Assembly: GCA_018812705.1 (NCBI GenBank)
Contig: JAHJCZ010000028.1
Location: 11,092 to 75,091, forward strand
Direction: 5' to 3'
DNA: 64,000 nt
Source of the DNA: Candidatus Omnitrophota bacterium
Lineage (GTDB): Bacteria; Omnitrophota; Gorgyraeia; Zapsychrales; Zapsychraceae
The notes under the pieces were generated by a model. The model saw only the letters and a list, made by a program, of their open reading frames with translations. It made no database searches and was not told where the DNA came from. Below, one piece after another: positions 1 through 64,000 of the stretch (positions within the stretch are counted from its first letter, which is position 1; each line of letters starts with the position of its first letter). Made by a program: the position numbers and the translations under genes.

Positions 1-1219
1 TTATAGGTATAGTAGTATTTCGTTCTATTAGTTTTGTACATACACTACCCAAGGTTTCAATGCCCAAAGAAAGTGGAGTAACGTCTAAAAGAAGAACTTC
101 TTTTGCCTCCCCTTTGATAATTCCAGACTGAACAGCTGCCCCTAAAGCAACGCATTCCATAGGATCAATTCCTCTTTCAATTTTTTGTCCAACTTCTTTC
201 TCGACGAACTCTTGAACGATAGGCATACGAGTTGGTCCTCCGACAAGAATGACCTTATCAACGTTTACATCTTCGCCTAGCTTTGCAGTAGCATCCTTCA
301 TAGCCTGAATGATCGGGCCACGACATCTATCAACAACTGAAGAAACCAAACTTTCTAATTTTGATCTCTCGATCTTTAAGGTCATATGTTTTGGGCCTGA
401 TGCATCAGCTGAAATAAAAGGTAAATTAATTTCAGTTTCTATCGTGCTTGATAGCTCAACCTTTGCTTTCTCCGCAGCTTCTCTTAATCTCTGAAAAGCC
501 ATCTTATCATTAGTAAGATCAATTCCTGACTCTTTCTTGAATTCCCCGACGATATATTCAATAAGAATATTATCCATATCCGTTCCACCAAGATAATTAT
601 CACCGCTTGTAGATAGCACCTCGAATGTTGCCGCCTTATGTTCATCATCCCATCCCATTTCAAGAATAGTAACATCCAGTGTTCCACCACCAAAATCAAA
701 GACCATTATTTTCTGCTCTTTACCAGCTTTATCTAAACCATAAGCTAAACAAGCAGCTGTCGGCTCATTGATAATTCTCAAAACTTTTAAACCGGCGATC
801 TCTCCAGCATCTTTTGTGGCTTGTCTCTGGTTATCATTAAAATAAGCTGGGACCGTAATAACAGCCTCATCAACTGTTTCACCCAAGTAGTTTTCAGCGT
901 CTGTTTTGATCTTTTGTAAAATAAAAGCGCTGATCTGCTGCGGAGTGAATTCTTTACCAAATACTTTGAATTTTTCATTTGTTCCCATTTTACGCTTTGC
1001 TGCATAAATTGTTCCTTCTGGATTGACAGGCGCTTGTCTTTTTGCAGGCTCTCCAACAAGCTTTTGTCCATCTTTTGTAAATGCAACAAATGATGGGAAT
1101 GCTTTTCCTGATGCAACCCCTGCTCCTTCAGCAGATGGTAAGATCATCGGTCTCCCGCCTTCCATTACCGATGCTGCTGAGTTTGATGTTCCCAAATCTA
1201 TTCCTATTGCTTTTGCCAT
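1..1219 (-). CDS. dnaK: Molecular chaperone DnaK (Hsp70), N-terminal about 406 aa; C-terminus lies beyond the window start
   Basis: Reverse translation from the ATG at about 1217-1219 gives [22 protein letters not shown]...[10 protein letters not shown]...DLGGGTFDV-type Hsp70 ATPase motifs. A strong AGGGAGGG RBS lies upstream. The gene follows grpE as in the hrcA-grpE-dnaK operon. The protein lacks the roughly 24-aa insert typical of proteobacterial DnaK. Confidence 0.9.
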
Positions 1220-1272
1220 TTTTCCCTCCCTTAAATATTCTTTTAAATCTTTTATTTTATTGTTAACAAAAT

Positions 1273-1944
1273 TTATTCAGCTATTTCTTCAGGACTGCTT
1301 TCAACATCAATTACATATTCTTTTACCTCTTCTGTTTCTTTTGTTTCTTTTTTCTTGGATAACTTAACTTTTGCAGTTCGAACAATTCTATCCTGTAAAG
1401 AATATCCTTTTTGAAATTCTTCCAAAACGATTCCTTCATCAACCTCATCAGTTTCTTCCTGCAATAAAGCCTCGTGACAATGAGGGTCAAAAGCTTTACC
1501 TTTTGCGTCAATTGGCTTTACACCATTCTTCTTAAGCATTTCATAGATCTGCTTCATTACCATTTCAACGCCTTTTTCAAAAGCATCATAATCCTGATGT
1601 TTAGCTTTAGCAGCAGCAATAGTTCTTTCAAGATTGTCTAAAATCTCTAAAAATTCTGCTATCAAGCCAACGTTTGCATATTTTGCAAACTCCATCTTGT
1701 CCCGTTCCATGCGCTTTCTTACATTCTCAAATTCAGCGTAAAGCCGCAGATGCTTATCTTTATATTCGGCGATTTCATTTTCAAGTCTTTTATACTCAGA
1801 TTCTTTGACTTTTATCATTATATCTTTTTTATGCTTAGCTTTAACATCGCTATCCATATTAGCTTTTTCTTCAAAAATTTTATCTTCTTCCATTTTTCCC
1901 TGATCAGCATCTTCTATATTGTCGTTTGTTATATTTTTTTCCAT
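1273..1944 (-). CDS. grpE: Nucleotide exchange factor GrpE. The track ORF runs to 1974 from a TTG; an ATG at about 1944 (MEKNITND...) is the more likely start.
   Basis: GrpE signature region [18 protein letters not shown]...FDPHCHEAL. The position between hrcA and dnaK also fits. Confidence 0.85.
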
Positions 1945-1957
1945 AATTAACTCTTTT

Positions 1958-2695
1958 TTAATAAATTTCTTCAATCAGCGATGAAAAATAATCGATTGCT
2001 GAAACAACCCTCTCATAGTTCATCCTAGTTGGCCCTAAAACTGCAATTCTACCGGAAGGCCCTTTTTTAGTTTTATATTCTGAGATCACTAAAGAACAAC
2101 TGTTCATTTGAGCACAAGCCATCTCATTGCCTATAAAAATATCTATCCTTTTTTCCAAGTGACGGTTAATGATCTCAAGCAATCTTTCTTTTTCATCTAA
2201 TGCTGCTAATATCTCTTCTATTTTCTGAATATCAGTGTAATCCAAATATCTAACAATATAACTTGTACCCCTACAAAATAGCTTCTTATCCCAACCATCA
2301 ACTGAGATCATGCTTGTATAATGTGTCGTTTCAGATATTGATTTGGACAAATTATCAAATAGCTCTTCTAATTCAAGTTTTTGCTTCTTATATTCTATCT
2401 TGATCCTTGTAGTTTCTTCTTCAAGAAGCTGTATCTCGTTCATTAAGTTATCAACATAATAGCGATAACCTTTTTGAGTAGGAATTCTTCCAGCCGATGT
2501 GTGAGGATGGGTTAAATAACCTTCATGCTCTAACTCCGCTAAAATATTTCTTATAGTCGCAGAACTCAACCCATACAGATGTTCTTTAACAATAAATGAT
2601 GAGCTTACTGGAGCCACAGTTGAAATATATCTGCCAACTGTAATAGCCAATATACTGTCTTTCCTTGCTTTAATCTCTTTTTGTTTTGTGTTCAT
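1958..2695 (-). CDS. hrcA: Heat-inducible transcriptional repressor HrcA (short form, 245 aa)
   Basis: N-terminal winged-helix region similar to HrcA (LSSATIRNILAELEHEGYLTHPHTSAGRIPTQKGYRYYVD). It is the first gene of the hrcA-grpE-dnaK operon and has a CIRCE element upstream. Confidence 0.8.
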   Translation of the reverse strand: MNTKQKEIKARKDSILAITVGRYISTVAPVSSSFIVKEHLYGLSSATIRNILAELEHEGYLTHPHTSAGRIPTQKGYRYYVDNLMNEIQLLEEETTRIKIEYKKQKLELEELFDNLSKSISETTHYTSMISVDGWDKKLFCRGTSYIVRYLDYTDIQKIEEILAALDEKERLLEIINRHLEKRIDIFIGNEMACAQMNSCSLVISEYKTKKGPSGRIAVLGPTRMNYERVVSAIDYFSSLIEEIY

Positions 2696-2757
2696 TTTTA
2701 AATTCAGTACAATTACTTATCCTAGTTAATAGGAAATACTTGCCATCCTGATAAATT

Positions 2758-2784
2758 TTAGCACTCTCGTAGGGTGAATGCTAA
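2758..2784. promoter_or_regulatory. CIRCE operator (HrcA binding site): TTAGCACTC-N9-GAATGCTAA, one mismatch to the consensus right arm GAGTGCTAA
   Basis: Inverted repeat read directly from the sequence, about 65 nt upstream of the hrcA start codon. This is the canonical position for the hrcA/dnaK operon operator. Confidence 0.7.
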
Positions 2785-2896
2785 TTCGGTATTATAACAA
2801 AAAAACTTTTGTTGTCAACTCCGATCTTTAGCATAAATTTAATTTAAAAAGAAAAGGAGTTTTTGGGAGATTTAATAGAGAATGCATCATAAAAAA

Positions 2897-3577
2897 CTAG
2901 CTTTCCTGCAGCTCTTTAGATTTACTTACCAAATATGCCAATTTACCTAAATATTGTTCTATGCTTGAAGGTTCGCTCTTAAGATAATAAATGTTGGGAT
3001 TAGATGCTGCTGATGATGCAAACTCTAAAACAGCGGCCTCTTTATCCATTTTCAACGATACGTAATAATACCCCATTGGGTCTTTATTAATAAATTCACG
3101 AAAAATGTTAGAAGCCTTTTGATCCTGAAGCAATTGTCCTGCTAATAAATAGTCATTAGAATAAACAGTGAAAGAAGCAAATTCCTTAGGAAGTTCAAGA
3201 TCTTTCGATACTTCTCCCTCTTGATCAATCACATCAGAGGCAATAAAGATGTCTGTTTTAACAGTTCTTCTTTTCTGCTTCTCCACAAATTCAAGAACAA
3301 GGCCATCTTCCTTCATTGCTTTTACATATGCTTTATAGAAACTTTCGTTAAGCCCTTTTTCTTCAATATCTTCATAAACATAACTATTCCCATCATAAGT
3401 AAAATCAATTTTGAAACTATTTCCACTACCTTCCATCAGCTCACACTTGCCTTCTAACTGCTTCTCCATTTCCTGAAGATACTTTTCTCTTGTCTTCCTC
3501 TTAATTGGAAACTTCCAAAAATACAAAAGAACTCCACCGATCACAACAAAAATCAAAGTAACATAAAAACTGCTCAT
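2897..3577 (-). CDS. Hypothetical membrane-anchored protein (one N-terminal TM helix, soluble C-terminal domain)
   Basis: 226-aa ORF with an ATG start and a strong GGGGAGG RBS. The hydrophobic N-terminus is LIFVVIGGVLLYFW. I recognise no conserved domain. Confidence 0.5.
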   Translation of the reverse strand: MSSFYVTLIFVVIGGVLLYFWKFPIKRKTREKYLQEMEKQLEGKCELMEGSGNSFKIDFTYDGNSYVYEDIEEKGLNESFYKAYVKAMKEDGLVLEFVEKQKRRTVKTDIFIASDVIDQEGEVSKDLELPKEFASFTVYSNDYLLAGQLLQDQKASNIFREFINKDPMGYYYVSLKMDKEAAVLEFASSAASNPNIYYLKSEPSSIEQYLGKLAYLVSKSKELQES

Positions 3578-3590
3578 AAAAATCCTCCCC

Positions 3591-4538
3591 TTATTCTTCT
3601 AACAATAATTCCCCATTTATATCATAGCTTATACTCATTGTCTTCTTGCCCTTATCATAGGTCTTTTCATTCTTAAGCTTGCCACCTCGATAATAAGTCT
3701 TGAACATACCATCTCTAACATCATCAACAAATTGACCCAATATCTTTAACTCGCCATTTTCAAAATACTCTTTAAACAAGCCTTGCCTTAATCCTCCGAC
3801 AACATTCACTTCTCTTGCAAGCTCTCCTGTCTTATAATATTCCTTGATCACAGCATTCTTAATCTTACCTTCTTCAATAATGCTCTCACTTTTAAGCTCA
3901 CCAGTACTATAATATTCTTTTATAGTTCCTGAAGGAACTCCATTGTATGCCTCAAATGCTTTAACAACTCTTCCCTGTTCATCAAATTCCCTGATCAGCC
4001 CTGTCTGAATTCCATTCTTAAAAACCGTTTGTCTCAACAAATAACCATCTTTGGAGTACTCTTTCATTACCCCATCTTCAACGCCCATTTTATATTGCAT
4101 TTCATAATTATATTTCCCGTCCTTATAGAACTCTTTGAAAGTTCCATCACGCTTGCCCTCAAAAAAATACCCCACGCTTTTTGGCGTTCCATCTTCATAA
4201 AAAGATTTTGATGTTCCGTGCAACTTTCCCTTTTTATAATTTACTTCTAATTCAAGAACCCCGTTCGGATAATACCCCCTAGCTTTCTCCTCAAGGTAAT
4301 CATCAACATAAAGGCCCTCCCCCTTTAGCTTGCCGCTCTTATAGAAAGTATTAAAATATCCGTTTAGCTTAGAATCTTTATAGGTTGCTAGACGTTTAAC
4401 CTCTCCTGTGTCAAAGAACTCCTTAAAAACACCATCCTCCATTACTGCAAATGAAAACGTGGAACAAAAAATAAACAATATTGTTAAAATGCCCCTAACA
4501 ATCTTTTTTATAATATTAATGTTCATTTTGAAAACCAT
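3591..4538 (-). CDS. Secreted MORN-variant (YwqK-like) repeat protein
   Basis: Signal-peptide-like N-terminus followed by about 12 tandem roughly 23-aa repeats of the form G-x-x-KEYY-x-x-G-x-LK-x-E-x-x-Y-x-x-GKK-x-G, typical of MORN-variant repeat proteins. Confidence 0.6.
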   Translation of the reverse strand: MVFKMNINIIKKIVRGILTILFIFCSTFSFAVMEDGVFKEFFDTGEVKRLATYKDSKLNGYFNTFYKSGKLKGEGLYVDDYLEEKARGYYPNGVLELEVNYKKGKLHGTSKSFYEDGTPKSVGYFFEGKRDGTFKEFYKDGKYNYEMQYKMGVEDGVMKEYSKDGYLLRQTVFKNGIQTGLIREFDEQGRVVKAFEAYNGVPSGTIKEYYSTGELKSESIIEEGKIKNAVIKEYYKTGELAREVNVVGGLRQGLFKEYFENGELKILGQFVDDVRDGMFKTYYRGGKLKNEKTYDKGKKTMSISYDINGELLLEE

Positions 4539-4601
4539 TATAGCATCACATATTCAAAAAAATGCAAATTTTATTTCTACAAACTAAGATCCCTTTAACC
4601 T

Positions 4602-5711
4602 TCATAGCTTCAAAAAGATGTCAAATAAGGCATCAGCTATCATCCTATGGACCAAAACACTAGCATGAGGATCATGTTCATTTACAATACGCTTTTTCAA
4701 TGGAAGGTCCTTAACTAGCTCACCTACATCAACAACAGGAATTTTGTAAAACTGAAAATAGCTTTTAACAATATCTATATATTTCTTACTACCCTCAATG
4801 TCGTTTAAAAAAGGGACAACAATAACAATTAAATCGATCTTATGGTCCTTCGCAAATAATCTCAAAAGAGATAATTCATTCAAATGATCTTTTAAGACTT
4901 CACCATCTTTATAACAATCATATAAAGACGCAGAATATTTATTTTGCTCTGCATGTGGGAATTCCCAATAAATATAATCAAGGAAATATGAATTCTTAAC
5001 AAAATATCTCAAGAAAGGACTCATGTCCGAATACAATGGTCTTTTGTAAACAGATTTCCTTTCCCCAGAACAAACTTCCTCAATATCGTTCATAAAATAC
5101 TGTAATATTATTCCTTTAGGTTTTGTTGGAAAATTCAATAACATTGCTAATTCCGTACTACTATTAGCACCATTATTTCCAAAATTAAACACCGAAAAAC
5201 TCTCCGGCAATTTTTTCGCAATAATATCAGAAAATCTATCTTTTGGGTCCTTGATACCGTACCCAGCAGTAAACGAATCCCCTAAAACAAATATCGCTTG
5301 TTTATTCTTAAATCTGTCTTCAGAGTATGGGATATCTCTTGCCCCGGACTGATTTATGGGTTTCCAATAATAATCACTCCATCTCTGCGCTGCTAAACTA
5401 GCTCCTGACCTATGGCTTCTTGGAATAAAAAGGAAAATAGATTCAAAAAGCAGGAAGAAAAACAACAAAGAAAAAATTAAAGACAAAAAGTTCTTTAAAT
5501 GAACATTCTTCAATTGACCCTTAATAACCGCACTATAAAAAATTGCCAACAAAACAAAGATATTCACGAATATCAAGACTAGCTTAATAACTATTTTCAT
5601 TTGCCAAGATACTTGGATACATTGAGCTGTTGTTGTTGCCAACAAAAACCATAACAATAAAAGCTGTGTTGCGAATAAAAATAATAATTTAATTATATTC
5701 TTTTTCAACAT
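4602..5711 (-). CDS. Membrane-anchored SGNH/GDSL-family hydrolase (3-4 N-terminal TM helices plus an esterase/acyltransferase-like domain)
   Basis: GDS block FVLGDSFTAGYG after a hydrophobic N-terminal region. The C-terminal region is compatible with an SGNH fold, with a DxxH-like motif near the end (EHDPHASV). Confidence 0.6.
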   Translation of the reverse strand: MLKKNIIKLLFLFATQLLLLWFLLATTTAQCIQVSWQMKIVIKLVLIFVNIFVLLAIFYSAVIKGQLKNVHLKNFLSLIFSLLFFFLLFESIFLFIPRSHRSGASLAAQRWSDYYWKPINQSGARDIPYSEDRFKNKQAIFVLGDSFTAGYGIKDPKDRFSDIIAKKLPESFSVFNFGNNGANSSTELAMLLNFPTKPKGIILQYFMNDIEEVCSGERKSVYKRPLYSDMSPFLRYFVKNSYFLDYIYWEFPHAEQNKYSASLYDCYKDGEVLKDHLNELSLLRLFAKDHKIDLIVIVVPFLNDIEGSKKYIDIVKSYFQFYKIPVVDVGELVKDLPLKKRIVNEHDPHASVLVHRMIADALFDIFLKL

Positions 5712-5738
5712 AACCTATGGCTCTCTTTAGGCGAATAT

Positions 5739-7019
5739 CTATTTCAAATAAAACTTGCCAACAAGGCTTGAGGGCATTGCTGCTCTAATATTTATCCTGT
5801 CATTATAATACTTAATTGAATAAACTTGACCTTCATCATGGGCAATATTCACTAGGTCCATTCTATTAATAGGCACATCAACATCAATTTCAACAAACAA
5901 GGCTGCTAGTTCTTTTCTGATAACTTCAAGCAATTCATCGATATTTTCTTCATTCCTCGCAGATATACAAACAGCCCTCTGATAATTCCCTTTTAAAGAA
6001 TCTAACCCTTCCAGATCGGCAAGTTTATCGATCTTATTTAAAACAACTATTGTCGGCTTATTCTTAGACTCCAGTTCTTCCAGAACATTTTCCACTGCCT
6101 CATAGCGATGTCTGAAATTCTCATGGCTCACGTCAACCACGTGCAACAAAAGATCTGCCTCTTTAACCTCTTCTAATGTTGCCTTAAAAGACTCGATCAA
6201 ATGATGAGGCAACTCATGCATAAAGCCAACAGTATCAGATAAAATAACTTTTTGATTGTTTGTTAGCACTAATTGCCTGCTTAAAGAATCAAGCGTTGTA
6301 AACAATCCATCTCGCGTGATCTGTTGAGAGCCCGTCATGACATTCAGCAGCGTTGACTTCCCTGCATTTGTATAACCAACTAATGAAATAGCCGGCGATC
6401 CTTTATCTTTTCGTTTTTTTCTTTTTAGAGACCTGTCTGAAACAACGCTCATCAGGTTCTTTTTTAACCTATTGATCCTTTCAGAAATACGCCTTTTATC
6501 AACCTCAAGCTTTGTTTCTCCTGGGCCTAAAGTTCCTATGCCACCTCCCAATCTTGAAAGCTCAACACCCTTACCAGTTAATCTTGGCAACAAATATTCT
6601 AATTGCGCCAACTCAACCTGCATTTTTCCTTCTTTACTCGTAGCTCTTCGTGCAAAAATATCAAGTATTAACTGTGTACGGTCTATCGTTTTAATCTTTA
6701 TCTCATTCTCAAGATTTCTCTTCTGGCTTCCTTTTAGATCATCACTGAAAATAACGGTGTCAACATCTTTCACTCCGCATAATCCTACAATTTCTTCAAC
6801 TTTACCCTCGCCAATAAGATAACGTGCCGACGGGCCATCCAACTTACATATCATACTGTCAACAACTACTCCTCCGCAAGCAACCACCAAGTCATTCATC
6901 TCTTCTAAAGTTTCTTCAACAGACCAGCAGTCCAATCCCTTTCTGACATTCTTATAGTCAACTATTACAAGGAACACTTTTTCTTTTTGCTGATCTTTCA
7001 CAAATTCACTGTTTTTCAT
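5739..7019 (-). CDS. hflX: GTPase HflX
   Basis: HflX N-terminal domain plus G-domain motifs GYTNAGKSTLLN (G1) and DTVGF (G3), with NKID (G4). Confidence 0.85.
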   Translation of the reverse strand: MKNSEFVKDQQKEKVFLVIVDYKNVRKGLDCWSVEETLEEMNDLVVACGGVVVDSMICKLDGPSARYLIGEGKVEEIVGLCGVKDVDTVIFSDDLKGSQKRNLENEIKIKTIDRTQLILDIFARRATSKEGKMQVELAQLEYLLPRLTGKGVELSRLGGGIGTLGPGETKLEVDKRRISERINRLKKNLMSVVSDRSLKRKKRKDKGSPAISLVGYTNAGKSTLLNVMTGSQQITRDGLFTTLDSLSRQLVLTNNQKVILSDTVGFMHELPHHLIESFKATLEEVKEADLLLHVVDVSHENFRHRYEAVENVLEELESKNKPTIVVLNKIDKLADLEGLDSLKGNYQRAVCISARNEENIDELLEVIRKELAALFVEIDVDVPINRMDLVNIAHDEGQVYSIKYYNDRINIRAAMPSSLVGKFYLK

Positions 7020-7029
7020 TTATCTAGTA

Positions 7030-7806
7030 TTAGAACCTTTCTTCCGTTAATGTTATATAATCCTTGAATTCAAGTTTTCCATTAATTTCTTGATTAACAA
7101 TTGCGATTCTTTTTGAAGGATTCGGATGTGTTTTCCAGTAATTGATCTGCTTTAAAGGAGCTTTTTCATGATCCTTTTTAATTTTATTTAAAAATACCAC
7201 CATCTCTCTTGGATCATATCCGGCTTTTTTCATATACTTAACGCTCAACTTATCTGCTAAAAACTCGTCATCCTGAGAATAAGCAACAAACAATGAATTA
7301 ATAGCAAGATTTACTCCTCCAGATACTTCCCCAGCCGTTTGAACTGCCAACAACTGAAGCATCAAAGCGCCATAAACATTTTGCAGTCTTTTAATACTGT
7401 GTTTTGCAGTAATATGTCCTACCTCATGAGCAATAACACCAGCTAACTGATCATCATTATCAACACTGTCATATAAACCTTTGAAAATATATACATAGCC
7501 GCCTGGTAAACTTATTGCATTAAGATCTTCACCTTCAAGAACTTTAATGAAGTATTTCAGGTTCTTCCTGTCACAAACGCCAACGATTCTATCAAGAATA
7601 CCCTCAACTCTTTCATTAACATCTACATCTTCAATAACATCGTATTCATTTTCAATTTTAATAGCAACAGAATCCCCTATACGGATCTCTTTATCCGTAT
7701 CATAAAGAATGACTTCCTGTTTTTTTGTAACAACATTATACTCTGTCACACAACCCAACAGGCAAATCAATACTAATAAATTAAGAATATTGAAAATATA
7801 ACGCAT
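7030..7806 (-). CDS. M48-family zinc metalloprotease lipoprotein (BepA/YcaL-like)
   Basis: Lipobox-like LLGC in the signal peptide. HEXXH zinc motif HEVGHITAKH. The overall M48 architecture is present. Confidence 0.75.
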   Translation of the reverse strand: MRYIFNILNLLVLICLLGCVTEYNVVTKKQEVILYDTDKEIRIGDSVAIKIENEYDVIEDVDVNERVEGILDRIVGVCDRKNLKYFIKVLEGEDLNAISLPGGYVYIFKGLYDSVDNDDQLAGVIAHEVGHITAKHSIKRLQNVYGALMLQLLAVQTAGEVSGGVNLAINSLFVAYSQDDEFLADKLSVKYMKKAGYDPREMVVFLNKIKKDHEKAPLKQINYWKTHPNPSKRIAIVNQEINGKLEFKDYITLTEERF

Positions 7807-7822
7807 TTCGAATTAATTGCTT

Positions 7823-8401
7823 TTACAGAATGGAAACACCGACTTTTTTAAGCATCTTTGCCAGCTTGGCTATCGGCAAACCAATGACATTCCAATAACA
7901 ACCTTCTATCCGACGAATAAAAATACTACCCCAGCCTTCAATATCAAACCCTCCGGCCTTATCTAAAGGAGAAACTTTCACATGATAACGATCGATCTCA
8001 GAATCAGAAAGTGAGTTCATATAGATCTTCGTCTTTTCATAATCAACAATTTCCTTACCAGTATCAACATCAATAACAGCAACACCTGTATAAACCCAAT
8101 GTGGCTTTGAAAAAAGTGTTTTCAAATTATTCTTTGCTTCCTTCAAATTTCGCGGTTTACCAATTATTTTTTTATTGCCGATATATACAACTGAATCAGC
8201 GCCAATAACAATACCATGCTTCTCTTTAGCAGCAACACTTCTGGCTTTGACCAAGGCATTTTCCTTAACCAAAACAGAACACGTGGTTTTGATCTTTTGA
8301 CTTTCAGGGGAATGACTGAGACTGACTCTAAAACTAATACCCAACATCGTTAAGAGTTTTTTTCTTTGAGCTGAACCAGATGCAAGAATTATTTTTTTCA
8401 T
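7823..8401 (-). CDS. maf: Maf-like nucleoside triphosphate pyrophosphatase (septum formation protein Maf)
   Basis: N-terminal ILASGSAQRKKLL and the overall Maf family pattern. Length is 192 aa. Confidence 0.8.
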   Translation of the reverse strand: MKKIILASGSAQRKKLLTMLGISFRVSLSHSPESQKIKTTCSVLVKENALVKARSVAAKEKHGIVIGADSVVYIGNKKIIGKPRNLKEAKNNLKTLFSKPHWVYTGVAVIDVDTGKEIVDYEKTKIYMNSLSDSEIDRYHVKVSPLDKAGGFDIEGWGSIFIRRIEGCYWNVIGLPIAKLAKMLKKVGVSIL

Positions 8402-8955
8402 TTCTTATGTATTTCTGAAATATCAAATAATGAAATAAGCTCACATCCTCTTTGGGCAAGAGCTTCTTTAGCCCCTTCATTTCTATCCACAATACAAATA
8501 GCTTTCTTCACTGGAATTTCCATTTTATCTAACACATCCAATGATTCCAAAAATGCTTTGCCTGTAGTTGCGACATCATCAATTAAAACAATTTTGCTAT
8601 CCTTAGATAAAAGAGGCCCTTCGATCTGCTGCTGTTTGCCATGAGCTTTCGGAGCTTTTCTAATGATAAAAGTATTAACAGGCTTGCCTTGTTGATAACT
8701 TAAAACACCGATAGCTCCAACCATAGGGTCAGCCCCTAAAGTAGGACCTCCGATTGCATCAAGATCATCATATTTCACAATATCTAAAATTAACTTTGCA
8801 CAAAAATATACTCCTTCGGGATTTAAAGTCACTAACCTCGCATCAATATAATAATCGCTCTCTTTTCCGGAAGACAGAATGATCTTTTCCCTGAAATAAG
8901 CATCCCTCGTAATAATATCTAATAATTTTTCTCTACATTCCTGCACGTCACTCAT
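8398..8955 (-). CDS. pyrE: Orotate phosphoribosyltransferase
   Basis: PRPP-binding motif VLIDDVATTGKA. The roughly 185-aa type I PRTase length is typical of PyrE. Confidence 0.8.
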   Translation of the reverse strand: MSDVQECREKLLDIITRDAYFREKIILSSGKESDYYIDARLVTLNPEGVYFCAKLILDIVKYDDLDAIGGPTLGADPMVGAIGVLSYQQGKPVNTFIIRKAPKAHGKQQQIEGPLLSKDSKIVLIDDVATTGKAFLESLDVLDKMEIPVKKAICIVDRNEGAKEALAQRGCELISLFDISEIHKK

Positions 8956-9060
8956 TTATCCTACTCCTAACATTTTAATATTGGGACAAGCACCCTAGAT
9001 AAAATTACTGTTCTAAATGCCCCGATCCTACGTTTATAATAAGTTTATTTCTCCGTCGAT

Positions 9061-9366
9061 CTACTTTATCCATTCATCAATAGGAGAAGCTTCAATTTTC
9101 CTCTCAAGCATTTCTTGCCTTAACCTGATCACCATGCCTAGAAGCTCTTTATATTGCTGATACTCCTTTGGGGCAAAGCCTGATCTTTGATGAAATGTCT
9201 CACTGGCTTTTTTTTCTATCATCACGTCAACGTACACATCTTGTATCTGGCTATCCTTCAAATTCTTGATCTCTTCTTTTGTCAAGATCTTGACTTGATA
9301 AATAAAAGCAAATACAGGAGAACATACTAAAACAAACAGGCACAGTAATACAATTATTTTTTTCAT
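9061..9366 (-). CDS. Small secreted hypothetical protein (101 aa)
   Basis: ATG start and a signal-peptide-like N-terminus (MKKIIVLLCLFVLVCSPVFA). No recognisable domain. Confidence 0.4.
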   Translation of the reverse strand: MKKIIVLLCLFVLVCSPVFAFIYQVKILTKEEIKNLKDSQIQDVYVDVMIEKKASETFHQRSGFAPKEYQQYKELLGMVIRLRQEMLERKIEASPIDEWIK

Positions 9367-9517
9367 ATATCCATTCCTTTTTGATTTTCATTATACAGAG
9401 TTAGAATATTCGATTCAATTCTTTTCTAAGCTTATTACAGCATGATCCTTACAAATATTCGCCTGATCGAAAGTCTAAAAATTTGACATCATATCTTTTA
9501 ATTGCTAATATTATTTC

Positions 9518-10255
9518 GTGTTCAGATACCTTTTTGATGGAATTTGCAACCTGATCTATCCCCCAAAATGCCTTGCATGTAAAAGACCGATCCTTGCTCA
9601 AAACCCAACGGAAGTACTGTGCCAACATTGCATAAACTCCATAATGTTTAACATTCCTCCATTTTGCCCAAAATGCTCTCGCCACCTAGGAAAACATCCA
9701 AAATATTCTAAATGTAAAAACTGCTCGAGATCAGAACTATTCTTTGATTTTGCATGGTGCGCCTGCTTTTTTGAAGACCCCTTAAAAGAACTGATCCATA
9801 AATTTAAATATGATCAAAAAACTCAATTAAGCGATCAATTTTGCAAACTGATGATCCATTTTATTCAAGAATATTGCATGGACATTGAACAATTTGATCT
9901 TATAATGCCTATTCCTCTGCATCCTGCGCGTAAAAGGGAGCGAGGATACAATCAATCTTTTCTGCTTGCATCTAAAATATCAAAATCATTTAATATTAAT
10001 CTAAATATTAATCTTTTAATTAAAGTTAAAAACACTAAAAACCAATCCTTGTTAAGCAAAAAAGAACGCTGGACAAATATCACTGATGCTTTTAAAATAA
10101 AAAACCCCAATGCAGTAAAGAACAAGTCAATTCTATTAATTGACGATTTACTTACAACAGGAGCTACTTCTTCAGAAGCCGCAAAGGTATTAAAGATCTC
10201 TGGAGCAAAAACTGTTGGAGTATTTACACTAGCCGGGGCTCAATTAGAAAGATAG
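9518..10255 (+). CDS. comFC: ComF family protein (double zinc-ribbon plus phosphoribosyltransferase domain); the start is a GTG in the track
   Basis: N-terminal CxxC...CxxC zinc ribbons (PPKCLAC, CQHC, CPKC, CKNC) and a C-terminal PRTase motif ILLIDDLLTTGAT. Confidence 0.7.
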   Translation: MFRYLFDGICNLIYPPKCLACKRPILAQNPTEVLCQHCINSIMFNIPPFCPKCSRHLGKHPKYSKCKNCSRSELFFDFAWCACFFEDPLKELIHKFKYDQKTQLSDQFCKLMIHFIQEYCMDIEQFDLIMPIPLHPARKRERGYNQSFLLASKISKSFNINLNINLLIKVKNTKNQSLLSKKERWTNITDAFKIKNPNAVKNKSILLIDDLLTTGATSSEAAKVLKISGAKTVGVFTLAGAQLER

Positions 10256-10262
10256 CAAATAA

Positions 10263-11348
10263 ATGAAGATAATAAAAAGATACGCTTTAGGAGAATGCAT
10301 ACTTCCTTTTTTTATAGCCCTAGGAGTTCTCACTTGTGTTTTTCTTCTTGGAAATCTTATTCAATTAACAAATCTTGTAATAAACAAAGGAGTTAGCCTT
10401 TCTATCGTCGGTAAGGTTTTTCTTTTATACATACCAGTCCTTCTTGGATATACTATACCGATAGCTTGTCTGATCAGCGTTATTGTTGGCTTTAGCCGAA
10501 TGTCAGCTGATAATGAAATATTAGCTTTACGCGCCAGCGGATTCTTTTTAGGGAAGTTCTTAGCTCCAATAATTGCAGTAGGGGTCATCTTCAGCCTTTT
10601 TTCATTTATTCTGAATGAAAGGATCATTCCTTATGCTTTTCACAAGCAACAGACCTTGCTAAAGAATATTGGCTCTTCAAATCCCACAGCTTTGCTAGAA
10701 GCTGGTATTTTTATTCATGCATTCAGCAATCAAGTACTTTTCATACATAAGATCGAGGATAACATCTTATACAACATAACGATCTATCAGCCACAAACTG
10801 ATGGCCCGACCAGAACCATTATTGCAAAAAAAGGTGAATTCACCCCTGTTCCGGGCAAGAATCAGATAAAACTAAAATTGATAGAGGGAACAAGTGATGA
10901 ACCAAATTTGAAAAATCCAAACAACTTTTATAAATTGAACTTTAAAAGTTATTTTATGACTCTTGACATGTCAAACAAGAAAAATAATATTGAAAAAAAA
11001 CCTAAAAGCATGAACCTTAAGGAACTAACCAAAGAAATAGACAGGCTTGAACGTCTGTTCATTGAAACCGGCAGGCTAAGGACGGAATACCACAGAAAAA
11101 TAACATGGTCATTTTCACCATTTTTCTTTATTCTTCTTGGCTTTCCCATAGCAGTAATTACCAATAGAAGAGAAAAATCAGCTAACATCGTATTAGCAAT
11201 GGGCTGTGCAGTCGCATATTATTTGCTATCCATGGGATGCGAAGCATTAAGCATAAAAGAAATAGTACCAGCATCGATCATTATGTGGGTACCAAACTGC
11301 GCTGCAGCAGTAGTTGCAGCTATCCTAAATTACAAATGCGTATCATAG
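10263..11348 (+). CDS. lptF: LPS export ABC permease LptF (YjgP/YjgQ family)
   Basis: Six-TM YjgP/YjgQ-family permease with a periplasmic beta-jellyroll insert. It is paired with a second paralog immediately downstream. Confidence 0.7.
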   Translation: MKIIKRYALGECILPFFIALGVLTCVFLLGNLIQLTNLVINKGVSLSIVGKVFLLYIPVLLGYTIPIACLISVIVGFSRMSADNEILALRASGFFLGKFLAPIIAVGVIFSLFSFILNERIIPYAFHKQQTLLKNIGSSNPTALLEAGIFIHAFSNQVLFIHKIEDNILYNITIYQPQTDGPTRTIIAKKGEFTPVPGKNQIKLKLIEGTSDEPNLKNPNNFYKLNFKSYFMTLDMSNKKNNIEKKPKSMNLKELTKEIDRLERLFIETGRLRTEYHRKITWSFSPFFFILLGFPIAVITNRREKSANIVLAMGCAVAYYLLSMGCEALSIKEIVPASIIMWVPNCAAAVVAAILNYKCVS

Positions 11349-12442
11349 AACGACATATAGCTTCCTCAATCATCAAGATATTTATATCTACGGCTTTTGT
11401 GTTTTGTTTGCTTTACATATTAATAGACACAACAAGCACTCTTGATGAGATCATAGACCGAAAAGTTCCTTTCAGCATTCTGGTTGAGTATTATTTATCA
11501 TACATTCCATTAATTCTGATCCAAACTTCTCCTATCGCGTGTCTTATCGCAACATTATTCACTTTTGGAGCATTAAATAACAACAATGAGATCATTGTCA
11601 TGCGTGCAAGTGGCTTAAATTTCTGGCAAATAACAAAACCTGCGATCTGCTTCGGGCTTATTGTTTCTGCTCTTATCTTTTGGATAAATGAAAAATATGT
11701 TCCTGACGCCAATTCAAATTTACAAAAAATACGGCTTGAAAACATGATATTAAAAGCTGACCGCGATAAAAGACAAAAAGCCATAAAGAACCTGACCTTT
11801 TATGGCAAAAAAAACAGGCTCTATTTTATAGATACTTTTAATCCTCAGGACTTTGAATTAAATGGTATCACGATCATTGAACATGACAATAATGCAAACA
11901 TTGAGCAAAAGATCGTTGCCCTGAACGGAAAATGGACTGGAATAGCCTGGAAATTTTTTCAGTGTCAAGTTACTTCATATGAGCCTGGCGAGATCAATGT
12001 GGCAAAAAAAATAAAAGTATATCCGGAAAAGTTGATGGACAGCAAGATGGAAACTCCCGAAGATTTTTTAAAACAACGATTAGACGTCAACTCAATGAAC
12101 ATAAAACAGCTCCATGAATATATTAAACGCTTCTCTAATAGTGGTGCAGTAAAGGCATTAAATAATTTAAGGGTCGACCTGCATCAAAAGATCGCTTCAC
12201 CTTTTGGAAATTTTGTAATAATCCTTGTAGGGCTACCTTTTGCATTGATAGTTCGCAGCAGAAAAAGGTCAACTTTTACATCGTTAGGGATCGCGATCCT
12301 GATCGGATTTTTATTCTATGTAGCGAATGCAGTTGCTTTGGCCCTTGGTAAAGGAGGTCTCTTCCCTCCTATTTTATCTGCTTGGATAGTTCCAGTTATC
12401 TTTACTGGGGTTGCAATTGCTTTAATTGAGACCTATTTCTAA
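11336..12442 (+). CDS. lptG: LPS export ABC permease LptG (YjgP/YjgQ family). I chose the ATG at about 11336 (MRIIERH...), which overlaps the lptF stop by about 13 nt; the track ORF begins at 11237, inside lptF.
   Basis: Second YjgP/YjgQ permease paralog with the same architecture. The overlapping start is typical of lptFG. Confidence 0.7.
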   Translation: MRIIERHIASSIIKIFISTAFVFCLLYILIDTTSTLDEIIDRKVPFSILVEYYLSYIPLILIQTSPIACLIATLFTFGALNNNNEIIVMRASGLNFWQITKPAICFGLIVSALIFWINEKYVPDANSNLQKIRLENMILKADRDKRQKAIKNLTFYGKKNRLYFIDTFNPQDFELNGITIIEHDNNANIEQKIVALNGKWTGIAWKFFQCQVTSYEPGEINVAKKIKVYPEKLMDSKMETPEDFLKQRLDVNSMNIKQLHEYIKRFSNSGAVKALNNLRVDLHQKIASPFGNFVIILVGLPFALIVRSRKRSTFTSLGIAILIGFLFYVANAVALALGKGGLFPPILSAWIVPVIFTGVAIALIETYF

Positions 12443-12443
12443 A

Positions 12444-12635
12444 ATGTTCGGACTTTATCAATTTATCATACTAGCTTTCATCGTATTCATAATCTTATTA
12501 TCAAAGATCAGTTCAACAAAGAAAATCATATTATTCTTAATCTTAGTTTTAATATTATTGTGGATTGAAAAACCGATATGGTTCATTAATCTTACAGGTA
12601 GGTTACAAGCTCTTACTCGACAGGCTATTCCCTAA
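12444..12635 (+). CDS. Possible small two-TM membrane protein (about 63 aa)
   Basis: An ORF with two hydrophobic helices lies in the convergent gap after lptG. I found no RBS or homology support. Confidence 0.2.
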   Translation: MFGLYQFIILAFIVFIILLSKISSTKKIILFLILVLILLWIEKPIWFINLTGRLQALTRQAIP

Positions 12636-12666
12636 ATATTTTCTTTTACTTCTCGCAATATAAAAG

Positions 12667-14736
12667 CTATTTTTTTTCATCAAAACTATTAAGATATGCT
12701 GCAACAGCAGCTGCCCTCTCGTTATTTCCCTGCAGCTTTAAAAACTTTATTGCTTCTTTGGCATGCTTTTTTGCTGCTGAAATATTCCCGAACGAAGAAT
12801 ACAACTGGGATAACAGAATATGCACAGACGGATCCTTTGAATTATCTTTAAGACAGTCTCTTGCTATTTCTAAAGCAGTACCATAATCTCTGAACCCCTG
12901 ATAATTAAAAGCCAAAAGCAATTTTGCCTCAGTAAGACCCGGATCAAGTTTTAATGCATTATTTATACTATCAATACTATTTGGATAATCTTTAGCTTCA
13001 TTATAGAATTGCCCCATAAGATAGTATGTTTCGGGATCATTCTTATAATTCTCAAGACTCTTGTTAAAATAATTAATTGCCTCTGAAAACTTATTATCCC
13101 AATAGCTAATATAAGCCAATAGCTGATACGCATTTCTGTTATAAGGGTTTTTTATCCTTGCTAATTTCAAAGAACGGTCATCCTGCAGAATTTGATACCC
13201 CATTCTATTCATTTGCAATAATAGATTAACAATAACATTAGACGGGACTAGTGCTCCTTTGCTTAATTGAAAATGCCCATAAAGATCATTGCGATTAATG
13301 CTTGTCTTCATTTCATAATATATTTCACCCTTCTTATCGTATACATCTTCAAGAGAGAACTTTTTGCTAATCCAATGATTCAAGAAATCAACAAAGACAA
13401 AATTCTTATCGCTTATCTTAACGGCGCATAATGAATTCTCAACACGTTTGCTACTTGTCTTTTTGTCTGCAAAAAGATTGAAAAAAGAACTCTCTTGACT
13501 ATCTGCTTCATTTTTTTCAGGTGGATTAGCCCAGGTAGACACATAATACACATCAAATCCCCTTGCCTTGAGAAGCACATAATTGAGCATAGAAATAAAC
13601 GCACTTTTAAATTTTCCATCCATTTCTTTCTTTAACTCTAAAGAATGCTTGCCAAAATTTTTATAGTACCATACTAAAAAATTTGGTGTCTCTGCATCTA
13701 AAAAATAGATAAAGAAAGGTACTGCCTTTTCATTAAACTCTTTCTCGCTTTTAAAAGAAAAAACTTCATTCTTCACCATGTTCAAATTTTTTTCCAGTTG
13801 AGCAATAATACTACCCTCGCTAGCTGAAGGGTCTATTTGAAATTTATCATATAGGACTTTAATGATCCCTGTAGCTTCGGTTAACGCCGAAAGCCTTAAC
13901 TTCATATCATAATTCACATTGTATAAAGAATGAAGGTCCTTATCAGAGAATATTTTTTTATATGGCTGAATTAGCCCTTGTAGTTGTTTTCCAAAATTTG
14001 CATCAAACTTGCTCGCTTTGAGCATGTATGCTTGCGCCCCCTCAATATCATTTTTTGAAGCTAGATATAAACCATAAAAAACATAAACTTGAAATAACCT
14101 GCCATAAGAATTCCTTTGGCCTTCACCTAATTTATCAATGCGGGTCAGCATACCATTGAGGTCATCAAAAGATTCAACCTGATCTAAAAATACTTTTGCA
14201 TAATTATCTATCTTTTCATAAATCCCCCCCTCATCTATAAAAATCAGTGCATTTTCAACAATAGCAAGATATAGATCAAATGTTTCCAGGCATCTGTTTT
14301 CTTGAAAATCAGAACATTCCACAATTAAATTTTCAACAATTTTAAACGCTATATTAAAATTACCCTTTTCTATCTCCTCATTGGCTTTTACATGAACAAG
14401 CCTAAATTTAACATTTAGATCTTCCCGTTGAACAGGCGCCGGTGTTTCAGGTATTTCTTCATGTATTTTTTCTGAGGCCTCAGGTATGTTTAATTCTTCT
14501 TCTGGAATTTCTTTAACACCCTCAATAATATCTTCATTAAACGGTTCGCCATCCACACTTTCAATCTCATCCAAATAGAAAGTTACCTCCACCCCCAAAC
14601 CGGTGTCCACCCTGACAAAATCCTGCGCACGTCCAACAAACTTGCCTCTAATGGTTTGACCTGACGTCAACTGAATCTTCTCGGCAAAGGATGGGGTACA
14701 CATCAGGATAAAAAGAAGTAATAATAGTTTCTTCAT
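12667..14736 (-). CDS. Large secreted tetratricopeptide (TPR) repeat protein, 689 aa
   Basis: Signal peptide MKKLLLLLFILMCTPSFA, with multiple TPR-like helical repeats in the C-terminal half. Confidence 0.6.
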   Translation of the reverse strand: MKKLLLLLFILMCTPSFAEKIQLTSGQTIRGKFVGRAQDFVRVDTGLGVEVTFYLDEIESVDGEPFNEDIIEGVKEIPEEELNIPEASEKIHEEIPETPAPVQREDLNVKFRLVHVKANEEIEKGNFNIAFKIVENLIVECSDFQENRCLETFDLYLAIVENALIFIDEGGIYEKIDNYAKVFLDQVESFDDLNGMLTRIDKLGEGQRNSYGRLFQVYVFYGLYLASKNDIEGAQAYMLKASKFDANFGKQLQGLIQPYKKIFSDKDLHSLYNVNYDMKLRLSALTEATGIIKVLYDKFQIDPSASEGSIIAQLEKNLNMVKNEVFSFKSEKEFNEKAVPFFIYFLDAETPNFLVWYYKNFGKHSLELKKEMDGKFKSAFISMLNYVLLKARGFDVYYVSTWANPPEKNEADSQESSFFNLFADKKTSSKRVENSLCAVKISDKNFVFVDFLNHWISKKFSLEDVYDKKGEIYYEMKTSINRNDLYGHFQLSKGALVPSNVIVNLLLQMNRMGYQILQDDRSLKLARIKNPYNRNAYQLLAYISYWDNKFSEAINYFNKSLENYKNDPETYYLMGQFYNEAKDYPNSIDSINNALKLDPGLTEAKLLLAFNYQGFRDYGTALEIARDCLKDNSKDPSVHILLSQLYSSFGNISAAKKHAKEAIKFLKLQGNNERAAAVAAYLNSFDEKK

Positions 14737-14803
14737 TTAGACAAAACTCCTTAATAATTGGATTTTTTGATGATCTGCATAGCTCATAGCCCTTGTATGA
14801 CGA

Positions 14804-15988
14804 TCACAAATACTTTCGAGCCAGGCGATTCCCTAAGCTACAAACAATTTCATAATTAATTGTTTTTGCATATCCTGCTAATTCCTCTGCAGAAATTGTT
14901 TCTTTCCCCTGTTTTCCTAAGATCACAACAGGCATGCCTATCCTGGGTTTCTTTACTGAAGACACATCAACAATGATCTGGTCCATAGTCACCCTTCCAA
15001 CAACCTTACACCGTTCTCCCCCGATCAAAACAGAAGCCTGGTTTGAGAACAATCGAAAATAACCATCATTATACCCAATTGGAATTACAGCAACTGTCAT
15101 GTCATTTTTTGAAAAGAACGTCCTTCCATAGCTGAGACTTCTTCCTTTTTCAATATCTTTAAGGAAAATCACTTGTGATCTAATGCTCATTGCCGGCTTA
15201 AGATCAACTTTGCCCTTAAGGCTCTTATCGGGATAAAGGCCATAAAGCATAAGGCCCGGCCTTACAAGGTTCAATACATGCGTTTTATATCCTGCCAATC
15301 CCATACTATTGGCCGCATGAATATATGGAATGATCAATCCACTTTTATCTAGTCGAATAACAAGATCATAAAGGCATTCTATTTGATTTCTTGTAAAGTT
15401 TTGATCAGTATCTGCAGCTGGGAAATGAGTGAAAATCCCCATGATCCTTAATCTGTTCAGTTTCATTAATTCCCCTACAAACTCAAAGGCTTCCTTATGC
15501 CAAACGCCTAGACGACCCATGCCTGTATCAACTTTCACGTGAATATCCACGATCTTTCTTTTTTTGACCGCGTATTCATTTAACGCATTTGCTAATTCTA
15601 ATGTGCAAACTGTCGGCATCAAATTATTATCTATGATCTTCTTGGCGCAAGATGCTAACGTCGTTTCAAACAACAGTATCGGTTTTTCTATACCTATCTT
15701 TCTTAAAGCTATACCTTCATTAATATCAGAAACTCCAAAAAAATTCACACCTTCTTTTTCCAGCAATAATGCAACTTGCTCAAATCCGTGGCCATATGCA
15801 TCTGCTTTTATAACAGCGAGAATTTCAGAGGGCTTTGGTTTTGTTTTTTTGGTACCTGTTCTTGACGGGAAAATGAATTTGTTTGCTGCAGCCAGTTTAT
15901 TAAGCTGTTTTATATTATGCTTAATTGCTTTTAAATCAATTTCAGCCCAAGTTAGAACATCACCGTTATTTTGCTTTTCCCTTATCAT
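14804..15988 (-). CDS. alr: Alanine racemase
   Basis: PLP-lysine motif AVIKADAYGHG and the overall Alr architecture. It carries a roughly 20-aa insertion before the PLP site. Confidence 0.85.
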   Translation of the reverse strand: MIREKQNNGDVLTWAEIDLKAIKHNIKQLNKLAAANKFIFPSRTGTKKTKPKPSEILAVIKADAYGHGFEQVALLLEKEGVNFFGVSDINEGIALRKIGIEKPILLFETTLASCAKKIIDNNLMPTVCTLELANALNEYAVKKRKIVDIHVKVDTGMGRLGVWHKEAFEFVGELMKLNRLRIMGIFTHFPAADTDQNFTRNQIECLYDLVIRLDKSGLIIPYIHAANSMGLAGYKTHVLNLVRPGLMLYGLYPDKSLKGKVDLKPAMSIRSQVIFLKDIEKGRSLSYGRTFFSKNDMTVAVIPIGYNDGYFRLFSNQASVLIGGERCKVVGRVTMDQIIVDVSSVKKPRIGMPVVILGKQGKETISAEELAGYAKTINYEIVCSLGNRLARKYL

Positions 15989-16699
15989 TGTTTCCTTCTA
16001 ACCTGACAATCTTCAGGATATAGATACACTGGTAAAATTTTCTCTACTTTATCAAACTTCTTTTCCCTAATAGACTTGTAAGCTAGAGCTGCTAAGTTTT
16101 TAGCTTTAGGATACCAAAGTTCTTCTTTCTCTTCATATAAAAATGTTGCCTGACTTTTTATTGATCTTGATCGTAAAATTTCTTCTTTTACTATTTCATC
16201 TTTATAAACATTAAGAGCATCACCAATAAAAACAACATCACCACTAATCTTCTGTAAAATATCTTGAATACTAGTTAACATATAATCTGTTTTTTTTTTT
16301 GATATTTAAGCCTTCTTTATCATAAACGCACCCAAAAACCATATTTCTTTTTGCATCGCAGATCGTACATACCTGCGCATTTTTTCTTTTTATATTTAAA
16401 GCTAAAACATCTAAGCTCGGGATCCCTACAATGGGCTTGTTTGTAGCATAAGCCAAACCCTTTACAGTTGAAACACCAACTCTCAAACCAGTAAAGGACC
16501 CTGGCCCTAATCCAACTGCAAAACCATCAATTTGAGATAGTGTAACACCTGCTTTTTTTAACACTTGCTCAATAGCTGGAATAATTGTTGAGCTAAGGAC
16601 TTTTTTTGACTTTAAATTCTTGGAACTAAGGACTTTCTCATTCTCTGAAACTGCTAAACTAAAATGTTTTGTAGACGTATCTATAGATAATATTCGCAT
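15985..16699 (-). pseudogene. tsaB: tRNA threonylcarbamoyladenosine biosynthesis protein TsaB, split by a frameshift inside an A11 homopolymer (plus-strand T-run at about 16290-16300)
   Basis: ORF 16271..16699 is a TsaB/YeaZ N-terminal half (MRILSIDTSTKHFSLAV...GPGSFTGLRVG). ORF 15985..16281 is the C-terminal half. Deleting one A gives a continuous protein of about 236 aa. Confidence 0.65.
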
Positions 16700-16702
16700 A
16701 AC

Positions 16703-17143
16703 TTATCGTTTTTCTTTCTTAGTTACCGTGATTGACCTTTCATTCTCGCTTTTATGCTTAAGCTCAAATGAATAATAATTCTTTGGCATTAAATTTTCTA
16801 ATTTTTCAGCCCATTCAATTATTGCAACACCATCTCCGAACAAATACTCTTCATAATCAAGTGAAAATATCTCGTTTGTATCCTCTATCCTGTAAAGATC
16901 AAAATGAAATATCGGAAATGACTTTCTTCCCTCATAAACATTCATCAAGGTGAATGTTGGGCTATGAACTTTTTTAGGGCTTATATGCAAACCTTTAGCT
17001 AATCCTTTAACAAGCGTTGTTTTACCGCTACCTAGATCACCAAAAAGGCAAATAATATCACCTGCCTTTATGCTGCTTGCAAATTTCTCTCCGAAATCCT
17101 TTGTTTCTTGCTGGCTCTTAGATAATATTCTTATTTTTTTCAT
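16703..17143 (-). CDS. tsaE: tRNA t6A biosynthesis ATPase TsaE
   Basis: P-loop GDLGSGKTTLVKGL and the YjeE-family size. Adjacent to tsaB. Confidence 0.8.
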   Translation of the reverse strand: MKKIRILSKSQQETKDFGEKFASSIKAGDIICLFGDLGSGKTTLVKGLAKGLHISPKKVHSPTFTLMNVYEGRKSFPIFHFDLYRIEDTNEIFSLDYEEYLFGDGVAIIEWAEKLENLMPKNYYSFELKHKSENERSITVTKKEKR

Positions 17144-17149
17144 ATACTG

Positions 17150-18055
17150 CTAAAAATGAACAAATCCCTTTTTCATTTTTATTTCCCTTTCTTCTCCCTC
17201 AACATCAACAGATAATAATCCAATAGATTCCCTTACAATTTCACCTATATGGTAAAATATATATTTTTTTTGTGATAAGATCTTTTTTGCTTCTTTAGGT
17301 GAAACTGTAAACAACAATTCAAAATCCTCGCCGTCATAATAAGCCTTCTCAATGTTTGCATCTTTTCTTAGCGGCACATTCTTTTCATACAATATAGCTC
17401 CAACTTTACTTCCCTTTAAAATATGATCAAGATCAGGGACTAATCCATCAGAAATATCTATCATTGAAGATATCTTATATTTATTTACCAAATACTGCGA
17501 CTCGGCGACTCGGGGCATAAACCTTAAATGCCAACCACTATTTAAAGAATTTCCTAATCGACCTGTAACGAAGACCTTATCACCTACTTTTGCACCATCT
17601 CTATAAACGGCCTTATCAGCATTTACCTCTCCGGTAAGCGCAACGTTAATAACATTATTTTCGCTCCTTACCGTATCTCCTCCAACAATATTCACACCGA
17701 ACCTTTTCGCAGCTGTTTTCATGCCCTGATGTATTTTCAATATAAAGTCTAATTTTATTGAAGGGGCTACCCCAAAAGAAATAACCGCATGCTTTGGTAT
17801 TCCTCCCATAGCCGCAATATCACTGACGCTGCAGCATACTGCCTTGTAACCTATTGCTTTTGGCGATGAATCCTTCGTAAAATGCACTCCCTCAACCAGC
17901 ATGTCAGTTGTAAGCAATAATCTCTTTTTGGACGACATCTTAACTACAGCTGTATCGTCACCAATACCTTTAATAACGTCTGACGAACAAGAAGTTTTTG
18001 ATCTTAATATATCTATCAAGCCAAATTCGCCAATACTAGCTATTTTTTTTTTCAT
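17150..18055 (-). CDS. thiL: Thiamine-monophosphate kinase
   Basis: AIR-synthase-related fold with GEFGLIDIL...GIGDDTAVV...VEGVHF motifs typical of ThiL. The coding sequence begins ATG followed by an A10 run. Confidence 0.75.
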   Translation of the reverse strand: MKKKIASIGEFGLIDILRSKTSCSSDVIKGIGDDTAVVKMSSKKRLLLTTDMLVEGVHFTKDSSPKAIGYKAVCCSVSDIAAMGGIPKHAVISFGVAPSIKLDFILKIHQGMKTAAKRFGVNIVGGDTVRSENNVINVALTGEVNADKAVYRDGAKVGDKVFVTGRLGNSLNSGWHLRFMPRVAESQYLVNKYKISSMIDISDGLVPDLDHILKGSKVGAILYEKNVPLRKDANIEKAYYDGEDFELLFTVSPKEAKKILSQKKYIFYHIGEIVRESIGLLSVDVEGEEREIKMKKGFVHF

Positions 18056-18066
18056 GATTTAAATTT

Positions 18067-18124
18067 GGGGACACGTACTTATTTTATATTGTTTGTTTTT
18101 TTTATGAAATAGGTACGTGTCCCC
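18067..18124. repeat. Long perfect palindrome: 12-bp stem GGGGACACGTAC / GTACGTGTCCCC with a 34-nt AT-rich loop, followed by a T-rich tail with CCCCTATTTT duplicated
   Basis: Read directly in the thiL-mtnA intergenic region. It shares the GTCCCCTATT motif with the palindrome at 45282-45337. Confidence 0.5.
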
Positions 18125-18139
18125 TATTTTTCCCCTATT

Positions 18140-19177
18140 TTATTTAAACATTGCTTTAATGTTCTTTGTATTCACAGGGCTGATAATACCATGTTCCGTA
18201 ATAATAGCAGTTATAAGCTCATGATCAGTTACATCAAAAGCAGGATTATAAACTTTTACATTCTTCGGTGCCGTAATCACGCCTCCAAAACTCTTGACCT
18301 CAGAACTATCTCTTTCTTCAATAGGGATCTCTTTGCCGTTATCTATCGTCATATCAAATGTTGAATATGGAGCAGCAATATAAAAAGGTATCTTATGATA
18401 TTTTGCCAATACAGCTAAACTGTAAGTTCCTATCTTATTCGCTGTGTCTCCATTTGAGGCAATGCGGTCAGCGCCGGCAATGATCAGATCAATTTTCTTC
18501 TGCTTCATTAAAGTAGCAGCCATATTATCGCAGATCAAGGTCGTATCAATTTTTTCTTTTAACAGCTCCCAAGTTGTAAGACGTGCACCTTGAAGAAGAG
18601 GCCTTGTTTCACAAGAATAAACTTTAAATTTCTTTCCTTTTTCTTTTGCTGCATACATTACACCTAAAGCCGTTCCATAATCAGCCGTCGCAAGGGCCCC
18701 TGCATTACAGACAGTCAAGACCGATTGGCCTGATCTTATGAATTTTTCTCCGTTGGCCCCTATCTTTCGGCACATTAATTTATCTTCATTAAAAATTTCC
18801 ATTGCCTCTATGTGAAGCTGCTTTATCGCCTCTCCCACATTAAGCTCAAGGCAGGTTGCCGCCGCGAATTTCATTCTCTCTAAACTATTGAAAAGATTTA
18901 CAGCAGTTGGCCGTGAAGTCCCGATATATTTGCAAACTTTATAAACATGTTTGACTAATTGCTTAACCGTTTTTCCTTTAAATTCCTTTAGCCCTAACAA
19001 AACACCAAAACCGGCAGCAACCCCTAAAGCAGGCGCCCCTCTAACGCTCAACCTTTTTATGCAATCCCAAAGCGTCTTAACATCAGAACAAGTAATATAC
19101 TCTAGGCTGCCCGGAAGTTTTGTTTGATCAATTAATCGAACATTTCCTTTTGTATATGTAATAGTCGGAACTGGCAT
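18140..19177 (-). CDS. mtnA: S-methyl-5-thioribose-1-phosphate isomerase (eIF-2B alpha/beta/delta-like family)
   Basis: VRLIDQTKLPGSLEYITCSDVKTLWDCIKRLSVRGAPALGVAAGFG matches the MtnA N-terminal signature. The length is 345 aa. Confidence 0.75.
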   Translation of the reverse strand: MPVPTITYTKGNVRLIDQTKLPGSLEYITCSDVKTLWDCIKRLSVRGAPALGVAAGFGVLLGLKEFKGKTVKQLVKHVYKVCKYIGTSRPTAVNLFNSLERMKFAAATCLELNVGEAIKQLHIEAMEIFNEDKLMCRKIGANGEKFIRSGQSVLTVCNAGALATADYGTALGVMYAAKEKGKKFKVYSCETRPLLQGARLTTWELLKEKIDTTLICDNMAATLMKQKKIDLIIAGADRIASNGDTANKIGTYSLAVLAKYHKIPFYIAAPYSTFDMTIDNGKEIPIEERDSSEVKSFGGVITAPKNVKVYNPAFDVTDHELITAIITEHGIISPVNTKNIKAMFK

Positions 19178-19216
19178 AGAATATTCCCCTTATTAAGATA
19201 TTTTTTATTGATATAT

Positions 19217-20725
19217 TTATTCTTTTGGTAATTCTAAACGAGGAAATAAAGCATCATGTGCCTCAAGCTTTAACCCGGATCGCAGTCCGCCCCACTGGGT
19301 ATTTGAACCTAGTGCATTTAATACTTCCAGCACATCTTTTGTCTTAGATGGCATAATCGGCATCAATTGTACGGCAGCTATCCTTAAGGCTTCAGTCGCA
19401 ACATAAAGTATCGTTCCGGCTCTCTTGACATCTTCTTTAGCAACTTTCCATGGTGCTTGATGCTCTAAATATTTGTTTGTCCTGCTTACCAATTTTAGGG
19501 TACTTGCTACTGCTGTATGGATCTCTAATTTCTCGACAGAATCTTCAGTTTCCTTCTCAACCAGGCTAACCATATCAACAATTTCCTTATCAGCATCTGT
19601 CAGCTCACCACAAACGGGAACAATTCCTTCAAAATTCTTTTTTATCAAGCCACTGACCCGATTTAGAAGATTGCCAAAATCATTTGCAAGATCATTATTG
19701 AACCTGGTTATGAATGATTCTAATGTAAAACTGCAATCTTGTCCTAAGACCATCTGCGCCATTAAATAATATCTAACCGCATCGACACCATATTCATCTA
19801 CCAGGTCCAGAGGGCTAACTACATTACCCAAAGACTTGCTCATTTTTGACTCACCGATCAACCACCAGCCGTGCGCAAAGATCTTCTTTGGCAATGGCAA
19901 GCCAAGAGAAAACAACATTGTCGTCCAATAAACAGAATGCGTTGTTAAAATATCCTTTCCAATAAGATGCAAAGAATGTGGCCACCATTTGTTGAATTTT
20001 TCATCATCAGATAAATAGCCTATAGCTGAAATATAATTGATCAATGCATCGAACCAAACATATGTAACATAATCCTTATCGAAAGTAAGCTCTATTCCCC
20101 AGTTCAAACGGTCTTTTGGCCGAGAAATACATAGATCCCCTAAGGGTTGACGCAAAAAACCTAATATTTCGTTCTTTCTTGATTCAGGACAGATAAAATC
20201 TGGATTATCATTAATATGATCGATAAGCTTCTGTTGATATTTACTCATCTTAAAAAAATAATTTTTTTCTTTAAGCTGTTTGATATCCCTAAACTCACCG
20301 GAATCCTTTTCCGTATTAGTTATAAATCTCTCTTCGGAAACAGAATACCATCCTTCATATTCATCAGAATAAATATCACCATTATCATATACCTGCTGTA
20401 ATATCTTTTGAACAACTTCCTTGTGACGAGTTTCAGTAGTTCTAATAAAATCGCTATTTTCTATGTTCAGCTTCTTCCATAGCTGGATGAATCTAGGCGC
20501 GAGGTCATCACAATGTTCTTGTGGGGCCATTCCTCTTTTTTCTGCTGCTTGCTGAACTTTTTGACCATGCTCATCTAATCCAGTCAAGAAATACGTTTCT
20601 TGACCATCAACTTTATGATATCTGGCTAATACATCCGCCAAAATCGTTGTATAAGCATGTCCGATATGCGGCTTATCATTCACATAGTAAATAGGTGTAG
20701 TCACATAGAATTTTTTATCGCTCAT
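19217..20725 (-). CDS. metG: Methionyl-tRNA synthetase (short form without a C-terminal tRNA-binding extension)
   Basis: Class I aaRS HIGH motif (HIGHAYTT) and KMSKS motif (KMSKSLGN). Confidence 0.9.
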   Translation of the reverse strand: MSDKKFYVTTPIYYVNDKPHIGHAYTTILADVLARYHKVDGQETYFLTGLDEHGQKVQQAAEKRGMAPQEHCDDLAPRFIQLWKKLNIENSDFIRTTETRHKEVVQKILQQVYDNGDIYSDEYEGWYSVSEERFITNTEKDSGEFRDIKQLKEKNYFFKMSKYQQKLIDHINDNPDFICPESRKNEILGFLRQPLGDLCISRPKDRLNWGIELTFDKDYVTYVWFDALINYISAIGYLSDDEKFNKWWPHSLHLIGKDILTTHSVYWTTMLFSLGLPLPKKIFAHGWWLIGESKMSKSLGNVVSPLDLVDEYGVDAVRYYLMAQMVLGQDCSFTLESFITRFNNDLANDFGNLLNRVSGLIKKNFEGIVPVCGELTDADKEIVDMVSLVEKETEDSVEKLEIHTAVASTLKLVSRTNKYLEHQAPWKVAKEDVKRAGTILYVATEALRIAAVQLMPIMPSKTKDVLEVLNALGSNTQWGGLRSGLKLEAHDALFPRLELPKE

Positions 20726-21530
20726 TCTCTTTTTGCTTTCCTTCTTTTTGAGGATATACTTTCTTGATTATCTGACCCTCTCCCACATCGATATAAACAA
20801 TTCTTTTCAAGATATTCACATCTATTATTTTTCCTTTTCCTTCAGGGGTATCAATTTTTTCATTTATTCTCGGCAGGTTCTTTGCAGACTCTCTGTACAC
20901 ATTAAATTCATAAGCCATACAGCATTTAATACGGCCACATGACCCTGATATTCTTGAAGGGTTTAAAGGCAACCCTTGTTCTTTTGCCATCTTTATTGAT
21001 AGTGGATGGAACGAGTTCATATATGATGAACAGCAAAACTCCCTGCCACAAACACCGAAGCCACTGACGATCTTCGCTTTATCGCGAACCCCGATCTGCT
21101 TTAACTCAATTCTTACACGAAAAACTCGCGCCAGGTCTTTTACTAGATGGCGAAAATCAATACGCCCATCGGCAGTAAATGAAAATATTATCTTACTGCT
21201 ATCAAAAGTATACTCAGCTTTAACTATCTGCATGTCTAATTTACGGTCAGTGATTTTTCTTATACAAGTGCTCAAAGTATCTTTTGCCTTCATTCTATTA
21301 TTCTCGATCTGCTTTAGATCCCCTTCTGTTGCTTTTCGAAGAACTTTTCCCTTAACACTTTCATTACTTCTTTCTGGCAATCTATCAATTTTAGAAAGTA
21401 CTTTTCCAAATTCGGAACCCCTTTCTACTTCCATGATCACATAATCGCCTCTCTCGCACTCAACGCCATTAAGATCATAAAAATAAACAGGCCTATATTC
21501 TCCCAGCTGTAATTTTACCACTTTACTCAT
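20715..21530 (-). CDS. ricT: PSP1 domain protein, YaaT/RicT-like
   Basis: PSP1 C-terminal-domain-like sequence with a cysteine-rich region (GFGVCGREFCCSSYM, GSCGRIKCCMAYE). Its position between holB and metG matches Bacillus yaaT. Confidence 0.7.
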   Translation of the reverse strand: MSKVVKLQLGEYRPVYFYDLNGVECERGDYVIMEVERGSEFGKVLSKIDRLPERSNESVKGKVLRKATEGDLKQIENNRMKAKDTLSTCIRKITDRKLDMQIVKAEYTFDSSKIIFSFTADGRIDFRHLVKDLARVFRVRIELKQIGVRDKAKIVSGFGVCGREFCCSSYMNSFHPLSIKMAKEQGLPLNPSRISGSCGRIKCCMAYEFNVYRESAKNLPRINEKIDTPEGKGKIIDVNILKRIVYIDVGEGQIIKKVYPQKEGKQKENER

Positions 21531-22492
21531 AACATCTCCTTTATAACTGATATCGGGATCTTCAGATTTAATTTTTCCGATAATAGTTTACATGTTTTTA
21601 TTATTTCTCTATTAAGATCAACAAGCTCCTCAAAAGTAAATCTATCTGCAAAACCTTTCAAGTCCTCTTCTCGATCAATATTAATTAAATTATTCTGCTC
21701 AATATCATGCTTTATCAGCATACAATCACGGATCCAACTTAATAAAACATCAAGGAGTTCTTTTACTTTTTCCTTATCCTCAAGAATTTTCTTGATAACA
21801 TCATCATTCCAACCTTTATACAAAAACCCATCAATTATCTCATTCTTCTTTTGGAACCATTTCTTTTCCTGCAAAAGCTTCACTTTGCCAAAACAGCCTT
21901 CTGCAAAATATGCAAAATATTGTGCAGTTATTTCATCTTCATTATAGTGCTTTTTTATATGTCGGGCTAGATCCTGCTGAGTTGCAGACAAAAACCTTAC
22001 CATATGACATCTTGATTTTATTGTATCTAGATTCTTTTCCGGAACAGAAGTTGTTAAAATTAAGAGGCTGTCCCCCGCCGGCTCTTCAAGGGTTTTTAAT
22101 AATGCGTTCGAACCTTCTAAAGTAATGTTCTCAACATTCTTTATTATAAAGATCTTTTTTTGTGCCATGAACGGCCTTAATTTCACCTGCGTTAAAAGTT
22201 CTCTAATTTGCTCAATTTTTATCTGCTCGCCAAAATCACTATTAATAAAATGAATATCAGGATGGCATGAAGAATCAATCTTTTTACATGAAGAACACTG
22301 ACCACAAAATAACTGCTCTCCTGCAGGTTCACCTTCACAACAAAACATCTTTGCTATCGTCAGGGCAGTCTCAGTTTTTCCAATATGTGCAGAACCAACG
22401 AACAAGTAAGCATGCGCCAAACGTTTGGTGCTCTCGAGATTTTTAAATCTCTCTACAATGGAATAGTTGACTTGTATATCTTTCGTTATCAC
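21527..22492 (-). CDS. holB: DNA polymerase III delta-prime subunit (GTG start in the track)
   Basis: AAA+-like Walker region AHAYLFVGSAHIGKT and the zinc-module cysteines CGQCSSCKK. Confidence 0.8.
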   Translation of the reverse strand: MITKDIQVNYSIVERFKNLESTKRLAHAYLFVGSAHIGKTETALTIAKMFCCEGEPAGEQLFCGQCSSCKKIDSSCHPDIHFINSDFGEQIKIEQIRELLTQVKLRPFMAQKKIFIIKNVENITLEGSNALLKTLEEPAGDSLLILTTSVPEKNLDTIKSRCHMVRFLSATQQDLARHIKKHYNEDEITAQYFAYFAEGCFGKVKLLQEKKWFQKKNEIIDGFLYKGWNDDVIKKILEDKEKVKELLDVLLSWIRDCMLIKHDIEQNNLINIDREEDLKGFADRFTFEELVDLNREIIKTCKLLSEKLNLKIPISVIKEML

Positions 22493-22500
22493 ATAAACCT

Positions 22501-23130
22501 TTATATTTTCAGTAATTTATCAACATGCTGTTTTACAATTGCCTGGATATCTTCAATGCTCTTATTTACAGTTATTAACCGGATCCTTTTTGATTCCTTT
22601 TTAGCTAATTCTAAATAACCTTTTCTTACCCTTTTATGATAAGCAATCGTTCTTTGCTCAATGCGGTCCTTTATCCTACTAGTACGAGACAGACCTTTTG
22701 CTGTATCAATATCAAATATTATCGTTAGATCAGGCTTTATCGAATTAGTAGCAAAATCCCCGATTTTTTTTATTTTATCAACATCAACACCATTTCCATA
22801 TCCCTGATAAGCTATCGTAGAATCAAGAAATCGATCACAGAGAACGATCTTTCCTTGCCTCAAAGCTGGAAGGATCACTTCCTTAACTAACTGTGCACGT
22901 GCAGCCATGTAAAGAAGCGTCTCGCACTCATCTGACATATTTGTATTCTTAACATCCAATAAAATATCCCTTATCTTTTCACTTATCTTTACACCCCCAG
23001 GCTCTCTAACAAAAAGAATCTGTTTTTTGTTCGCTTTTAAATGCTTGCACGTCAATTCTATTTGCGTACTTTTCCCGGAACCTTCTGACCCTTCAAAAGT
23101 AATGAATTTGCCCTTCATGCTCTTCTCCAT
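22501..23130 (-). CDS. tmk: Thymidylate kinase
   Basis: P-loop FITFEGSEGSGKSTQ and the DRF/LID region. Confidence 0.85.
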   Translation of the reverse strand: MEKSMKGKFITFEGSEGSGKSTQIELTCKHLKANKKQILFVREPGGVKISEKIRDILLDVKNTNMSDECETLLYMAARAQLVKEVILPALRQGKIVLCDRFLDSTIAYQGYGNGVDVDKIKKIGDFATNSIKPDLTIIFDIDTAKGLSRTSRIKDRIEQRTIAYHKRVRKGYLELAKKESKRIRLITVNKSIEDIQAIVKQHVDKLLKI

Positions 23131-24488
23131 GTATGTCCATCCTTGCCGTCTTCAACAATAATACCAATATCTTTTAACTTGTCCCGAATATCATCAGATC
23201 TTTTATAATCCTTTTGTGCTCTTGCATTAATTCTTTCATCAATGAGCATTTGTTCTGCATCAGTTAATCCTTGGGCTTGATCATCATTAAGGGAGAGACC
23301 AAAAGTATTCTGACAAAGCTCAACAATTACCTTAGCAGCGTCAACATACATCTGTTCATAAGATGACTTATTAACCTCTGTTATCATTTCGAAAATAACG
23401 CCCAAAGCTTTTGGCGTATTAAAATCATCATCCATAGTTCCAATAAATCTATTTCTATAATCTTCAATAACCGCGTCAATAGAGCTAACTGTAACGTGGT
23501 CAGTTTTTGCGCTTGCCTCTGACAAGAATATTTTTATCTTCTGTATCTTTTTATGCGATTCTTCAATGTTCTTATCAGAAAAATCTATTTCACTGGAATA
23601 ATGAGAAGACAAGAAAAACATCTTAATATCATCAACACCATATTTCTCTAAAGCCTCTTCTACAGTAATAAAATTCCCTAATGACTTCGCCATTTTTTGG
23701 CCATCTATTTTCAATAATCCATGATGTATCCAATATTTTGCAAATGGTTTTCCTGTCAAAGCTTCGCTTTGAGCAATTTCATTTTCATGATGAGGAAAAA
23801 CAAGATCTCTGCCTCCTGCATGAATATCTAAAGTATCACACCCAAGCTCTTTCATGCTCATAACAGAACATTCAATATGCCACCCAGGCCGCCCTTCTCC
23901 CCAAGGACTTGGCCAAGAAGGCTCTCCCTCTTTAGATCTCTTCCAAAGAACAAAATCCAGGGGATCTTTCTTTTTAGAATCTGCTTCTATTCTGACGCCC
24001 TCAAGCATTTTCTCAATACTTTGACCCGACAACTTGCCATAATTCTCAAATTTACGAACCTTAAAATAAACATCACCATCTGATTCATAGGCAAAGCCTT
24101 TATCGATCAAAGTTTGAATATGAGTCTTCATGCCATCTATGTTATGAGTTGCTCTAGGTTCAATATCCGCTTTATCGACTTTAAGCATTTCAAGGTCATT
24201 CTCATAAAGAGAAATATTTTCCTCTACGACATCTTCAAATTTTTTCCCTAATTGATTGGCTTTAGCAATGATCTTATCGTCAACATCTGTAATGTTCCGA
24301 ACAAAGGTCACATCAAATCCGGAATTCTTCAAATGCCTTCTGATCACGTCAAATATGTATAAACTTCTAGCATGCCCAATATGGCACTTGTCATAAACAG
24401 TCACTACGCAAGAATACATATTTACTTTATTGCCATTTATTGGCACAAACTCTTCTTTTTCTCTCGTTAATGAATTATATATCTTCAA
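23115..24488 (-). CDS. cysS: Cysteinyl-tRNA synthetase
   Basis: HIGH motif (CHIGHARS), KMSKS motif (KMAKSLGN), and the zinc-binding cysteines. Confidence 0.9.
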   Translation of the reverse strand: MKIYNSLTREKEEFVPINGNKVNMYSCVVTVYDKCHIGHARSLYIFDVIRRHLKNSGFDVTFVRNITDVDDKIIAKANQLGKKFEDVVEENISLYENDLEMLKVDKADIEPRATHNIDGMKTHIQTLIDKGFAYESDGDVYFKVRKFENYGKLSGQSIEKMLEGVRIEADSKKKDPLDFVLWKRSKEGEPSWPSPWGEGRPGWHIECSVMSMKELGCDTLDIHAGGRDLVFPHHENEIAQSEALTGKPFAKYWIHHGLLKIDGQKMAKSLGNFITVEEALEKYGVDDIKMFFLSSHYSSEIDFSDKNIEESHKKIQKIKIFLSEASAKTDHVTVSSIDAVIEDYRNRFIGTMDDDFNTPKALGVIFEMITEVNKSSYEQMYVDAAKVIVELCQNTFGLSLNDDQAQGLTDAEQMLIDERINARAQKDYKRSDDIRDKLKDIGIIVEDGKDGHTWRRA

Positions 24489-24490
24489 GT

Positions 24491-25192
24491 CTACTTACCC
24501 CCATCCTTACCCTTTAGCTTGCTTTCAAGTGAATCAATTCTCTCTTGCAATTCTTCCATTTTTTGCATGACCGGGTCCAGAACGTGTATATGATCCATCA
24601 TTTTATCTATTTTCTTTCCATCTTGCTTTGTAACTTTCCCAGGAACACCTACAACTGTTGTGTTTTCAGGTACTGATTGAAGCACTACAGCGTTAGCGCC
24701 TACATAAGAATTTGACCCAATAGTTATATTGCCTAGTATCTTTGCTCCTGCACCAACAACAATATTATCTCCCAATGTAGGATGCCTTTTCCCCGTCTCT
24801 TTACCAGTCCCTCCTAAAGTTACACCCTGAAACAAAGTGACATTTTCTCCAATTATTGATGTTTCTCCAATAACAACACCCATACCATGATCAACAAAAC
24901 AGCCTCTGCCAATTTGTGCTGCAGGATGAATTTCTATCCCAGTAAAAAACCTAGCGACCTTTGATATTATGTCTGGGATAATAGGGATTTTTTTCTTAAA
25001 TAAACCATGCGCTATCCTATATGCAATAATGGCATGAAGACCAGGATACAACAGGACAATCTCTATAAAACTTTTTGCAGCAGGATCTTTTTCTTTAGAT
25101 GATTCAATCTCTTGTTTAAAAAATATTGTTACCAAAAGCACAAAACCTGCAATGGCCAGAACAATGATCATTAATAGATTTAATATTCCCAT
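24491..25192 (-). CDS. cysE: Serine O-acetyltransferase, Bacillus-type short form. The start is uncertain: the track ORF extends to 25279, overlapping ispF.
   Basis: DPAAKSFIEIVLLYPGLHAI...GIEIHPAAQIGRGCFVDHGMGVVIGET hexapeptide-repeat SAT signature, closely resembling Firmicutes CysE, with a coiled C-terminal tail. Confidence 0.75.
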   Translation of the reverse strand: MGILNLLMIIVLAIAGFVLLVTIFFKQEIESSKEKDPAAKSFIEIVLLYPGLHAIIAYRIAHGLFKKKIPIIPDIISKVARFFTGIEIHPAAQIGRGCFVDHGMGVVIGETSIIGENVTLFQGVTLGGTGKETGKRHPTLGDNIVVGAGAKILGNITIGSNSYVGANAVVLQSVPENTTVVGVPGKVTKQDGKKIDKMMDHIHVLDPVMQKMEELQERIDSLESKLKGKDGGK

Positions 25193-25227
25193 AATCTCCT
25201 CACAATCCTTAAAATTAAAAAATACTG

Positions 25228-25722
25228 TTACATTTTTTTGATCAATAAAACTGTTGCAAAGGCAGCAATACCTTCGCAATTTCCTATTGGTCCTAACTTC
25301 TCAAGAGTGGTTGCTTTTATATTTACACGTTCTTCATCAACTGCTAATTCATAAGCTATATGAAATCTCATCTGAGATTTGTATTGTTTTAAATTTGGCT
25401 CTTGAGCTTGAATGATCGTATCTACATTGCTGATAACATACCCTTCTTCCGTAACAAGATCGCTCACTTTTTTTAACAACTGCATGCTTGAGATATCTTT
25501 ATATTTTTCATCAGTATCAGGGAAGTGTTCCCCAATATCACCTTTGCCGATTGCACCTAATAAAGCATCCGAAATCGCATGAAGCAAAACATCTGCATCA
25601 GAATGACCAAGCAATCCTTTTGAATATGGTATCTCTACACCACCAATAATAAGTTTTCTTCCCGGAACCAAACGGTGAACATCATACCCAATACCAATTC
25701 TCTGTTGAATATTATTTTCCAT
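25228..25722 (-). CDS. ispF: 2-C-methyl-D-erythritol 2,4-cyclodiphosphate synthase
   Basis: IGIGYDVHRL...GHSDADV motifs. Confidence 0.85.
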   Translation of the reverse strand: MENNIQQRIGIGYDVHRLVPGRKLIIGGVEIPYSKGLLGHSDADVLLHAISDALLGAIGKGDIGEHFPDTDEKYKDISSMQLLKKVSDLVTEEGYVISNVDTIIQAQEPNLKQYKSQMRFHIAYELAVDEERVNIKATTLEKLGPIGNCEGIAAFATVLLIKKM

Positions 25723-25733
25723 ATTAGATAACC

Positions 25734-26417
25734 TTAATTACAAATTTGTTTTAAAAATGCTTCTGCAACGACAATATCTTCTTTAGTAGTCACTTTGATG
25801 TTCCTATAATCCCCTTTTAATATTTTCACTTTCACTCCGATCTGTTCAACTAAGAACGCATCATCTGTAGGCGCATCAGAAATATTTTGCTCGTGTGCTT
25901 TGACAAGTATCTCTTTCTTGAAAACCTGAGGGGTCTGCACTTCCCAAAGTTCATTTCTATTCAAAGTCTCTTCAACGAACAGATCCTCACCAACTCTTTT
26001 GATCGTTGGCTTAACTTCAACGGCAACAATGACCGCATCATGTTCATTTGTTAATTCAATCGACCTATCAACTATATCGACAGTAATTAACGGCCTTGCT
26101 CCATCATGAACAAGCACAATATCTGTGTCTTCATCTATCTCCTGCAAGCCATTATTAACTGATACAAATCTTGTATCTCCGCCAACAACTATCTTCTTAA
26201 CTTTCTTGATACCATATTGCTCAATTATCTCTTTAAAATTTTCAATAAACTTCTCTTGAGTGACAACTACTACGCTATCTATTAAAGAGCTGCTTTCAAA
26301 AGCTTTTAAAGAATAAACAAAGATCGGAATATTGCAAATAGAAAGAAGGGCCTTTGGCCCACTAGCCTTCAATCTGGTCCCAAATCCTGCTATTGCAAGT
26401 ATTGCTTGTGTTTTCAT
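25734..26417 (-). CDS. ispD: 2-C-methyl-D-erythritol 4-phosphate cytidylyltransferase
   Basis: N-terminal AILAIAGFGTRL nucleotide-binding motif. It lies upstream of ispF as in many genomes. Confidence 0.85.
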   Translation of the reverse strand: MKTQAILAIAGFGTRLKASGPKALLSICNIPIFVYSLKAFESSSLIDSVVVVTQEKFIENFKEIIEQYGIKKVKKIVVGGDTRFVSVNNGLQEIDEDTDIVLVHDGARPLITVDIVDRSIELTNEHDAVIVAVEVKPTIKRVGEDLFVEETLNRNELWEVQTPQVFKKEILVKAHEQNISDAPTDDAFLVEQIGVKVKILKGDYRNIKVTTKEDIVVAEAFLKQICN

Positions 26418-27418
26418 TGATGATTATTTTCACTTTCATCATAAGCTAGTTTCGCAAAAACCATTTTTCCAGCCTGATTTTGCAAGACAGAGGTGATCAT
26501 AACCTTAACGGTTTTACCTATAAGGTGCTTAGCTCCGCCGACAACTATCATTGTTCCATCATCAAGATAAGCCAAGGCCTGGTCAGACTCTTTGCCTTCT
26601 TTTACAAGCTTAATTTCAACTTTCTCTCCCACAAAAATCACAAACTTCATGGCATTAAAAAGCTCATGAACATTAAGAATATCTACATTTTGCAAAGCCG
26701 CAACTTGACTTAAATTAAAATCAGTCGTACAAACCTTTGCATCGATCAATTTTGCAAGTCTAACCAATTCAGTATCAACATCATCTTTGATGGCTAGCTC
26801 ATCTTCGCGGATCCTAATATCTATCTTTGGGTCCTTTTGCATGGAATTAAGCAGCTCAATGCCTCTTCTGCCTTTTTGCCTTTTCAGGTCATCCTGCGAA
26901 TCAGCCAATTTTTGCAATTCCTTCAAAACAAATTCCGGGACAATTAACCTTCCCGGAACAAATTTTGTTTTGTATATTTCAAAAATTCTGCCATCAATGA
27001 TAGCACTTGTATCCACAAGAACATTCTCTTCCCGGACATCCTGCCTTCTAAATCGAACATAAGGAATTATAATATTAAATTCATCCTTACCCCTTAAAGC
27101 AATAACAGCTCCTAGATATGAAAAGACTATTGTTAATATTACTCTTGATGTTGATTGAACAAAATCACCCAAATGCAATAAAGCAAGTATGTCAGATATA
27201 AGCTTAGCCATTACAATACCCAGCAAAAGGCCAAAGACCATGCTGGACAATCCTCTAACAGAGACCTTGTGCAATCTTCTTTCTAAAAATATCAAAACAA
27301 GCCCGCTCAAAAGACCGAGCTCCAAACCTAGAATGTTAGATTCAAGTATTGACCCAATATAAAAACCAACGATCCCGCTTAAGATAAAAAAGAAGACGCG
27401 TATGAACAACAATGTCAT
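26414..27418 (-). CDS. yacL: Membrane-anchored PIN/TRAM domain protein (YacL-like)
   Basis: N-terminal TM helices, a PIN-like central domain and a C-terminal TRAM-like beta domain. Its position between radA and ispD matches Bacillus yacL. Confidence 0.7.
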   Translation of the reverse strand: MTLLFIRVFFFILSGIVGFYIGSILESNILGLELGLLSGLVLIFLERRLHKVSVRGLSSMVFGLLLGIVMAKLISDILALLHLGDFVQSTSRVILTIVFSYLGAVIALRGKDEFNIIIPYVRFRRQDVREENVLVDTSAIIDGRIFEIYKTKFVPGRLIVPEFVLKELQKLADSQDDLKRQKGRRGIELLNSMQKDPKIDIRIREDELAIKDDVDTELVRLAKLIDAKVCTTDFNLSQVAALQNVDILNVHELFNAMKFVIFVGEKVEIKLVKEGKESDQALAYLDDGTMIVVGGAKHLIGKTVKVMITSVLQNQAGKMVFAKLAYDESENNHQ

Positions 27419-27439
27419 TGTTACCCCCAGTTTAAAGTG

Positions 27440-28807
27440 TTACTTAGATAAATAATTTAGAGCTTCTTTTACAGTTTCTACAGGTATTATTTCGATCTTG
27501 AAAGATTTTAATTCCTCTTGAGACTTAAGATTATTCTTCGGAATTATACATTTCTTAAAGCCAAGCTTTTGAGCTTCATTGACCCGGGAAACAACCTGAC
27601 TAACACTTCTTACTTCTGATGACAACCCCACCTCGCCAAAAACAACTGTATCACTTGCAACAGGTTTATCTAAAAGCGCGGAAGCAATCGCAATAGAAAC
27701 GGCCAGATCTGCAGCTGGATCGATCACTCTTACCCCTCCTACCACATTCAAAAAAACATCCTTGTCCCCCAAGTTCATACCCAATCTTTTATCTAGAACA
27801 GCGATCAACAACGCCAGACGATTCGCATCAAATCCTTGAGCCTTTTGCCTAACAACACCAAAAGTAGATCTGCTGACCAAGCCTTGTATTTCAACCAAGA
27901 ACGGCCTTGTTCCTTCCATGATCGGAATAACAACTGAACCAGAAGTGTTCTTGGGCCGCTCTGATAAAAAGATCTCTGAAGGATTAGGGACTTCCTTCAA
28001 ACCAAAAGATGTCATTTCAAAGACACCTATTTCATTTGTTGAACCAAATCTATTCTTTGTTGCTCTAAGAACTCTGTATGTTGAATATCTCTCTCCTTCA
28101 AAATAAAGAACAGTATCAACAATGTGCTCTAAAACTCTTGGACCAGCTAACAAACCTTCTTTAGTTACATGCCCAATAATAAACAGGGAAATTCCTTTTG
28201 TCTTAGCAATATGGGTAAGTATCGCAGCGCATTCTCTAACTTGGCTTACACTTCCAGGAGTCGATGTCAATTCTGAGTGAGAAACAACTTGTATCGAATC
28301 AACTACAACGACATCCGGGCCCAGATCCTCAATATGTTTAATAATTGTTTTAAGATCGACCTGATTAACGATATATAGCGAATCATTATCCTTATTGCTC
28401 AAGCGATTCGCACGCATCATCGTTTGCTTTACAGATTCCTCGCCGCTAACATAAAGGACCTTTATACCTTTTTTGCCTAAAGAGCACCCGATTTGAAGAG
28501 ATAATGTAGATTTTCCTATCCCTGGATCTCCGCCTATTAACGTAACAGACCCTAAAACGATCCCGCCGCCTATAACTGAATCAAATTCTGCAATATCTGT
28601 TAATAATCTATTCTCATCTTTAATTAATACATCTGCTAAAAGAACAGGCTCATCTTTATAAACAACACTTCCCCGCTTACTTGCATCAACGGGCGTATTA
28701 TTTTCTTCAACGAATGTATTCCAGCCATCACAATTTGAACATTTCCCGATCCATCTTGGCGACTGTGTTCCGCATTCTTGGCAAACAAATATTGTTTTAG
28801 TTTTCAT
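27440..28807 (-). CDS. radA: DNA repair protein RadA/Sms
   Basis: N-terminal C4 zinc finger CQECG...CSNCDGWN, RecA-like Walker A GGDPGIGKSTL, KNRFG motif and a Lon-like C-terminal domain. Confidence 0.9.
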   Translation of the reverse strand: MKTKTIFVCQECGTQSPRWIGKCSNCDGWNTFVEENNTPVDASKRGSVVYKDEPVLLADVLIKDENRLLTDIAEFDSVIGGGIVLGSVTLIGGDPGIGKSTLSLQIGCSLGKKGIKVLYVSGEESVKQTMMRANRLSNKDNDSLYIVNQVDLKTIIKHIEDLGPDVVVVDSIQVVSHSELTSTPGSVSQVRECAAILTHIAKTKGISLFIIGHVTKEGLLAGPRVLEHIVDTVLYFEGERYSTYRVLRATKNRFGSTNEIGVFEMTSFGLKEVPNPSEIFLSERPKNTSGSVVIPIMEGTRPFLVEIQGLVSRSTFGVVRQKAQGFDANRLALLIAVLDKRLGMNLGDKDVFLNVVGGVRVIDPAADLAVSIAIASALLDKPVASDTVVFGEVGLSSEVRSVSQVVSRVNEAQKLGFKKCIIPKNNLKSQEELKSFKIEIIPVETVKEALNYLSK

Positions 28808-28815
28808 TTTAATAT

Positions 28816-29553
28816 TTACTCTTTTATTTTTTTCCTCTTAGGCCTATGCAAAAGCTTCCATGGATTAGCTTTTAGATCAGCACTTAAACTCTCCAGATTT
28901 TCATAAATGTCATCATCATACAACAGCCGGCCGACAGTACCGCTTCCACCCTTTACATCAGCAATGATCTCATCCAAACTTAAGGTAATTGAAGACAAGC
29001 TCTTTAATGCCAGTTCAACAGATTCAAGATTCGTTTCATTTTGAATTAATTTGTTCACTCCGTCAGCAGTATGCTCAAGTTTATCTGCAACCTTCATAAC
29101 TCTTTCAGACATAGCTTCCTGGGAAATAGGATCCTTACCTTTGAGCACTTGCCCTTCTTTTAAAAAGTTGACCCTGTCTTTTCCCGGCAAGATCTCAATA
29201 TATTTTTCGCCCATTAATCCTAGCTGGTTGATCAGAACGATCGAATCACCTGGTATCATTGATCCCTTTTTGATCCATAAAGAAATATCAACCTTTGTCT
29301 TTCCATCTGCATCATCAAAGAACAGCTTTATTTCTTTTACAATACCCTCATCAACACCAGCGATCCTTACAGGTGCATTCTTTTTCAAACCATTCGCGAA
29401 CTCAAAAACTACTTTTATCAGTTGTCCTCCTTCAAAAACTGTCGTATCAGATACCGAAAAAACAAAAAATGTCAGTCCCAGAAATGCAATAAGAACGAAC
29501 AATCCAACTTTAAAAGCAAGTTTTGATTCCCTAGGCATAATGGTGTCCCCCAA
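28816..29553 (-). CDS. mlaD: MCE-domain protein MlaD
   Basis: N-terminal TM anchor plus an MCE domain. It lies downstream of mlaE and mlaF. Confidence 0.7.
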   Translation of the reverse strand: MGDTIMPRESKLAFKVGLFVLIAFLGLTFFVFSVSDTTVFEGGQLIKVVFEFANGLKKNAPVRIAGVDEGIVKEIKLFFDDADGKTKVDISLWIKKGSMIPGDSIVLINQLGLMGEKYIEILPGKDRVNFLKEGQVLKGKDPISQEAMSERVMKVADKLEHTADGVNKLIQNETNLESVELALKSLSSITLSLDEIIADVKGGSGTVGRLLYDDDIYENLESLSADLKANPWKLLHRPKRKKIKE

Positions 29554-29572
29554 AGTTAAAGTATTCTAATTT

Positions 29573-30346
29573 TTATGTAACATGACCAAACACAAGTTTT
29601 TCGCCATCCGTAATAGGTCCTTTTGCATCCCCGTTGATGAACTGCCTTACGACAGGATGCGTTGCTTGCTGTATCTCTTGTGGCGTACCCTCAGCAATCA
29701 CTTGTCCTGAATATATCATCGCTATTTTATCAGCTACCTTATATGCTGAATTCATATCATGAGTAACAACAATTGAAGTTACATCCAGCTTATTTCTTAG
29801 CTCCACTATTAAGCTATTGATCGCATCAGCTGTTATTGGATCAACTCCCGTTGTTGGCTCATCATAAAAAATCACTTCAGGCCCCATGCATAAAACACGG
29901 GCCAGACTAACTCTTTTTTTCATCCCGCCGCTTAATTCAGATGGCATCATATCTTCAACACCTTGCAACCCTACCAAAGCCAAACTTTCTTCGATCTTTT
30001 TATTAACTGCCCTTTTGTCTAATTTCATAAATTCATTTAGAACAAAAGATACATTTTCAGCAACATTCATAGAATCAAAAAGCGCCCCACCTTGAAAAAC
30101 CATACCGATTTTCATTCGGATCTTGTTATATTCCTTTTCAGGCAGATCAGTCACTTCAACGCCATCTATCTTTATAGAACCTGAGTCAGGGATCAATATC
30201 CCTATAATACTTTTTAAAAGGACACTCTTTCCAACACCAGATCGTCCAATAATAACCTTGGTCTGACCTTTTTCAATTGTCAAATTAACATCTTTTAGAA
30301 CAACATTTTCGCCAAAAGATTTATTTAGATTTACAATTTCAATCAT
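29573..30346 (-). CDS. mlaF: ABC transporter ATP-binding protein MlaF
   Basis: Walker A GRSGVGKS, signature LSGGMKKR and Walker B. Confidence 0.8.
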   Translation of the reverse strand: MIEIVNLNKSFGENVVLKDVNLTIEKGQTKVIIGRSGVGKSVLLKSIIGILIPDSGSIKIDGVEVTDLPEKEYNKIRMKIGMVFQGGALFDSMNVAENVSFVLNEFMKLDKRAVNKKIEESLALVGLQGVEDMMPSELSGGMKKRVSLARVLCMGPEVIFYDEPTTGVDPITADAINSLIVELRNKLDVTSIVVTHDMNSAYKVADKIAMIYSGQVIAEGTPQEIQQATHPVVRQFINGDAKGPITDGEKLVFGHVT

Positions 30347-30437
30347 TTAAGGGTCATTCTTTAATTTTTAAATTTAGTTTGTCTTGTTATTTTCCATTAA
30401 TTCACAAAGTATTCGCAAATTAATTCAATAATGATCC

Positions 30438-31193
30438 CTAAATATTCCAAATAAAATAAAACATTGTAGTGAATAAACAATCTGCCATTATGATAAGAAT
30501 GAACGAAACAACTACAGATTGTGTCGTGGCTTTTCCTACCCCTTCTGCCCCGCTATCAACATTCAGTCCTTGATGACATCCTACCAAAGCAATAATCGCA
30601 CCAAAAACAATCGTTTTGCATAAACCAGTCAAAATATCCTTAGCTGTCAAAGACTGTATCACCATCGACCAATACAAAGAAGGGCTTAAGAACAACTTGT
30701 ATACACAAATAACAAATCCTCCTAATATCCCGATAACATCAGCGAAAATAGTCAACACTGGCAACATTATCACTAGTGCTAGAAACCGTGGGACGACCAA
30801 ATACTTGACAGGATTGACTGCAAATGCTTTTAAGGCATCAACTTGCTCCGTTACTGTCATCGTTCCTAGCTCAGCTGTCATTCCTGCCCCAACTCTTCCT
30901 GCTACAATTAAAGCAGTCAAGACAGGGGCCAACTCCCTCGTTATCGATATTGCAACAATGCTTGGAATATAAATTTCTGCTGACAGCTCAACCATTTGAT
31001 ATGCCATCTGCAAAGACATGATAATTCCGATAAAAAAAGCGACCAACGAAGCAATAAAAAAACTTTCTGGCCCAACGCGTTTTGATTGAGTTAATATTCT
31101 ATTGAATTTAAAAGGCGGAACAAAAACCCAATAAAAGGTTCTTCCGCCAAGAAGCGATAACTCCCCAATATAACTTATGAAACGATAGACCAT
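30438..31193 (-). CDS. mlaE: ABC transporter permease MlaE
   Basis: MlaE/YrbE-family permease with 5-6 TM helices and the conserved pattern. Confidence 0.8.
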   Translation of the reverse strand: MVYRFISYIGELSLLGGRTFYWVFVPPFKFNRILTQSKRVGPESFFIASLVAFFIGIIMSLQMAYQMVELSAEIYIPSIVAISITRELAPVLTALIVAGRVGAGMTAELGTMTVTEQVDALKAFAVNPVKYLVVPRFLALVIMLPVLTIFADVIGILGGFVICVYKLFLSPSLYWSMVIQSLTAKDILTGLCKTIVFGAIIALVGCHQGLNVDSGAEGVGKATTQSVVVSFILIIMADCLFTTMFYFIWNI

Positions 31194-31227
31194 AATATTA
31201 TTAAGCTATCTCATTAACTAAATATTG

Positions 31228-32208
31228 TTAAAAACTAATCCGTCTCTCTACGCCTAAAACTCCTGTATCTTCATTTGATAACAAACCAGAAATAGGATTA
31301 TTTTGAAGGAAATACTTTAGCTCTGTTGTACCAGAGCTCCCTTTTTCTTTGTTGTATTTTTTTATCGTCCATTCGAGGCCAGAATCTGCTCCCCTAACAT
31401 CCAGCATGAAAGTAAGCTCTTTTATCTGCTTCTTAAAATTTTCTTTATCACTCAGGTCTATAGGCCCACTAAAAGTAAAACTAAATCCATCTTTTTCTGC
31501 TATTGATGAATCAAAAACTTCAAGCTTAGGATAAACACCATTAACATTAATATAAAGGCTGTTAAATTTAATTTTCTTTATAAACCCATCGTGACTTTCT
31601 AGCCTGCCTTTTAAAAATAATTTGCTAAGATTTCCTGCAACACCGATCGTTCCCGATACAAGCCCGCCAGAATCATCCTTTCTGTCTATCATCCAGAAAT
31701 CCAGAAAGTCATTCATCTCTATCATCGCTAAATTGAAAGCCAAATCTACATTATAAGGACTATCTAGATCAATAAAACCATTACAAGACACTTTGCCGAA
31801 AGAGAAAGACCTTAAATACAACTTATTGTTCTTCAATTCAAACTGACCAGTAAGCTCTCTTATCGGCTTATAGTTGAGCAGTGTATAATCACTCCAAATT
31901 TTCCCGAAAATAGCACCAATAGCATTCTTTTCTTTACCTGAAAATTCAATTAGTCCCCTGATCTCAGTTGATATATCAAATTGAAAAGCTTTAAAGTGCT
32001 CAGCGTCAAATAGCACGGATAGCTCTTTATCATCCCGCATTTCGCTCTTAACAATGATCGTCCCTCGGTCAAAGAAATCAAGATTGAATTCTATCTGCTC
32101 TTTATCAACATCAACTCTACCATCAAAAGAAAAAACATCTTTCGAGAATGAATTGACAGGGAAAAAGAGGCAAATGCCCAGAACGAATATTGTTATTTTG
32201 CATTTCAT
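31228..32208 (-). CDS. Secreted hypothetical protein, 326 aa, first gene of the mla operon
   Basis: Signal peptide MKCKITIFVLGICLFFPVNSFS. I recognise no domain. It is co-directional with mlaEFD and 34 nt upstream of mlaE. Confidence 0.45.
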   Translation of the reverse strand: MKCKITIFVLGICLFFPVNSFSKDVFSFDGRVDVDKEQIEFNLDFFDRGTIIVKSEMRDDKELSVLFDAEHFKAFQFDISTEIRGLIEFSGKEKNAIGAIFGKIWSDYTLLNYKPIRELTGQFELKNNKLYLRSFSFGKVSCNGFIDLDSPYNVDLAFNLAMIEMNDFLDFWMIDRKDDSGGLVSGTIGVAGNLSKLFLKGRLESHDGFIKKIKFNSLYINVNGVYPKLEVFDSSIAEKDGFSFTFSGPIDLSDKENFKKQIKELTFMLDVRGADSGLEWTIKKYNKEKGSSGTTELKYFLQNNPISGLLSNEDTGVLGVERRISF

Positions 32209-32213
32209 TTATA

Positions 32214-34631
32214 TCATTCAAAAACAATAATATCCTTGCTCCTGACCGCTTTAATTTTACTTCCTTCTGTGAACTTCCCAGAAATAATATCTTCTGAAAG
32301 AGGATCTTCTACCAATCGTTGGATCGTTCTCTTTAAAGGCCTTGCTCCATAGACAGGATCAAAACCCTTTTCAATCAGCAAAGCTACCGCTTCTTCATTG
32401 ATCTCCATATCAATGCCTTTATCTTTTAATCTACCCAAAACGTATGCTATTTCAATTTTAACGATCTCATGAAGATTTTCTTTTGTAAGAGATTGAAATA
32501 CTATAATATCGTCAACCCTGTTCAAGAACTCTGGTTTAAACGTATTTTTGACCTCAACAAGAAGACGTGATTTCATGTTTTCATATGAGGCCTCTTGTGC
32601 TTGTACCGCAAAACCAAGAGAGCCTTGTTTTCGCAACATGTCCGCACCAACATTAGAGGTCATAAGAATTATCGTATTTCTAAAATCAACTTTTCTACCC
32701 AAACTATCCGTCAACCTTCCTTCTTCAAATACTTGCAAAAGCAGATTAAAAACATCTGGGTGAGCTTTTTCGATCTCATCCAGAAGCACGACAGAATATG
32801 GTTTTCTTCTTACTTTTTCGGTTAACTGTCCACCCTCTTCATAACCCACATATCCTGGAGGTGCACCAATTAAACGAGAAACATTGAACTTGTCCATGTA
32901 TTCAGACATATCTATCTGCAATAAAGCATCTTTTCCACCGAACATAAACTCAGCCAAAGCTTGTGCCAAAAGTGTTTTTCCAACACCAGTAGGCCCTAAG
33001 AACACAAAAGAACCGATCGGCCTCTTAGGATCCTTAATACCTGCTCTAGAGCGCCTTACTGCACGTGCAATAGCACTGATAGCTTCTTTTTGACCAACGA
33101 CAACCTGATTTATCTGGTCTTCCATATTTAACAACTTCTGGCTTTCTTTTTGCTCCAATCTTACAAGAGGCACTTTTGTCCATTGTGAAACAACCTTAGC
33201 TATATCTTCATACCCGATAACTATAGTTATTTTATCTCTTTCTTCAGTCCAATCTTTTCTTATCTGCTCAAGTTTGTTCCTTGTTTCTCGCTCTTGATCC
33301 CTCATATTCGCAGCTTTTTCAAAATCTTGGATTTTGATATAGTCTTCTTTTTGCTCTTTCAATTTTTCAATTTCAGCCTCTAGGTCTTTAAGTCCAGGAG
33401 GTGCGACCATTGCCTTCAGACGTGCCCTTGAACCAGCTTCATCTAAAATATCAACAGCCTTGTCAGGCAGAGCTCTTCCTGAAATATATCTTTCAGAAAG
33501 TTTAACTGCGGCATCTAAAGATTCATCAGAAAACTGCACTCTATGATGTGCTTCGTATCTATCCCTTAATCCTTTAAGTATCTGAATAGCTTGATCCACT
33601 GAGGGAGGATCTACCATTATTGTTTGAAATCTTCTTTCTAAAGCCGCATCTTTCTCAATGTGCTTGCGATACTCATCTAAAGTAGTAGCACCAATACACT
33701 GGATCTCTCCACGTGATAAAGCCGGCTTTAAGATATTTGCAGCATCAATAGCACCTTCGGCTGCACCAGCACCAACTAATGTATGAAGCTCATCAATAAA
33801 AAGTATCAAGTTACCTGAACGCCTGATCTCATCCATGATAGCTTTGATCCTTTCCTCAAATTGACCTCTATATTTAGTTCCGGCTATCATAAGCGCTAAA
33901 TCTAAAACAACAATTGTCTTATCTCTAAGGATTTCTGGCACATCTCCTTTAACAACTAGCTGAGCTAACCCTTCAACAATAGCCGTCTTTCCAACACCAG
34001 CTTCACCTAACAACACAGGATTGTTCTTTGTTCTACGACTTAAGATCTGAACTATTCTCTCTATTTCTTCCTCTCGACCAATTACAGGATCTAATTTTCC
34101 ATCTCTAGCTAACTTATTAAGATTGCGTCCATAAGCATCGATCGCAGGGGTTTTGTTTGTTTTTTCCTGCTCTTGTGTATTGAATCCAGGAATACCCGAG
34201 CCTAATAGCTCCATAACTTCAGTTCGCAACTTACCAAGATCCAAACCTAAATTAAGTAAAACCCTGTAGGCCATTCCTTCTCCCTCTTTTACCAATCCTA
34301 AAAGAAGATGCTCTGTTCCAATATAGTTATGGCCAAGAGCCCTTGCTTCTTCTGCAGATAGCTCAAGAGCTTTCTTAGACCTTGGAGTGAAAGGAATATC
34401 CCCCATTACCTGGGTTTGAGGACCTGGCTGAACTAATTTTTCAACTTCAATTCTAATAGTCTCCAGATCAAGGCTTACTTTCTGTAACACTGCGGCTGCA
34501 ACACCCTCACCTTCACGAACCAAACCAAGCAAAAGATGCTCTGTTCCAATATAATCATGATTAAACCTTCTTGCTTCTTCTTTGGCGTAAACAATTACTT
34601 TTCTTGCTCTTTCCGTAAATCTATTGAACAT
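32214..34631 (-). CDS. clpC: ATP-dependent Clp protease ATP-binding subunit ClpC
   Basis: Two N-terminal Clp_N repeats, two AAA+ modules ([15 protein letters not shown] and [15 protein letters not shown]) and a UVR-like middle domain. It lies downstream of mcsA and mcsB. Confidence 0.9.
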
Positions 34632-35716
34632 TATTTTTCCCCTCCCAATTTTTCCCTAATTAGTTTTGCTCTTTTTATATCTCTGTCTGCAACTAATAAT
34701 TTTTTTCCTTCTAGCTTTTGTAAATGTGCAGGTTGTATCATTATGAATAGTTCATTAATGATACCTCTATCTAGGTCTTTTATTATTTCAAGATCTATCC
34801 CTAATCGAACCATAGATAACATTTCAACTGTTTCTTGACTCGATATTATATGTGCATTTTTCAATACTCCAAAAGACCGGAATATCTTATCTTCAAGCAT
34901 AGGTTTATTCTGTAACAGCAAAGCTTGTCGAGCCTGTTCTTCTTGATCAATAACTTGACGTATAAGCCCATCAATATTCTGGATTATTTCCTTCTCGCTG
35001 TGCCCCAAGGATACTTGATTAGATATCTGATAGAAATTACCGCTAGCTTGAGTCCCCTCGCCATAAAAACCGCGAGAAGCAAAATTCAGCTTTGATACTG
35101 CTGCTAAGACTTTATTAACTTGTTTTGTCATAACTAGAGCAGGCAGATGCAACATTACTGAACCACGCATTGCCGTCCCAGTATTTGTTGGGCAAGCAGT
35201 TAAATATCCCCATTTAGATGAATAGGCAAAAGCCAGTTTCGCGGCTAATTGATCATCAATTGAGTTTGCTACTTCCCATGTATCGCTCAAATTCAATCCT
35301 GACTGCATAACTTGGATCCTAAGATGGTCCTCTTCATTGATCATAACAGCAAGCCCTTCTTCCTTGGAAAAAACCAAAGCTTTCCCTTCAGTGTTGACAG
35401 CATGATCATGGCTCATCAAATGACGTTCAATTAGAAATTGTTTCTCAATATTGTCTAGCTCGCTAATTTTAAAGAACATTGAACCCTTGAACAGATCAAT
35501 ACTGTCCATAGCTCCTTTAATTTCGGACAATATGTCAGTTAACTCTTTTTTTCTTGCTTTATTAGGAAACGGCTTAAGCATTAAGTTGCGTGCTAATCGG
35601 ATCCGAGAAGACATAACAATGTCAGAATGAGCCCCCGTTCCCTTCAGCCATTCTCCCTTGTTGTTAATAAAATCATTAAATTCCATTTTAATTACCATCT
35701 TTCTTTTCAATTTCAT
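34631..35716 (-). CDS. mcsB: Protein arginine kinase McsB (ATP:guanido phosphotransferase)
   Basis: Guanido kinase catalytic-domain similarity. Its position between mcsA and clpC fits. Confidence 0.85.
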
Positions 35717-36191
35717 GGATTTTATCTCTTAGCTTTGCCGCTAATTCAAAATCTTCTACTCCAATAGCTTCCAGTAATTGCTGCTTGAATCCTTGAAGGT
35801 CATCAACTTTTATTTCCCCTTTTGCCTCAGTAAAATCAACAGGGCCTTTTCCAGAATGACGATTGGATCCATGGATCTTTTTTAGCAAAGTAGATAAATG
35901 AACTTTAAAGGAATCATAACACTGGCTACAACCTAATCTTCCTAATTTCCTAAAATCATCATAACTTAAGCCGCAGTTAGAACATTTTAAATCAGCTTTC
36001 TCAACATCCTTTACTTGTTTCCCAAAATCAGACAATCCTGCAAGTAAATCTGCTAATCCAAACTGTTGCTCCATCTGGACGCTCTTTTCCTTTGCACAAG
36101 ATTCACATAGATGCATCTCGGACATTTGCTCATCGATGATCTCTGTTAAATGCACAGTAGCTTTCTTCTTACAACAAATATCACAAAGCAT
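35688..36191 (-). CDS. mcsA: McsA, activator of McsB (zinc fingers plus UVR domain)
   Basis: N-terminal CxxC pairs (CDICC, CESC, CSNC, CSQC) and a C-terminal UvrB/C-like motif. Confidence 0.8.
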   Translation of the reverse strand: MLCDICCKKKATVHLTEIIDEQMSEMHLCESCAKEKSVQMEQQFGLADLLAGLSDFGKQVKDVEKADLKCSNCGLSYDDFRKLGRLGCSQCYDSFKVHLSTLLKKIHGSNRHSGKGPVDFTEAKGEIKVDDLQGFKQQLLEAIGVEDFELAAKLRDKIHEIEKKDGN

Positions 36192-37089
36192 AATGACTCC
36201 CTATTCTCTTTCTGTGGCTTTTTACTAATATTTTACACCATCGTTTTTTGTTACTACTTGAAACATTTTCAGCATCTTCTTGGTTATTGCCCCCCGGCTT
36301 ACCATTTCCAATACGCCTGCCATCAACCTTGACTACAGGAATGATCTCAGCAGCAGTTCCCGTCAGAAAACACTCCTCTGATGTATAAACTTCATGTCTC
36401 GTGATCTGGCATTCTTTTGTTTTTATTTTTGTCTTTTGGGCATACTTAAGAACGACATCTCTTGTGATCCCCTTCAATCCTCCTTGACTTGGAGTTGAAA
36501 GGACCCCATTTTTGAAAATAAAAATGTTGTCTCCTGTACATTCTGCAACATACCCTTGATGATCTAACATGATAGCTTCGCTATAACCTGAATTGCCAGC
36601 TTCTATCTTTGCTAAAATGTTGTTCAAATAATTTAAGGATTTTAGCTGAGGATTCAGAGCCTCAGGATTATTCCTTATTGTAGGAACTGTGATTATCTCC
36701 ATTCCATTTTGATAAAGTTCTTTTGGATAAAGTGTTATCTTATCAGTAATTATAATGATACCTGCAGAACCTATGCACTTTTTGGGATCCAATCCAAGGT
36801 CTCCTTCTCCGCGCGTTATAAGAACCCTAATGTATGCATCTTTCAATTTATTCTTTTTCAAGGTATCAACAATAAGTTGCATCATTTGCTTTTTTGTAAG
36901 AGGAACTTCTATCATAAGCGTATGAATTGTTTCATACAATCTATCGACATGTTCTTTTAACTTAAAAACAACGCTATTATAAGACCTTATTCCTTCAAAA
37001 GCCCCATCGCCATAAAGAAGCCCATGATCAAAAACAGAAACTTTTGCATCTTGTTTTTCAACAAATTTTCCATTTACATAAACTTTCAT
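36181..37089 (-). CDS. ilvE: Class IV aminotransferase (branched-chain amino acid or D-amino-acid aminotransferase) with a probable C-terminal frameshift in a G6 tract (plus-strand C6 at about 36290-36295)
   Basis: Fold-type IV PLP signature MKVYVNGKFVEKQDAKVSVFDHGLLYGDGAFEGIRSYN. Removing one G changes the tail from the odd GGNNQEDAENVSSSNKKRWCKILVKSHRKRIGSHYAL to GKPGAITKKMLKMFQVVTKNDGVKY-stop at about 36225, which looks like a canonical BCAT C-terminus. Confidence 0.75.
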   Translation of the reverse strand: MKVYVNGKFVEKQDAKVSVFDHGLLYGDGAFEGIRSYNSVVFKLKEHVDRLYETIHTLMIEVPLTKKQMMQLIVDTLKKNKLKDAYIRVLITRGEGDLGLDPKKCIGSAGIIIITDKITLYPKELYQNGMEIITVPTIRNNPEALNPQLKSLNYLNNILAKIEAGNSGYSEAIMLDHQGYVAECTGDNIFIFKNGVLSTPSQGGLKGITRDVVLKYAQKTKIKTKECQITRHEVYTSEECFLTGTAAEIIPVVKVDGRRIGNGKPGGNNQEDAENVSSSNKKRWCKILVKSHRKRIGSHYAL

Positions 37090-37118
37090 AAAATCCTCAC
37101 CTTTTTTATTTTTTATAA

Positions 37119-37790
37119 CTAAATTAATATTCCATCCCGCATATGAATTACTTTCGGCGATATTTTTGCGATATCGTCATCATGCGTGACAACAACTACA
37201 GATTGATTATTTTTCTGATTTAATTGCAACAACAGATCAATAACATTTTTTCCACTTTCTGAATCCAAATTACCAGTAGGCTCATCACAAAGTATCAACT
37301 TAGGGCCATTTATCAATGCCCTTGCTATTGCGACCCTTTGCTGTTCGCCGCCAGACAATTGGTTTGGCTTATGATCAACTCTTTTTTCCAAACCAACCAA
37401 AGCCAAAAGCTCTCGGCCTTTTTCTTTTAACTTATTGTTCACCTGACGATTTTCTTTTACAAGCAAAGGTAGCATAACATTCTCTAAAGCAGTGAACTCA
37501 CCTAAAAGATGATAGAACTGAAACACAAAACCAATTTTGTTATTTCTGACCTTAGCTCTTTGAGTATCTGTTAATTTATATATATCTTCATCCTCAACAA
37601 TAACAACTCCATCGCTAGGCTTGTCCAAACATCCTAAAATATGAAGTAAAGTTGACTTACCGGCGCCTGAAGGCCCTACTATCGAAACAAATTCACCTTT
37701 TTCGACCTCAAGATCAATTCCTTTTAAGACATCAAAAGAACTTGCTGCATGATCGTAAGTTTTTTTTATATTTTTAGCTTTTAGTAACAT
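37119..37790 (-). CDS. lolD: Lipoprotein-releasing system ATP-binding protein LolD
   Basis: Walker A GPSGAGKST, signature LSGGEQQRVAIARAL and Walker B. It is adjacent to a FtsX-like permease. Confidence 0.75.
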   Translation of the reverse strand: MLLKAKNIKKTYDHAASSFDVLKGIDLEVEKGEFVSIVGPSGAGKSTLLHILGCLDKPSDGVVIVEDEDIYKLTDTQRAKVRNNKIGFVFQFYHLLGEFTALENVMLPLLVKENRQVNNKLKEKGRELLALVGLEKRVDHKPNQLSGGEQQRVAIARALINGPKLILCDEPTGNLDSESGKNVIDLLLQLNQKNNQSVVVVTHDDDIAKISPKVIHMRDGILI

Positions 37791-37793
37791 TAA

Positions 37794-38987
37794 TTATTCA
37801 TATCTCAATGCTTCTACTGGTTCTAAACTAGCTGCCTTTGCTGCAGGATATATCGTAGCTAAATAACTGATTATCAAAGCAGCAGCAACAATAACAAACA
37901 TATCAAACATTTGTAATTCAACGGGGACATGATCTATCGAGTAGATCTCTTTAGGGACCTTCACATAATTTTTTAAAATATAACTAATTGAAACGCCTAA
38001 TAGCACACCCCAAAAAGTACCCAAGCTCCCGATAAAAAGACCTTGTTTAATAAAAATCCTACGAATAGACTTTTTTGTAACTCCAATAGATTTTAATATT
38101 CCAATATCATGGATCTTGCTTGTAACAGTAACTACTAATGTGCTTATAATATTAAAAGATGCAACAATTACCATTAGGGTCAAGATTATGAACAAGCCCC
38201 ATTTCTCTAGGAACAAAGCATCAAAAAGATTTCTATTGCTATCTATCCAAGTTTTTACGATATAACCATACCCTATTAAATTATAAATTTTTTCTTTAAC
38301 CTCTTCTGACTGATTAGGGTTCTGCAATTTAACCCCTATGCCAGTTGAAAATCCTTCAGGCAATCCAAATATTTCTTGAGCTTTAATTATATCAATTGCA
38401 ATGACATTCATATCATAATCTGCCATACCGGTCGTAAAAATGCCTGAAATTTTGAATTTATATCTCCATCCTTGCCCGGACAACCCAGAGCTGGGAGATA
38501 TAAGAGTGATCTCGTCTCCTGGAGAATAACCAAAATACCTTGCTAACTCACTACCAATTATTACATTGTCACCTTTAAGTTCCTTAAGGTCTCCTTTTAT
38601 CAAGTACTGACTGATCTTTGTTACTTTATCTTCTTTTATTGCATCAATTCCACGAACAACCAATCCAATTGCCTGTCCTGAGCTCTCAAGGAATATATTA
38701 CCCTGAACGTATGGCGCTGAATTTTCTACTTCAGCAATATTACTTATATTCTTTTGGATCGCAGAATAATTCTCGATAGTAGTTTCCTTCTCGATCATAA
38801 TATGAGGCGTGGTGCCTATTATCTTCTCTCTCAAATTATTACCAAAACCAGTCATAACACCAATTACAATGATCAATGCCATAACGCCAATAGCAACACC
38901 AGCTATAGAGATAACGTTCAGAAAGGTTAAAAAGCGCCCTTTACTTGCTATTAAATACCGATAACTAATCCAATTTTCGTAACCCAA
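37794..38987 (-). CDS. lolC: Lipoprotein-releasing system permease LolC/E (FtsX-like)
   Basis: Topology of an N-terminal TM, a large periplasmic domain and a C-terminal 3-TM FtsX domain. Paired with lolD. Confidence 0.75.
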   Translation of the reverse strand: MGYENWISYRYLIASKGRFLTFLNVISIAGVAIGVMALIIVIGVMTGFGNNLREKIIGTTPHIMIEKETTIENYSAIQKNISNIAEVENSAPYVQGNIFLESSGQAIGLVVRGIDAIKEDKVTKISQYLIKGDLKELKGDNVIIGSELARYFGYSPGDEITLISPSSGLSGQGWRYKFKISGIFTTGMADYDMNVIAIDIIKAQEIFGLPEGFSTGIGVKLQNPNQSEEVKEKIYNLIGYGYIVKTWIDSNRNLFDALFLEKWGLFIILTLMVIVASFNIISTLVVTVTSKIHDIGILKSIGVTKKSIRRIFIKQGLFIGSLGTFWGVLLGVSISYILKNYVKVPKEIYSIDHVPVELQMFDMFVIVAAALIISYLATIYPAAKAASLEPVEALRYE

Positions 38988-39077
38988 AATTATCCTTTAC
39001 TCAAGAAAATCGCTACGCGATAACTTATGATTTTTATGCAGCCGGGAAAGTTTTATACTTTCCTGTGCTGTGAAAGA

Positions 39078-39485
39078 CTATAAAAGCACTTGATTTCTAT
39101 CTTTGCCTATTGAAGCAGAAACTTGAGAAACAAAACTTCTGTATGAAGCCATGACATTCTTTACTAAAGCCCCACCTTCAATCCAAATATCATATTCAAT
39201 AGTTATAACTTTTTCGCCTGCTATCGCTTTTATTTGGATCAGCTCTTTATTAATAACATTTGCGTAATCCAAAACGTCAGAAAACAAACAGCCTTCTTTG
39301 AGATTAAAATAAACTCCCAAAGTGATATTAGCTTTCTTCTTGCCAATATCTATAAATATCCTGAATTTATCCTGGATAAACAAACTGCCTTTGTCATCTA
39401 AAGAAGTTTGAAAATAAGCTTTATCAAAATAGGCCATCAGTAGATCCCGGGAAACATTATTTTGATCAATAATTTCATCTTTCAT
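39078..39485 (-). CDS. Hypothetical cytoplasmic protein, possibly YbjN-like
   Basis: 135 aa with an ATG start. Weak resemblance to the YbjN family; no catalytic motifs. Confidence 0.4.
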   Translation of the reverse strand: MKDEIIDQNNVSRDLLMAYFDKAYFQTSLDDKGSLFIQDKFRIFIDIGKKKANITLGVYFNLKEGCLFSDVLDYANVINKELIQIKAIAGEKVITIEYDIWIEGGALVKNVMASYRSFVSQVSASIGKDRNQVLL

Positions 39486-39557
39486 AAAATTCGATTCCTT
39501 TCTTTAGCATTGCTTTATAAAAAATAATTATTTCGACTATTAATAATATATTACAAT

Positions 39558-40997
39558 CTATTTTTGTTGCGGCTTCATCAATGGAAAAAGAATAACGTCC
39601 CTAATAGATGCTGCATCTGTTAGAAGCATGACTAATCTATCGATCCCAATTCCAAGGCCACCCGCTGGCGGCATTCCATACTCTAGGGCATTTAGAAAAT
39701 CTTCATCTATACATCTATTGCCGGTCTCCACATCATCTTCAAGATCTTCTAACAACCTCTTTCTTTGCTCGATCGGATCATTAAGCTCTGAATATGCATT
39801 GCCGATCTCCATTCCTGCAACAAACGCTTCGAATCTTTGAGATATTGCTGGATTATCAGGCATGGTCTTTGCTAAAGGGCATAAGAAAGTAAAATAATCA
39901 GTAAAGAAAACTGGGTTTATTATCTCATCTTCTTCAAGCACATCTTCAACGATCTTCATAACTGCAGAACGTGTTAACTTGTCTACCTTTACTTTAGTGT
40001 TTTTTTTAACCTTAACCTTTTCAAGCATTACTTCAGCGCTATCTTCCGGATTTATATCAAATTTTTCTTTTACTACTCCAGCAAAGGACCTTCTTTCCCA
40101 AGGCGCAGTAAAATCAATTTCTTTTCCTTGATACATCACCTTATAAGAGCCCGTGATCTCTTTTGCCAAACCACTTATAAGATCTTCCGTTAATTTCATC
40201 ATATCCTCATAATCACCATATGCCTGATATACCTCAAGCATGGTAAATTCAGGATTATGTCTAGTTGAAACCCCTTCATTCCTGAAATTCCTATTGATCT
40301 CATAAACTCTTTCCATTCCGCCGACTAATAATCTTTTCAAATATAACTCTGGAGCGATCCTTAAAAATACATCCATGTCATATGTATTATGAAGACTTTT
40401 GAAAGGTCTACCACGTGCACCTCCGGCCAAAGGCTGAAGCATCGGAGTTTCGACCTCGAGGAATCCCTGATCATCCAGAAATTTCCTGATCAGCGAAACA
40501 ATTTTACTTCTTTTAATAAATAGGTCCTTAACATCCGGGTTAGCAATTAAGTCTACATATCTTTGACGATATCTGATTTCAACATCTTTCAAACCATGCC
40601 ACTTTTCAGGCAAAGTCATTAAGGATTTGGAAAGCACATCTATCTTCATGGCGCGAAGACTTTGTTGGCCCATTTTCGTAACGAACAATGTCCCCTTTAC
40701 ACCAATAATATCTCCGATATCTAAAGCCTTAACTATTTCTGCCTCAATAACACCGATCTTAATAAAAAGCTGCATACTGCCAGTTTGATCTAAGATATCT
40801 GCAAAGAGAACTTTGCCATGACTTCTAACTGCCATTAACCGACCAGCAAGAATAACTTCTTTTTCTTCTTCGAAGTTATCAATAACACTTTTAATATCAT
40901 TAATCGGTCCAAATTTTCCACCGTATGGATCAATACCGATCTCTTTAAGGCTTTTAAGTTTTTCTATTCTTATTCTTTTTATTTCATCAACTTCCAT
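39558..40997 (-). CDS. lysS: Lysyl-tRNA synthetase, class II. I chose the ATG at about 40997 (MEVDEIKRIRIEKL); the track ORF extends to 41045.
   Basis: OB-fold anticodon-binding domain plus class II motifs, including motif 3 GGLGIGIDRLVMLLT. Confidence 0.9.
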   Translation of the reverse strand: MEVDEIKRIRIEKLKSLKEIGIDPYGGKFGPINDIKSVIDNFEEEKEVILAGRLMAVRSHGKVLFADILDQTGSMQLFIKIGVIEAEIVKALDIGDIIGVKGTLFVTKMGQQSLRAMKIDVLSKSLMTLPEKWHGLKDVEIRYRQRYVDLIANPDVKDLFIKRSKIVSLIRKFLDDQGFLEVETPMLQPLAGGARGRPFKSLHNTYDMDVFLRIAPELYLKRLLVGGMERVYEINRNFRNEGVSTRHNPEFTMLEVYQAYGDYEDMMKLTEDLISGLAKEITGSYKVMYQGKEIDFTAPWERRSFAGVVKEKFDINPEDSAEVMLEKVKVKKNTKVKVDKLTRSAVMKIVEDVLEEDEIINPVFFTDYFTFLCPLAKTMPDNPAISQRFEAFVAGMEIGNAYSELNDPIEQRKRLLEDLEDDVETGNRCIDEDFLNALEYGMPPAGGLGIGIDRLVMLLTDAASIRDVILFPLMKPQQK

Positions 40998-41192
40998 AAG
41001 ACATCCTAGTTTAATAATATTAATATTAATTAATGCAGTATACAATTATATAGAAAAAGCATTTTGGTGTCAATCAAAAGGAAAAGGTCTCTTTCGGCGA
41101 GGAAATTAAAGAAACATATTAGAAATCAATGATTCTTAATAATATGAAAAAATATTTTAAAATGCTCAAAAATAAACAAAAAAGCAAGAGAA

Positions 41193-42002
41193 TTAAACTG
41201 AAACTATACAAATACCTGCTGAATTGGCCATCTTCAAACAAATATCTTTATCTATTATCAATGTTTTCCCTGATTCAATCGCAAGGCAACTTGCCGAACA
41301 TTTTTTCATAATAGCTATTGTCCTCGGACCGATCACAGGCACATCAAAGCGCAGATCTTGGTTTGGCTTGCTCATTTTTACAATCACTGCTCCAGTTTTA
41401 GCAATTTTTCCCCCGCGATAAATAGTTTTATCAGTGCCTTCCATTGCTTCTATAGCAACAATCGCTTTTCTTTTAATAACAACTGTTTGACCAACATCAA
41501 CCGCCCCCATTCGCTTGGCGATCTCTTTGCCAAATTCTATATCCTCTAACTCTTCATGATCTGGCTTCCTGTCAGTTAAAACTCCTTTTGATGCTAAGCA
41601 ATCCTTGAGCAAGAACGTTGAATCAACCAGCTCTATACCATTCTCTTTTAGCTTATCTGCGATCGCCGAAAATATAGTATCTGCCTTTCTGTCCTTTAAA
41701 GAGTCGAATATCGCTTGAAAATCCTCGTCGAAAACAACATCATTCTTAAAAAGATTCCTCTGACTAACTTGACCCGCCATAATAGCATGGGTCACTCCCT
41801 TGTCCTTAAAAAATGAGAAAAGCTTTTTCAGCTCACCTGCCTTAAAAAGAGAGTACTCGCTTACGAAATACTTTAATAAAAAAGAAGTATCTCCTTTTAT
41901 TCCAGCAGCAATCACTTTATAGTTTTGGGATTTTGCTTTCTGAGCAAATAAGATGGGAAATTTTCCATTACCGGCGATGAGACCTAATATCTTTGTTTGC
42001 AT
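41193..42002 (-). CDS. lpxI: UDP-2,3-diacylglucosamine pyrophosphatase LpxI (DUF1009 family)
   Basis: N-terminal LGLIAGNGKFP... resembles LpxI. It lies immediately downstream of lpxA in the lipid A cluster. Confidence 0.65.
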   Translation of the reverse strand: MQTKILGLIAGNGKFPILFAQKAKSQNYKVIAAGIKGDTSFLLKYFVSEYSLFKAGELKKLFSFFKDKGVTHAIMAGQVSQRNLFKNDVVFDEDFQAIFDSLKDRKADTIFSAIADKLKENGIELVDSTFLLKDCLASKGVLTDRKPDHEELEDIEFGKEIAKRMGAVDVGQTVVIKRKAIVAIEAMEGTDKTIYRGGKIAKTGAVIVKMSKPNQDLRFDVPVIGPRTIAIMKKCSASCLAIESGKTLIIDKDICLKMANSAGICIVSV

Positions 42003-42047
42003 ATGTATAATCTTTAAAAGAAAAACACTAACTTTCTAATTAACTCG

Positions 42048-42833
42048 CTAACTGCACAAACCTCTCTCAGAAGTTTTTATAAAAAATATCAAATGTTCCA
42101 GTTCTGGACAATTAGGCACTTCTTCTATCGCCTTTTTTACAGCATTAGTTTTTGATAGTCCCTGCCTAAAAAGAACTTTAAATGCTTTCTTTAGATTTCC
42201 AGCAACCTCGCTAGAAATACCTGCTCGCTTTAACCCAACTGTATTAATTTTAATTACTTTTGCTGGATGCCCATCGCACATTGAAAATGGTGGCACATCC
42301 TGCACGACCTTGGAACACCCTCCAATAATAGCTAAACGTCCCACTCTCGTAAACTGATGAACAGCTGAAAATCCACCGATCATTGCATTATCTTCTAGGA
42401 CAACATGTCCTCCTAAAGTTGCAGCATTTGCCATAATACAATTATTGCCAATAACACAATCATGAGCGACATGTGAATAAGCCATAAGTAGATTATTGTC
42501 ACATATAACAGTTTTACCGCCACCCTCTGCTGTTCCAGTGTTGATCGTTACATATTCTCTTATAACATTATTCTCGCCTATGTTTAAAAAAACATTATCG
42601 TCAGAAGAATGTTTTTTGTCCTGAGGTGCACTTCCTACCACCGCTCCAGTATAGATCTTACAATTACGTCCGATCTTCGTTTGTCCTGTAATAACGCAAT
42701 GGCTTCCAATACGAACATTGTCTCCTAACGTGACATCACTATCTATGATCGAGTAAGGCCCTATCGTAACTCCCGGAGAGACTTTTGCCCCTGAATGAAT
42801 TATCGCTGTTTTATGAATATTTATATTTTCCAT
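42048..42833 (-). CDS. lpxA: Acyl-ACP:UDP-N-acetylglucosamine O-acyltransferase
   Basis: Left-handed beta-helix hexapeptide repeats with an LpxA-like N-terminus (HKTAIIHSGAKV...GPYSII). Confidence 0.85.
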   Translation of the reverse strand: MENINIHKTAIIHSGAKVSPGVTIGPYSIIDSDVTLGDNVRIGSHCVITGQTKIGRNCKIYTGAVVGSAPQDKKHSSDDNVFLNIGENNVIREYVTINTGTAEGGGKTVICDNNLLMAYSHVAHDCVIGNNCIMANAATLGGHVVLEDNAMIGGFSAVHQFTRVGRLAIIGGCSKVVQDVPPFSMCDGHPAKVIKINTVGLKRAGISSEVAGNLKKAFKVLFRQGLSKTNAVKKAIEEVPNCPELEHLIFFIKTSERGLCS

Positions 42834-42895
42834 ATGAGTTTCCTATTAATTATATTTTAGATGAAATTGCTGATTTTTAAAACAGATAATCTTAT

Positions 42896-44230
42896 TTATT
42901 GATTCAAAAATGATGAAGGCGCAAAAGAGAACATCATATCCGCTTCAGCAACAACTTCACCATTCACTTTAACAAAACCTCTAACTTGAGCAACTCTCGT
43001 CCTATCTTTTATGACCTCAACATCAATTATCAATTGGTCACCAGGACTGACGACCTTTCTGAATTTTACTTTATCAATTGCCATAAAAAAAGCTAGCCTG
43101 CCATGTCGGTCTTCATCAGTCAACATCATAACACCCGCAGTTTGAGCCATTGCTTCCACCATCAACACTCCCGGCATAACAGGATTCGTCGGAAAATGAC
43201 CCTGAAAATAATTCTCATTTATTGTAACATTCTTCAGCCCAATTGCTTTTTTTCCTTTTTCAACTTCAACAACTCTATCAATAAGCAAGAACGGATACCT
43301 GTGAGGGAGTATTTGCATAATACCGTTTATATCGATCTCCCTTCTTCCTTCTTCATTAAAAACTGGAACGACCGTTTTCTTTTTACTTTTTTCTTTTTGT
43401 CTATATATTTTTTTTAGAAGTTCTAAATTTAATTTATGACCACTTCTAACAGCAAAAACATGGCCTTTGATCGGCATACCGAACAAATAAAGATCCCCGA
43501 TAAAATCTAAAATCTTATGACGTGCGAACTCATCCTTAAAAAGCACTTCATTTTCAAGGACACCATCCTTGCCAACAACAAGCGTATTCCTATAACTTGC
43601 ACCCTTTCCAAGCCCTCTTGCTTTTAGCTCAGCCGCTTCCGACTCAACACAAAAGGTCCTGCAAGGCGCGATCTCATTTTCAAAAGATTCAGAAGTGACG
43701 TTAATGCTAAAAAACTGTGATCTAAGATATGGATGATCATAATCCAAAGTATAAGAGATCTTGAAATCTTGAGATGGAACGATATAAATTGATGCATCTT
43801 TACTTTGAACACCTATCGGCTCCTTAATTTCATAAAATTCTTGATCTGCGTCTTGTTCAACAACGCCAGCCTTTTTAAACGCAGATAAAATCTCTTTCGC
43901 ACTGCCACACATCCCAGGGATCTCTTCAGCATTAACTTCAACAATAAGATTACTTATATTCAATCCACATAGAACACTCATCAAATGCTCTACAGTCCTA
44001 ACTTGCACATCTTTTGTCCCCAAGGAAGTACAACGAGATCCCTGAGGGTCTGAAAAAACATTTTCTGGAGATACTTTCATGACAGGTTTATCAGGCAAAT
44101 CCGTCCTAATAAAAACAATACCAGCATTTTCATCAGCTGGTTTAAATATTACATCAACGGAAACCCCAGTATGAAGACCTACGCCCGATATTGAAAACTC
44201 CTGTTTAATTGTTCTTTGCTTTACTGCCAT
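42896..44230 (-). CDS. lpxC/fabZ: Bifunctional UDP-3-O-acyl-GlcNAc deacetylase / 3-hydroxyacyl-ACP dehydratase (LpxC-FabZ fusion)
   Basis: The N-terminal roughly 280 aa are LpxC-like (IKQEFSISGVGLHTG...HKLNLELL). The C-terminal roughly 150 aa are a FabZ hot-dog domain (LPHRYPFLLIDRV...GHFP..PVMPGVL). Confidence 0.85.
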   Translation of the reverse strand: MAVKQRTIKQEFSISGVGLHTGVSVDVIFKPADENAGIVFIRTDLPDKPVMKVSPENVFSDPQGSRCTSLGTKDVQVRTVEHLMSVLCGLNISNLIVEVNAEEIPGMCGSAKEILSAFKKAGVVEQDADQEFYEIKEPIGVQSKDASIYIVPSQDFKISYTLDYDHPYLRSQFFSINVTSESFENEIAPCRTFCVESEAAELKARGLGKGASYRNTLVVGKDGVLENEVLFKDEFARHKILDFIGDLYLFGMPIKGHVFAVRSGHKLNLELLKKIYRQKEKSKKKTVVPVFNEEGRREIDINGIMQILPHRYPFLLIDRVVEVEKGKKAIGLKNVTINENYFQGHFPTNPVMPGVLMVEAMAQTAGVMMLTDEDRHGRLAFFMAIDKVKFRKVVSPGDQLIIDVEVIKDRTRVAQVRGFVKVNGEVVAEADMMFSFAPSSFLNQ

Positions 44231-45260
44231 TATCTATCTGTTCCTTAAGCTCCTTAACTTGTTTTTTTAATTCATTTATCTCTTTGACATATGAAGGGAG
44301 TCTTTGAGCACATGCATTAATTTTCATTTGATCTGCATATGCCCTGGCAGGAGATCCCAGTGCTTTTGTAAAAGGCGGTATGGATTTCATAACAGCGCTT
44401 TGCGCAGTTACAATTGCTCCTTCACCGATTGTCAAATGCCCGACGACTCCCACCTGACCTGCCAATATTGCATTCTTCCCGATATTAACACTTCCTGAAA
44501 TGCCAACTTGCGATATTATAATACAATCCTCACCTATTGAAACATTATGGGCCACCTGTACTAAATTATCAATTTTGGTACCTCGCCCGATAAAAGTTTT
44601 ATCGAACCTTGCCCTATCAATAGTAACATTTGCCCCGATCTCTACATCATCCTCAATAACAACAATGCCTATCTGAGGTATCTTTTTATGTTTTCCATCA
44701 ACCTGCTCATACCCAAAACCATCAGACCCAATAACCGTTCCACTGTGAATAATTACGTTATCACCTATTTTTGAACGGTCCATAATAACTACATTGGGAT
44801 AAAAAATACAATTCTTACCTATTACTGTTTTGTGCCCAATAAAAACCCCGCCATAAATAGCACAGCCTTCTCCAACTGAAACGCCATCTTCTATAATAAC
44901 ATTTGGACCGATCGAGACATTATTGCCAATTGAAGCATCCTCAGAAATTACTGCTGACGCATGTATGCCCTTAAATTTTGACTTGCCTGACGAAGCGAAT
45001 AAAGAGATCACTTCTGTGAAAGCAATAGAGGGACTATCGGTGAGAATTACTGTTTTCCCAGGAATCGACATATCCCTGGATATGATTATTGCTGAAGCTT
45101 TAGTTTCTTTAGCAATTGGAGCATATTTAGAATTTGAAACAAAGGTCAACTCTCCTGCTTTAGCTTCCTGGAGACCATTAACCCCTGTTATCACTAATGT
45201 CTTATCACCAACAACCTCGCCCCCGATCAATTCTGCTATCTCGGCTAAGGTCTTTTGCAT
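44205..45260 (-). CDS. lpxD: UDP-3-O-(3-hydroxyacyl)glucosamine N-acyltransferase
   Basis: LpxD N-terminal domain plus extended hexapeptide repeats. It lies upstream of lpxC/fabZ. Confidence 0.85.
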   Translation of the reverse strand: MQKTLAEIAELIGGEVVGDKTLVITGVNGLQEAKAGELTFVSNSKYAPIAKETKASAIIISRDMSIPGKTVILTDSPSIAFTEVISLFASSGKSKFKGIHASAVISEDASIGNNVSIGPNVIIEDGVSVGEGCAIYGGVFIGHKTVIGKNCIFYPNVVIMDRSKIGDNVIIHSGTVIGSDGFGYEQVDGKHKKIPQIGIVVIEDDVEIGANVTIDRARFDKTFIGRGTKIDNLVQVAHNVSIGEDCIIISQVGISGSVNIGKNAILAGQVGVVGHLTIGEGAIVTAQSAVMKSIPPFTKALGSPARAYADQMKINACAQRLPSYVKEINELKKQVKELKEQIDNGSKAKNN

Positions 45261-45281
45261 ATTATTTCCTATATTTTAATA

Positions 45282-45337
45282 AGGGACAGTGCCCTATTTT
45301 CTCTATATTTTCTTTGAATAAAAATAGGGCTCTGTCC
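45282..45337. repeat. Imperfect long palindrome: 18-nt arms GGGACAGTGCCCTATTTT / AAAATAGGGCTCTGTCCC (one mismatch) with a 20-nt AT-rich loop
   Basis: Read directly in the skp-lpxD intergenic region. It is related to the 18067-18124 palindrome through the shared TGTCCCCTATT motif. Confidence 0.45.
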
Positions 45338-45357
45338 CCTATTCTTACGAAAACAAA

Positions 45358-45876
45358 TTACTTCGCTTCATTCTCGTTTAAAATCTTTAATATTTTTTCT
45401 GTCAACTCTAGGTCAGGATTTCCATAAATCAAAACCCTATCATTCAAGATCACTGAATAATTTTCTTTCTCAGCAAAATTACTGATAATATGTTCGATCT
45501 CAAGAAGCAATTCCTGGATCTTTTCATTCCGCTCTTTCGTTAGATCTGTTTTCTTCTGACGATCAAACTCTAAAAGATTTGTTCTCATTGTTTCAATTTC
45601 TGTTTCTAGCCCTGCCTTTTTATCATCGGCAAGAAGAACTAATTTGCTTTCTTTTTCTTTGATCTCTTCGACTTTATTTTTAACTTCTTCCTGAAAAGAA
45701 GTATGTTTTCCATTTAAAACCTCATCATACTCTTTTGTCTTGTAGTAACTGTCAAATAAACGACTGATATCTACATATCCCATTTTTCCGTCTTTATTCT
45801 GCGCATAAGAATTCGCTGTCAGAAGAAACATTGCGACAGAAAAAAGAACTAATAGTCTTAAAGCTTTCATTAACAA
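45358..45876 (-). CDS. skp: Periplasmic chaperone Skp (OmpH family)
   Basis: Signal peptide, a coiled-coil-rich 172-aa protein. It sits between bamA and lpxD, the classic bamA-skp-lpxD arrangement. Confidence 0.7.
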   Translation of the reverse strand: MLMKALRLLVLFSVAMFLLTANSYAQNKDGKMGYVDISRLFDSYYKTKEYDEVLNGKHTSFQEEVKNKVEEIKEKESKLVLLADDKKAGLETEIETMRTNLLEFDRQKKTDLTKERNEKIQELLLEIEHIISNFAEKENYSVILNDRVLIYGNPDLELTEKILKILNENEAK

Positions 45877-45885
45877 CCTCCTTTT

Positions 45886-48189
45886 TTAAAATCCTCGACT
45901 TACACTGAAATAAAATTTACCAGACTTGCCATCTTCACCAGGTTCATTATTTAACGGATACCCATAATCAAGATTAATAGGGCCAACTGGTGTTTTAACT
46001 CTTAAACCTAAACCCATGCCAGATTTAAAACCATCTGATCCAAAATCCTCAACTGTTGGCCAAACATTTCCAGAATCAAAAAATGCTGCCAGCTTAATAA
46101 AATCTATCAGAGGAATAGTATATTCTATGTTCGCAACAAACATGCTCTCCCCACCAATAGGATCATTAGTACTAGAATCAAGAGGTCCAACTTTTCTTTC
46201 ATCATACCCTCTAATGGTGCTAGCACCACCAGCAAAGAACCTCTCAAAGATAGGAACTTTACTAGAATTATCAAAAGCATTTACATACCCACCTTGAACT
46301 CTGAACTCCAAAACAGATTTGAATTTCAAAGGTATGTAATAGCTTGACCTAGCTTGTAACCTAAAGAAATCTTTATCTCCTCCCAGAAAACTACCAGCGA
46401 CATCAAATCCACCGCTTAAAGACAAACCCTTTGTTGGAGAAAAAACACTATCTCTAGTATCTCTTGATAAGGTAAAACCGATCATGCTTGTGGTATTCGT
46501 GCCTTCTTCATCAAGCAGATCAGCAGAAACTCCAGTTTCAAAATTCTCAATGGTTATTTCTTCACGCTTATATGAAACACCGCCTGAAACAATATCATTG
46601 AACTGTTTGCCAAATCGAATGGCGCCACCTATTCTTTCTTCATCATAAGCATAACCAGTATTCTCTTCACGCTCCCTAACTCTTCTATAAATATCAAAAC
46701 CACCTGAAACAGGATAATCAAATATCCATGGCTCCGTAAAGCTCAAAAGAAGATTGTTCTTTGTAGAACCTGTCTCTGCGCGCACCTTCAACTGTTGGCC
46801 ACCACCTGTAAACGTTGGCCAATTTGCAAAATCAAAGTTCCTTTGTTCAATTTCAACAAAACCAACAACCTGATCAACCGTGCTAAAACCACCTCCAAAA
46901 CTAAAAGTCCCTGTTTTTGCTTCTTTGATCTGAACAACTAAATTCTTCCTATCTAATGCATCTGTATCCTCAATATCAAAATCTACTTCTTCAAAATATC
47001 CCAGATTGCTTAGACGCTCCTTACTCCTTCTTAATTTTGTGCCATCGAACCTATCTCCAGGGAACATCCTTAATTCTCTTCTAATAACAATGTCTCTTGT
47101 CCTAGTGTTTCCCTGAACTTTGATCTTTTCAATATAAGCTAACCCACCCTCGACAATATTGATCTTAACTTCAACTTTTCCTGTATTTGTATCAAGCGAC
47201 GTTGATTCTTCGACATTAGCAAAGATATAGCCTCTATCAAAATATAACGTACGAATTCCAGCCAGATCAACACTTAACTTTTCTCTACTAAAAACATTGC
47301 CTTCCTCGATATATTCCATTACTGAAAATATTTCCTTGTCTGAAAGGATTCTGTTACCTAAAACAACAACGTTTCCAACTGAGTACCTTTTGCCTTCATT
47401 TATTTTGATATTAATCTCAACGCGACCTTTATATAAAGCCTCTGTTGTATACTCAGCTTTCGCATCAATAAAACCATTTTGTTCATAGAAAGAAGTGATC
47501 CTCCCCATGTCTTCTTTCAGCATCTCCTCTTTTAAATAACCACCAGTAAAAATAGTTTTTTTACGGGTCTTTATGACCCTGAGTATCTTTTTCTTTTTAT
47601 ATGCTTCACATCCAAGAACATTGATATTTTTAATCCTTACCCGATAACCTTCTCTAACAATGAAATGTATACTAACTTTATTAGTCACCTCATCAACAAA
47701 AACCTCTTCTTCAACCTCTGCCTGGATAAAACCTTTTTTGGAATAAAGCTCTTTTATAGTATCAATATCATCCTTTAAATCTTTTTTATCTAAAAACTTG
47801 CCAGCAGTAGTCTTTATTTTTCTTTTTAAAGATTTACCTTTTAAATATTTCGTTTTAGAAAAGGTAACTTCTTCAACAATTGGCTTTTCCTCTAGATAAA
47901 TGATAACTTTCAAACCATCTTCATGATCCACCCTATCAACCTTCACATCAGAAAAATAACCTGTATTATACAATCTTTTTAAATCATCGCTAACAACTGA
48001 CTGAAGATATTCTTGTCCAACACGTGTTTTTATCTTAGAAAGAATAGTCGCTATCCCAATCGTATTATTTCCTTTAACCTCAATTGCTTTAACAACTTTT
48101 GTTCCTGCGTTTTGAGCAAGAACTGCTTTGCTATTAATAAAAGTAACAGTAGTTAAAAATAGTAATAAGAATATTAGTGTTTTTTTCAT
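45886..48189 (-). CDS. bamA: Outer membrane protein assembly factor BamA
   Basis: Signal peptide, N-terminal POTRA repeats and a C-terminal Omp85 beta-barrel ending in an aromatic residue (...SRGF). Confidence 0.85.
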   Translation of the reverse strand: MKKTLIFLLLFLTTVTFINSKAVLAQNAGTKVVKAIEVKGNNTIGIATILSKIKTRVGQEYLQSVVSDDLKRLYNTGYFSDVKVDRVDHEDGLKVIIYLEEKPIVEEVTFSKTKYLKGKSLKRKIKTTAGKFLDKKDLKDDIDTIKELYSKKGFIQAEVEEEVFVDEVTNKVSIHFIVREGYRVRIKNINVLGCEAYKKKKILRVIKTRKKTIFTGGYLKEEMLKEDMGRITSFYEQNGFIDAKAEYTTEALYKGRVEINIKINEGKRYSVGNVVVLGNRILSDKEIFSVMEYIEEGNVFSREKLSVDLAGIRTLYFDRGYIFANVEESTSLDTNTGKVEVKINIVEGGLAYIEKIKVQGNTRTRDIVIRRELRMFPGDRFDGTKLRRSKERLSNLGYFEEVDFDIEDTDALDRKNLVVQIKEAKTGTFSFGGGFSTVDQVVGFVEIEQRNFDFANWPTFTGGGQQLKVRAETGSTKNNLLLSFTEPWIFDYPVSGGFDIYRRVREREENTGYAYDEERIGGAIRFGKQFNDIVSGGVSYKREEITIENFETGVSADLLDEEGTNTTSMIGFTLSRDTRDSVFSPTKGLSLSGGFDVAGSFLGGDKDFFRLQARSSYYIPLKFKSVLEFRVQGGYVNAFDNSSKVPIFERFFAGGASTIRGYDERKVGPLDSSTNDPIGGESMFVANIEYTIPLIDFIKLAAFFDSGNVWPTVEDFGSDGFKSGMGLGLRVKTPVGPINLDYGYPLNNEPGEDGKSGKFYFSVSRGF

Positions 48190-48260
48190 TGTTAATTATC
48201 CATGTGGTTAATTATTGGTTTGACTGATTTGTTTGATTATAAAGTCAATACTTGCAGCTG

Positions 48261-49592
48261 TCAATCAACATGTGCAAGATTTTCAAAGCGCATATATTCC
48301 TTGGTGAATTGGAGCTTTAAGGTTCCAACCGGGCCATTTCTTTGTTTTGCAATTATTACATCCGCAATTCCTCTATTCTCTTCTGTCGGGTTGTAATACT
48401 CTTCCCTCATAAGCAAAACAACAACATCTGCATCCTGTTCAATAGCTCCAGACTCTCTTAAATCAGACAATTGAGGCCTATGATCTTGCCTTGCCTCGAC
48501 TGCTCTAGACAACTGGCTCAAGGCAATAAAAGGGACACTTAATTCCCTTGCTAATGCCTTTAAAGAACGTGATATTTCTGAAATTTCTTGTTGTCGACTA
48601 TCTGACTTGGTAGAACCTCTCATCAACTGAAGATAATCAAGAATGATCAGGTCAAGACCATGATTTGCTTTCAATCTCCTAGCTTTTGCTCTCAATTCCA
48701 ATGCCGATATAGCAGGCGTATCATCAATAAATATTTTAGAGCCAGATAGTTTTGCCGCTGCTGAAGTCAGTTTTGGCCAATCTGAAGGAGACAAAAAACC
48801 TGACCTTACTTTGTGAGCATCAACTCTTGCCTGGGAACAAAGCATTCTCTGAACAAGCTGCTCCTTAGACATTTCTAAGCTAAAGATCGCAACGTTCTTA
48901 CCTCCGACAATACTGACATTTTCAGCGATAGATACAGCCAGAGCACTTTTACCCATAGAAGGCCGTCCTGCAACAATAATCAAATCTGACTTCTGCAAAC
49001 CAGAAGTCATCTTGTCAATTTTATCAAAACCACTAGAAACACCTGTAATATGTTCTTTTCTTTGATAAAGCTTATCAAGGTTCTCCATACCTTCCTTGAT
49101 AAGATCTTTAATTTGATAGGACTGCTGATTTTGCTTTAACTCAGCAATTTCAAAAATTAGTTTTTCGGCATTATCAACAATTTCTTCAACTTTACCGGTA
49201 GCACTGAAGCATTCTGTAACGATCTGCGTTGAATTTTTTATTAATTTTCTTAGAATACCTTTTTCTTTAACGATTTGAGCATAATGCTCAACGTTTGCAG
49301 AGGTAGGAACAAAATCAACTATTGTTGAAAGATAAGCAACGCCACCGATATCCTCTAAAAAGCCGTCGCTTTTTAAGTTATCAGATAGTGTAATTAGATC
49401 TACATTCTTTCTAGAATTATATAGATCAATAATCGCTTTGTAAATTTTACGATGCGCATCATCATAAAACCAAGTCTCGTTTAGAACTTCAACTGCTAGA
49501 CCAATAGCGTCTTCATCTATCAGCATCGATCCTAAAACAGACTTTTCCGCAGCAATATTTTGAGGAGGAACCCTTATTTCTTCGTGACCCAT
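48261..49592 (-). CDS. dnaB: Replicative DNA helicase DnaB
   Basis: DnaB N-terminal domain plus a RecA-like helicase domain with Walker A GRPSMGKSALA. Confidence 0.9.
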   Translation of the reverse strand: MGHEEIRVPPQNIAAEKSVLGSMLIDEDAIGLAVEVLNETWFYDDAHRKIYKAIIDLYNSRKNVDLITLSDNLKSDGFLEDIGGVAYLSTIVDFVPTSANVEHYAQIVKEKGILRKLIKNSTQIVTECFSATGKVEEIVDNAEKLIFEIAELKQNQQSYQIKDLIKEGMENLDKLYQRKEHITGVSSGFDKIDKMTSGLQKSDLIIVAGRPSMGKSALAVSIAENVSIVGGKNVAIFSLEMSKEQLVQRMLCSQARVDAHKVRSGFLSPSDWPKLTSAAAKLSGSKIFIDDTPAISALELRAKARRLKANHGLDLIILDYLQLMRGSTKSDSRQQEISEISRSLKALARELSVPFIALSQLSRAVEARQDHRPQLSDLRESGAIEQDADVVVLLMREEYYNPTEENRGIADVIIAKQRNGPVGTLKLQFTKEYMRFENLAHVD

Positions 49593-50017
49593 AATCGCAC
49601 TTTTGCAGTCACCTCTGGATGGAGTTTAACAAAAACTTCAAAAATACCTAATTCTTCAATCGGATTTTCTACAACGATGCTCTTCTTATCAATGTTAAAT
49701 CCTTCAACTTCTAAAGCCTTAATTATTTCTGTTTCACTAATTGCCCCATATAATTTATCCAAATCATTAACTTCTGCTGCAACAGTACAAGAAGCCTTAT
49801 TTAATTGCTCAGCTAACGTTTCCGCTTTTTTCTTTTCTGCTTCATATTCAAGCTTACGTTTCTTTTCTTGCTGTTCGATCCTCTTTAAATTCGTTGCACT
49901 AGCTATATAAGCTAATTTCTTTGGAATAAGAAAATTACGAGCATAACCATCCTTAACTTTTACAACCTCACCAGTTTTTCCTAAACTAGCTACATTTTGA
50001 GATAGAATTACTTCCAT
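49574..50017 (-). CDS. rplI: 50S ribosomal protein L9
   Basis: MEVILSQNVASLGKTGEVVKVKDGYARNFLIP matches the bL9 N-terminal domain. Confidence 0.85.
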   Translation of the reverse strand: MEVILSQNVASLGKTGEVVKVKDGYARNFLIPKKLAYIASATNLKRIEQQEKKRKLEYEAEKKKAETLAEQLNKASCTVAAEVNDLDKLYGAISETEIIKALEVEGFNIDKKSIVVENPIEELGIFEVFVKLHPEVTAKVRLWVTKK

Positions 50018-50019
50018 GG

Positions 50020-50274
50020 CTATTTTTTCACTCCTCCCGTAATAAGTAAACTTAAGAACCTTGCATTTTTAATTGCTTCTATCAAACGCCTTTGCTCTTT
50101 TGCAGTCACTCCTGTTATCCTTCTTGGAACAACCTTTCCTCTGTCATTCAAATATTTCTGCAACAAGCTGACATTCTTGTAGTTAATATCAGTGTCCTTA
50201 GACATTTGATATTTTGCTGTATTTCTTTGACGACCATTAAAATTTCTTCTTGGCTTCATTAATTTCTTTTTCAT
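50020..50274 (-). CDS. rpsR: 30S ribosomal protein S18
   Basis: Conserved bS18 core [11 protein letters not shown]...[19 protein letters not shown]. Confidence 0.9.
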
Positions 50275-50300
50275 GAATTATTCTTTCCTTCCTAGAATTA

Positions 50301-50741
50301 TTATTCGTCCCAGGCAATGTCTTCAGGCTTAATAGCTTCTGACAGTCCGATAAGATCAGGAGCCCCAACTAACTCCTCTTTGTTTATGTCTTTGTCCTTA
50401 GACCCCTCACCGTAACTTCCTAGAAATTGCACTCTTTCTGCTCTTACATCAATTGCACTTCTTTTCTGGCCATCACTTGTTTCCCAAAATCTTGACTGCA
50501 ATACGCCTTCGACAAAAACTGGCCTGCCTTTTGTAAGATACTGGCAGCATGCTTCTGCTTGTTTATCCCATACCGTCACTGTCAAGAAGCAAACTTCTTC
50601 CTTCAACTCACCTGAACTATCCTTAAATCTTCTGTTTACCGCAATTCCTAAATTTGCAACTGCTGTTCCACCCGGAGTATATCGCAACTCTGGGTCTCTT
50701 GTTAAGTTACCAATTAAAAACACTTTGTTTAAATTCGCCAT
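50301..50741 (-). CDS. ssb: Single-stranded DNA-binding protein
   Basis: OB-fold SSB N-terminus NKVFLIGNLTRDPELRYTPGG, an acidic C-terminal tail, and a position between rpsF and rpsR. Confidence 0.85.
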   Translation of the reverse strand: MANLNKVFLIGNLTRDPELRYTPGGTAVANLGIAVNRRFKDSSGELKEEVCFLTVTVWDKQAEACCQYLTKGRPVFVEGVLQSRFWETSDGQKRSAIDVRAERVQFLGSYGEGSKDKDINKEELVGAPDLIGLSEAIKPEDIAWDE

Positions 50742-50773
50742 TTCATCCTCCTTACAGACAAAAGCTTTATTAA

Positions 50774-51082
50774 TTATTTTTCTAATCTTGTTATTAAATA
50801 TCGAAGCACTTTTTCCTTTAACCTCAAAGCCGCACGAATCTTCCCCATACCTGATCCGACAATCTCAAAATTAACAAGATAATATGTTCCTTCGCTTCGT
50901 TTTTTAATATCAAATGTAAATTTTTGTTTTTCAAGCCAAACTTGACTATTAATGATCTTGCCACTGTACTTTTCGACCGTGTCAGTACAATCCTTTAAAA
51001 TTGCTTCCTTTTCCTCATTAGCAACTTTAGCATCAACAATAATCACTAGCTCATATTTTTTTACTAATTCCGTTTTTTCCAT
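50774..51082 (-). CDS. rpsF: 30S ribosomal protein S6
   Basis: YELVIIV...YYLVNFE pattern of bS6. First gene of the rpsF-ssb-rpsR-rplI cluster. Confidence 0.85.
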   Translation of the reverse strand: MEKTELVKKYELVIIVDAKVANEEKEAILKDCTDTVEKYSGKIINSQVWLEKQKFTFDIKKRSEGTYYLVNFEIVGSGMGKIRAALRLKEKVLRYLITRLEK

Positions 51083-51107
51083 TTCACTCCCTTTCTACCT
51101 ACTCTCA

Positions 51108-51698
51108 CTATTCTTGTGAAGAAATCTTCCCATTAAAACTCTCCATCGCTTTTCCAATCCCCTCATCTAACCAAATAAGACAACAATCTGCTGCTTTGCT
51201 AATAAAATCTTCTAGATTATTTGTTTCGCTTTTTTTAAATTCCTCGAGAACATAATCAACAACATCGACTTTATTGCCAGGATGACTAATACCCATCCTC
51301 AAACGGGGGAACTCATCAGTGCCTAAACACTGAGTTACCGAATCCAGACCATTGTGACCACCATCGCTTCCTTTTGGTCTTATTCGTATCTGCCCAAAAT
51401 CAAGATTGAGATCATCGCAAACGATCAAAGACTCCGCTAACAGGAATTCTTTTTTTTCAACAAGCTGCCTGATAGCTCCTCCTGATTTGTTCATATATGT
51501 TAACGGCATAAACAAACAAACATCGTGGTCTGTATTCTTTACTTCTGCCATTAAACCATTTGTAAAAGAACTCAATTTCAATCTAACATTCAACCTTTCA
51601 GCCAAATGTCTTACGACAAGAAACCCAAGATTATGTCGTGTATATTCGTAATCCTTCCCTGGATTACCCAAGCCCACAATGAGTTTCACTTTATACAA
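51108..51698 (-). CDS. pth: Peptidyl-tRNA hydrolase
   Basis: KLIVGLGNPG...YTRHNLGF catalytic signature. Confidence 0.85.
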   Translation of the reverse strand: MYKVKLIVGLGNPGKDYEYTRHNLGFLVVRHLAERLNVRLKLSSFTNGLMAEVKNTDHDVCLFMPLTYMNKSGGAIRQLVEKKEFLLAESLIVCDDLNLDFGQIRIRPKGSDGGHNGLDSVTQCLGTDEFPRLRMGISHPGNKVDVVDYVLEEFKKSETNNLEDFISKAADCCLIWLDEGIGKAMESFNGKISSQE

Positions 51699-51703
51699 TA
51701 CCC

Positions 51704-52390
51704 TTATTTTTCAGTTTTTTCTTCTTTTGATCCTTCAGCCTCTTCTTTAGCCTTCTTCTCTTTTATTACTTCAGGCTCTAAAGATACGCTCTCTTCACCT
51801 TCAGTTTCATCTTCTTCTTTCATAGGAGGAAGAACAGCTAGAACTATTGATTCTAAATCATGCTCTGTTGTAACACCTTCTGGTAAAACAATATCTTTTA
51901 CATGAATAGCATCGCCAATCTTTAAGCTAGTAACATCAATTTGGATCTTTTCTGGTATGTTCATAGGCAAACAAATAATGTCCAATTCCCACATTGCATG
52001 ATCCAAAGAACCACCATCATTCTTAACACCATCTGCTTCACCTTTTGCTTCAATAGGAACTGTAACCTCAATTACTTCAGTTAAAGAAATACGTTTAAAG
52101 TCAATATGAAGCAATTTATCTGTGACCGGATCATGCTGCTCTTCTTTTACAATAGCAGAATAATCTCTCAAACTTTTGTCGCCTTCCATAACATTTAAAT
52201 GGAAAACAACACTTTGACCTTGATGATGACGCATAATTTTCTCATATGTGCGACGATCCAATTTGATTATTGTTGTCCCTTTTTCACTACCATAAACAAT
52301 AGCCGGAACAGCATCATCTCTTCTGATACTTTTGATTTTCCTTGTTCCAACCTTGTCTCTTAACTGAACATCTAATTTTATTTCTTCCAT
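51704..52390 (-). CDS. rplY: 50S ribosomal protein L25 / general stress protein Ctc (long form with an acidic C-terminal tail)
   Basis: bL25 N-terminal domain (RDKVGTRKIKSIRRDDAVPAIVYG) plus a Ctc-type C-terminal extension. Confidence 0.8.
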   Translation of the reverse strand: MEEIKLDVQLRDKVGTRKIKSIRRDDAVPAIVYGSEKGTTIIKLDRRTYEKIMRHHQGQSVVFHLNVMEGDKSLRDYSAIVKEEQHDPVTDKLLHIDFKRISLTEVIEVTVPIEAKGEADGVKNDGGSLDHAMWELDIICLPMNIPEKIQIDVTSLKIGDAIHVKDIVLPEGVTTEHDLESIVLAVLPPMKEEDETEGEESVSLEPEVIKEKKAKEEAEGSKEEKTEK

Positions 52391-52414
52391 TTTAAATAAC
52401 CACCTCTTCTTTTC

Positions 52415-53356
52415 TTATCTTGTTGTTCCGTCAAACAAACAACTTATTGATTCTTCATCATGAATTCTCTGTATAGCATCTGCAAGCAATGCTCCCACAG
52501 AGACGACCTTGATCTTAGAAATCCTTTTTGTTTTATTCAAAGGAATAGTATCAGTTATTACTACTTCCTTTATTGCACTACAATCCCTAATCCTTTCAAT
52601 CGCCTTACCTGAAAGAATTCCATGACTCATAACAGCATAAACTTCTTTAACACCCTTTTTCTTTAAAGCCTCGGCCGCCTCGACTAAAGATCCTGCGGTA
52701 GCTACAATGTCATCGACAATTAAAGCACACTTTCCCTTTACACGTCCAAGAATATGCATAACTTCTGTCTTTTCTGGGCTTTCTCTACGCTTGTCAACAA
52801 TAGCCAAACCTGCGTTTAGTCTTTTTGAATAAGCTCTGGCCATTTTAGTCCCACCAACATCAGGAGATACAACAACGATGTTCTTCATATTCTTCTCGTG
52901 AAAATAGTCACAAAGAGCATTAATGCAATACAAATGATCAACTGGGATATCAAAGAAACCTTGGATCTGATTTGCATGTAAATCCATCGTCAAAACTCTT
53001 TCAGCTCCAGCGGCAACCATAAGATTGGCAACTAATTTTGCTGTAATTGGAACTCTTGGCTGGTCCTTACGATCTTGTCTCGCATAACCATAATAAGGGA
53101 CGACTGCTGTGATTCTTTTTGCAGATGCCCTTCTTGCCGCATCCATAAGTATCAAAAGCTCCATTAAATTATCATTAGTCGGCGGACAAGTTGGTTGAAC
53201 AATAAAAAGATCTTTACCCCTAATATTCTCTTCGATCTTAATTCTTGTTTCGCCTTCACTAAATTTCGAAGCTAACACCCTTGTTAATGGGATATTCAAA
53301 TGTTGACAAATCTTCTTTGCTAAAGCAGGATTTGCATTACCTGATATTATTTTCAT
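52415..53356 (-). CDS. prs: Ribose-phosphate pyrophosphokinase
   Basis: PRPP synthetase motifs, including the PRPP-binding loop IVDDIVATAGS and a divalent-cation site. Confidence 0.9.
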   Translation of the reverse strand: MKIISGNANPALAKKICQHLNIPLTRVLASKFSEGETRIKIEENIRGKDLFIVQPTCPPTNDNLMELLILMDAARRASAKRITAVVPYYGYARQDRKDQPRVPITAKLVANLMVAAGAERVLTMDLHANQIQGFFDIPVDHLYCINALCDYFHEKNMKNIVVVSPDVGGTKMARAYSKRLNAGLAIVDKRRESPEKTEVMHILGRVKGKCALIVDDIVATAGSLVEAAEALKKKGVKEVYAVMSHGILSGKAIERIRDCSAIKEVVITDTIPLNKTKRISKIKVVSVGALLADAIQRIHDEESISCLFDGTTR

Positions 53357-54615
53357 TTCTCTTCTTTCTTCGCAACTATTTTTGCAGGAACACCCATAAC
53401 GACTCTACCATCTGGAACTATTTTTCCTCCGGTAACTACACTACCTGCTCCAACAACCGCTTTTTTGCCTATCTTCACTGGAGAGATCAATGTTGAGTTA
53501 GAACCAATAAAAGCATAATCAGCTATTCTTGATGTATGTTTCTGCTTACCATCAAAATTTGCAGTTACCATTCCAGCGCCAATATTTACATGTGATCCAA
53601 CTAAAGAATCTCCTAAATAACTAAAATGCTTCATAAAACAATTAGAACCCATTTTGGAACGTGAAATCTCAGTAAAATTACCTATATCAACATTGTTTCC
53701 AATTCTTGTATCAAGCCTTATTCGGGCAAAAGGACCAATTATACAACGCTCGCCGATCCTAACGTTCTTTTCAATATAAGTAAACGGCCTGATCGTTGTA
53801 TCTTTTCCGATCTTTACGTTCGAGTCAATATATGTAGTGTGTGGATCAATAACTGTAACGCCTTGAGACATAATTTTTTTTAATATTTTATGACGTATTA
53901 TATTCTCAGCCAAGGCAAGATGCTCTCTTGAATTTACACCTAACCCTTCAACTGAATCCTCAGTTTCAACAGTTTCTATCTTATATCCTTTAGAAAAAAA
54001 CAACTCAATAATATCCGTAAGATAATATTCTTTCTTCTTTTTATTAGGGTGAACCTCTTTTATCGTTTTAAACAATTCTTTGCTTTTAAAACAATAAACT
54101 CCAACATTTATCTCCGCAATATCCCTCTCAAAACCTACCGCATCTTTATCTTCTCGAATAGCCACAACTTTTTGAGCATCTTCCCGTATTATGCGGCCAT
54201 ATCCTTGTGGATCATGAACAATAGCAGTTAAAAACGTACATATCGCTTTCGATCTCTTATGCTTCCTAAGAATGCTCCTGATCACGTTTTTATTTAGTAG
54301 TGGAGTATCTCCACATAAAACCAAAACATTACCACTATAAGTTCGAAAATAATTTGCTGCACATTTCACCGCATCAGCAGTACCAAGCAACTGCTTTTGC
54401 TCTATAACGATTTTGTCCTGTGGTAGATACTTTTTCACCAAACTACTTTTGTGACCAAGAACAACATATGTTTTCAATGAACCTATTGATTTGACTATAT
54501 CCAAAACATACTGAATAATTGGTTTGCCACAAACCTCATGCAACACCTTTGGAATACTAGATTTCATTCTAGTTCCTTTTCCTGCGGCTAATATGATCGT
54601 TCTAAGATCTTGCAT
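53353..54615 (-). CDS. glmU: Bifunctional UDP-N-acetylglucosamine pyrophosphorylase / glucosamine-1-phosphate N-acetyltransferase
   Basis: N-terminal nucleotidyltransferase motif LAAGKGTRMKS plus C-terminal hexapeptide repeats. It overlaps prs by 4 nt, as in the Bacillus gcaD-prs arrangement. Confidence 0.85.
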   Translation of the reverse strand: MQDLRTIILAAGKGTRMKSSIPKVLHEVCGKPIIQYVLDIVKSIGSLKTYVVLGHKSSLVKKYLPQDKIVIEQKQLLGTADAVKCAANYFRTYSGNVLVLCGDTPLLNKNVIRSILRKHKRSKAICTFLTAIVHDPQGYGRIIREDAQKVVAIREDKDAVGFERDIAEINVGVYCFKSKELFKTIKEVHPNKKKKEYYLTDIIELFFSKGYKIETVETEDSVEGLGVNSREHLALAENIIRHKILKKIMSQGVTVIDPHTTYIDSNVKIGKDTTIRPFTYIEKNVRIGERCIIGPFARIRLDTRIGNNVDIGNFTEISRSKMGSNCFMKHFSYLGDSLVGSHVNIGAGMVTANFDGKQKHTSRIADYAFIGSNSTLISPVKIGKKAVVGAGSVVTGGKIVPDGRVVMGVPAKIVAKKEEK

Positions 54616-54669
54616 AAGTCAAATTAATTTAAGTTCTAACATCAAAATGATAGAACATTTAAAAAAATA

Positions 54670-54740
54670 CTGCCCAGCCAGGGCTCGAACCTGGAAAACA
54701 AGATCCAAATTCTTGTGTGTTGCCATTACACCACCGGGCA
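54670..54740 (-). tRNA. tRNA-Gln (anticodon UUG)
   Basis: Manual cloverleaf on the minus strand: a U1-A72 acceptor pair (as in bacterial tRNA-Gln), D-arm GTGTAATGGCAACAC, anticodon stem CAAGA/TCTTG with loop ATTTGGA (anticodon TTG), T-arm CCAGGTTCGAGCCCTGG, discriminator G. CCA is not encoded. Coordinates are within about 2 nt. Confidence 0.8.
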
Positions 54741-54838
54741 AAATCTTGATAATAAAATATATATTAAATAGAATTTCTATTACAAATCAATATTGCCGAA
54801 ACTATCTACCCACCGCTAAGAATCTGGTCTTTAAAAAA

Positions 54839-55210
54839 TTATCCTACAACTTCCTTCTTGTATGCTTCTAAAACCATATTTTGCAGATATTCACGAAATT
54901 TCTGTGTTATGGGATGTGCAATATCCCGATGTTCAGATTTTGCATCTGCCGCAATCTCTTGATTGCTTACCGGTTGAACAGCAACTCCGCAATGATTGCA
55001 AAACTTTGCTCCAACCTCGTTTTTAAAATTACACTTAGAGCAAGAGTTTTTCATCTTCCGTGAAGGCATTGCTATAAATAAACCAGTTGAACCTTGTATC
55101 ACTTTTATATTCCTAACAACAAAAGAATCATCAAAAGTGACTGTTGTGTATGCCTTTAATTTTTTGTCTTGACCCTCTTTTGGAAATACTCGGATTTCTG
55201 TAATTTCCAT
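54839..55210 (-). CDS. spoVG: SpoVG-family protein with a roughly 35-aa CxxC...CxxC zinc-ribbon insertion. I chose the ATG at about 55210 (MEITEIRV) with a GAGGAG RBS; the track ORF starts at a GTG at 55225.
   Basis: MEITEIRVFP...GLFIAMPSRK ... HRDIAHPITQKFREYLQNMVLEAY aligns with Bacillus SpoVG (MEVTDVRL...GLFVAMPSKR...FRDIAHPINS...). An inserted segment SCSKCNFKNEVGAKFCNHCG sits in between. It is located between glmU and ispE as in Bacillus. Confidence 0.75.
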   Translation of the reverse strand: MEITEIRVFPKEGQDKKLKAYTTVTFDDSFVVRNIKVIQGSTGLFIAMPSRKMKNSCSKCNFKNEVGAKFCNHCGVAVQPVSNQEIAADAKSEHRDIAHPITQKFREYLQNMVLEAYKKEVVG

Positions 55211-55323
55211 CTCTAAGCTCCTCACTTTCCTTAGATGCGAACTTGATTATTATGAATTTTCTTGTTCGGGACAAAAAAATGTTCAAAAACAAGATTAACA
55301 AACATAAAAATACATCTAATTTA

Positions 55324-56181
55324 TCAAAGAGTCCTAACAACAAATACTTGGGAAAATCGCTTTGATAATATATTAGCAATTTCTTCAGCTTCTTTTTTTG
55401 TTGTTGTTACACCAAAAACTGATGGCCCGCTACCGGAAACCATAACTCCTAGAGGATTAAAGGACTTTAGCTTCTCCTTTAAATCCAACAGCTTTGGGCA
55501 AAGCTTGATTACATCAATCTCTAAGTCATTTGACAATAAACTTCCCACACCTAATATATTGCCATTACTTAAATTATGGATAAGGATATTAACATTATCA
55601 TTTCTCTTTGTCAACTGCAATTTATGCCTACTATATACGTCTCGAGAATATATTTTAATGCGAGGCACCACCAAAATATGCCACAATTTCGCCTTTAATT
55701 TTAAGATTTCTATCTCATCGCCTCTTGATGTTCCCAAACCCCAGCTGGACCTATAAAGAAAAAATGCCACATCACTCCCAAGTCGACGAGCATATGGCAA
55801 TAGCTTTTCCTTGCTCAACCCTAAATTCCACAATTTATTTAAACCCATAAGAGCCGTTGCACCATTACTTGACCCCCCGGCTAACCCTGCGGCAACAGGG
55901 ATTCGCTTATTTATTCGAATTTCCACCCCTTGTTTGACTTTAAAATCAACTTTTAACATTTTTGCAGCTTTATAAACAAGGTTTTTAGGCCCAACAGGAA
56001 CATTAGGATGATCACAAGATATTATGATCGAGTCCTTTTGACTAGAACAAAAAGAAATATCATCAAATAAATCAATACGTTCAAACAAAGTAACTATATT
56101 ATGAAATCCATCTGGTCTCTTATTGATAACTTTAAGATATAGATTTAATTTGGCGGGAGATTGAAGTATAATTTCGCTCAT
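55324..56181 (-). CDS. ispE: 4-diphosphocytidyl-2-C-methyl-D-erythritol kinase
   Basis: N-terminal APAKLNLYL-type motif (SPAKLNLYLKV) and a GHMP-kinase ATP loop (PVAAGLAGGSSNGA). Confidence 0.85.
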   Translation of the reverse strand: MSEIILQSPAKLNLYLKVINKRPDGFHNIVTLFERIDLFDDISFCSSQKDSIIISCDHPNVPVGPKNLVYKAAKMLKVDFKVKQGVEIRINKRIPVAAGLAGGSSNGATALMGLNKLWNLGLSKEKLLPYARRLGSDVAFFLYRSSWGLGTSRGDEIEILKLKAKLWHILVVPRIKIYSRDVYSRHKLQLTKRNDNVNILIHNLSNGNILGVGSLLSNDLEIDVIKLCPKLLDLKEKLKSFNPLGVMVSGSGPSVFGVTTTKKEAEEIANILSKRFSQVFVVRTL

Positions 56182-56234
56182 AAGTTGATTTATTTAAAAC
56201 AGAATATTGCTATCGTAAAATATCCGACCCTCTA

Positions 56235-57212
56235 TTACTTGCTAGCTTGTTCATTATTAACATTATCTATCTTTTGAGAAACTTTATCCTGATCTGGCAA
56301 AAGTTCCAATGATAACTTCCAATACTTTAAAGCTTCATCGGCATTATTCATTACAAAATAAACATCTCCAATATGATCATAGATCACGGGGTCTTCCATG
56401 GCAGAATCTGCTTTGATCAGAGATTCTAAGGACTTTTGATAATCACCTTTCTTGAAATAAATCCAACCTAATGTATCAAAATATGCGCCATTATTTGGGC
56501 TTATTACAAGAGCACGATTAATTAAGTCCAAAGCTTCAGACAAGTTCTCTTCTTTTTCTGCATAAACATAAGCAAGAGAATTAAGACAACCATCGTGTTG
56601 AGGATCGATTTCAACGGCAATTTTGAAGATATCAATACCTTTTTGATCATAACCAGCTTCAAGATACAAAGAGCCTAACAGATACATAATATCAGGATTT
56701 GAAGGCTCAACTTCCAAGATATTCTCAAATTGCTCAATTGCTCTATCAAATTTTCTCTGAGAATAATAAAGCTGTCCAAGATATCCATAAATCTCAATGT
56801 TTTGAGGTTCGGCACTTGAAAAAGTCTTTAAAATATATTCATATTCTACCGCTGCTTTATCGTATTCTTTTGTATTAGAATAGATGAGTGCCAACAAATA
56901 ATGTGACTGCAGTTCGCTTTCATTTAGCTGATTAACAAGTAGCAACTCTCTTGTTGCTTCTTCTAGCATTCCAAGCCTAGCATAATCAGTCCCCAATCTT
57001 AGATGAATCAGATAACTTGCATCATCAAATTGAGAAGCTTTTTCATATTCAAGGATCGCACGCTCGGTAAGCCCCAATAAATCATACATTTGCCCTACTG
57101 CATAATGAGACAACCCTCTTGATATCGACACCTTTTCTTGAAATGCAAAAGCATCTGTCACTCTTGGCATAAAGAAAAGAACAGCCAAAAAAATGAGAAA
57201 ACTAAATTTCAT
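56235..57212 (-). CDS. Secreted TPR-repeat protein. The start is taken at an internal Met (MKFSFLIFLAV...) that gives a signal peptide; the track ORF extends to 57263.
   Basis: Hydrophobic N-terminus followed by about 7 TPR-like repeats containing Y/W-rich helices. Confidence 0.55.
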   Translation of the reverse strand: MKFSFLIFLAVLFFMPRVTDAFAFQEKVSISRGLSHYAVGQMYDLLGLTERAILEYEKASQFDDASYLIHLRLGTDYARLGMLEEATRELLLVNQLNESELQSHYLLALIYSNTKEYDKAAVEYEYILKTFSSAEPQNIEIYGYLGQLYYSQRKFDRAIEQFENILEVEPSNPDIMYLLGSLYLEAGYDQKGIDIFKIAVEIDPQHDGCLNSLAYVYAEKEENLSEALDLINRALVISPNNGAYFDTLGWIYFKKGDYQKSLESLIKADSAMEDPVIYDHIGDVYFVMNNADEALKYWKLSLELLPDQDKVSQKIDNVNNEQASK

Positions 57213-57300
57213 ATCGCTCCTGAAAAAAGACTTTAAAGGAGCTTTTGCAGTATAACGCCCCATATAATTAACCTCTTTTATAAGTATACTACATAGAAGT

Positions 57301-57402
57301 CTATCGAGTCTTACGCTTTTTAAGATGCCTTAGAGCTTTTCTTAATTTTTTTCTTTTATGCGTTCTAATCTTGCGATTTTTTCTTTTTTTACCACACGGC
57401 AT
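57301..57402 (-). CDS. 33-aa extremely basic small protein (MPCGKKRKNRKIRTHKRKKLRKALRHLKKRKTR), possibly a bS22-like small ribosomal protein
   Basis: ATG preceded by an AGGGTGA RBS about 7 nt upstream. The ORF is below the track threshold. Its composition resembles 33-aa bS22-type ribosomal proteins. Confidence 0.35.
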   Translation of the reverse strand: MPCGKKRKNRKIRTHKRKKLRKALRHLKKRKTR

Positions 57403-57429
57403 GAAACGTCACCCTATCGGTTTAATTGA

Positions 57430-58305
57430 TTAATAGATTACTTTGTTTAAAGGATACTCGACTATACCTTGAGCTCCTGCCTTCTTCAACTGAGGGATAA
57501 TAATCCTTGCAGTACCTTCTTCGATCACAGTTTCCACTGCTATCCAATCTTCCCTGCTTAATGCTGAAATAGTTGGTTCTTTTAAGGACGGTAAGATCTT
57601 TCTTATCTTATCAAAATTCTTTTCTTCAACATTCATCTTCAATCCAACCATATGACCAGCAATAATCGCTCCCTCTAAAAGCATAACGATCTGATCCATC
57701 TTAGCCTTTTTCCAAGGGTCTTTAATTGATTCATTATTGGCGATAAATTGTGTCGTAGATTCACAAATAGTTGAAACAATCCGCAGTTTATGTGCTCTGA
57801 GGCTACTGCCTGTTTCAGTCAACTCAACAACTGCATCAACTAAACCATCCGCGACTTTAGCTTCGGTAGCTCCCCAGCTGAACTCAACTTCTGCCTTTAC
57901 GTTATTTTTCTTAAGATATTTCTTTGTAACATTAACAACTTCAGTAGCAATTTTTTTTCCTTGCAGGTCCTTAACTGTTTTGATCGGAGATTTTTCGGGC
58001 ACAGCCAAAACCCATCTAACTTTAACAGCTGATTGTTTTGCATAAACCAGATCAGCCAAAGAAACCACCTTGGAACCATTTTCCAAAACCCAGTCGGCCC
58101 CAGTAATTCCACAATCCAAAGCTTTCTCTTCGACATAACGCGACATCTCTTGAGCCCTTAAAAGGACTGGCTCGATCTCAGCGTCATCTATCGTCGGGAA
58201 ATACGAACGTCCCGAAACATATATCTTGAACCCGGCTTTTTCAAAAACTTTTATTGTTGCATCCTGCAAACTGCCTTTTGGCAGTCCTAATTTTAATTTT
58301 CGCAT
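57430..58305 (-). CDS. hisG: ATP phosphoribosyltransferase, long form with a C-terminal regulatory domain
   Basis: [23 protein letters not shown]... N-terminus and a 291-aa length consistent with HisG-long. Confidence 0.8.
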
Positions 58306-58564
58306 TATAATATTCCCTTTATATTCTAATAATAATTAAGCTTTCACATAGCAAAAAAAGAACAAAACCAGTTTTCAGGTAGATAAACAACGTATTATAG
58401 CCTTGAGCCCTCTCGTTGTAAAGAGCAAAATACATAATACAAATTTTTTATTTCATTCTTCTTAAAGCTACGAATCCCAGAGACTTCATAATGATTGAAC
58501 TAACCAGAAATTTTGAAAATATCAGATCAAAATAAATATTTTTCCGCTTTCTGTATTAATTCTC

Positions 58565-58593
58565 TTGTAAAAGCGACCATTCATAGTTATAAT
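58565..58593 (+). promoter_or_regulatory. Candidate sigma-70-type promoter TTGTAA-17nt-TATAAT upstream of the ppiD-like gene
   Basis: Read directly from the sequence: -35 TTGTAA, a 17-nt spacer and -10 TATAAT about 80 nt upstream of the ATG at 58676. The background is AT-rich, so chance matches are likely. Confidence 0.3.
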
Positions 58594-58675
58594 CATCAAT
58601 TTGAAAGGCATGTTAAATGCCATAATCTACCAGAATAATCTAATTTATCAAGTGTTTATTTAAAATGGAGCAATT

Positions 58676-60253
58676 ATGTTAAAAATATTACGAAAAAAAG
58701 GTGTTGCAAAAAAGATCATTTGGTTCATTGCGATAGTAATTATTATTTCTTTTGGTTTTTTCGGAACTGCTAGCTTGTTAAGCAACCAAAGAAATACTGG
58801 CTATGCCGGCAAAATTTTTGGAAAAAAAATATCCTTTGATCAATTTGAAAAAGTTTATGGTCATGTTGCTATTCAAGCGCTAATAAAATATGGAGATAAT
58901 TTTAATAAAATAAGGGAACATCTTGACCTTGAATCTCAAACATGGGACAGATTGATCATGTTACATGAAGCAAAAAAGAGAGGAATAACCATTAAGGACG
59001 AAGAAGTGGTCAAAGCTATCGAAGATTACGATTTCTTTAAAAGAAATGGTGAATTTGACCCTTCCCTATATGACAATATCCTTAGATACGTTCTAAGAGT
59101 AAAAACTAGGGATTTCGAAGAGAGCATTAGAGACACACTTAAATTTAAAAAATTATTCGATAAAGAAACATCTTCTATCTTTCCCTCGGAAGAAGCGATC
59201 TTCCAATTTTACAAAAAGAAGAATGAAAAAGTTCAAATAAGCTACATACTGGTCACATCACAAGATTTTACCAACCAACTATCGATCAATGAGAACGCTG
59301 CCAAAGAATATTACAGTCAAAACAAAACTAAATTCCAAATTCCTTCAACAATAAACGTTGAATTCGTAAAAATGCCCCTCCAAGAACTAGTACCAGAACC
59401 TAATGCAGAATTGTCATCAGAAGAAACTGCGAACAATAATGAAATCTCAAACAAAAATAATGAAATTGCAAAAACAAATAACATAATAAGAGAACAGGCA
59501 AATGTAATTTACTATGAGTCAGTAGACAATCCTGATACTTTCGCAAAAATTGCAAAAGACAACAATTTAGAAATACAAAGGAGCGGGTTTTTTAGCGAAG
59601 AAAAACCAAATCTTAATTTAGGCTGGCCTTATGAATTCTTAAGTATGGTTTTCAACTTAGAGAAAGGTGCGATAAACGAGCCTTTAGAAACGACAAACGC
59701 AATTTACATAACAAAAGTAATTGAGAAAAAAGCATCCTACACTCCCGCGTTTGAGGATGCAAGACAAGCAGTAGCACAAGAGCTAATTAAGATCAAATCA
59801 AAGGAAATTGCTAAACAAAAAGCTGAGGAACATTTAACTGCTATCAAAGAGGAACTTGATAAAACTAAACTAAAAGATTTTACAAAAGCAGCAAAGAACC
59901 TTGGACTTGAGATCAGGCAAACTCCAGTTTTCAATAGAGGGCAATATCTTCCATCTGTAGGGATTTCTATGAATTTTCAAGAAACAGCTTTTCTTTTAGA
60001 TAATGAGAATAAAATCAGTGAAGTTGTTGAAATAGATAATGGCTACTGCATTTTACATCAAGATAGCTATATCCCAATTGACAAAACTAAATTCGAGAAG
60101 GAAAAAGAGGAACTGTCAGAAACTTTAATTAGCAATATTAGAAACCAAGCCTTCAATGACTTTTTAGTAAGATTAAGGCTTGCAGCAAAGCTGGATAACA
60201 ACCTTCAAAGGCTAAGAGAATTAGCCGCTCAGCAGGAACAACAAGCAAGATAA
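58676..60253 (+). CDS. ppiD: Membrane-anchored periplasmic peptidyl-prolyl isomerase/chaperone, PpiD-like (SurA_N plus parvulin-type domain)
   Basis: An N-terminal TM helix then a SurA-N-like region (GKKISFDQFEKVYGHVAIQALIKYGDNF...LIMLHEAKKRGITIKDEEVVKAIEDYDFF), matching the PpiD architecture. Confidence 0.65.
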   Translation: MLKILRKKGVAKKIIWFIAIVIIISFGFFGTASLLSNQRNTGYAGKIFGKKISFDQFEKVYGHVAIQALIKYGDNFNKIREHLDLESQTWDRLIMLHEAKKRGITIKDEEVVKAIEDYDFFKRNGEFDPSLYDNILRYVLRVKTRDFEESIRDTLKFKKLFDKETSSIFPSEEAIFQFYKKKNEKVQISYILVTSQDFTNQLSINENAAKEYYSQNKTKFQIPSTINVEFVKMPLQELVPEPNAELSSEETANNNEISNKNNEIAKTNNIIREQANVIYYESVDNPDTFAKIAKDNNLEIQRSGFFSEEKPNLNLGWPYEFLSMVFNLEKGAINEPLETTNAIYITKVIEKKASYTPAFEDARQAVAQELIKIKSKEIAKQKAEEHLTAIKEELDKTKLKDFTKAAKNLGLEIRQTPVFNRGQYLPSVGISMNFQETAFLLDNENKISEVVEIDNGYCILHQDSYIPIDKTKFEKEKEELSETLISNIRNQAFNDFLVRLRLAAKLDNNLQRLRELAAQQEQQAR

Positions 60254-60272
60254 AATTCTGGGTTAAGCTTTG

Positions 60273-60860
60273 TTACTTTTTATATTTGCTTCCTCGCGCG
60301 AAGAAAGATCCATAATCATCAGGAATAAAATGCTCAGTAGCCTTAACAGTACCTGCCGAATCAATAAAATAGAACGTGGGTATCCCTACAACCTGATATT
60401 TTCTGCCAACTGACCCTTCATCATCAAAAAAAACATCAAACTCTACACTATTATTGTTAAGAAAAGCTTTGACCACTGTTTCTGTTTCGCCCTCATTGAC
60501 TAGAATAATCTTTATGTTCGTTCTTTCAAACTCTGCTTTCTTATTTGATAACGCCATTAACTGTGAACGGCAATGAGGGCACCATGTCGTCCAGAAAAAT
60601 ATAATTGCATTATTGCCATCTCTAAATTTGTCAAAGCTTTTCAATGAACCATCAAGAGTAGACAATTCAAAATCAGGAGCAGGATTACCGACCAAAGAAA
60701 CCTGTCCCCACCTTAATTGGCTACTTGCAGATGCAGGATATAACATTGCTAATAATATAATTAGTGATAAGCTTGCCTTTATAAACATTTTCATGCTTTT
60801 CTTTTCCTTTTCTTTTAAAGAATTCTTGCCTTTAGAGCCATATTGAGTTTTAAAATACAA
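60273..60860 (-). CDS. TlpA/ResA-like thiol-disulfide oxidoreductase (thioredoxin fold); the likely real start is the internal MKMFIKASL signal peptide
   Basis: Thioredoxin active site WCPHC in the context FFWTTWCPHCRSQL. Confidence 0.7.
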   Translation of the reverse strand: MYFKTQYGSKGKNSLKEKEKKSMKMFIKASLSLIILLAMLYPASASSQLRWGQVSLVGNPAPDFELSTLDGSLKSFDKFRDGNNAIIFFWTTWCPHCRSQLMALSNKKAEFERTNIKIILVNEGETETVVKAFLNNNSVEFDVFFDDEGSVGRKYQVVGIPTFYFIDSAGTVKATEHFIPDDYGSFFARGSKYKK

Positions 60861-60869
60861 ATTTGAACA

Positions 60870-61178
60870 TTATATAACTTCTTCGATCCAATCTAAGTAA
60901 TCCTGATCACTATAAATTATCGGCAAAGCAATAATCTCTGGAATATCATAACTATGTATATTTTTGACTTCGATGGTTAGATCTTTAAGATGCTCTTCTT
61001 TAGTTTTAAGGATCAGCAGAACTTCTTTTTCGTTAGCAACCTTTCCTTTCCAAGAAAAGAACGAATCAACATCTTTAACAATATTAGAACAAGCAATCAG
61101 GTTTTGTTCAAGCAATTTCCTGCTAATTGCAGACGCTTCATCAAAATCCTTTGCAGTAACAAGAACAACACAATACAT
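60870..61178 (-). CDS. cutA: Divalent-cation tolerance protein CutA
   Basis: 102-aa CutA1 fold signature (MYCVVLVTAKDFDEASAISRKLLEQNLIACSNI...). Confidence 0.75.
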   Translation of the reverse strand: MYCVVLVTAKDFDEASAISRKLLEQNLIACSNIVKDVDSFFSWKGKVANEKEVLLILKTKEEHLKDLTIEVKNIHSYDIPEIIALPIIYSDQDYLDWIEEVI

Positions 61179-61179
61179 A

Positions 61180-61932
61180 CTATTCCCCTTTTATCATCAT
61201 TATTGATAAATTCCTGCCTGCCAGAGCACCTTCTCTTCTGTATGAAAAATATCTCTCATCACAGCACGTACAAATACCACAATCAAATAAGTTTTTCCCC
61301 TGAGGGAACAATCCTTCTAGCTGATGAATATTTTCCTTAACTAGATCAAACCAATAGCGCCCATCTCTTTCAAAAACGCTATTATCAAATCTTTCCTTGA
61401 ATTCAAGACCTACTTCATAACAGCAGCTTCTAATCGCAGGGCCAAAAACTATTCTTATGTTATCAGGCTCGCTGCTGTACTCATCACATGTCAAGACAAC
61501 TGCCTTTTTAACTATTCCTAAATGCGTAGAACGCCAACCGGCATGAACCAAGCCAACAACCTTGAACTTTTCATCAAATAAAAAAACCGGAACACAGTCA
61601 GCAGTGCGGATCAGAATTGGCAGATCAACAAAATCAGTGATTATTCCGTCTGCTGCCTTCAAGCGGTCTTGAGAAATGTTTTTCTTTACTAACTCGCTTT
61701 TAAATACATCCTTCTTGATCAAAACAATTTCATTTCCGTGAACTTGCTTAATATTCTGGCATTCTTTAATTTTGTTATTTCGTTCTTCTTCTGCATATGA
61801 TCTCAAAAACCGTTCCTGCTCTTCATTAAAGACACTGCCACCATCAGGAAAAGAATAATCTAATGTTCTATCGAAAGTATCCGCCAATATCCAAGACGGA
61901 AAGTAAGATCCCAGCTCTCTACTGCTCTTCAT
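61180..61932 (-). CDS. pgeF: Purine nucleoside phosphorylase / peptidoglycan editing factor, YfiH/PgeF (DUF152) family
   Basis: TADCVPVFLFD...GLVHAGWRS motifs with conserved Cys/His ligands. Confidence 0.8.
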   Translation of the reverse strand: MKSSRELGSYFPSWILADTFDRTLDYSFPDGGSVFNEEQERFLRSYAEEERNNKIKECQNIKQVHGNEIVLIKKDVFKSELVKKNISQDRLKAADGIITDFVDLPILIRTADCVPVFLFDEKFKVVGLVHAGWRSTHLGIVKKAVVLTCDEYSSEPDNIRIVFGPAIRSCCYEVGLEFKERFDNSVFERDGRYWFDLVKENIHQLEGLFPQGKNLFDCGICTCCDERYFSYRREGALAGRNLSIMMIKGE

Positions 61933-63040
61933 CTAACTCGTCTTCCGACTGTGCGGTAACCATCTTGTTTCCCGTTTTAAAATCCTCAATATGCCTGATC
62001 TTCGTATCTAATCTTTCAAAATCTTTATTCTTCACATCTCTATACTTATCTAAAGAATCTTCTATCGACTTTCCAACTTTCTCAAAGCTCAATTTAAAAC
62101 TGTCATAATATTTTGAAAACAATTCAATGTGCTTAATGATCTTTTTCAAATTCTTCTCGAACTTAAAATTATCATAAGCTTGCCTTATAACACTAAGCAT
62201 CGCATAAAGTGTAAATGGAGAACATAGAACCACTTTCTTCTTAAGAGAGCTATCCATCAGGTCAGGCGCCATTTCCTGTATCATTCCATAAACCTGTTCA
62301 TTTGGAATGAAAAGAAGGACAAAGTCCAAAGTGTTTGAACCAGGATCAATATAATCCCTGCTTTGGATCTCTTTGATCCGCTCGTTCACATTCTTAATAA
62401 ACTCTTTCTTATAGCTTTCCTTTTCTAGAGCATTATCCGCATTGACAATCTTTAAATAATTATCCAGAGGAAATTTAACATCCATGTTCACAATATGTTC
62501 ATCAGGAAGAAGGAATGTGTAATCTGGCTTTGTAGAACTTGCACCTAATTGTTTTTGCTTCTTATAATTAACACCTTCTATCAGACCCAAATTAATAATA
62601 ATATCTTCAGCCATTCTTTCGCCCCACTGTCCGCGCAATTTCACATTTCCTAAGACATCATTAAGGCGGTTCGTCGTTTTCTGTAATTCATTTGTTGCAA
62701 GTGAAGCGTTTTTAAGCTCGTTTTCTAAGTTGCCATATTTTTGAGTCCTATCTTTTTCAAATTCTCTGACTAACTGGGAATACTTATCTAATTGATCAGT
62801 TAAACCTTTAACAGACCCCTCGACAGCTTCTTTCCTTGTCTCAAATTCTTTAACCGCATTGCCCTGTTCAATTTCAAATTGCTGACGCGCCAATTTCAGA
62901 AATTGATCCTGACTTACAGTTATTTCATCTCTTATTTGCTTTCGCAAAAATCCTAACATTGCAAAAAATGCCGCAAACATAAATCCAGTAAAAACCACTC
63001 CTAAAGAAATTGAAACGATTACCATATTCATAAAATGCAC
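61919..63040 (-). CDS. rmuC: DNA recombination protein RmuC
   Basis: N-terminal TM helix, a long coiled-coil and a RmuC C-terminal nuclease-like domain. Confidence 0.8.
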   Translation of the reverse strand: MHFMNMVIVSISLGVVFTGFMFAAFFAMLGFLRKQIRDEITVSQDQFLKLARQQFEIEQGNAVKEFETRKEAVEGSVKGLTDQLDKYSQLVREFEKDRTQKYGNLENELKNASLATNELQKTTNRLNDVLGNVKLRGQWGERMAEDIIINLGLIEGVNYKKQKQLGASSTKPDYTFLLPDEHIVNMDVKFPLDNYLKIVNADNALEKESYKKEFIKNVNERIKEIQSRDYIDPGSNTLDFVLLFIPNEQVYGMIQEMAPDLMDSSLKKKVVLCSPFTLYAMLSVIRQAYDNFKFEKNLKKIIKHIELFSKYYDSFKLSFEKVGKSIEDSLDKYRDVKNKDFERLDTKIRHIEDFKTGNKMVTAQSEDELDEEQ

Positions 63041-63072
63041 CTATCCTAAAATAACTATTTTTCTATAAAAAA

Positions 63073-63741
63073 CTAATTCAATTTTTCAAAACCATTCAAT
63101 CCGATCAAAGGACATTTTTCACATTGAGGTTTTACCCTGCAATGTTCCTTTGCCAGCTTGACAATTAATGCATGATACTCATTAAAGACTTTCCCGTTTC
63201 GCTCGAGATTATCCATAAAGAACTTTTGAATTACATAGTAATCATCTTCTTGCTTAACAAGGCCATGCCGCGAAAATATCCTTTTCGTATAAGCATCAAC
63301 AACAAATATCGGAACATCTATTGCATAAAGCAGAATTGAATCAGCTGTCTCGGGACCTATTCCATTTACTCTTAACAATTTCTCTCTCAGGATATCAGGT
63401 TTTTCAGAGCCCATCTTCTTTAAGCTTCCCTGATATTCTGATGAAAAAAAACCGATAAAATTCTTAAGCCTTTTTGCTTTTATATTGTAATAACCTGCAG
63501 GCTTTATCAGTAAAGCCAATTTCTCAATTGCAATACTGTCAAGGGCCTTGAATCTCAGCAGGCCTTCAGCCCTTATATTATCCAAAGCCTTTTCTACATT
63601 TACCCAATTTGTATTTTGAGTTAAAATTGCCCCAACGATCACTTCAAACTTTGTCTTTGCCGGCCACCATTTTTGCTTACCATAAACATCAAACAACCTT
63701 TTGTAGATCTGGTTCAGGGCTTTTCTTTTATTCCAATTCAT
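63073..63741 (-). CDS. Endonuclease III-like HhH-GPD base-excision DNA glycosylase with a C-terminal 4Fe-4S cluster loop
   Basis: HhH-GPD signature region VGAILTQNTNW...LLRVNGIGPETADSILLYA and a C-terminal Cys cluster CRVKPQCEKCPL. Confidence 0.7.
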   Translation of the reverse strand: MNWNKRKALNQIYKRLFDVYGKQKWWPAKTKFEVIVGAILTQNTNWVNVEKALDNIRAEGLLRFKALDSIAIEKLALLIKPAGYYNIKAKRLKNFIGFFSSEYQGSLKKMGSEKPDILREKLLRVNGIGPETADSILLYAIDVPIFVVDAYTKRIFSRHGLVKQEDDYYVIQKFFMDNLERNGKVFNEYHALIVKLAKEHCRVKPQCEKCPLIGLNGFEKLN

Positions 63742-63747
63742 TTTAAA

Positions 63748-63888
63748 TTATCGTCGAGGTGTTTTAGAACGTGCTATATCATCAAAGTCCCAGTCCCGCT
63801 CTTTTTTCTTTGGTGCACTGCTACCGCTATCTGGTTCAAAACTCTTTGAATTTAATTTTTGCCTCGGTTTTTTTCCTGACTTTCCCAT
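63748..63888 (-). CDS. Small basic hypothetical protein, 46 aa (MGKSGKKPRQKLNSKSFEPDSGSSAPKKKERDWDFDDIARSKTPRR)
   Basis: ATG with a strong GGAGG RBS 7 nt upstream. The ORF is below the track threshold. No homology recognised. Confidence 0.3.
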   Translation of the reverse strand: MGKSGKKPRQKLNSKSFEPDSGSSAPKKKERDWDFDDIARSKTPRR

Positions 63889-63923
63889 TTAGAACCTCCA
63901 TTATTGAACATTTTACAATAATT

Positions 63924-63951
63924 GAACCTAAATAAACCTAAATAAACCTAT
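63924..63951. repeat. Short tandem repeat, about 2.7 copies of a 10-nt unit (ACCTAAATAA)
   Basis: Read directly from the sequence: aacctaaataaacctaaataaacctatac, near the window end. Confidence 0.3.
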
Positions 63952-64000
63952 ACACTTTCCGTATCTTCTCTGAAATTTCCCATGTGCAATCCAATCCTTC

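Follow-up and report, generated by a model that had tools for sequence, protein, structure and literature searches.

Two long palindromes in Omnitrophota operon spacers, probable doublets of TIRtron repeats without the transposase gene

The stretch of DNA analysed here (the window, 64,000 nt) belongs to the metagenome-assembled genome of an uncultured Omnitrophota bacterium. Two spacers between minus-strand genes carry long palindromes: element I1 lies between mtnA and thiL, and element I2 between a skp-like gene and lpxD (Table 1). The gene names and the common strand are those of the preliminary description of this DNA. The segments 18067-18124 of I1 and 45283-45338 of I2 are the longest two inverted repeats of the window.

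Table 1. Coordinates of the two palindromic elements, their parts and the flanking genes in the window
Feature	Position	Strand	Remark
thiL	17150-18055	-	flanks I1
Element I1, whole	18061-18141	.	two arms with their loop, plus the duplicated terminal 11-mer
I1 left arm, AAATTTGGGGACACGTACTTATTTTATA	18061-18088	+	repeat subtype GGGGACAC..TAC..TTA(T/A)TT; GGGGWSAS motif at 18067-18074
I1 loop/spacer, TTGTTTGTTTTTTT	18089-18102	.	14 nt between the arms
I1 right arm, reverse complement, AAAATAGGGGACACGTACCTATTTCATA	18103-18130	-	
Tandem TCCCCTATTTT x2 ('terminal stutter')	18120-18141	+	perfect; copies at 18120-18130 and 18131-18141
mtnA	18140-19177	-	flanks I1
lpxD	44205-45260	-	flanks I2
I2 left arm, AATAAGGGACAGTGCCCTATTTT	45278-45300	+	subtype GGGACAG-NNN-CCTATTT
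I2 loop/spacer, CTCTATATTTTCTTTGAATA	45301-45320	.	between the I2 arms
I2 right arm, reverse complement, AATAGGGGACAGAGCCCTATTTT	45321-45343	-	contains GGGGACAG at 45332-45339
skp-like gene	45358-45876	-	flanks I2

The 84-nt mtnA-thiL spacer (18056-18139) is almost wholly taken up by I1. In its perfect core GGGGACACGTAC (18067-18078) pairs with GTACGTGTCCCC (18113-18124) across an A/T-rich interval of 34 nt, which confirms the 12-bp stem reported previously; when G-U pairs and mismatches are allowed, the arms reach 28 nt and are 86% complementary. The tail that had been noticed beyond the stem is, more exactly, the perfect tandem listed in Table 1: the right arm has its outer 11 nt doubled, and the second copy enters the mtnA stop codon (18140-18142). 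The right arm alone folds into a 7-bp mini-hairpin, AAATAGG/CCTATTT (DNA fold, -3.5 kcal/mol, z -3.7). The sequence GGGGACAC, which conforms to the motif GGGGWSAS, occurs in I1 on the plus strand and again at 18117-18124 on the minus strand. A promoter-like TTCATA-16-TAAAAT in the I1 loop was set aside, as such matches occur at chance level in the consensus promoter scan.

The second palindrome, placed near 45282-45337 in the preliminary description, was found again with arms of 23 nt each that are 91% complementary and differ from each other by one uncompensated A/T. Its right arm alone also forms a 7-bp mini-hairpin (DNA fold, -4.3 kcal/mol, z -3.9). The GGGGWSAS motif is present in I2 as GGGGACAG on the minus strand; the other I2 arm, the fourth of the four, reads AGGGACAG.

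Both elements have the form GGGACA-N44-TGTCCC with a span of 56 nt, and these are the only two matches to GGGACA-N{30,60}-TGTCCC in the window, where 0.02 would be expected; the shared GGGACA stem pointed out earlier thus holds. The arm pattern AAATAGGNNNNTGTCCCCTATT, with up to three mismatches, was found four times (0.06 expected), the four sites being all four arms of I1 and I2. The bare 8-mer CCCCTATT shows no enrichment (3 found, 1.8 expected), so that the signal resides in the entire arm. GGGGWSAS has 7 matches across the window against 4.7 expected; the surplus matches fall inside genes and therefore give no evidence for solo repeats in the window. The RNA fold energies, a check proposed in the preliminary description, set both elements apart from shuffled sequences on the plus strand (I1, -34 kcal/mol, z -9.9; I2, -29.6 kcal/mol, z -7.1), and the minus-strand values are -25.3 and -36.5 kcal/mol, respectively. 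As DNA, I1 and I2 fold with -17.7 and -17.6 kcal/mol (z about -8). Each element thus consists of two inverted repeats that fold to one hairpin, as REPINs do, and has terminal inverted repeats (TIRs) and no ORF, as MITEs do. Direct repeats bracketing the elements, sought as a sign of target-site duplication, were not seen, the flanks being inverted instead; target duplications are not expected from Y1 transposases. In an Rfam search of the whole window at the gathering threshold only a tRNA passed, and at E<=1 the two element regions gave only sub-threshold, generic-hairpin matches to miRNA precursors.

The elements belong to a family that reaches far beyond this genome. A search of species-representative genomes with the pattern GGGACA-N6-TATT-N{10,40}-AATAG-N5-TGTCCC returned at least 120 stretches, against about 8 expected by chance (a rough estimate from uniform composition), and the core common to these loci is GGGACAG-NNN-CCTATTT ... 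AAATAGG-N'N'N'-CTGTCCC. At least nine phyla are represented: Planctomycetota, Omnitrophota, Elusimicrobia, Sumerlaeota, Eisenbacteria, Thermodesulfobacteriota, Pseudomonadota, Bacillota and Armatimonadota. (Seven Alphaproteobacteria matches of the form GGGACAAATTGCTATTATAG... were excluded, being an orthologous feature of another kind.) Several genomes hold multiple dimers, among them Pseudoduganella lurida (at least five) and several Planctomycetota and Deltaproteobacteria MAGs; with two in the window and several per genome elsewhere, the extra copies are dispersed as dimers, in the manner described for TIRtrons. The view of the palindromes as a REP-like intergenic family was right as to kind, while 'small' does not describe a family of this extent.

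Among the matches listed, bases that the search pattern left free are conserved as well (G7 in 86%, C11 in 95% and C12 in 99%). Positions 8-10 are variable (29 distinct hexamers among the matches listed), yet the two arms agree there in 107 of 118 copies. The outer end is also conserved among these matches, with A at -4, -5 and -6 in 94, 81 and 63% of arms, respectively; the consensus preceding GGGACA is AAA(A/T)T(A/G), hence a foot of the form (A/T)T(A/G)G. In other genomes, 22 of 237 ends carry an extra copy of the end that corresponds to the I1 stutter, where 0.2 would be expected. The genes on either side of family members are co-directional in 47 cases, convergent in 18 and divergent in 9.

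A link to Y1 (HUH) transposase genes came from a family locus (L067) at which two inverted copies bracket an ORF of 226 aa whose product matches Pfam Y1_Tnp (59.7 bits) and NCBIfam REP_Tyr_transpos (69.7 bits). At two further loci (L070 and L095) a homologue of this ORF is about 60 nt or less away from a doublet, and at a third (L023) the distance is about 700 nt. For a reciprocal test the L067 protein was used to fetch 80 metagenomic loci, 70 of which had enough flank to test. An inverted repeat joined the two flanks in 61 of the 70, and GGG[AT][CG]A[CG] stood within the repeat in at least 46. The TIR sequences AAATAGGGGACAGCGCCCTATTTC (L146) and GGGGACACCATACTTAATTATT (L156, L192) match the I2 and I1 arms, respectively; the I1 arm subtype flanks Y1 transposase genes in L156, L161, L163, L164, L188, L203 and L208. 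The order within a transposase unit is TIR, promoter, gene and reverse-complement TIR: 23 of 65 loci have an exact TTGAC 16-22 nt past the upstream anchor (background 3%), and the stop codon lies within the downstream TIR in 39 of 60. Doublets and transposase units have the same outer/inner polarity. Full doublets accompany few of the 80 metagenomic transposase genes, a single TIR per side being the usual state.

The TIR subtype follows the protein clade, identity being 59% within the I1 type versus 44% between types. Proteins of the I1 type carry NHVH or NHIH, LWQ and YVELNP or YIELNP, those of the I2 type YIERNP or YVENNP, and lengths are 219-226 aa. The earlier treatment of both palindromes as one family accordingly needs qualification: a superfamily motif is common to them, and the subtypes differ (GGGGACAC-GTAC-TTATT in one, GGGACAG-NGC-CCTATTT in the other), each with a transposase clade of its own. 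TnpAY1 subclass 2.1 (Quentin et al. 2018, BMC Genomics 19:475; PMC6006769), which corresponds to RAYT group 1 (Bertels et al. 2017; PMC5581495), is defined by NHVH or NH[YF]H, W[EQ], YIELNP or Y[IV]HLNP and a length of about 238 aa (PMC6006769, Table 1). Judged by inspection of motifs against that table, the associated proteins appear to fit this subclass, with NH[VI]H, WQ, Y[IV]ELNP or ERNP and about 220 aa. Subclass 2.1 is also described as having a C-terminal helix-turn-helix-like domain (Bac_DnaA_C, HTH_23 or HTH_28; PMC6006769). For the proteins tested here, hmmscan against Pfam at E<=1 with two representatives gave Y1_Tnp only, and no HTH-like domain was detected by Pfam profile at the C terminus, where the associated proteins share a conserved block, TGRP.GS..F...LE.

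Homologues of the associated transposases (best 120) show a wide and patchy spread with high identity across phyla, a distribution consistent with horizontal spread. With tblastn and three queries we found no Y1 transposase gene in the window, or in the fetched contigs of the same species and of close relatives, and among homologues of an I1-type transposase the best 120 include no Omnitrophota name; the copies may thus be relics.

At orthologous sites the elements are present in some lineages and absent from others. Three relatives, whose ThiL proteins are 78, 77 and 74% identical to that of the window, have the same gene order with mtnA-thiL spacers of 26, 24 and 29 nt, against 84 nt here. 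These spacers are not alignable, so that the insertion borders of I1 can be given only approximately. One 'empty' mtnA-thiL site (L128) reads AAATAGGTACATGCCCC, which resembles one I1 arm, so that the pattern of presence and absence may partly be one of loss rather than gain. For I2, relatives found by a search for LpxD homologues include one with an orthologous copy (L211) and one with none (L210). Uncompensated changes have occurred in both lineages that bear I2, which argues against selection on pairing.

We consider it likely that both palindromes are gene-less 'TIRtrons'. On this reading each is a MITE/REPIN-like, non-autonomous doublet that joins the left TIR of such a unit to the right one, the two elements belonging to different repeat subtypes. 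The data show a sequence family spread over many phyla, arms identical to the repeats beside these transposase genes, and presence or absence at orthologous sites. A TIRtron is a compact unit in which a RAYT-like (IS200-type) Y1/HUH tyrosine transposase gene (TIRYT) stands between repeats of about 25 nt, each of which starts with (A)AATAG|GGGACA(G/C) and ends in ...C(C/T)TATTT. With the gene gone and only 14-20 nt left between the TIRs, the repeats pair into a long hairpin; as I1 and I2 carry distinct TIR subtypes, they descend from, or depend on, two transposase lineages. By analogy, a cognate Y1 transposase acting in trans would bind the repeat on single-stranded DNA, cut and rejoin it, and this reaction would put doublets into intergenic DNA without target duplication. 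No experiments on any TIRYT were found in the literature searched, and binding, cleavage and the single-strand mechanism are thus extrapolated from IS608 and the E. coli RAYT; we infer mobility on single-stranded DNA from IS200/IS605 TnpA and the same E. coli RAYT. The suggestion that the palindromes are recognition sites for a DNA-binding protein would stand only if that protein were the element's own transposase.

The same features could be read as RNA elements selected by the host, i.e. intrinsic terminators (perhaps bidirectional) or hairpins that stabilise mRNA or its 3' end, with the likeness in sequence secondary. As RNA, either strand gives a very stable hairpin, both sites lie between co-directional genes, the family as a whole is found chiefly between co-directional or convergent gene pairs and less often between divergent ones, the plus-strand stem is followed by a T-rich flank, and E. 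coli REPs are known to work in this way (PMC3733652). Against this, a terminator scan (G+C-rich stem, loop of 3-8 nt, at least 5 T within 8 nt) returned 0 sites in both regions on both strands; the loops of the elements are 14-20 nt. On the minus, coding, strand the sequence after the stems reads AAAUUUAAAUC and UUAUUAAAAU, with no U run. Terminators, moreover, do not keep a sequence of 20 nt over nine phyla, nor do they flank a transposase gene; the elements are missing in syntenic relatives, and I2 gathers uncompensated changes. We regard this explanation as improbable; exaptation following insertion may have occurred. Nor does the T-rich tail count as evidence of an antisense terminator: the tail is the conserved outer end of the repeat, mirrored at the opposite end.

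Canonical REP/REPIN elements of the kind that E. coli or Pseudomonas has, served by a RAYT of group 2 or 3, would likewise be extragenic inverted doublets that give a hairpin. The associated protein does match the NCBIfam model for REP-associated tyrosine transposases, the foot ATAG is one base off GTAG, and the GGG/CCC stem bottom recalls published subclass 2.4 REPs such as GTAGGGACAGAC.... However, GTAG and GTGG are absent from I1 and I2 on either strand, and among the matches listed the base that precedes T[AG]G in the family is A or T. The NCBIfam score of L067 falls below the 80-bit cutoff, and NH[VI]H, LWQ, Y[IV]E[LR]NP and 219-226 aa suit subclass 2.1, not 2.2 or 2.5. This assignment is thus very unlikely; the elements, REP-like in kind as the preliminary description has it, lack the GT[AG]G foot of canonical REPs and agree with the published GGGGWSAS repeats of TIRYTs.

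Also very unlikely are operators of a host transcription factor, with four AAATAGG/CCTATTT half-sites in alternating orientation. Palindromic symmetry and the repetition of the half-site would suit such a role, as would the short distance, 11 and 22 nt, that separates the two sites from the gene start downstream. The downstream genes thiL and lpxD are, however, functionally unrelated, the sites are missing in syntenic relatives, the same sequence stands beside transposase genes in many phyla, and bases that vary between species stay matched between arms, which an operator does not need. Finally, that these are two coincidental hairpins, as might be suspected from just two copies in 64 kb and a short motif (CCCCTATT) without enrichment, is refuted by the joint-pattern expectation of 0.02, fold z values of -7 to -10, at least 120 related copies elsewhere and the repeats that flank transposase genes, and its probability is negligible.

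Among the closest known systems is the TIRtron (Di Nocera, De Gregorio & Rocco 2013, BMC Genomics 14:522; PMC3733652). In that paper, TIRs with GGGGWSAS, here GGGGACAC and GGGGACAG, flank RAYT-like Y1 (TIRYT) genes at a fairly constant distance and are dispersed in moderate numbers as singles, dimers or clusters. The genomes treated there are from cultured organisms, whereas the present copies come from an uncultured Omnitrophota MAG and at least nine phyla; the inner CCTATTT, the overlap of TIRs with promoter and stop codon, the two co-evolving subtypes and the stutter are absent from its text and may in part appear in its figures. In PMC6006769, TIRYT is equated with subclass 2.1, with the flanking consensus GGGG[AT][CG]A[CG]. 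The 16-mers flanking subclass 2.1 genes are reported to be moderately repeated, about 12 per replicon. Quentin et al. (PMC6006769) saw no REP-like sequences beside these genes, whereas here flanking repeats are obvious and free doublets occur. Of the repeat sequences published in the supplements of the two papers, none in PMC3733652 is relevant, and in PMC6006769 the sole candidates are GTAG REPs of subclass 2.4, whose stem is GGGACAG.

With the REPIN-RAYT system (Bertels & Rainey 2011, PLoS Genet 7:e1002132) the elements share the inverted pair with a short spacer and one long hairpin, the non-coding, extragenic location, the co-variation of the repeat with its own single-strand Y1 transposase and a transposase gene that is itself flanked by repeats. 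They differ in lacking the GTAG foot, in the transposase group, in their A/T-rich stems, in a far lower abundance (2 in 64 kb) and in a transposase inheritance that appears horizontal rather than strictly vertical. The long 'double-foot' REPs of TnpAY1 subclass 2.4 (Quentin et al. 2018) similarly form a long hairpin with a 5' tetranucleotide foot, its 3' complement and a GGG/CCC stem bottom, and published examples start with GTAGGGACAGAC, near ATAGGGGACAGAC here; the present elements have (A/T)T(A/G)G in place of a GT[AG]G foot, and the protein motifs better fit 2.1. MITEs such as Correia/NEMIS, RUP and Nezha are also short, non-coding, TIR-bounded derivatives by gene loss that lie next to genes and are co-transcribed with them. 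Here, in contrast, no target-site duplication is visible, the length is only 70-80 nt, and the transposase would be an HUH single-strand enzyme, not a DDE enzyme.

As gene-less TIRtron doublets, I1 and I2 represent an already described but little-studied type of miniature mobile DNA, here in two operon spacers of an Omnitrophota bacterium. Both copies sit inside tightly packed arrays of co-directional minus-strand genes and are probably co-transcribed with their neighbours; at the mtnA-thiL and skp-lpxD junctions the transcript would then gain a stable hairpin (-25 to -36 kcal/mol as modelled), with a possible effect on mRNA decay or read-through. We nevertheless regard the two elements primarily as inserted selfish or relic DNA. 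The two largest palindromes are thereby explained as remnants of mobile elements, not regulatory sites, and knowing this guards against their annotation as terminators or small RNAs.

Of the RAYT groups, group 1 / TIRYT has the widest distribution, and to our knowledge its substrate is without experimental definition. The consensus obtained here (arm, polarity, lineage-specific triplet and the overlap with promoter and stop codon) supplies oligonucleotides for binding and cleavage assays and a simple pattern for spotting such elements in metagenomes. More tentatively, the missing 'REPIN equivalent' of this largest RAYT group (group 1 / subclass 2.1) might be found in the GGGACAG...CCTATTT doublets, although we lean against so broad a reading. 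One conserved repeat architecture, with an (A/T)T(A/G)G foot, a GGGAC core and a lineage-specific triplet, would then serve thousands of closely related transposases that move horizontally across at least nine phyla. The inner repeat end would double as the -35 box upstream and as a Lys-stop codon downstream, and the chemistry of cleavage and joining would have left its footprint in the duplicated ends of 10-11 nt (22/237). Where the genome is compact, as in this Omnitrophota, the host may also have adopted some copies as operon-internal RNA hairpins.

The palindromes in the mtnA–thiL spacer (I1) and in the skp–lpxD spacer (I2) are the two longest inverted repeats of the 64-kb window. Both lie among co-directional minus-strand genes, as the preliminary description stated. 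I1 is between thiL and mtnA, I2 between lpxD and a skp-like gene that follows bamA. The 12-bp stem and tail described earlier for I1 agree with the sequence, and the second TCCCCTATTTT unit of the tail overlaps the mtnA stop codon. The span GGGACA-N44-TGTCCC is identical in I1 and I2 and was found twice in the window versus 0.02 expected; a single 22-nt arm pattern fits all four arms (4 found versus 0.06 expected in the window). Predicted RNA folding, one of the checks proposed earlier, gives hairpins on either strand that are far more stable than shuffled sequence (z −7 to −10), and for DNA folding z is about −8.

Positions of the palindrome parts and examples of directly repeated ends
Feature	Position	Remark
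I1 perfect stem	18067–18078 with 18113–18124	GGGGACACGTAC pairs with GTACGTGTCCCC; read from the sequence
I1 extended arms	18061–18088 and 18103–18130	14 nt between; a few imperfect pairs allowed
I1 tail	18120–18141	perfect tandem TCCCCTATTTT ×2
I2 arms	45278–45300 and 45321–45343	
Terminal stutter examples	window 18120–18141; loci L007, L013, L044, L048, L065, L071, L074, L099, L113, L118	

The host is an Omnitrophota MAG of 35% G+C. Across window 1–64000 the minus strand holds almost every genuine-looking ORF of at least 90 aa, an extreme strand asymmetry, and GC skew is steady at about −0.27. A TsaD-family (PF00814) gene beside tsaE is split into ORFs of 142 and 98 aa (window 15985–16699, minus strand; same-gene locus L001 2813–3527). 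In other same-species contigs and in relatives the gene is undivided (237 aa; loci compared, L002 5828–6541 and L004 2813–3526); the split reflects either a frameshift or an error of assembly.

A pattern built from positions common to I1 and I2, GGGACA-N6-TATT-N{10,40}-AATAG-N5-TGTCCC, was scanned against one genome per species. At least 120 stretches match versus about eight by chance (a rough estimate), so that the ‘small family of REP-like palindromes’ proposed earlier is real and REP-like in kind, but not small. Such doublets (two inverted arms without a gene between) occur, among the matches listed, in Planctomycetota, Omnitrophota, Elusimicrobia, Sumerlaeota, Eisenbacteria, Thermodesulfobacteriota, Alpha-, Beta- and Gammaproteobacteria, Bacillota and Armatimonadota, with several per genome in some species, e.g. 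the cultured Pseudoduganella lurida. From the listed matches we compiled 118 copies, including both window copies and leaving out seven alphaproteobacterial matches. The consensus is AAA(A/T)T(A/G) followed directly by GGGACA-G-N-N-(A/C)-C-C-TATT-T. Bases left free in the search pattern are conserved (G7 86%, C11 95%, C12 99%); positions 8–10 vary by genome (29 hexamers), yet agree between the arms in 107 of the 118 copies, and arm symmetry extends 5–6 nt outward beyond GGGACA. By a crude ORF call these listed doublets are mostly intergenic, with 47 co-directional, 18 convergent and 9 divergent gene pairs.

The seven matches left out (L010, L037, L042, L098, L111, L123, L124) are clearly something else and not family members. 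They show another conserved hairpin, GGGACAAATTGCTATTATAG-N-CTATAATAGC-N-TGTCCC between GAGGA and TCCTC, which recurs in several Alphaproteobacteria (Rhodovulum, Roseomonas and others) at an apparently orthologous position; it resembles a structured RNA or a regulatory site that has no connection with transposase repeats. The same crude ORF call places some doublets deep within very long ORFs (L086 5117–5173, in an ORF spanning 3–7988; L049 3592–3641; L062 591–632; L082 1607–1659); by analogy with reported REPs, they may have inserted in frame into genes.

At 22 of 237 ends among the matches listed, the outermost ~10 nt of the arm are directly repeated just outside the element (0.2 ends expected from shuffled flanks); at some ends the tandem array has at least three units. 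This ‘terminal stutter’ may reflect cutting and joining chemistry, or preferred insertion beside end-like sequence.

The family is linked to Y1 transposase genes. In L067, a Phycisphaerae contig, a 226-aa ORF stands between two oppositely oriented copies, with only about 5–50 nt on each side; it is a Y1 (HUH) transposase (Pfam Y1_Tnp, 59.7 bits; NCBIfam ‘REP-associated tyrosine transposase’, 69.7 bits, just under the 80-bit cutoff). The distance between a homologue and a copy is at most about 60 nt in loci L070 and L095, and about 700 nt in L023. In the reciprocal test, an alignment of three of the transposases was used to fetch 80 metagenomic loci, 70 of them with sufficient flank; in 61 of the 70 an inverted repeat links the upstream and downstream flanks, and at least 46 of these 61 contain GGG[AT][CG]A[CG]. 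Gene-flanking repeats AAATAGGGGACAGCGCCCTATTTC (L146) and AGGGACAGCGCCCTATTTTT (L160) match the I2 arms, while the I1 arm GGGGACACGTACTTATTTTATATTG is matched by GGGGACACCATACTTAATTATT (L156, L192) and GGGGACACCATACATATTTTATCTTG (L208), with repeats closely related to GGGGACACCATACTTAATTATT in L161 and L203. Window arms and gene-flanking repeats have a common polarity, GGGAC outside and TATTT inside. Protein identity is 59% within I1-type loci and 44% between I1-type and I2-type loci; repeat subtype thus tracks protein clade, and the window doublets belong to two different transposase lineages. The motif earlier seen as common to both palindromes is indeed shared, but as a superfamily signature on arms of different subtypes.

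Upstream of the transposase gene of L197 the joining is reversed, with inner ends outside and GGGAC ends facing (AATTAAGTATTGTGTCCCC...GGGGACACAATACTTAATTA), so that doublets occur with their repeats in either relative orientation. The homologue beside the doublet of L095 (1–700) appears broken: a single frame holds only residues about 56–164, with three tandem CAAGGAGAG units ahead of them, and the N-terminal part is 5 kb off, at the other contig end. A search with an I1-type transposase gave >7,900 proteins at E ≤ 1e-30; among the matches listed, those of Thermodesulfovibrionales, Bipolaricaulota, Methylomirabilis, Nitrospiria, Deltaproteobacteria and Ignavibacteriales are 64–77% identical. 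Many matches are on ~1-kb contigs, as expected for DNA that breaks assemblies by being repeated or moving horizontally.

The autonomous unit is very compact, with a median of 55 nt from the start of the upstream repeat to the ATG. An exact TTGAC occurs 16–22 nt past the GGGAC of the upstream repeat in 23 of 65 loci (background 3%), placing a −35 box against its inner end. The downstream repeat contains the transposase stop codon in 39 of 60 loci; the inner CCTATTT reads AAA-TAG on the opposite strand. This overlap with promoter and stop codon accounts for the conserved inner TATTT/AAATAG part, and also suggests that the transposase is autoregulated through binding its own repeat.

I1 is identical in same-species contigs. 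In three relatives (ThiL 78, 77 and 74% identical; metG-mtnA-thiL-tsaE order kept) the mtnA–thiL spacer is 26, 24 and 29 nt long and has no palindrome, versus 84 nt in the window. I2 is at the same place in locus L211 (LpxD 88% identical), each lineage with its own uncompensated changes, and is absent from the 61-nt A/T-rich spacer of L210 (LpxD 86% identical). Hence gain or loss of the elements keeps pace with the divergence of species; I2 would be the older of the two if loci L129 and L211 represent one organism. The mtnA–thiL spacer of L128 (5680–5700) begins AAATAGGTACATGCCCC, which agrees with one I1 arm (AAATAGGTACGTGTCCCC) at 15 of 18 positions, the mtnA stop codon standing in place of the repeat's TAG. 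Judged from this similarity, the spacer may hold a solo-arm remnant rather than being truly empty, or it may be a target site similar to the end of the repeat.

By analogy, the cognate Y1 transposase would mobilise doublets in trans on single-stranded DNA. Mobilisation of REPINs by RAYTs has been proposed, and Y1 single-strand transposition was demonstrated for IS608 TnpA and cleavage for the E. coli RAYT (PMC6006769). No Y1 transposase gene was found in the 64-kb window or the relatives' contigs, and the I1 and I2 copies may therefore be relics. Both are probably part of the transcripts of the minus-strand gene arrays, with predicted mRNA hairpins of −25 and −36 kcal/mol, respectively. A reading as terminators or other host elements fares poorly: in a terminator scan neither looks like one, their coding-strand 3′ flanks lack a U run, relatives manage without these elements, and I2 shows decay. 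They may serve the host, but the evidence gives no support for this.

Di Nocera et al. (2013; PMC3733652) named RAYT-like genes with long terminal inverted repeats ‘TIRYT’, within ‘TIRtrons’; the repeats have a common motif GGGGWSAS, which the window arms fit (GGGGACAC, GGGGACAG), and form moderately abundant families of singles, dimers or clusters. TIRYT corresponds to TnpAY1 subclass 2.1 and to Bertels' RAYT group 1, with flanking consensus GGGG[AT][CG]A[CG]; REP-like sequences were stated as not found for this subclass (Quentin et al. 2018; PMC6006769), and 16-mers flanking group 1 genes occur about 12 times genome-wide (Bertels et al. 2017; PMC5581495). Motifs of the doublet-associated proteins fit subclass 2.1; its C-terminal HTH-like domain was not detected in them by Pfam. 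Unlike canonical REPs, the window elements lack the defining GT[AG]G foot; in their (A/T)T(A/G)G foot and GGG stem bottom they are similar to subclass 2.4 REPs of the ‘double-foot’ type. The literature searched reports no TIRYT experiments.

I1 and I2 thus belong to a class that is known but has received little study, here in a phylum without cultures. The wide spread of the doublets, the lineage-specific triplet, the promoter and stop codon overlap and the duplicated end go beyond the literature consulted, and with the last three details the substrate of the largest RAYT group can be put to the test.
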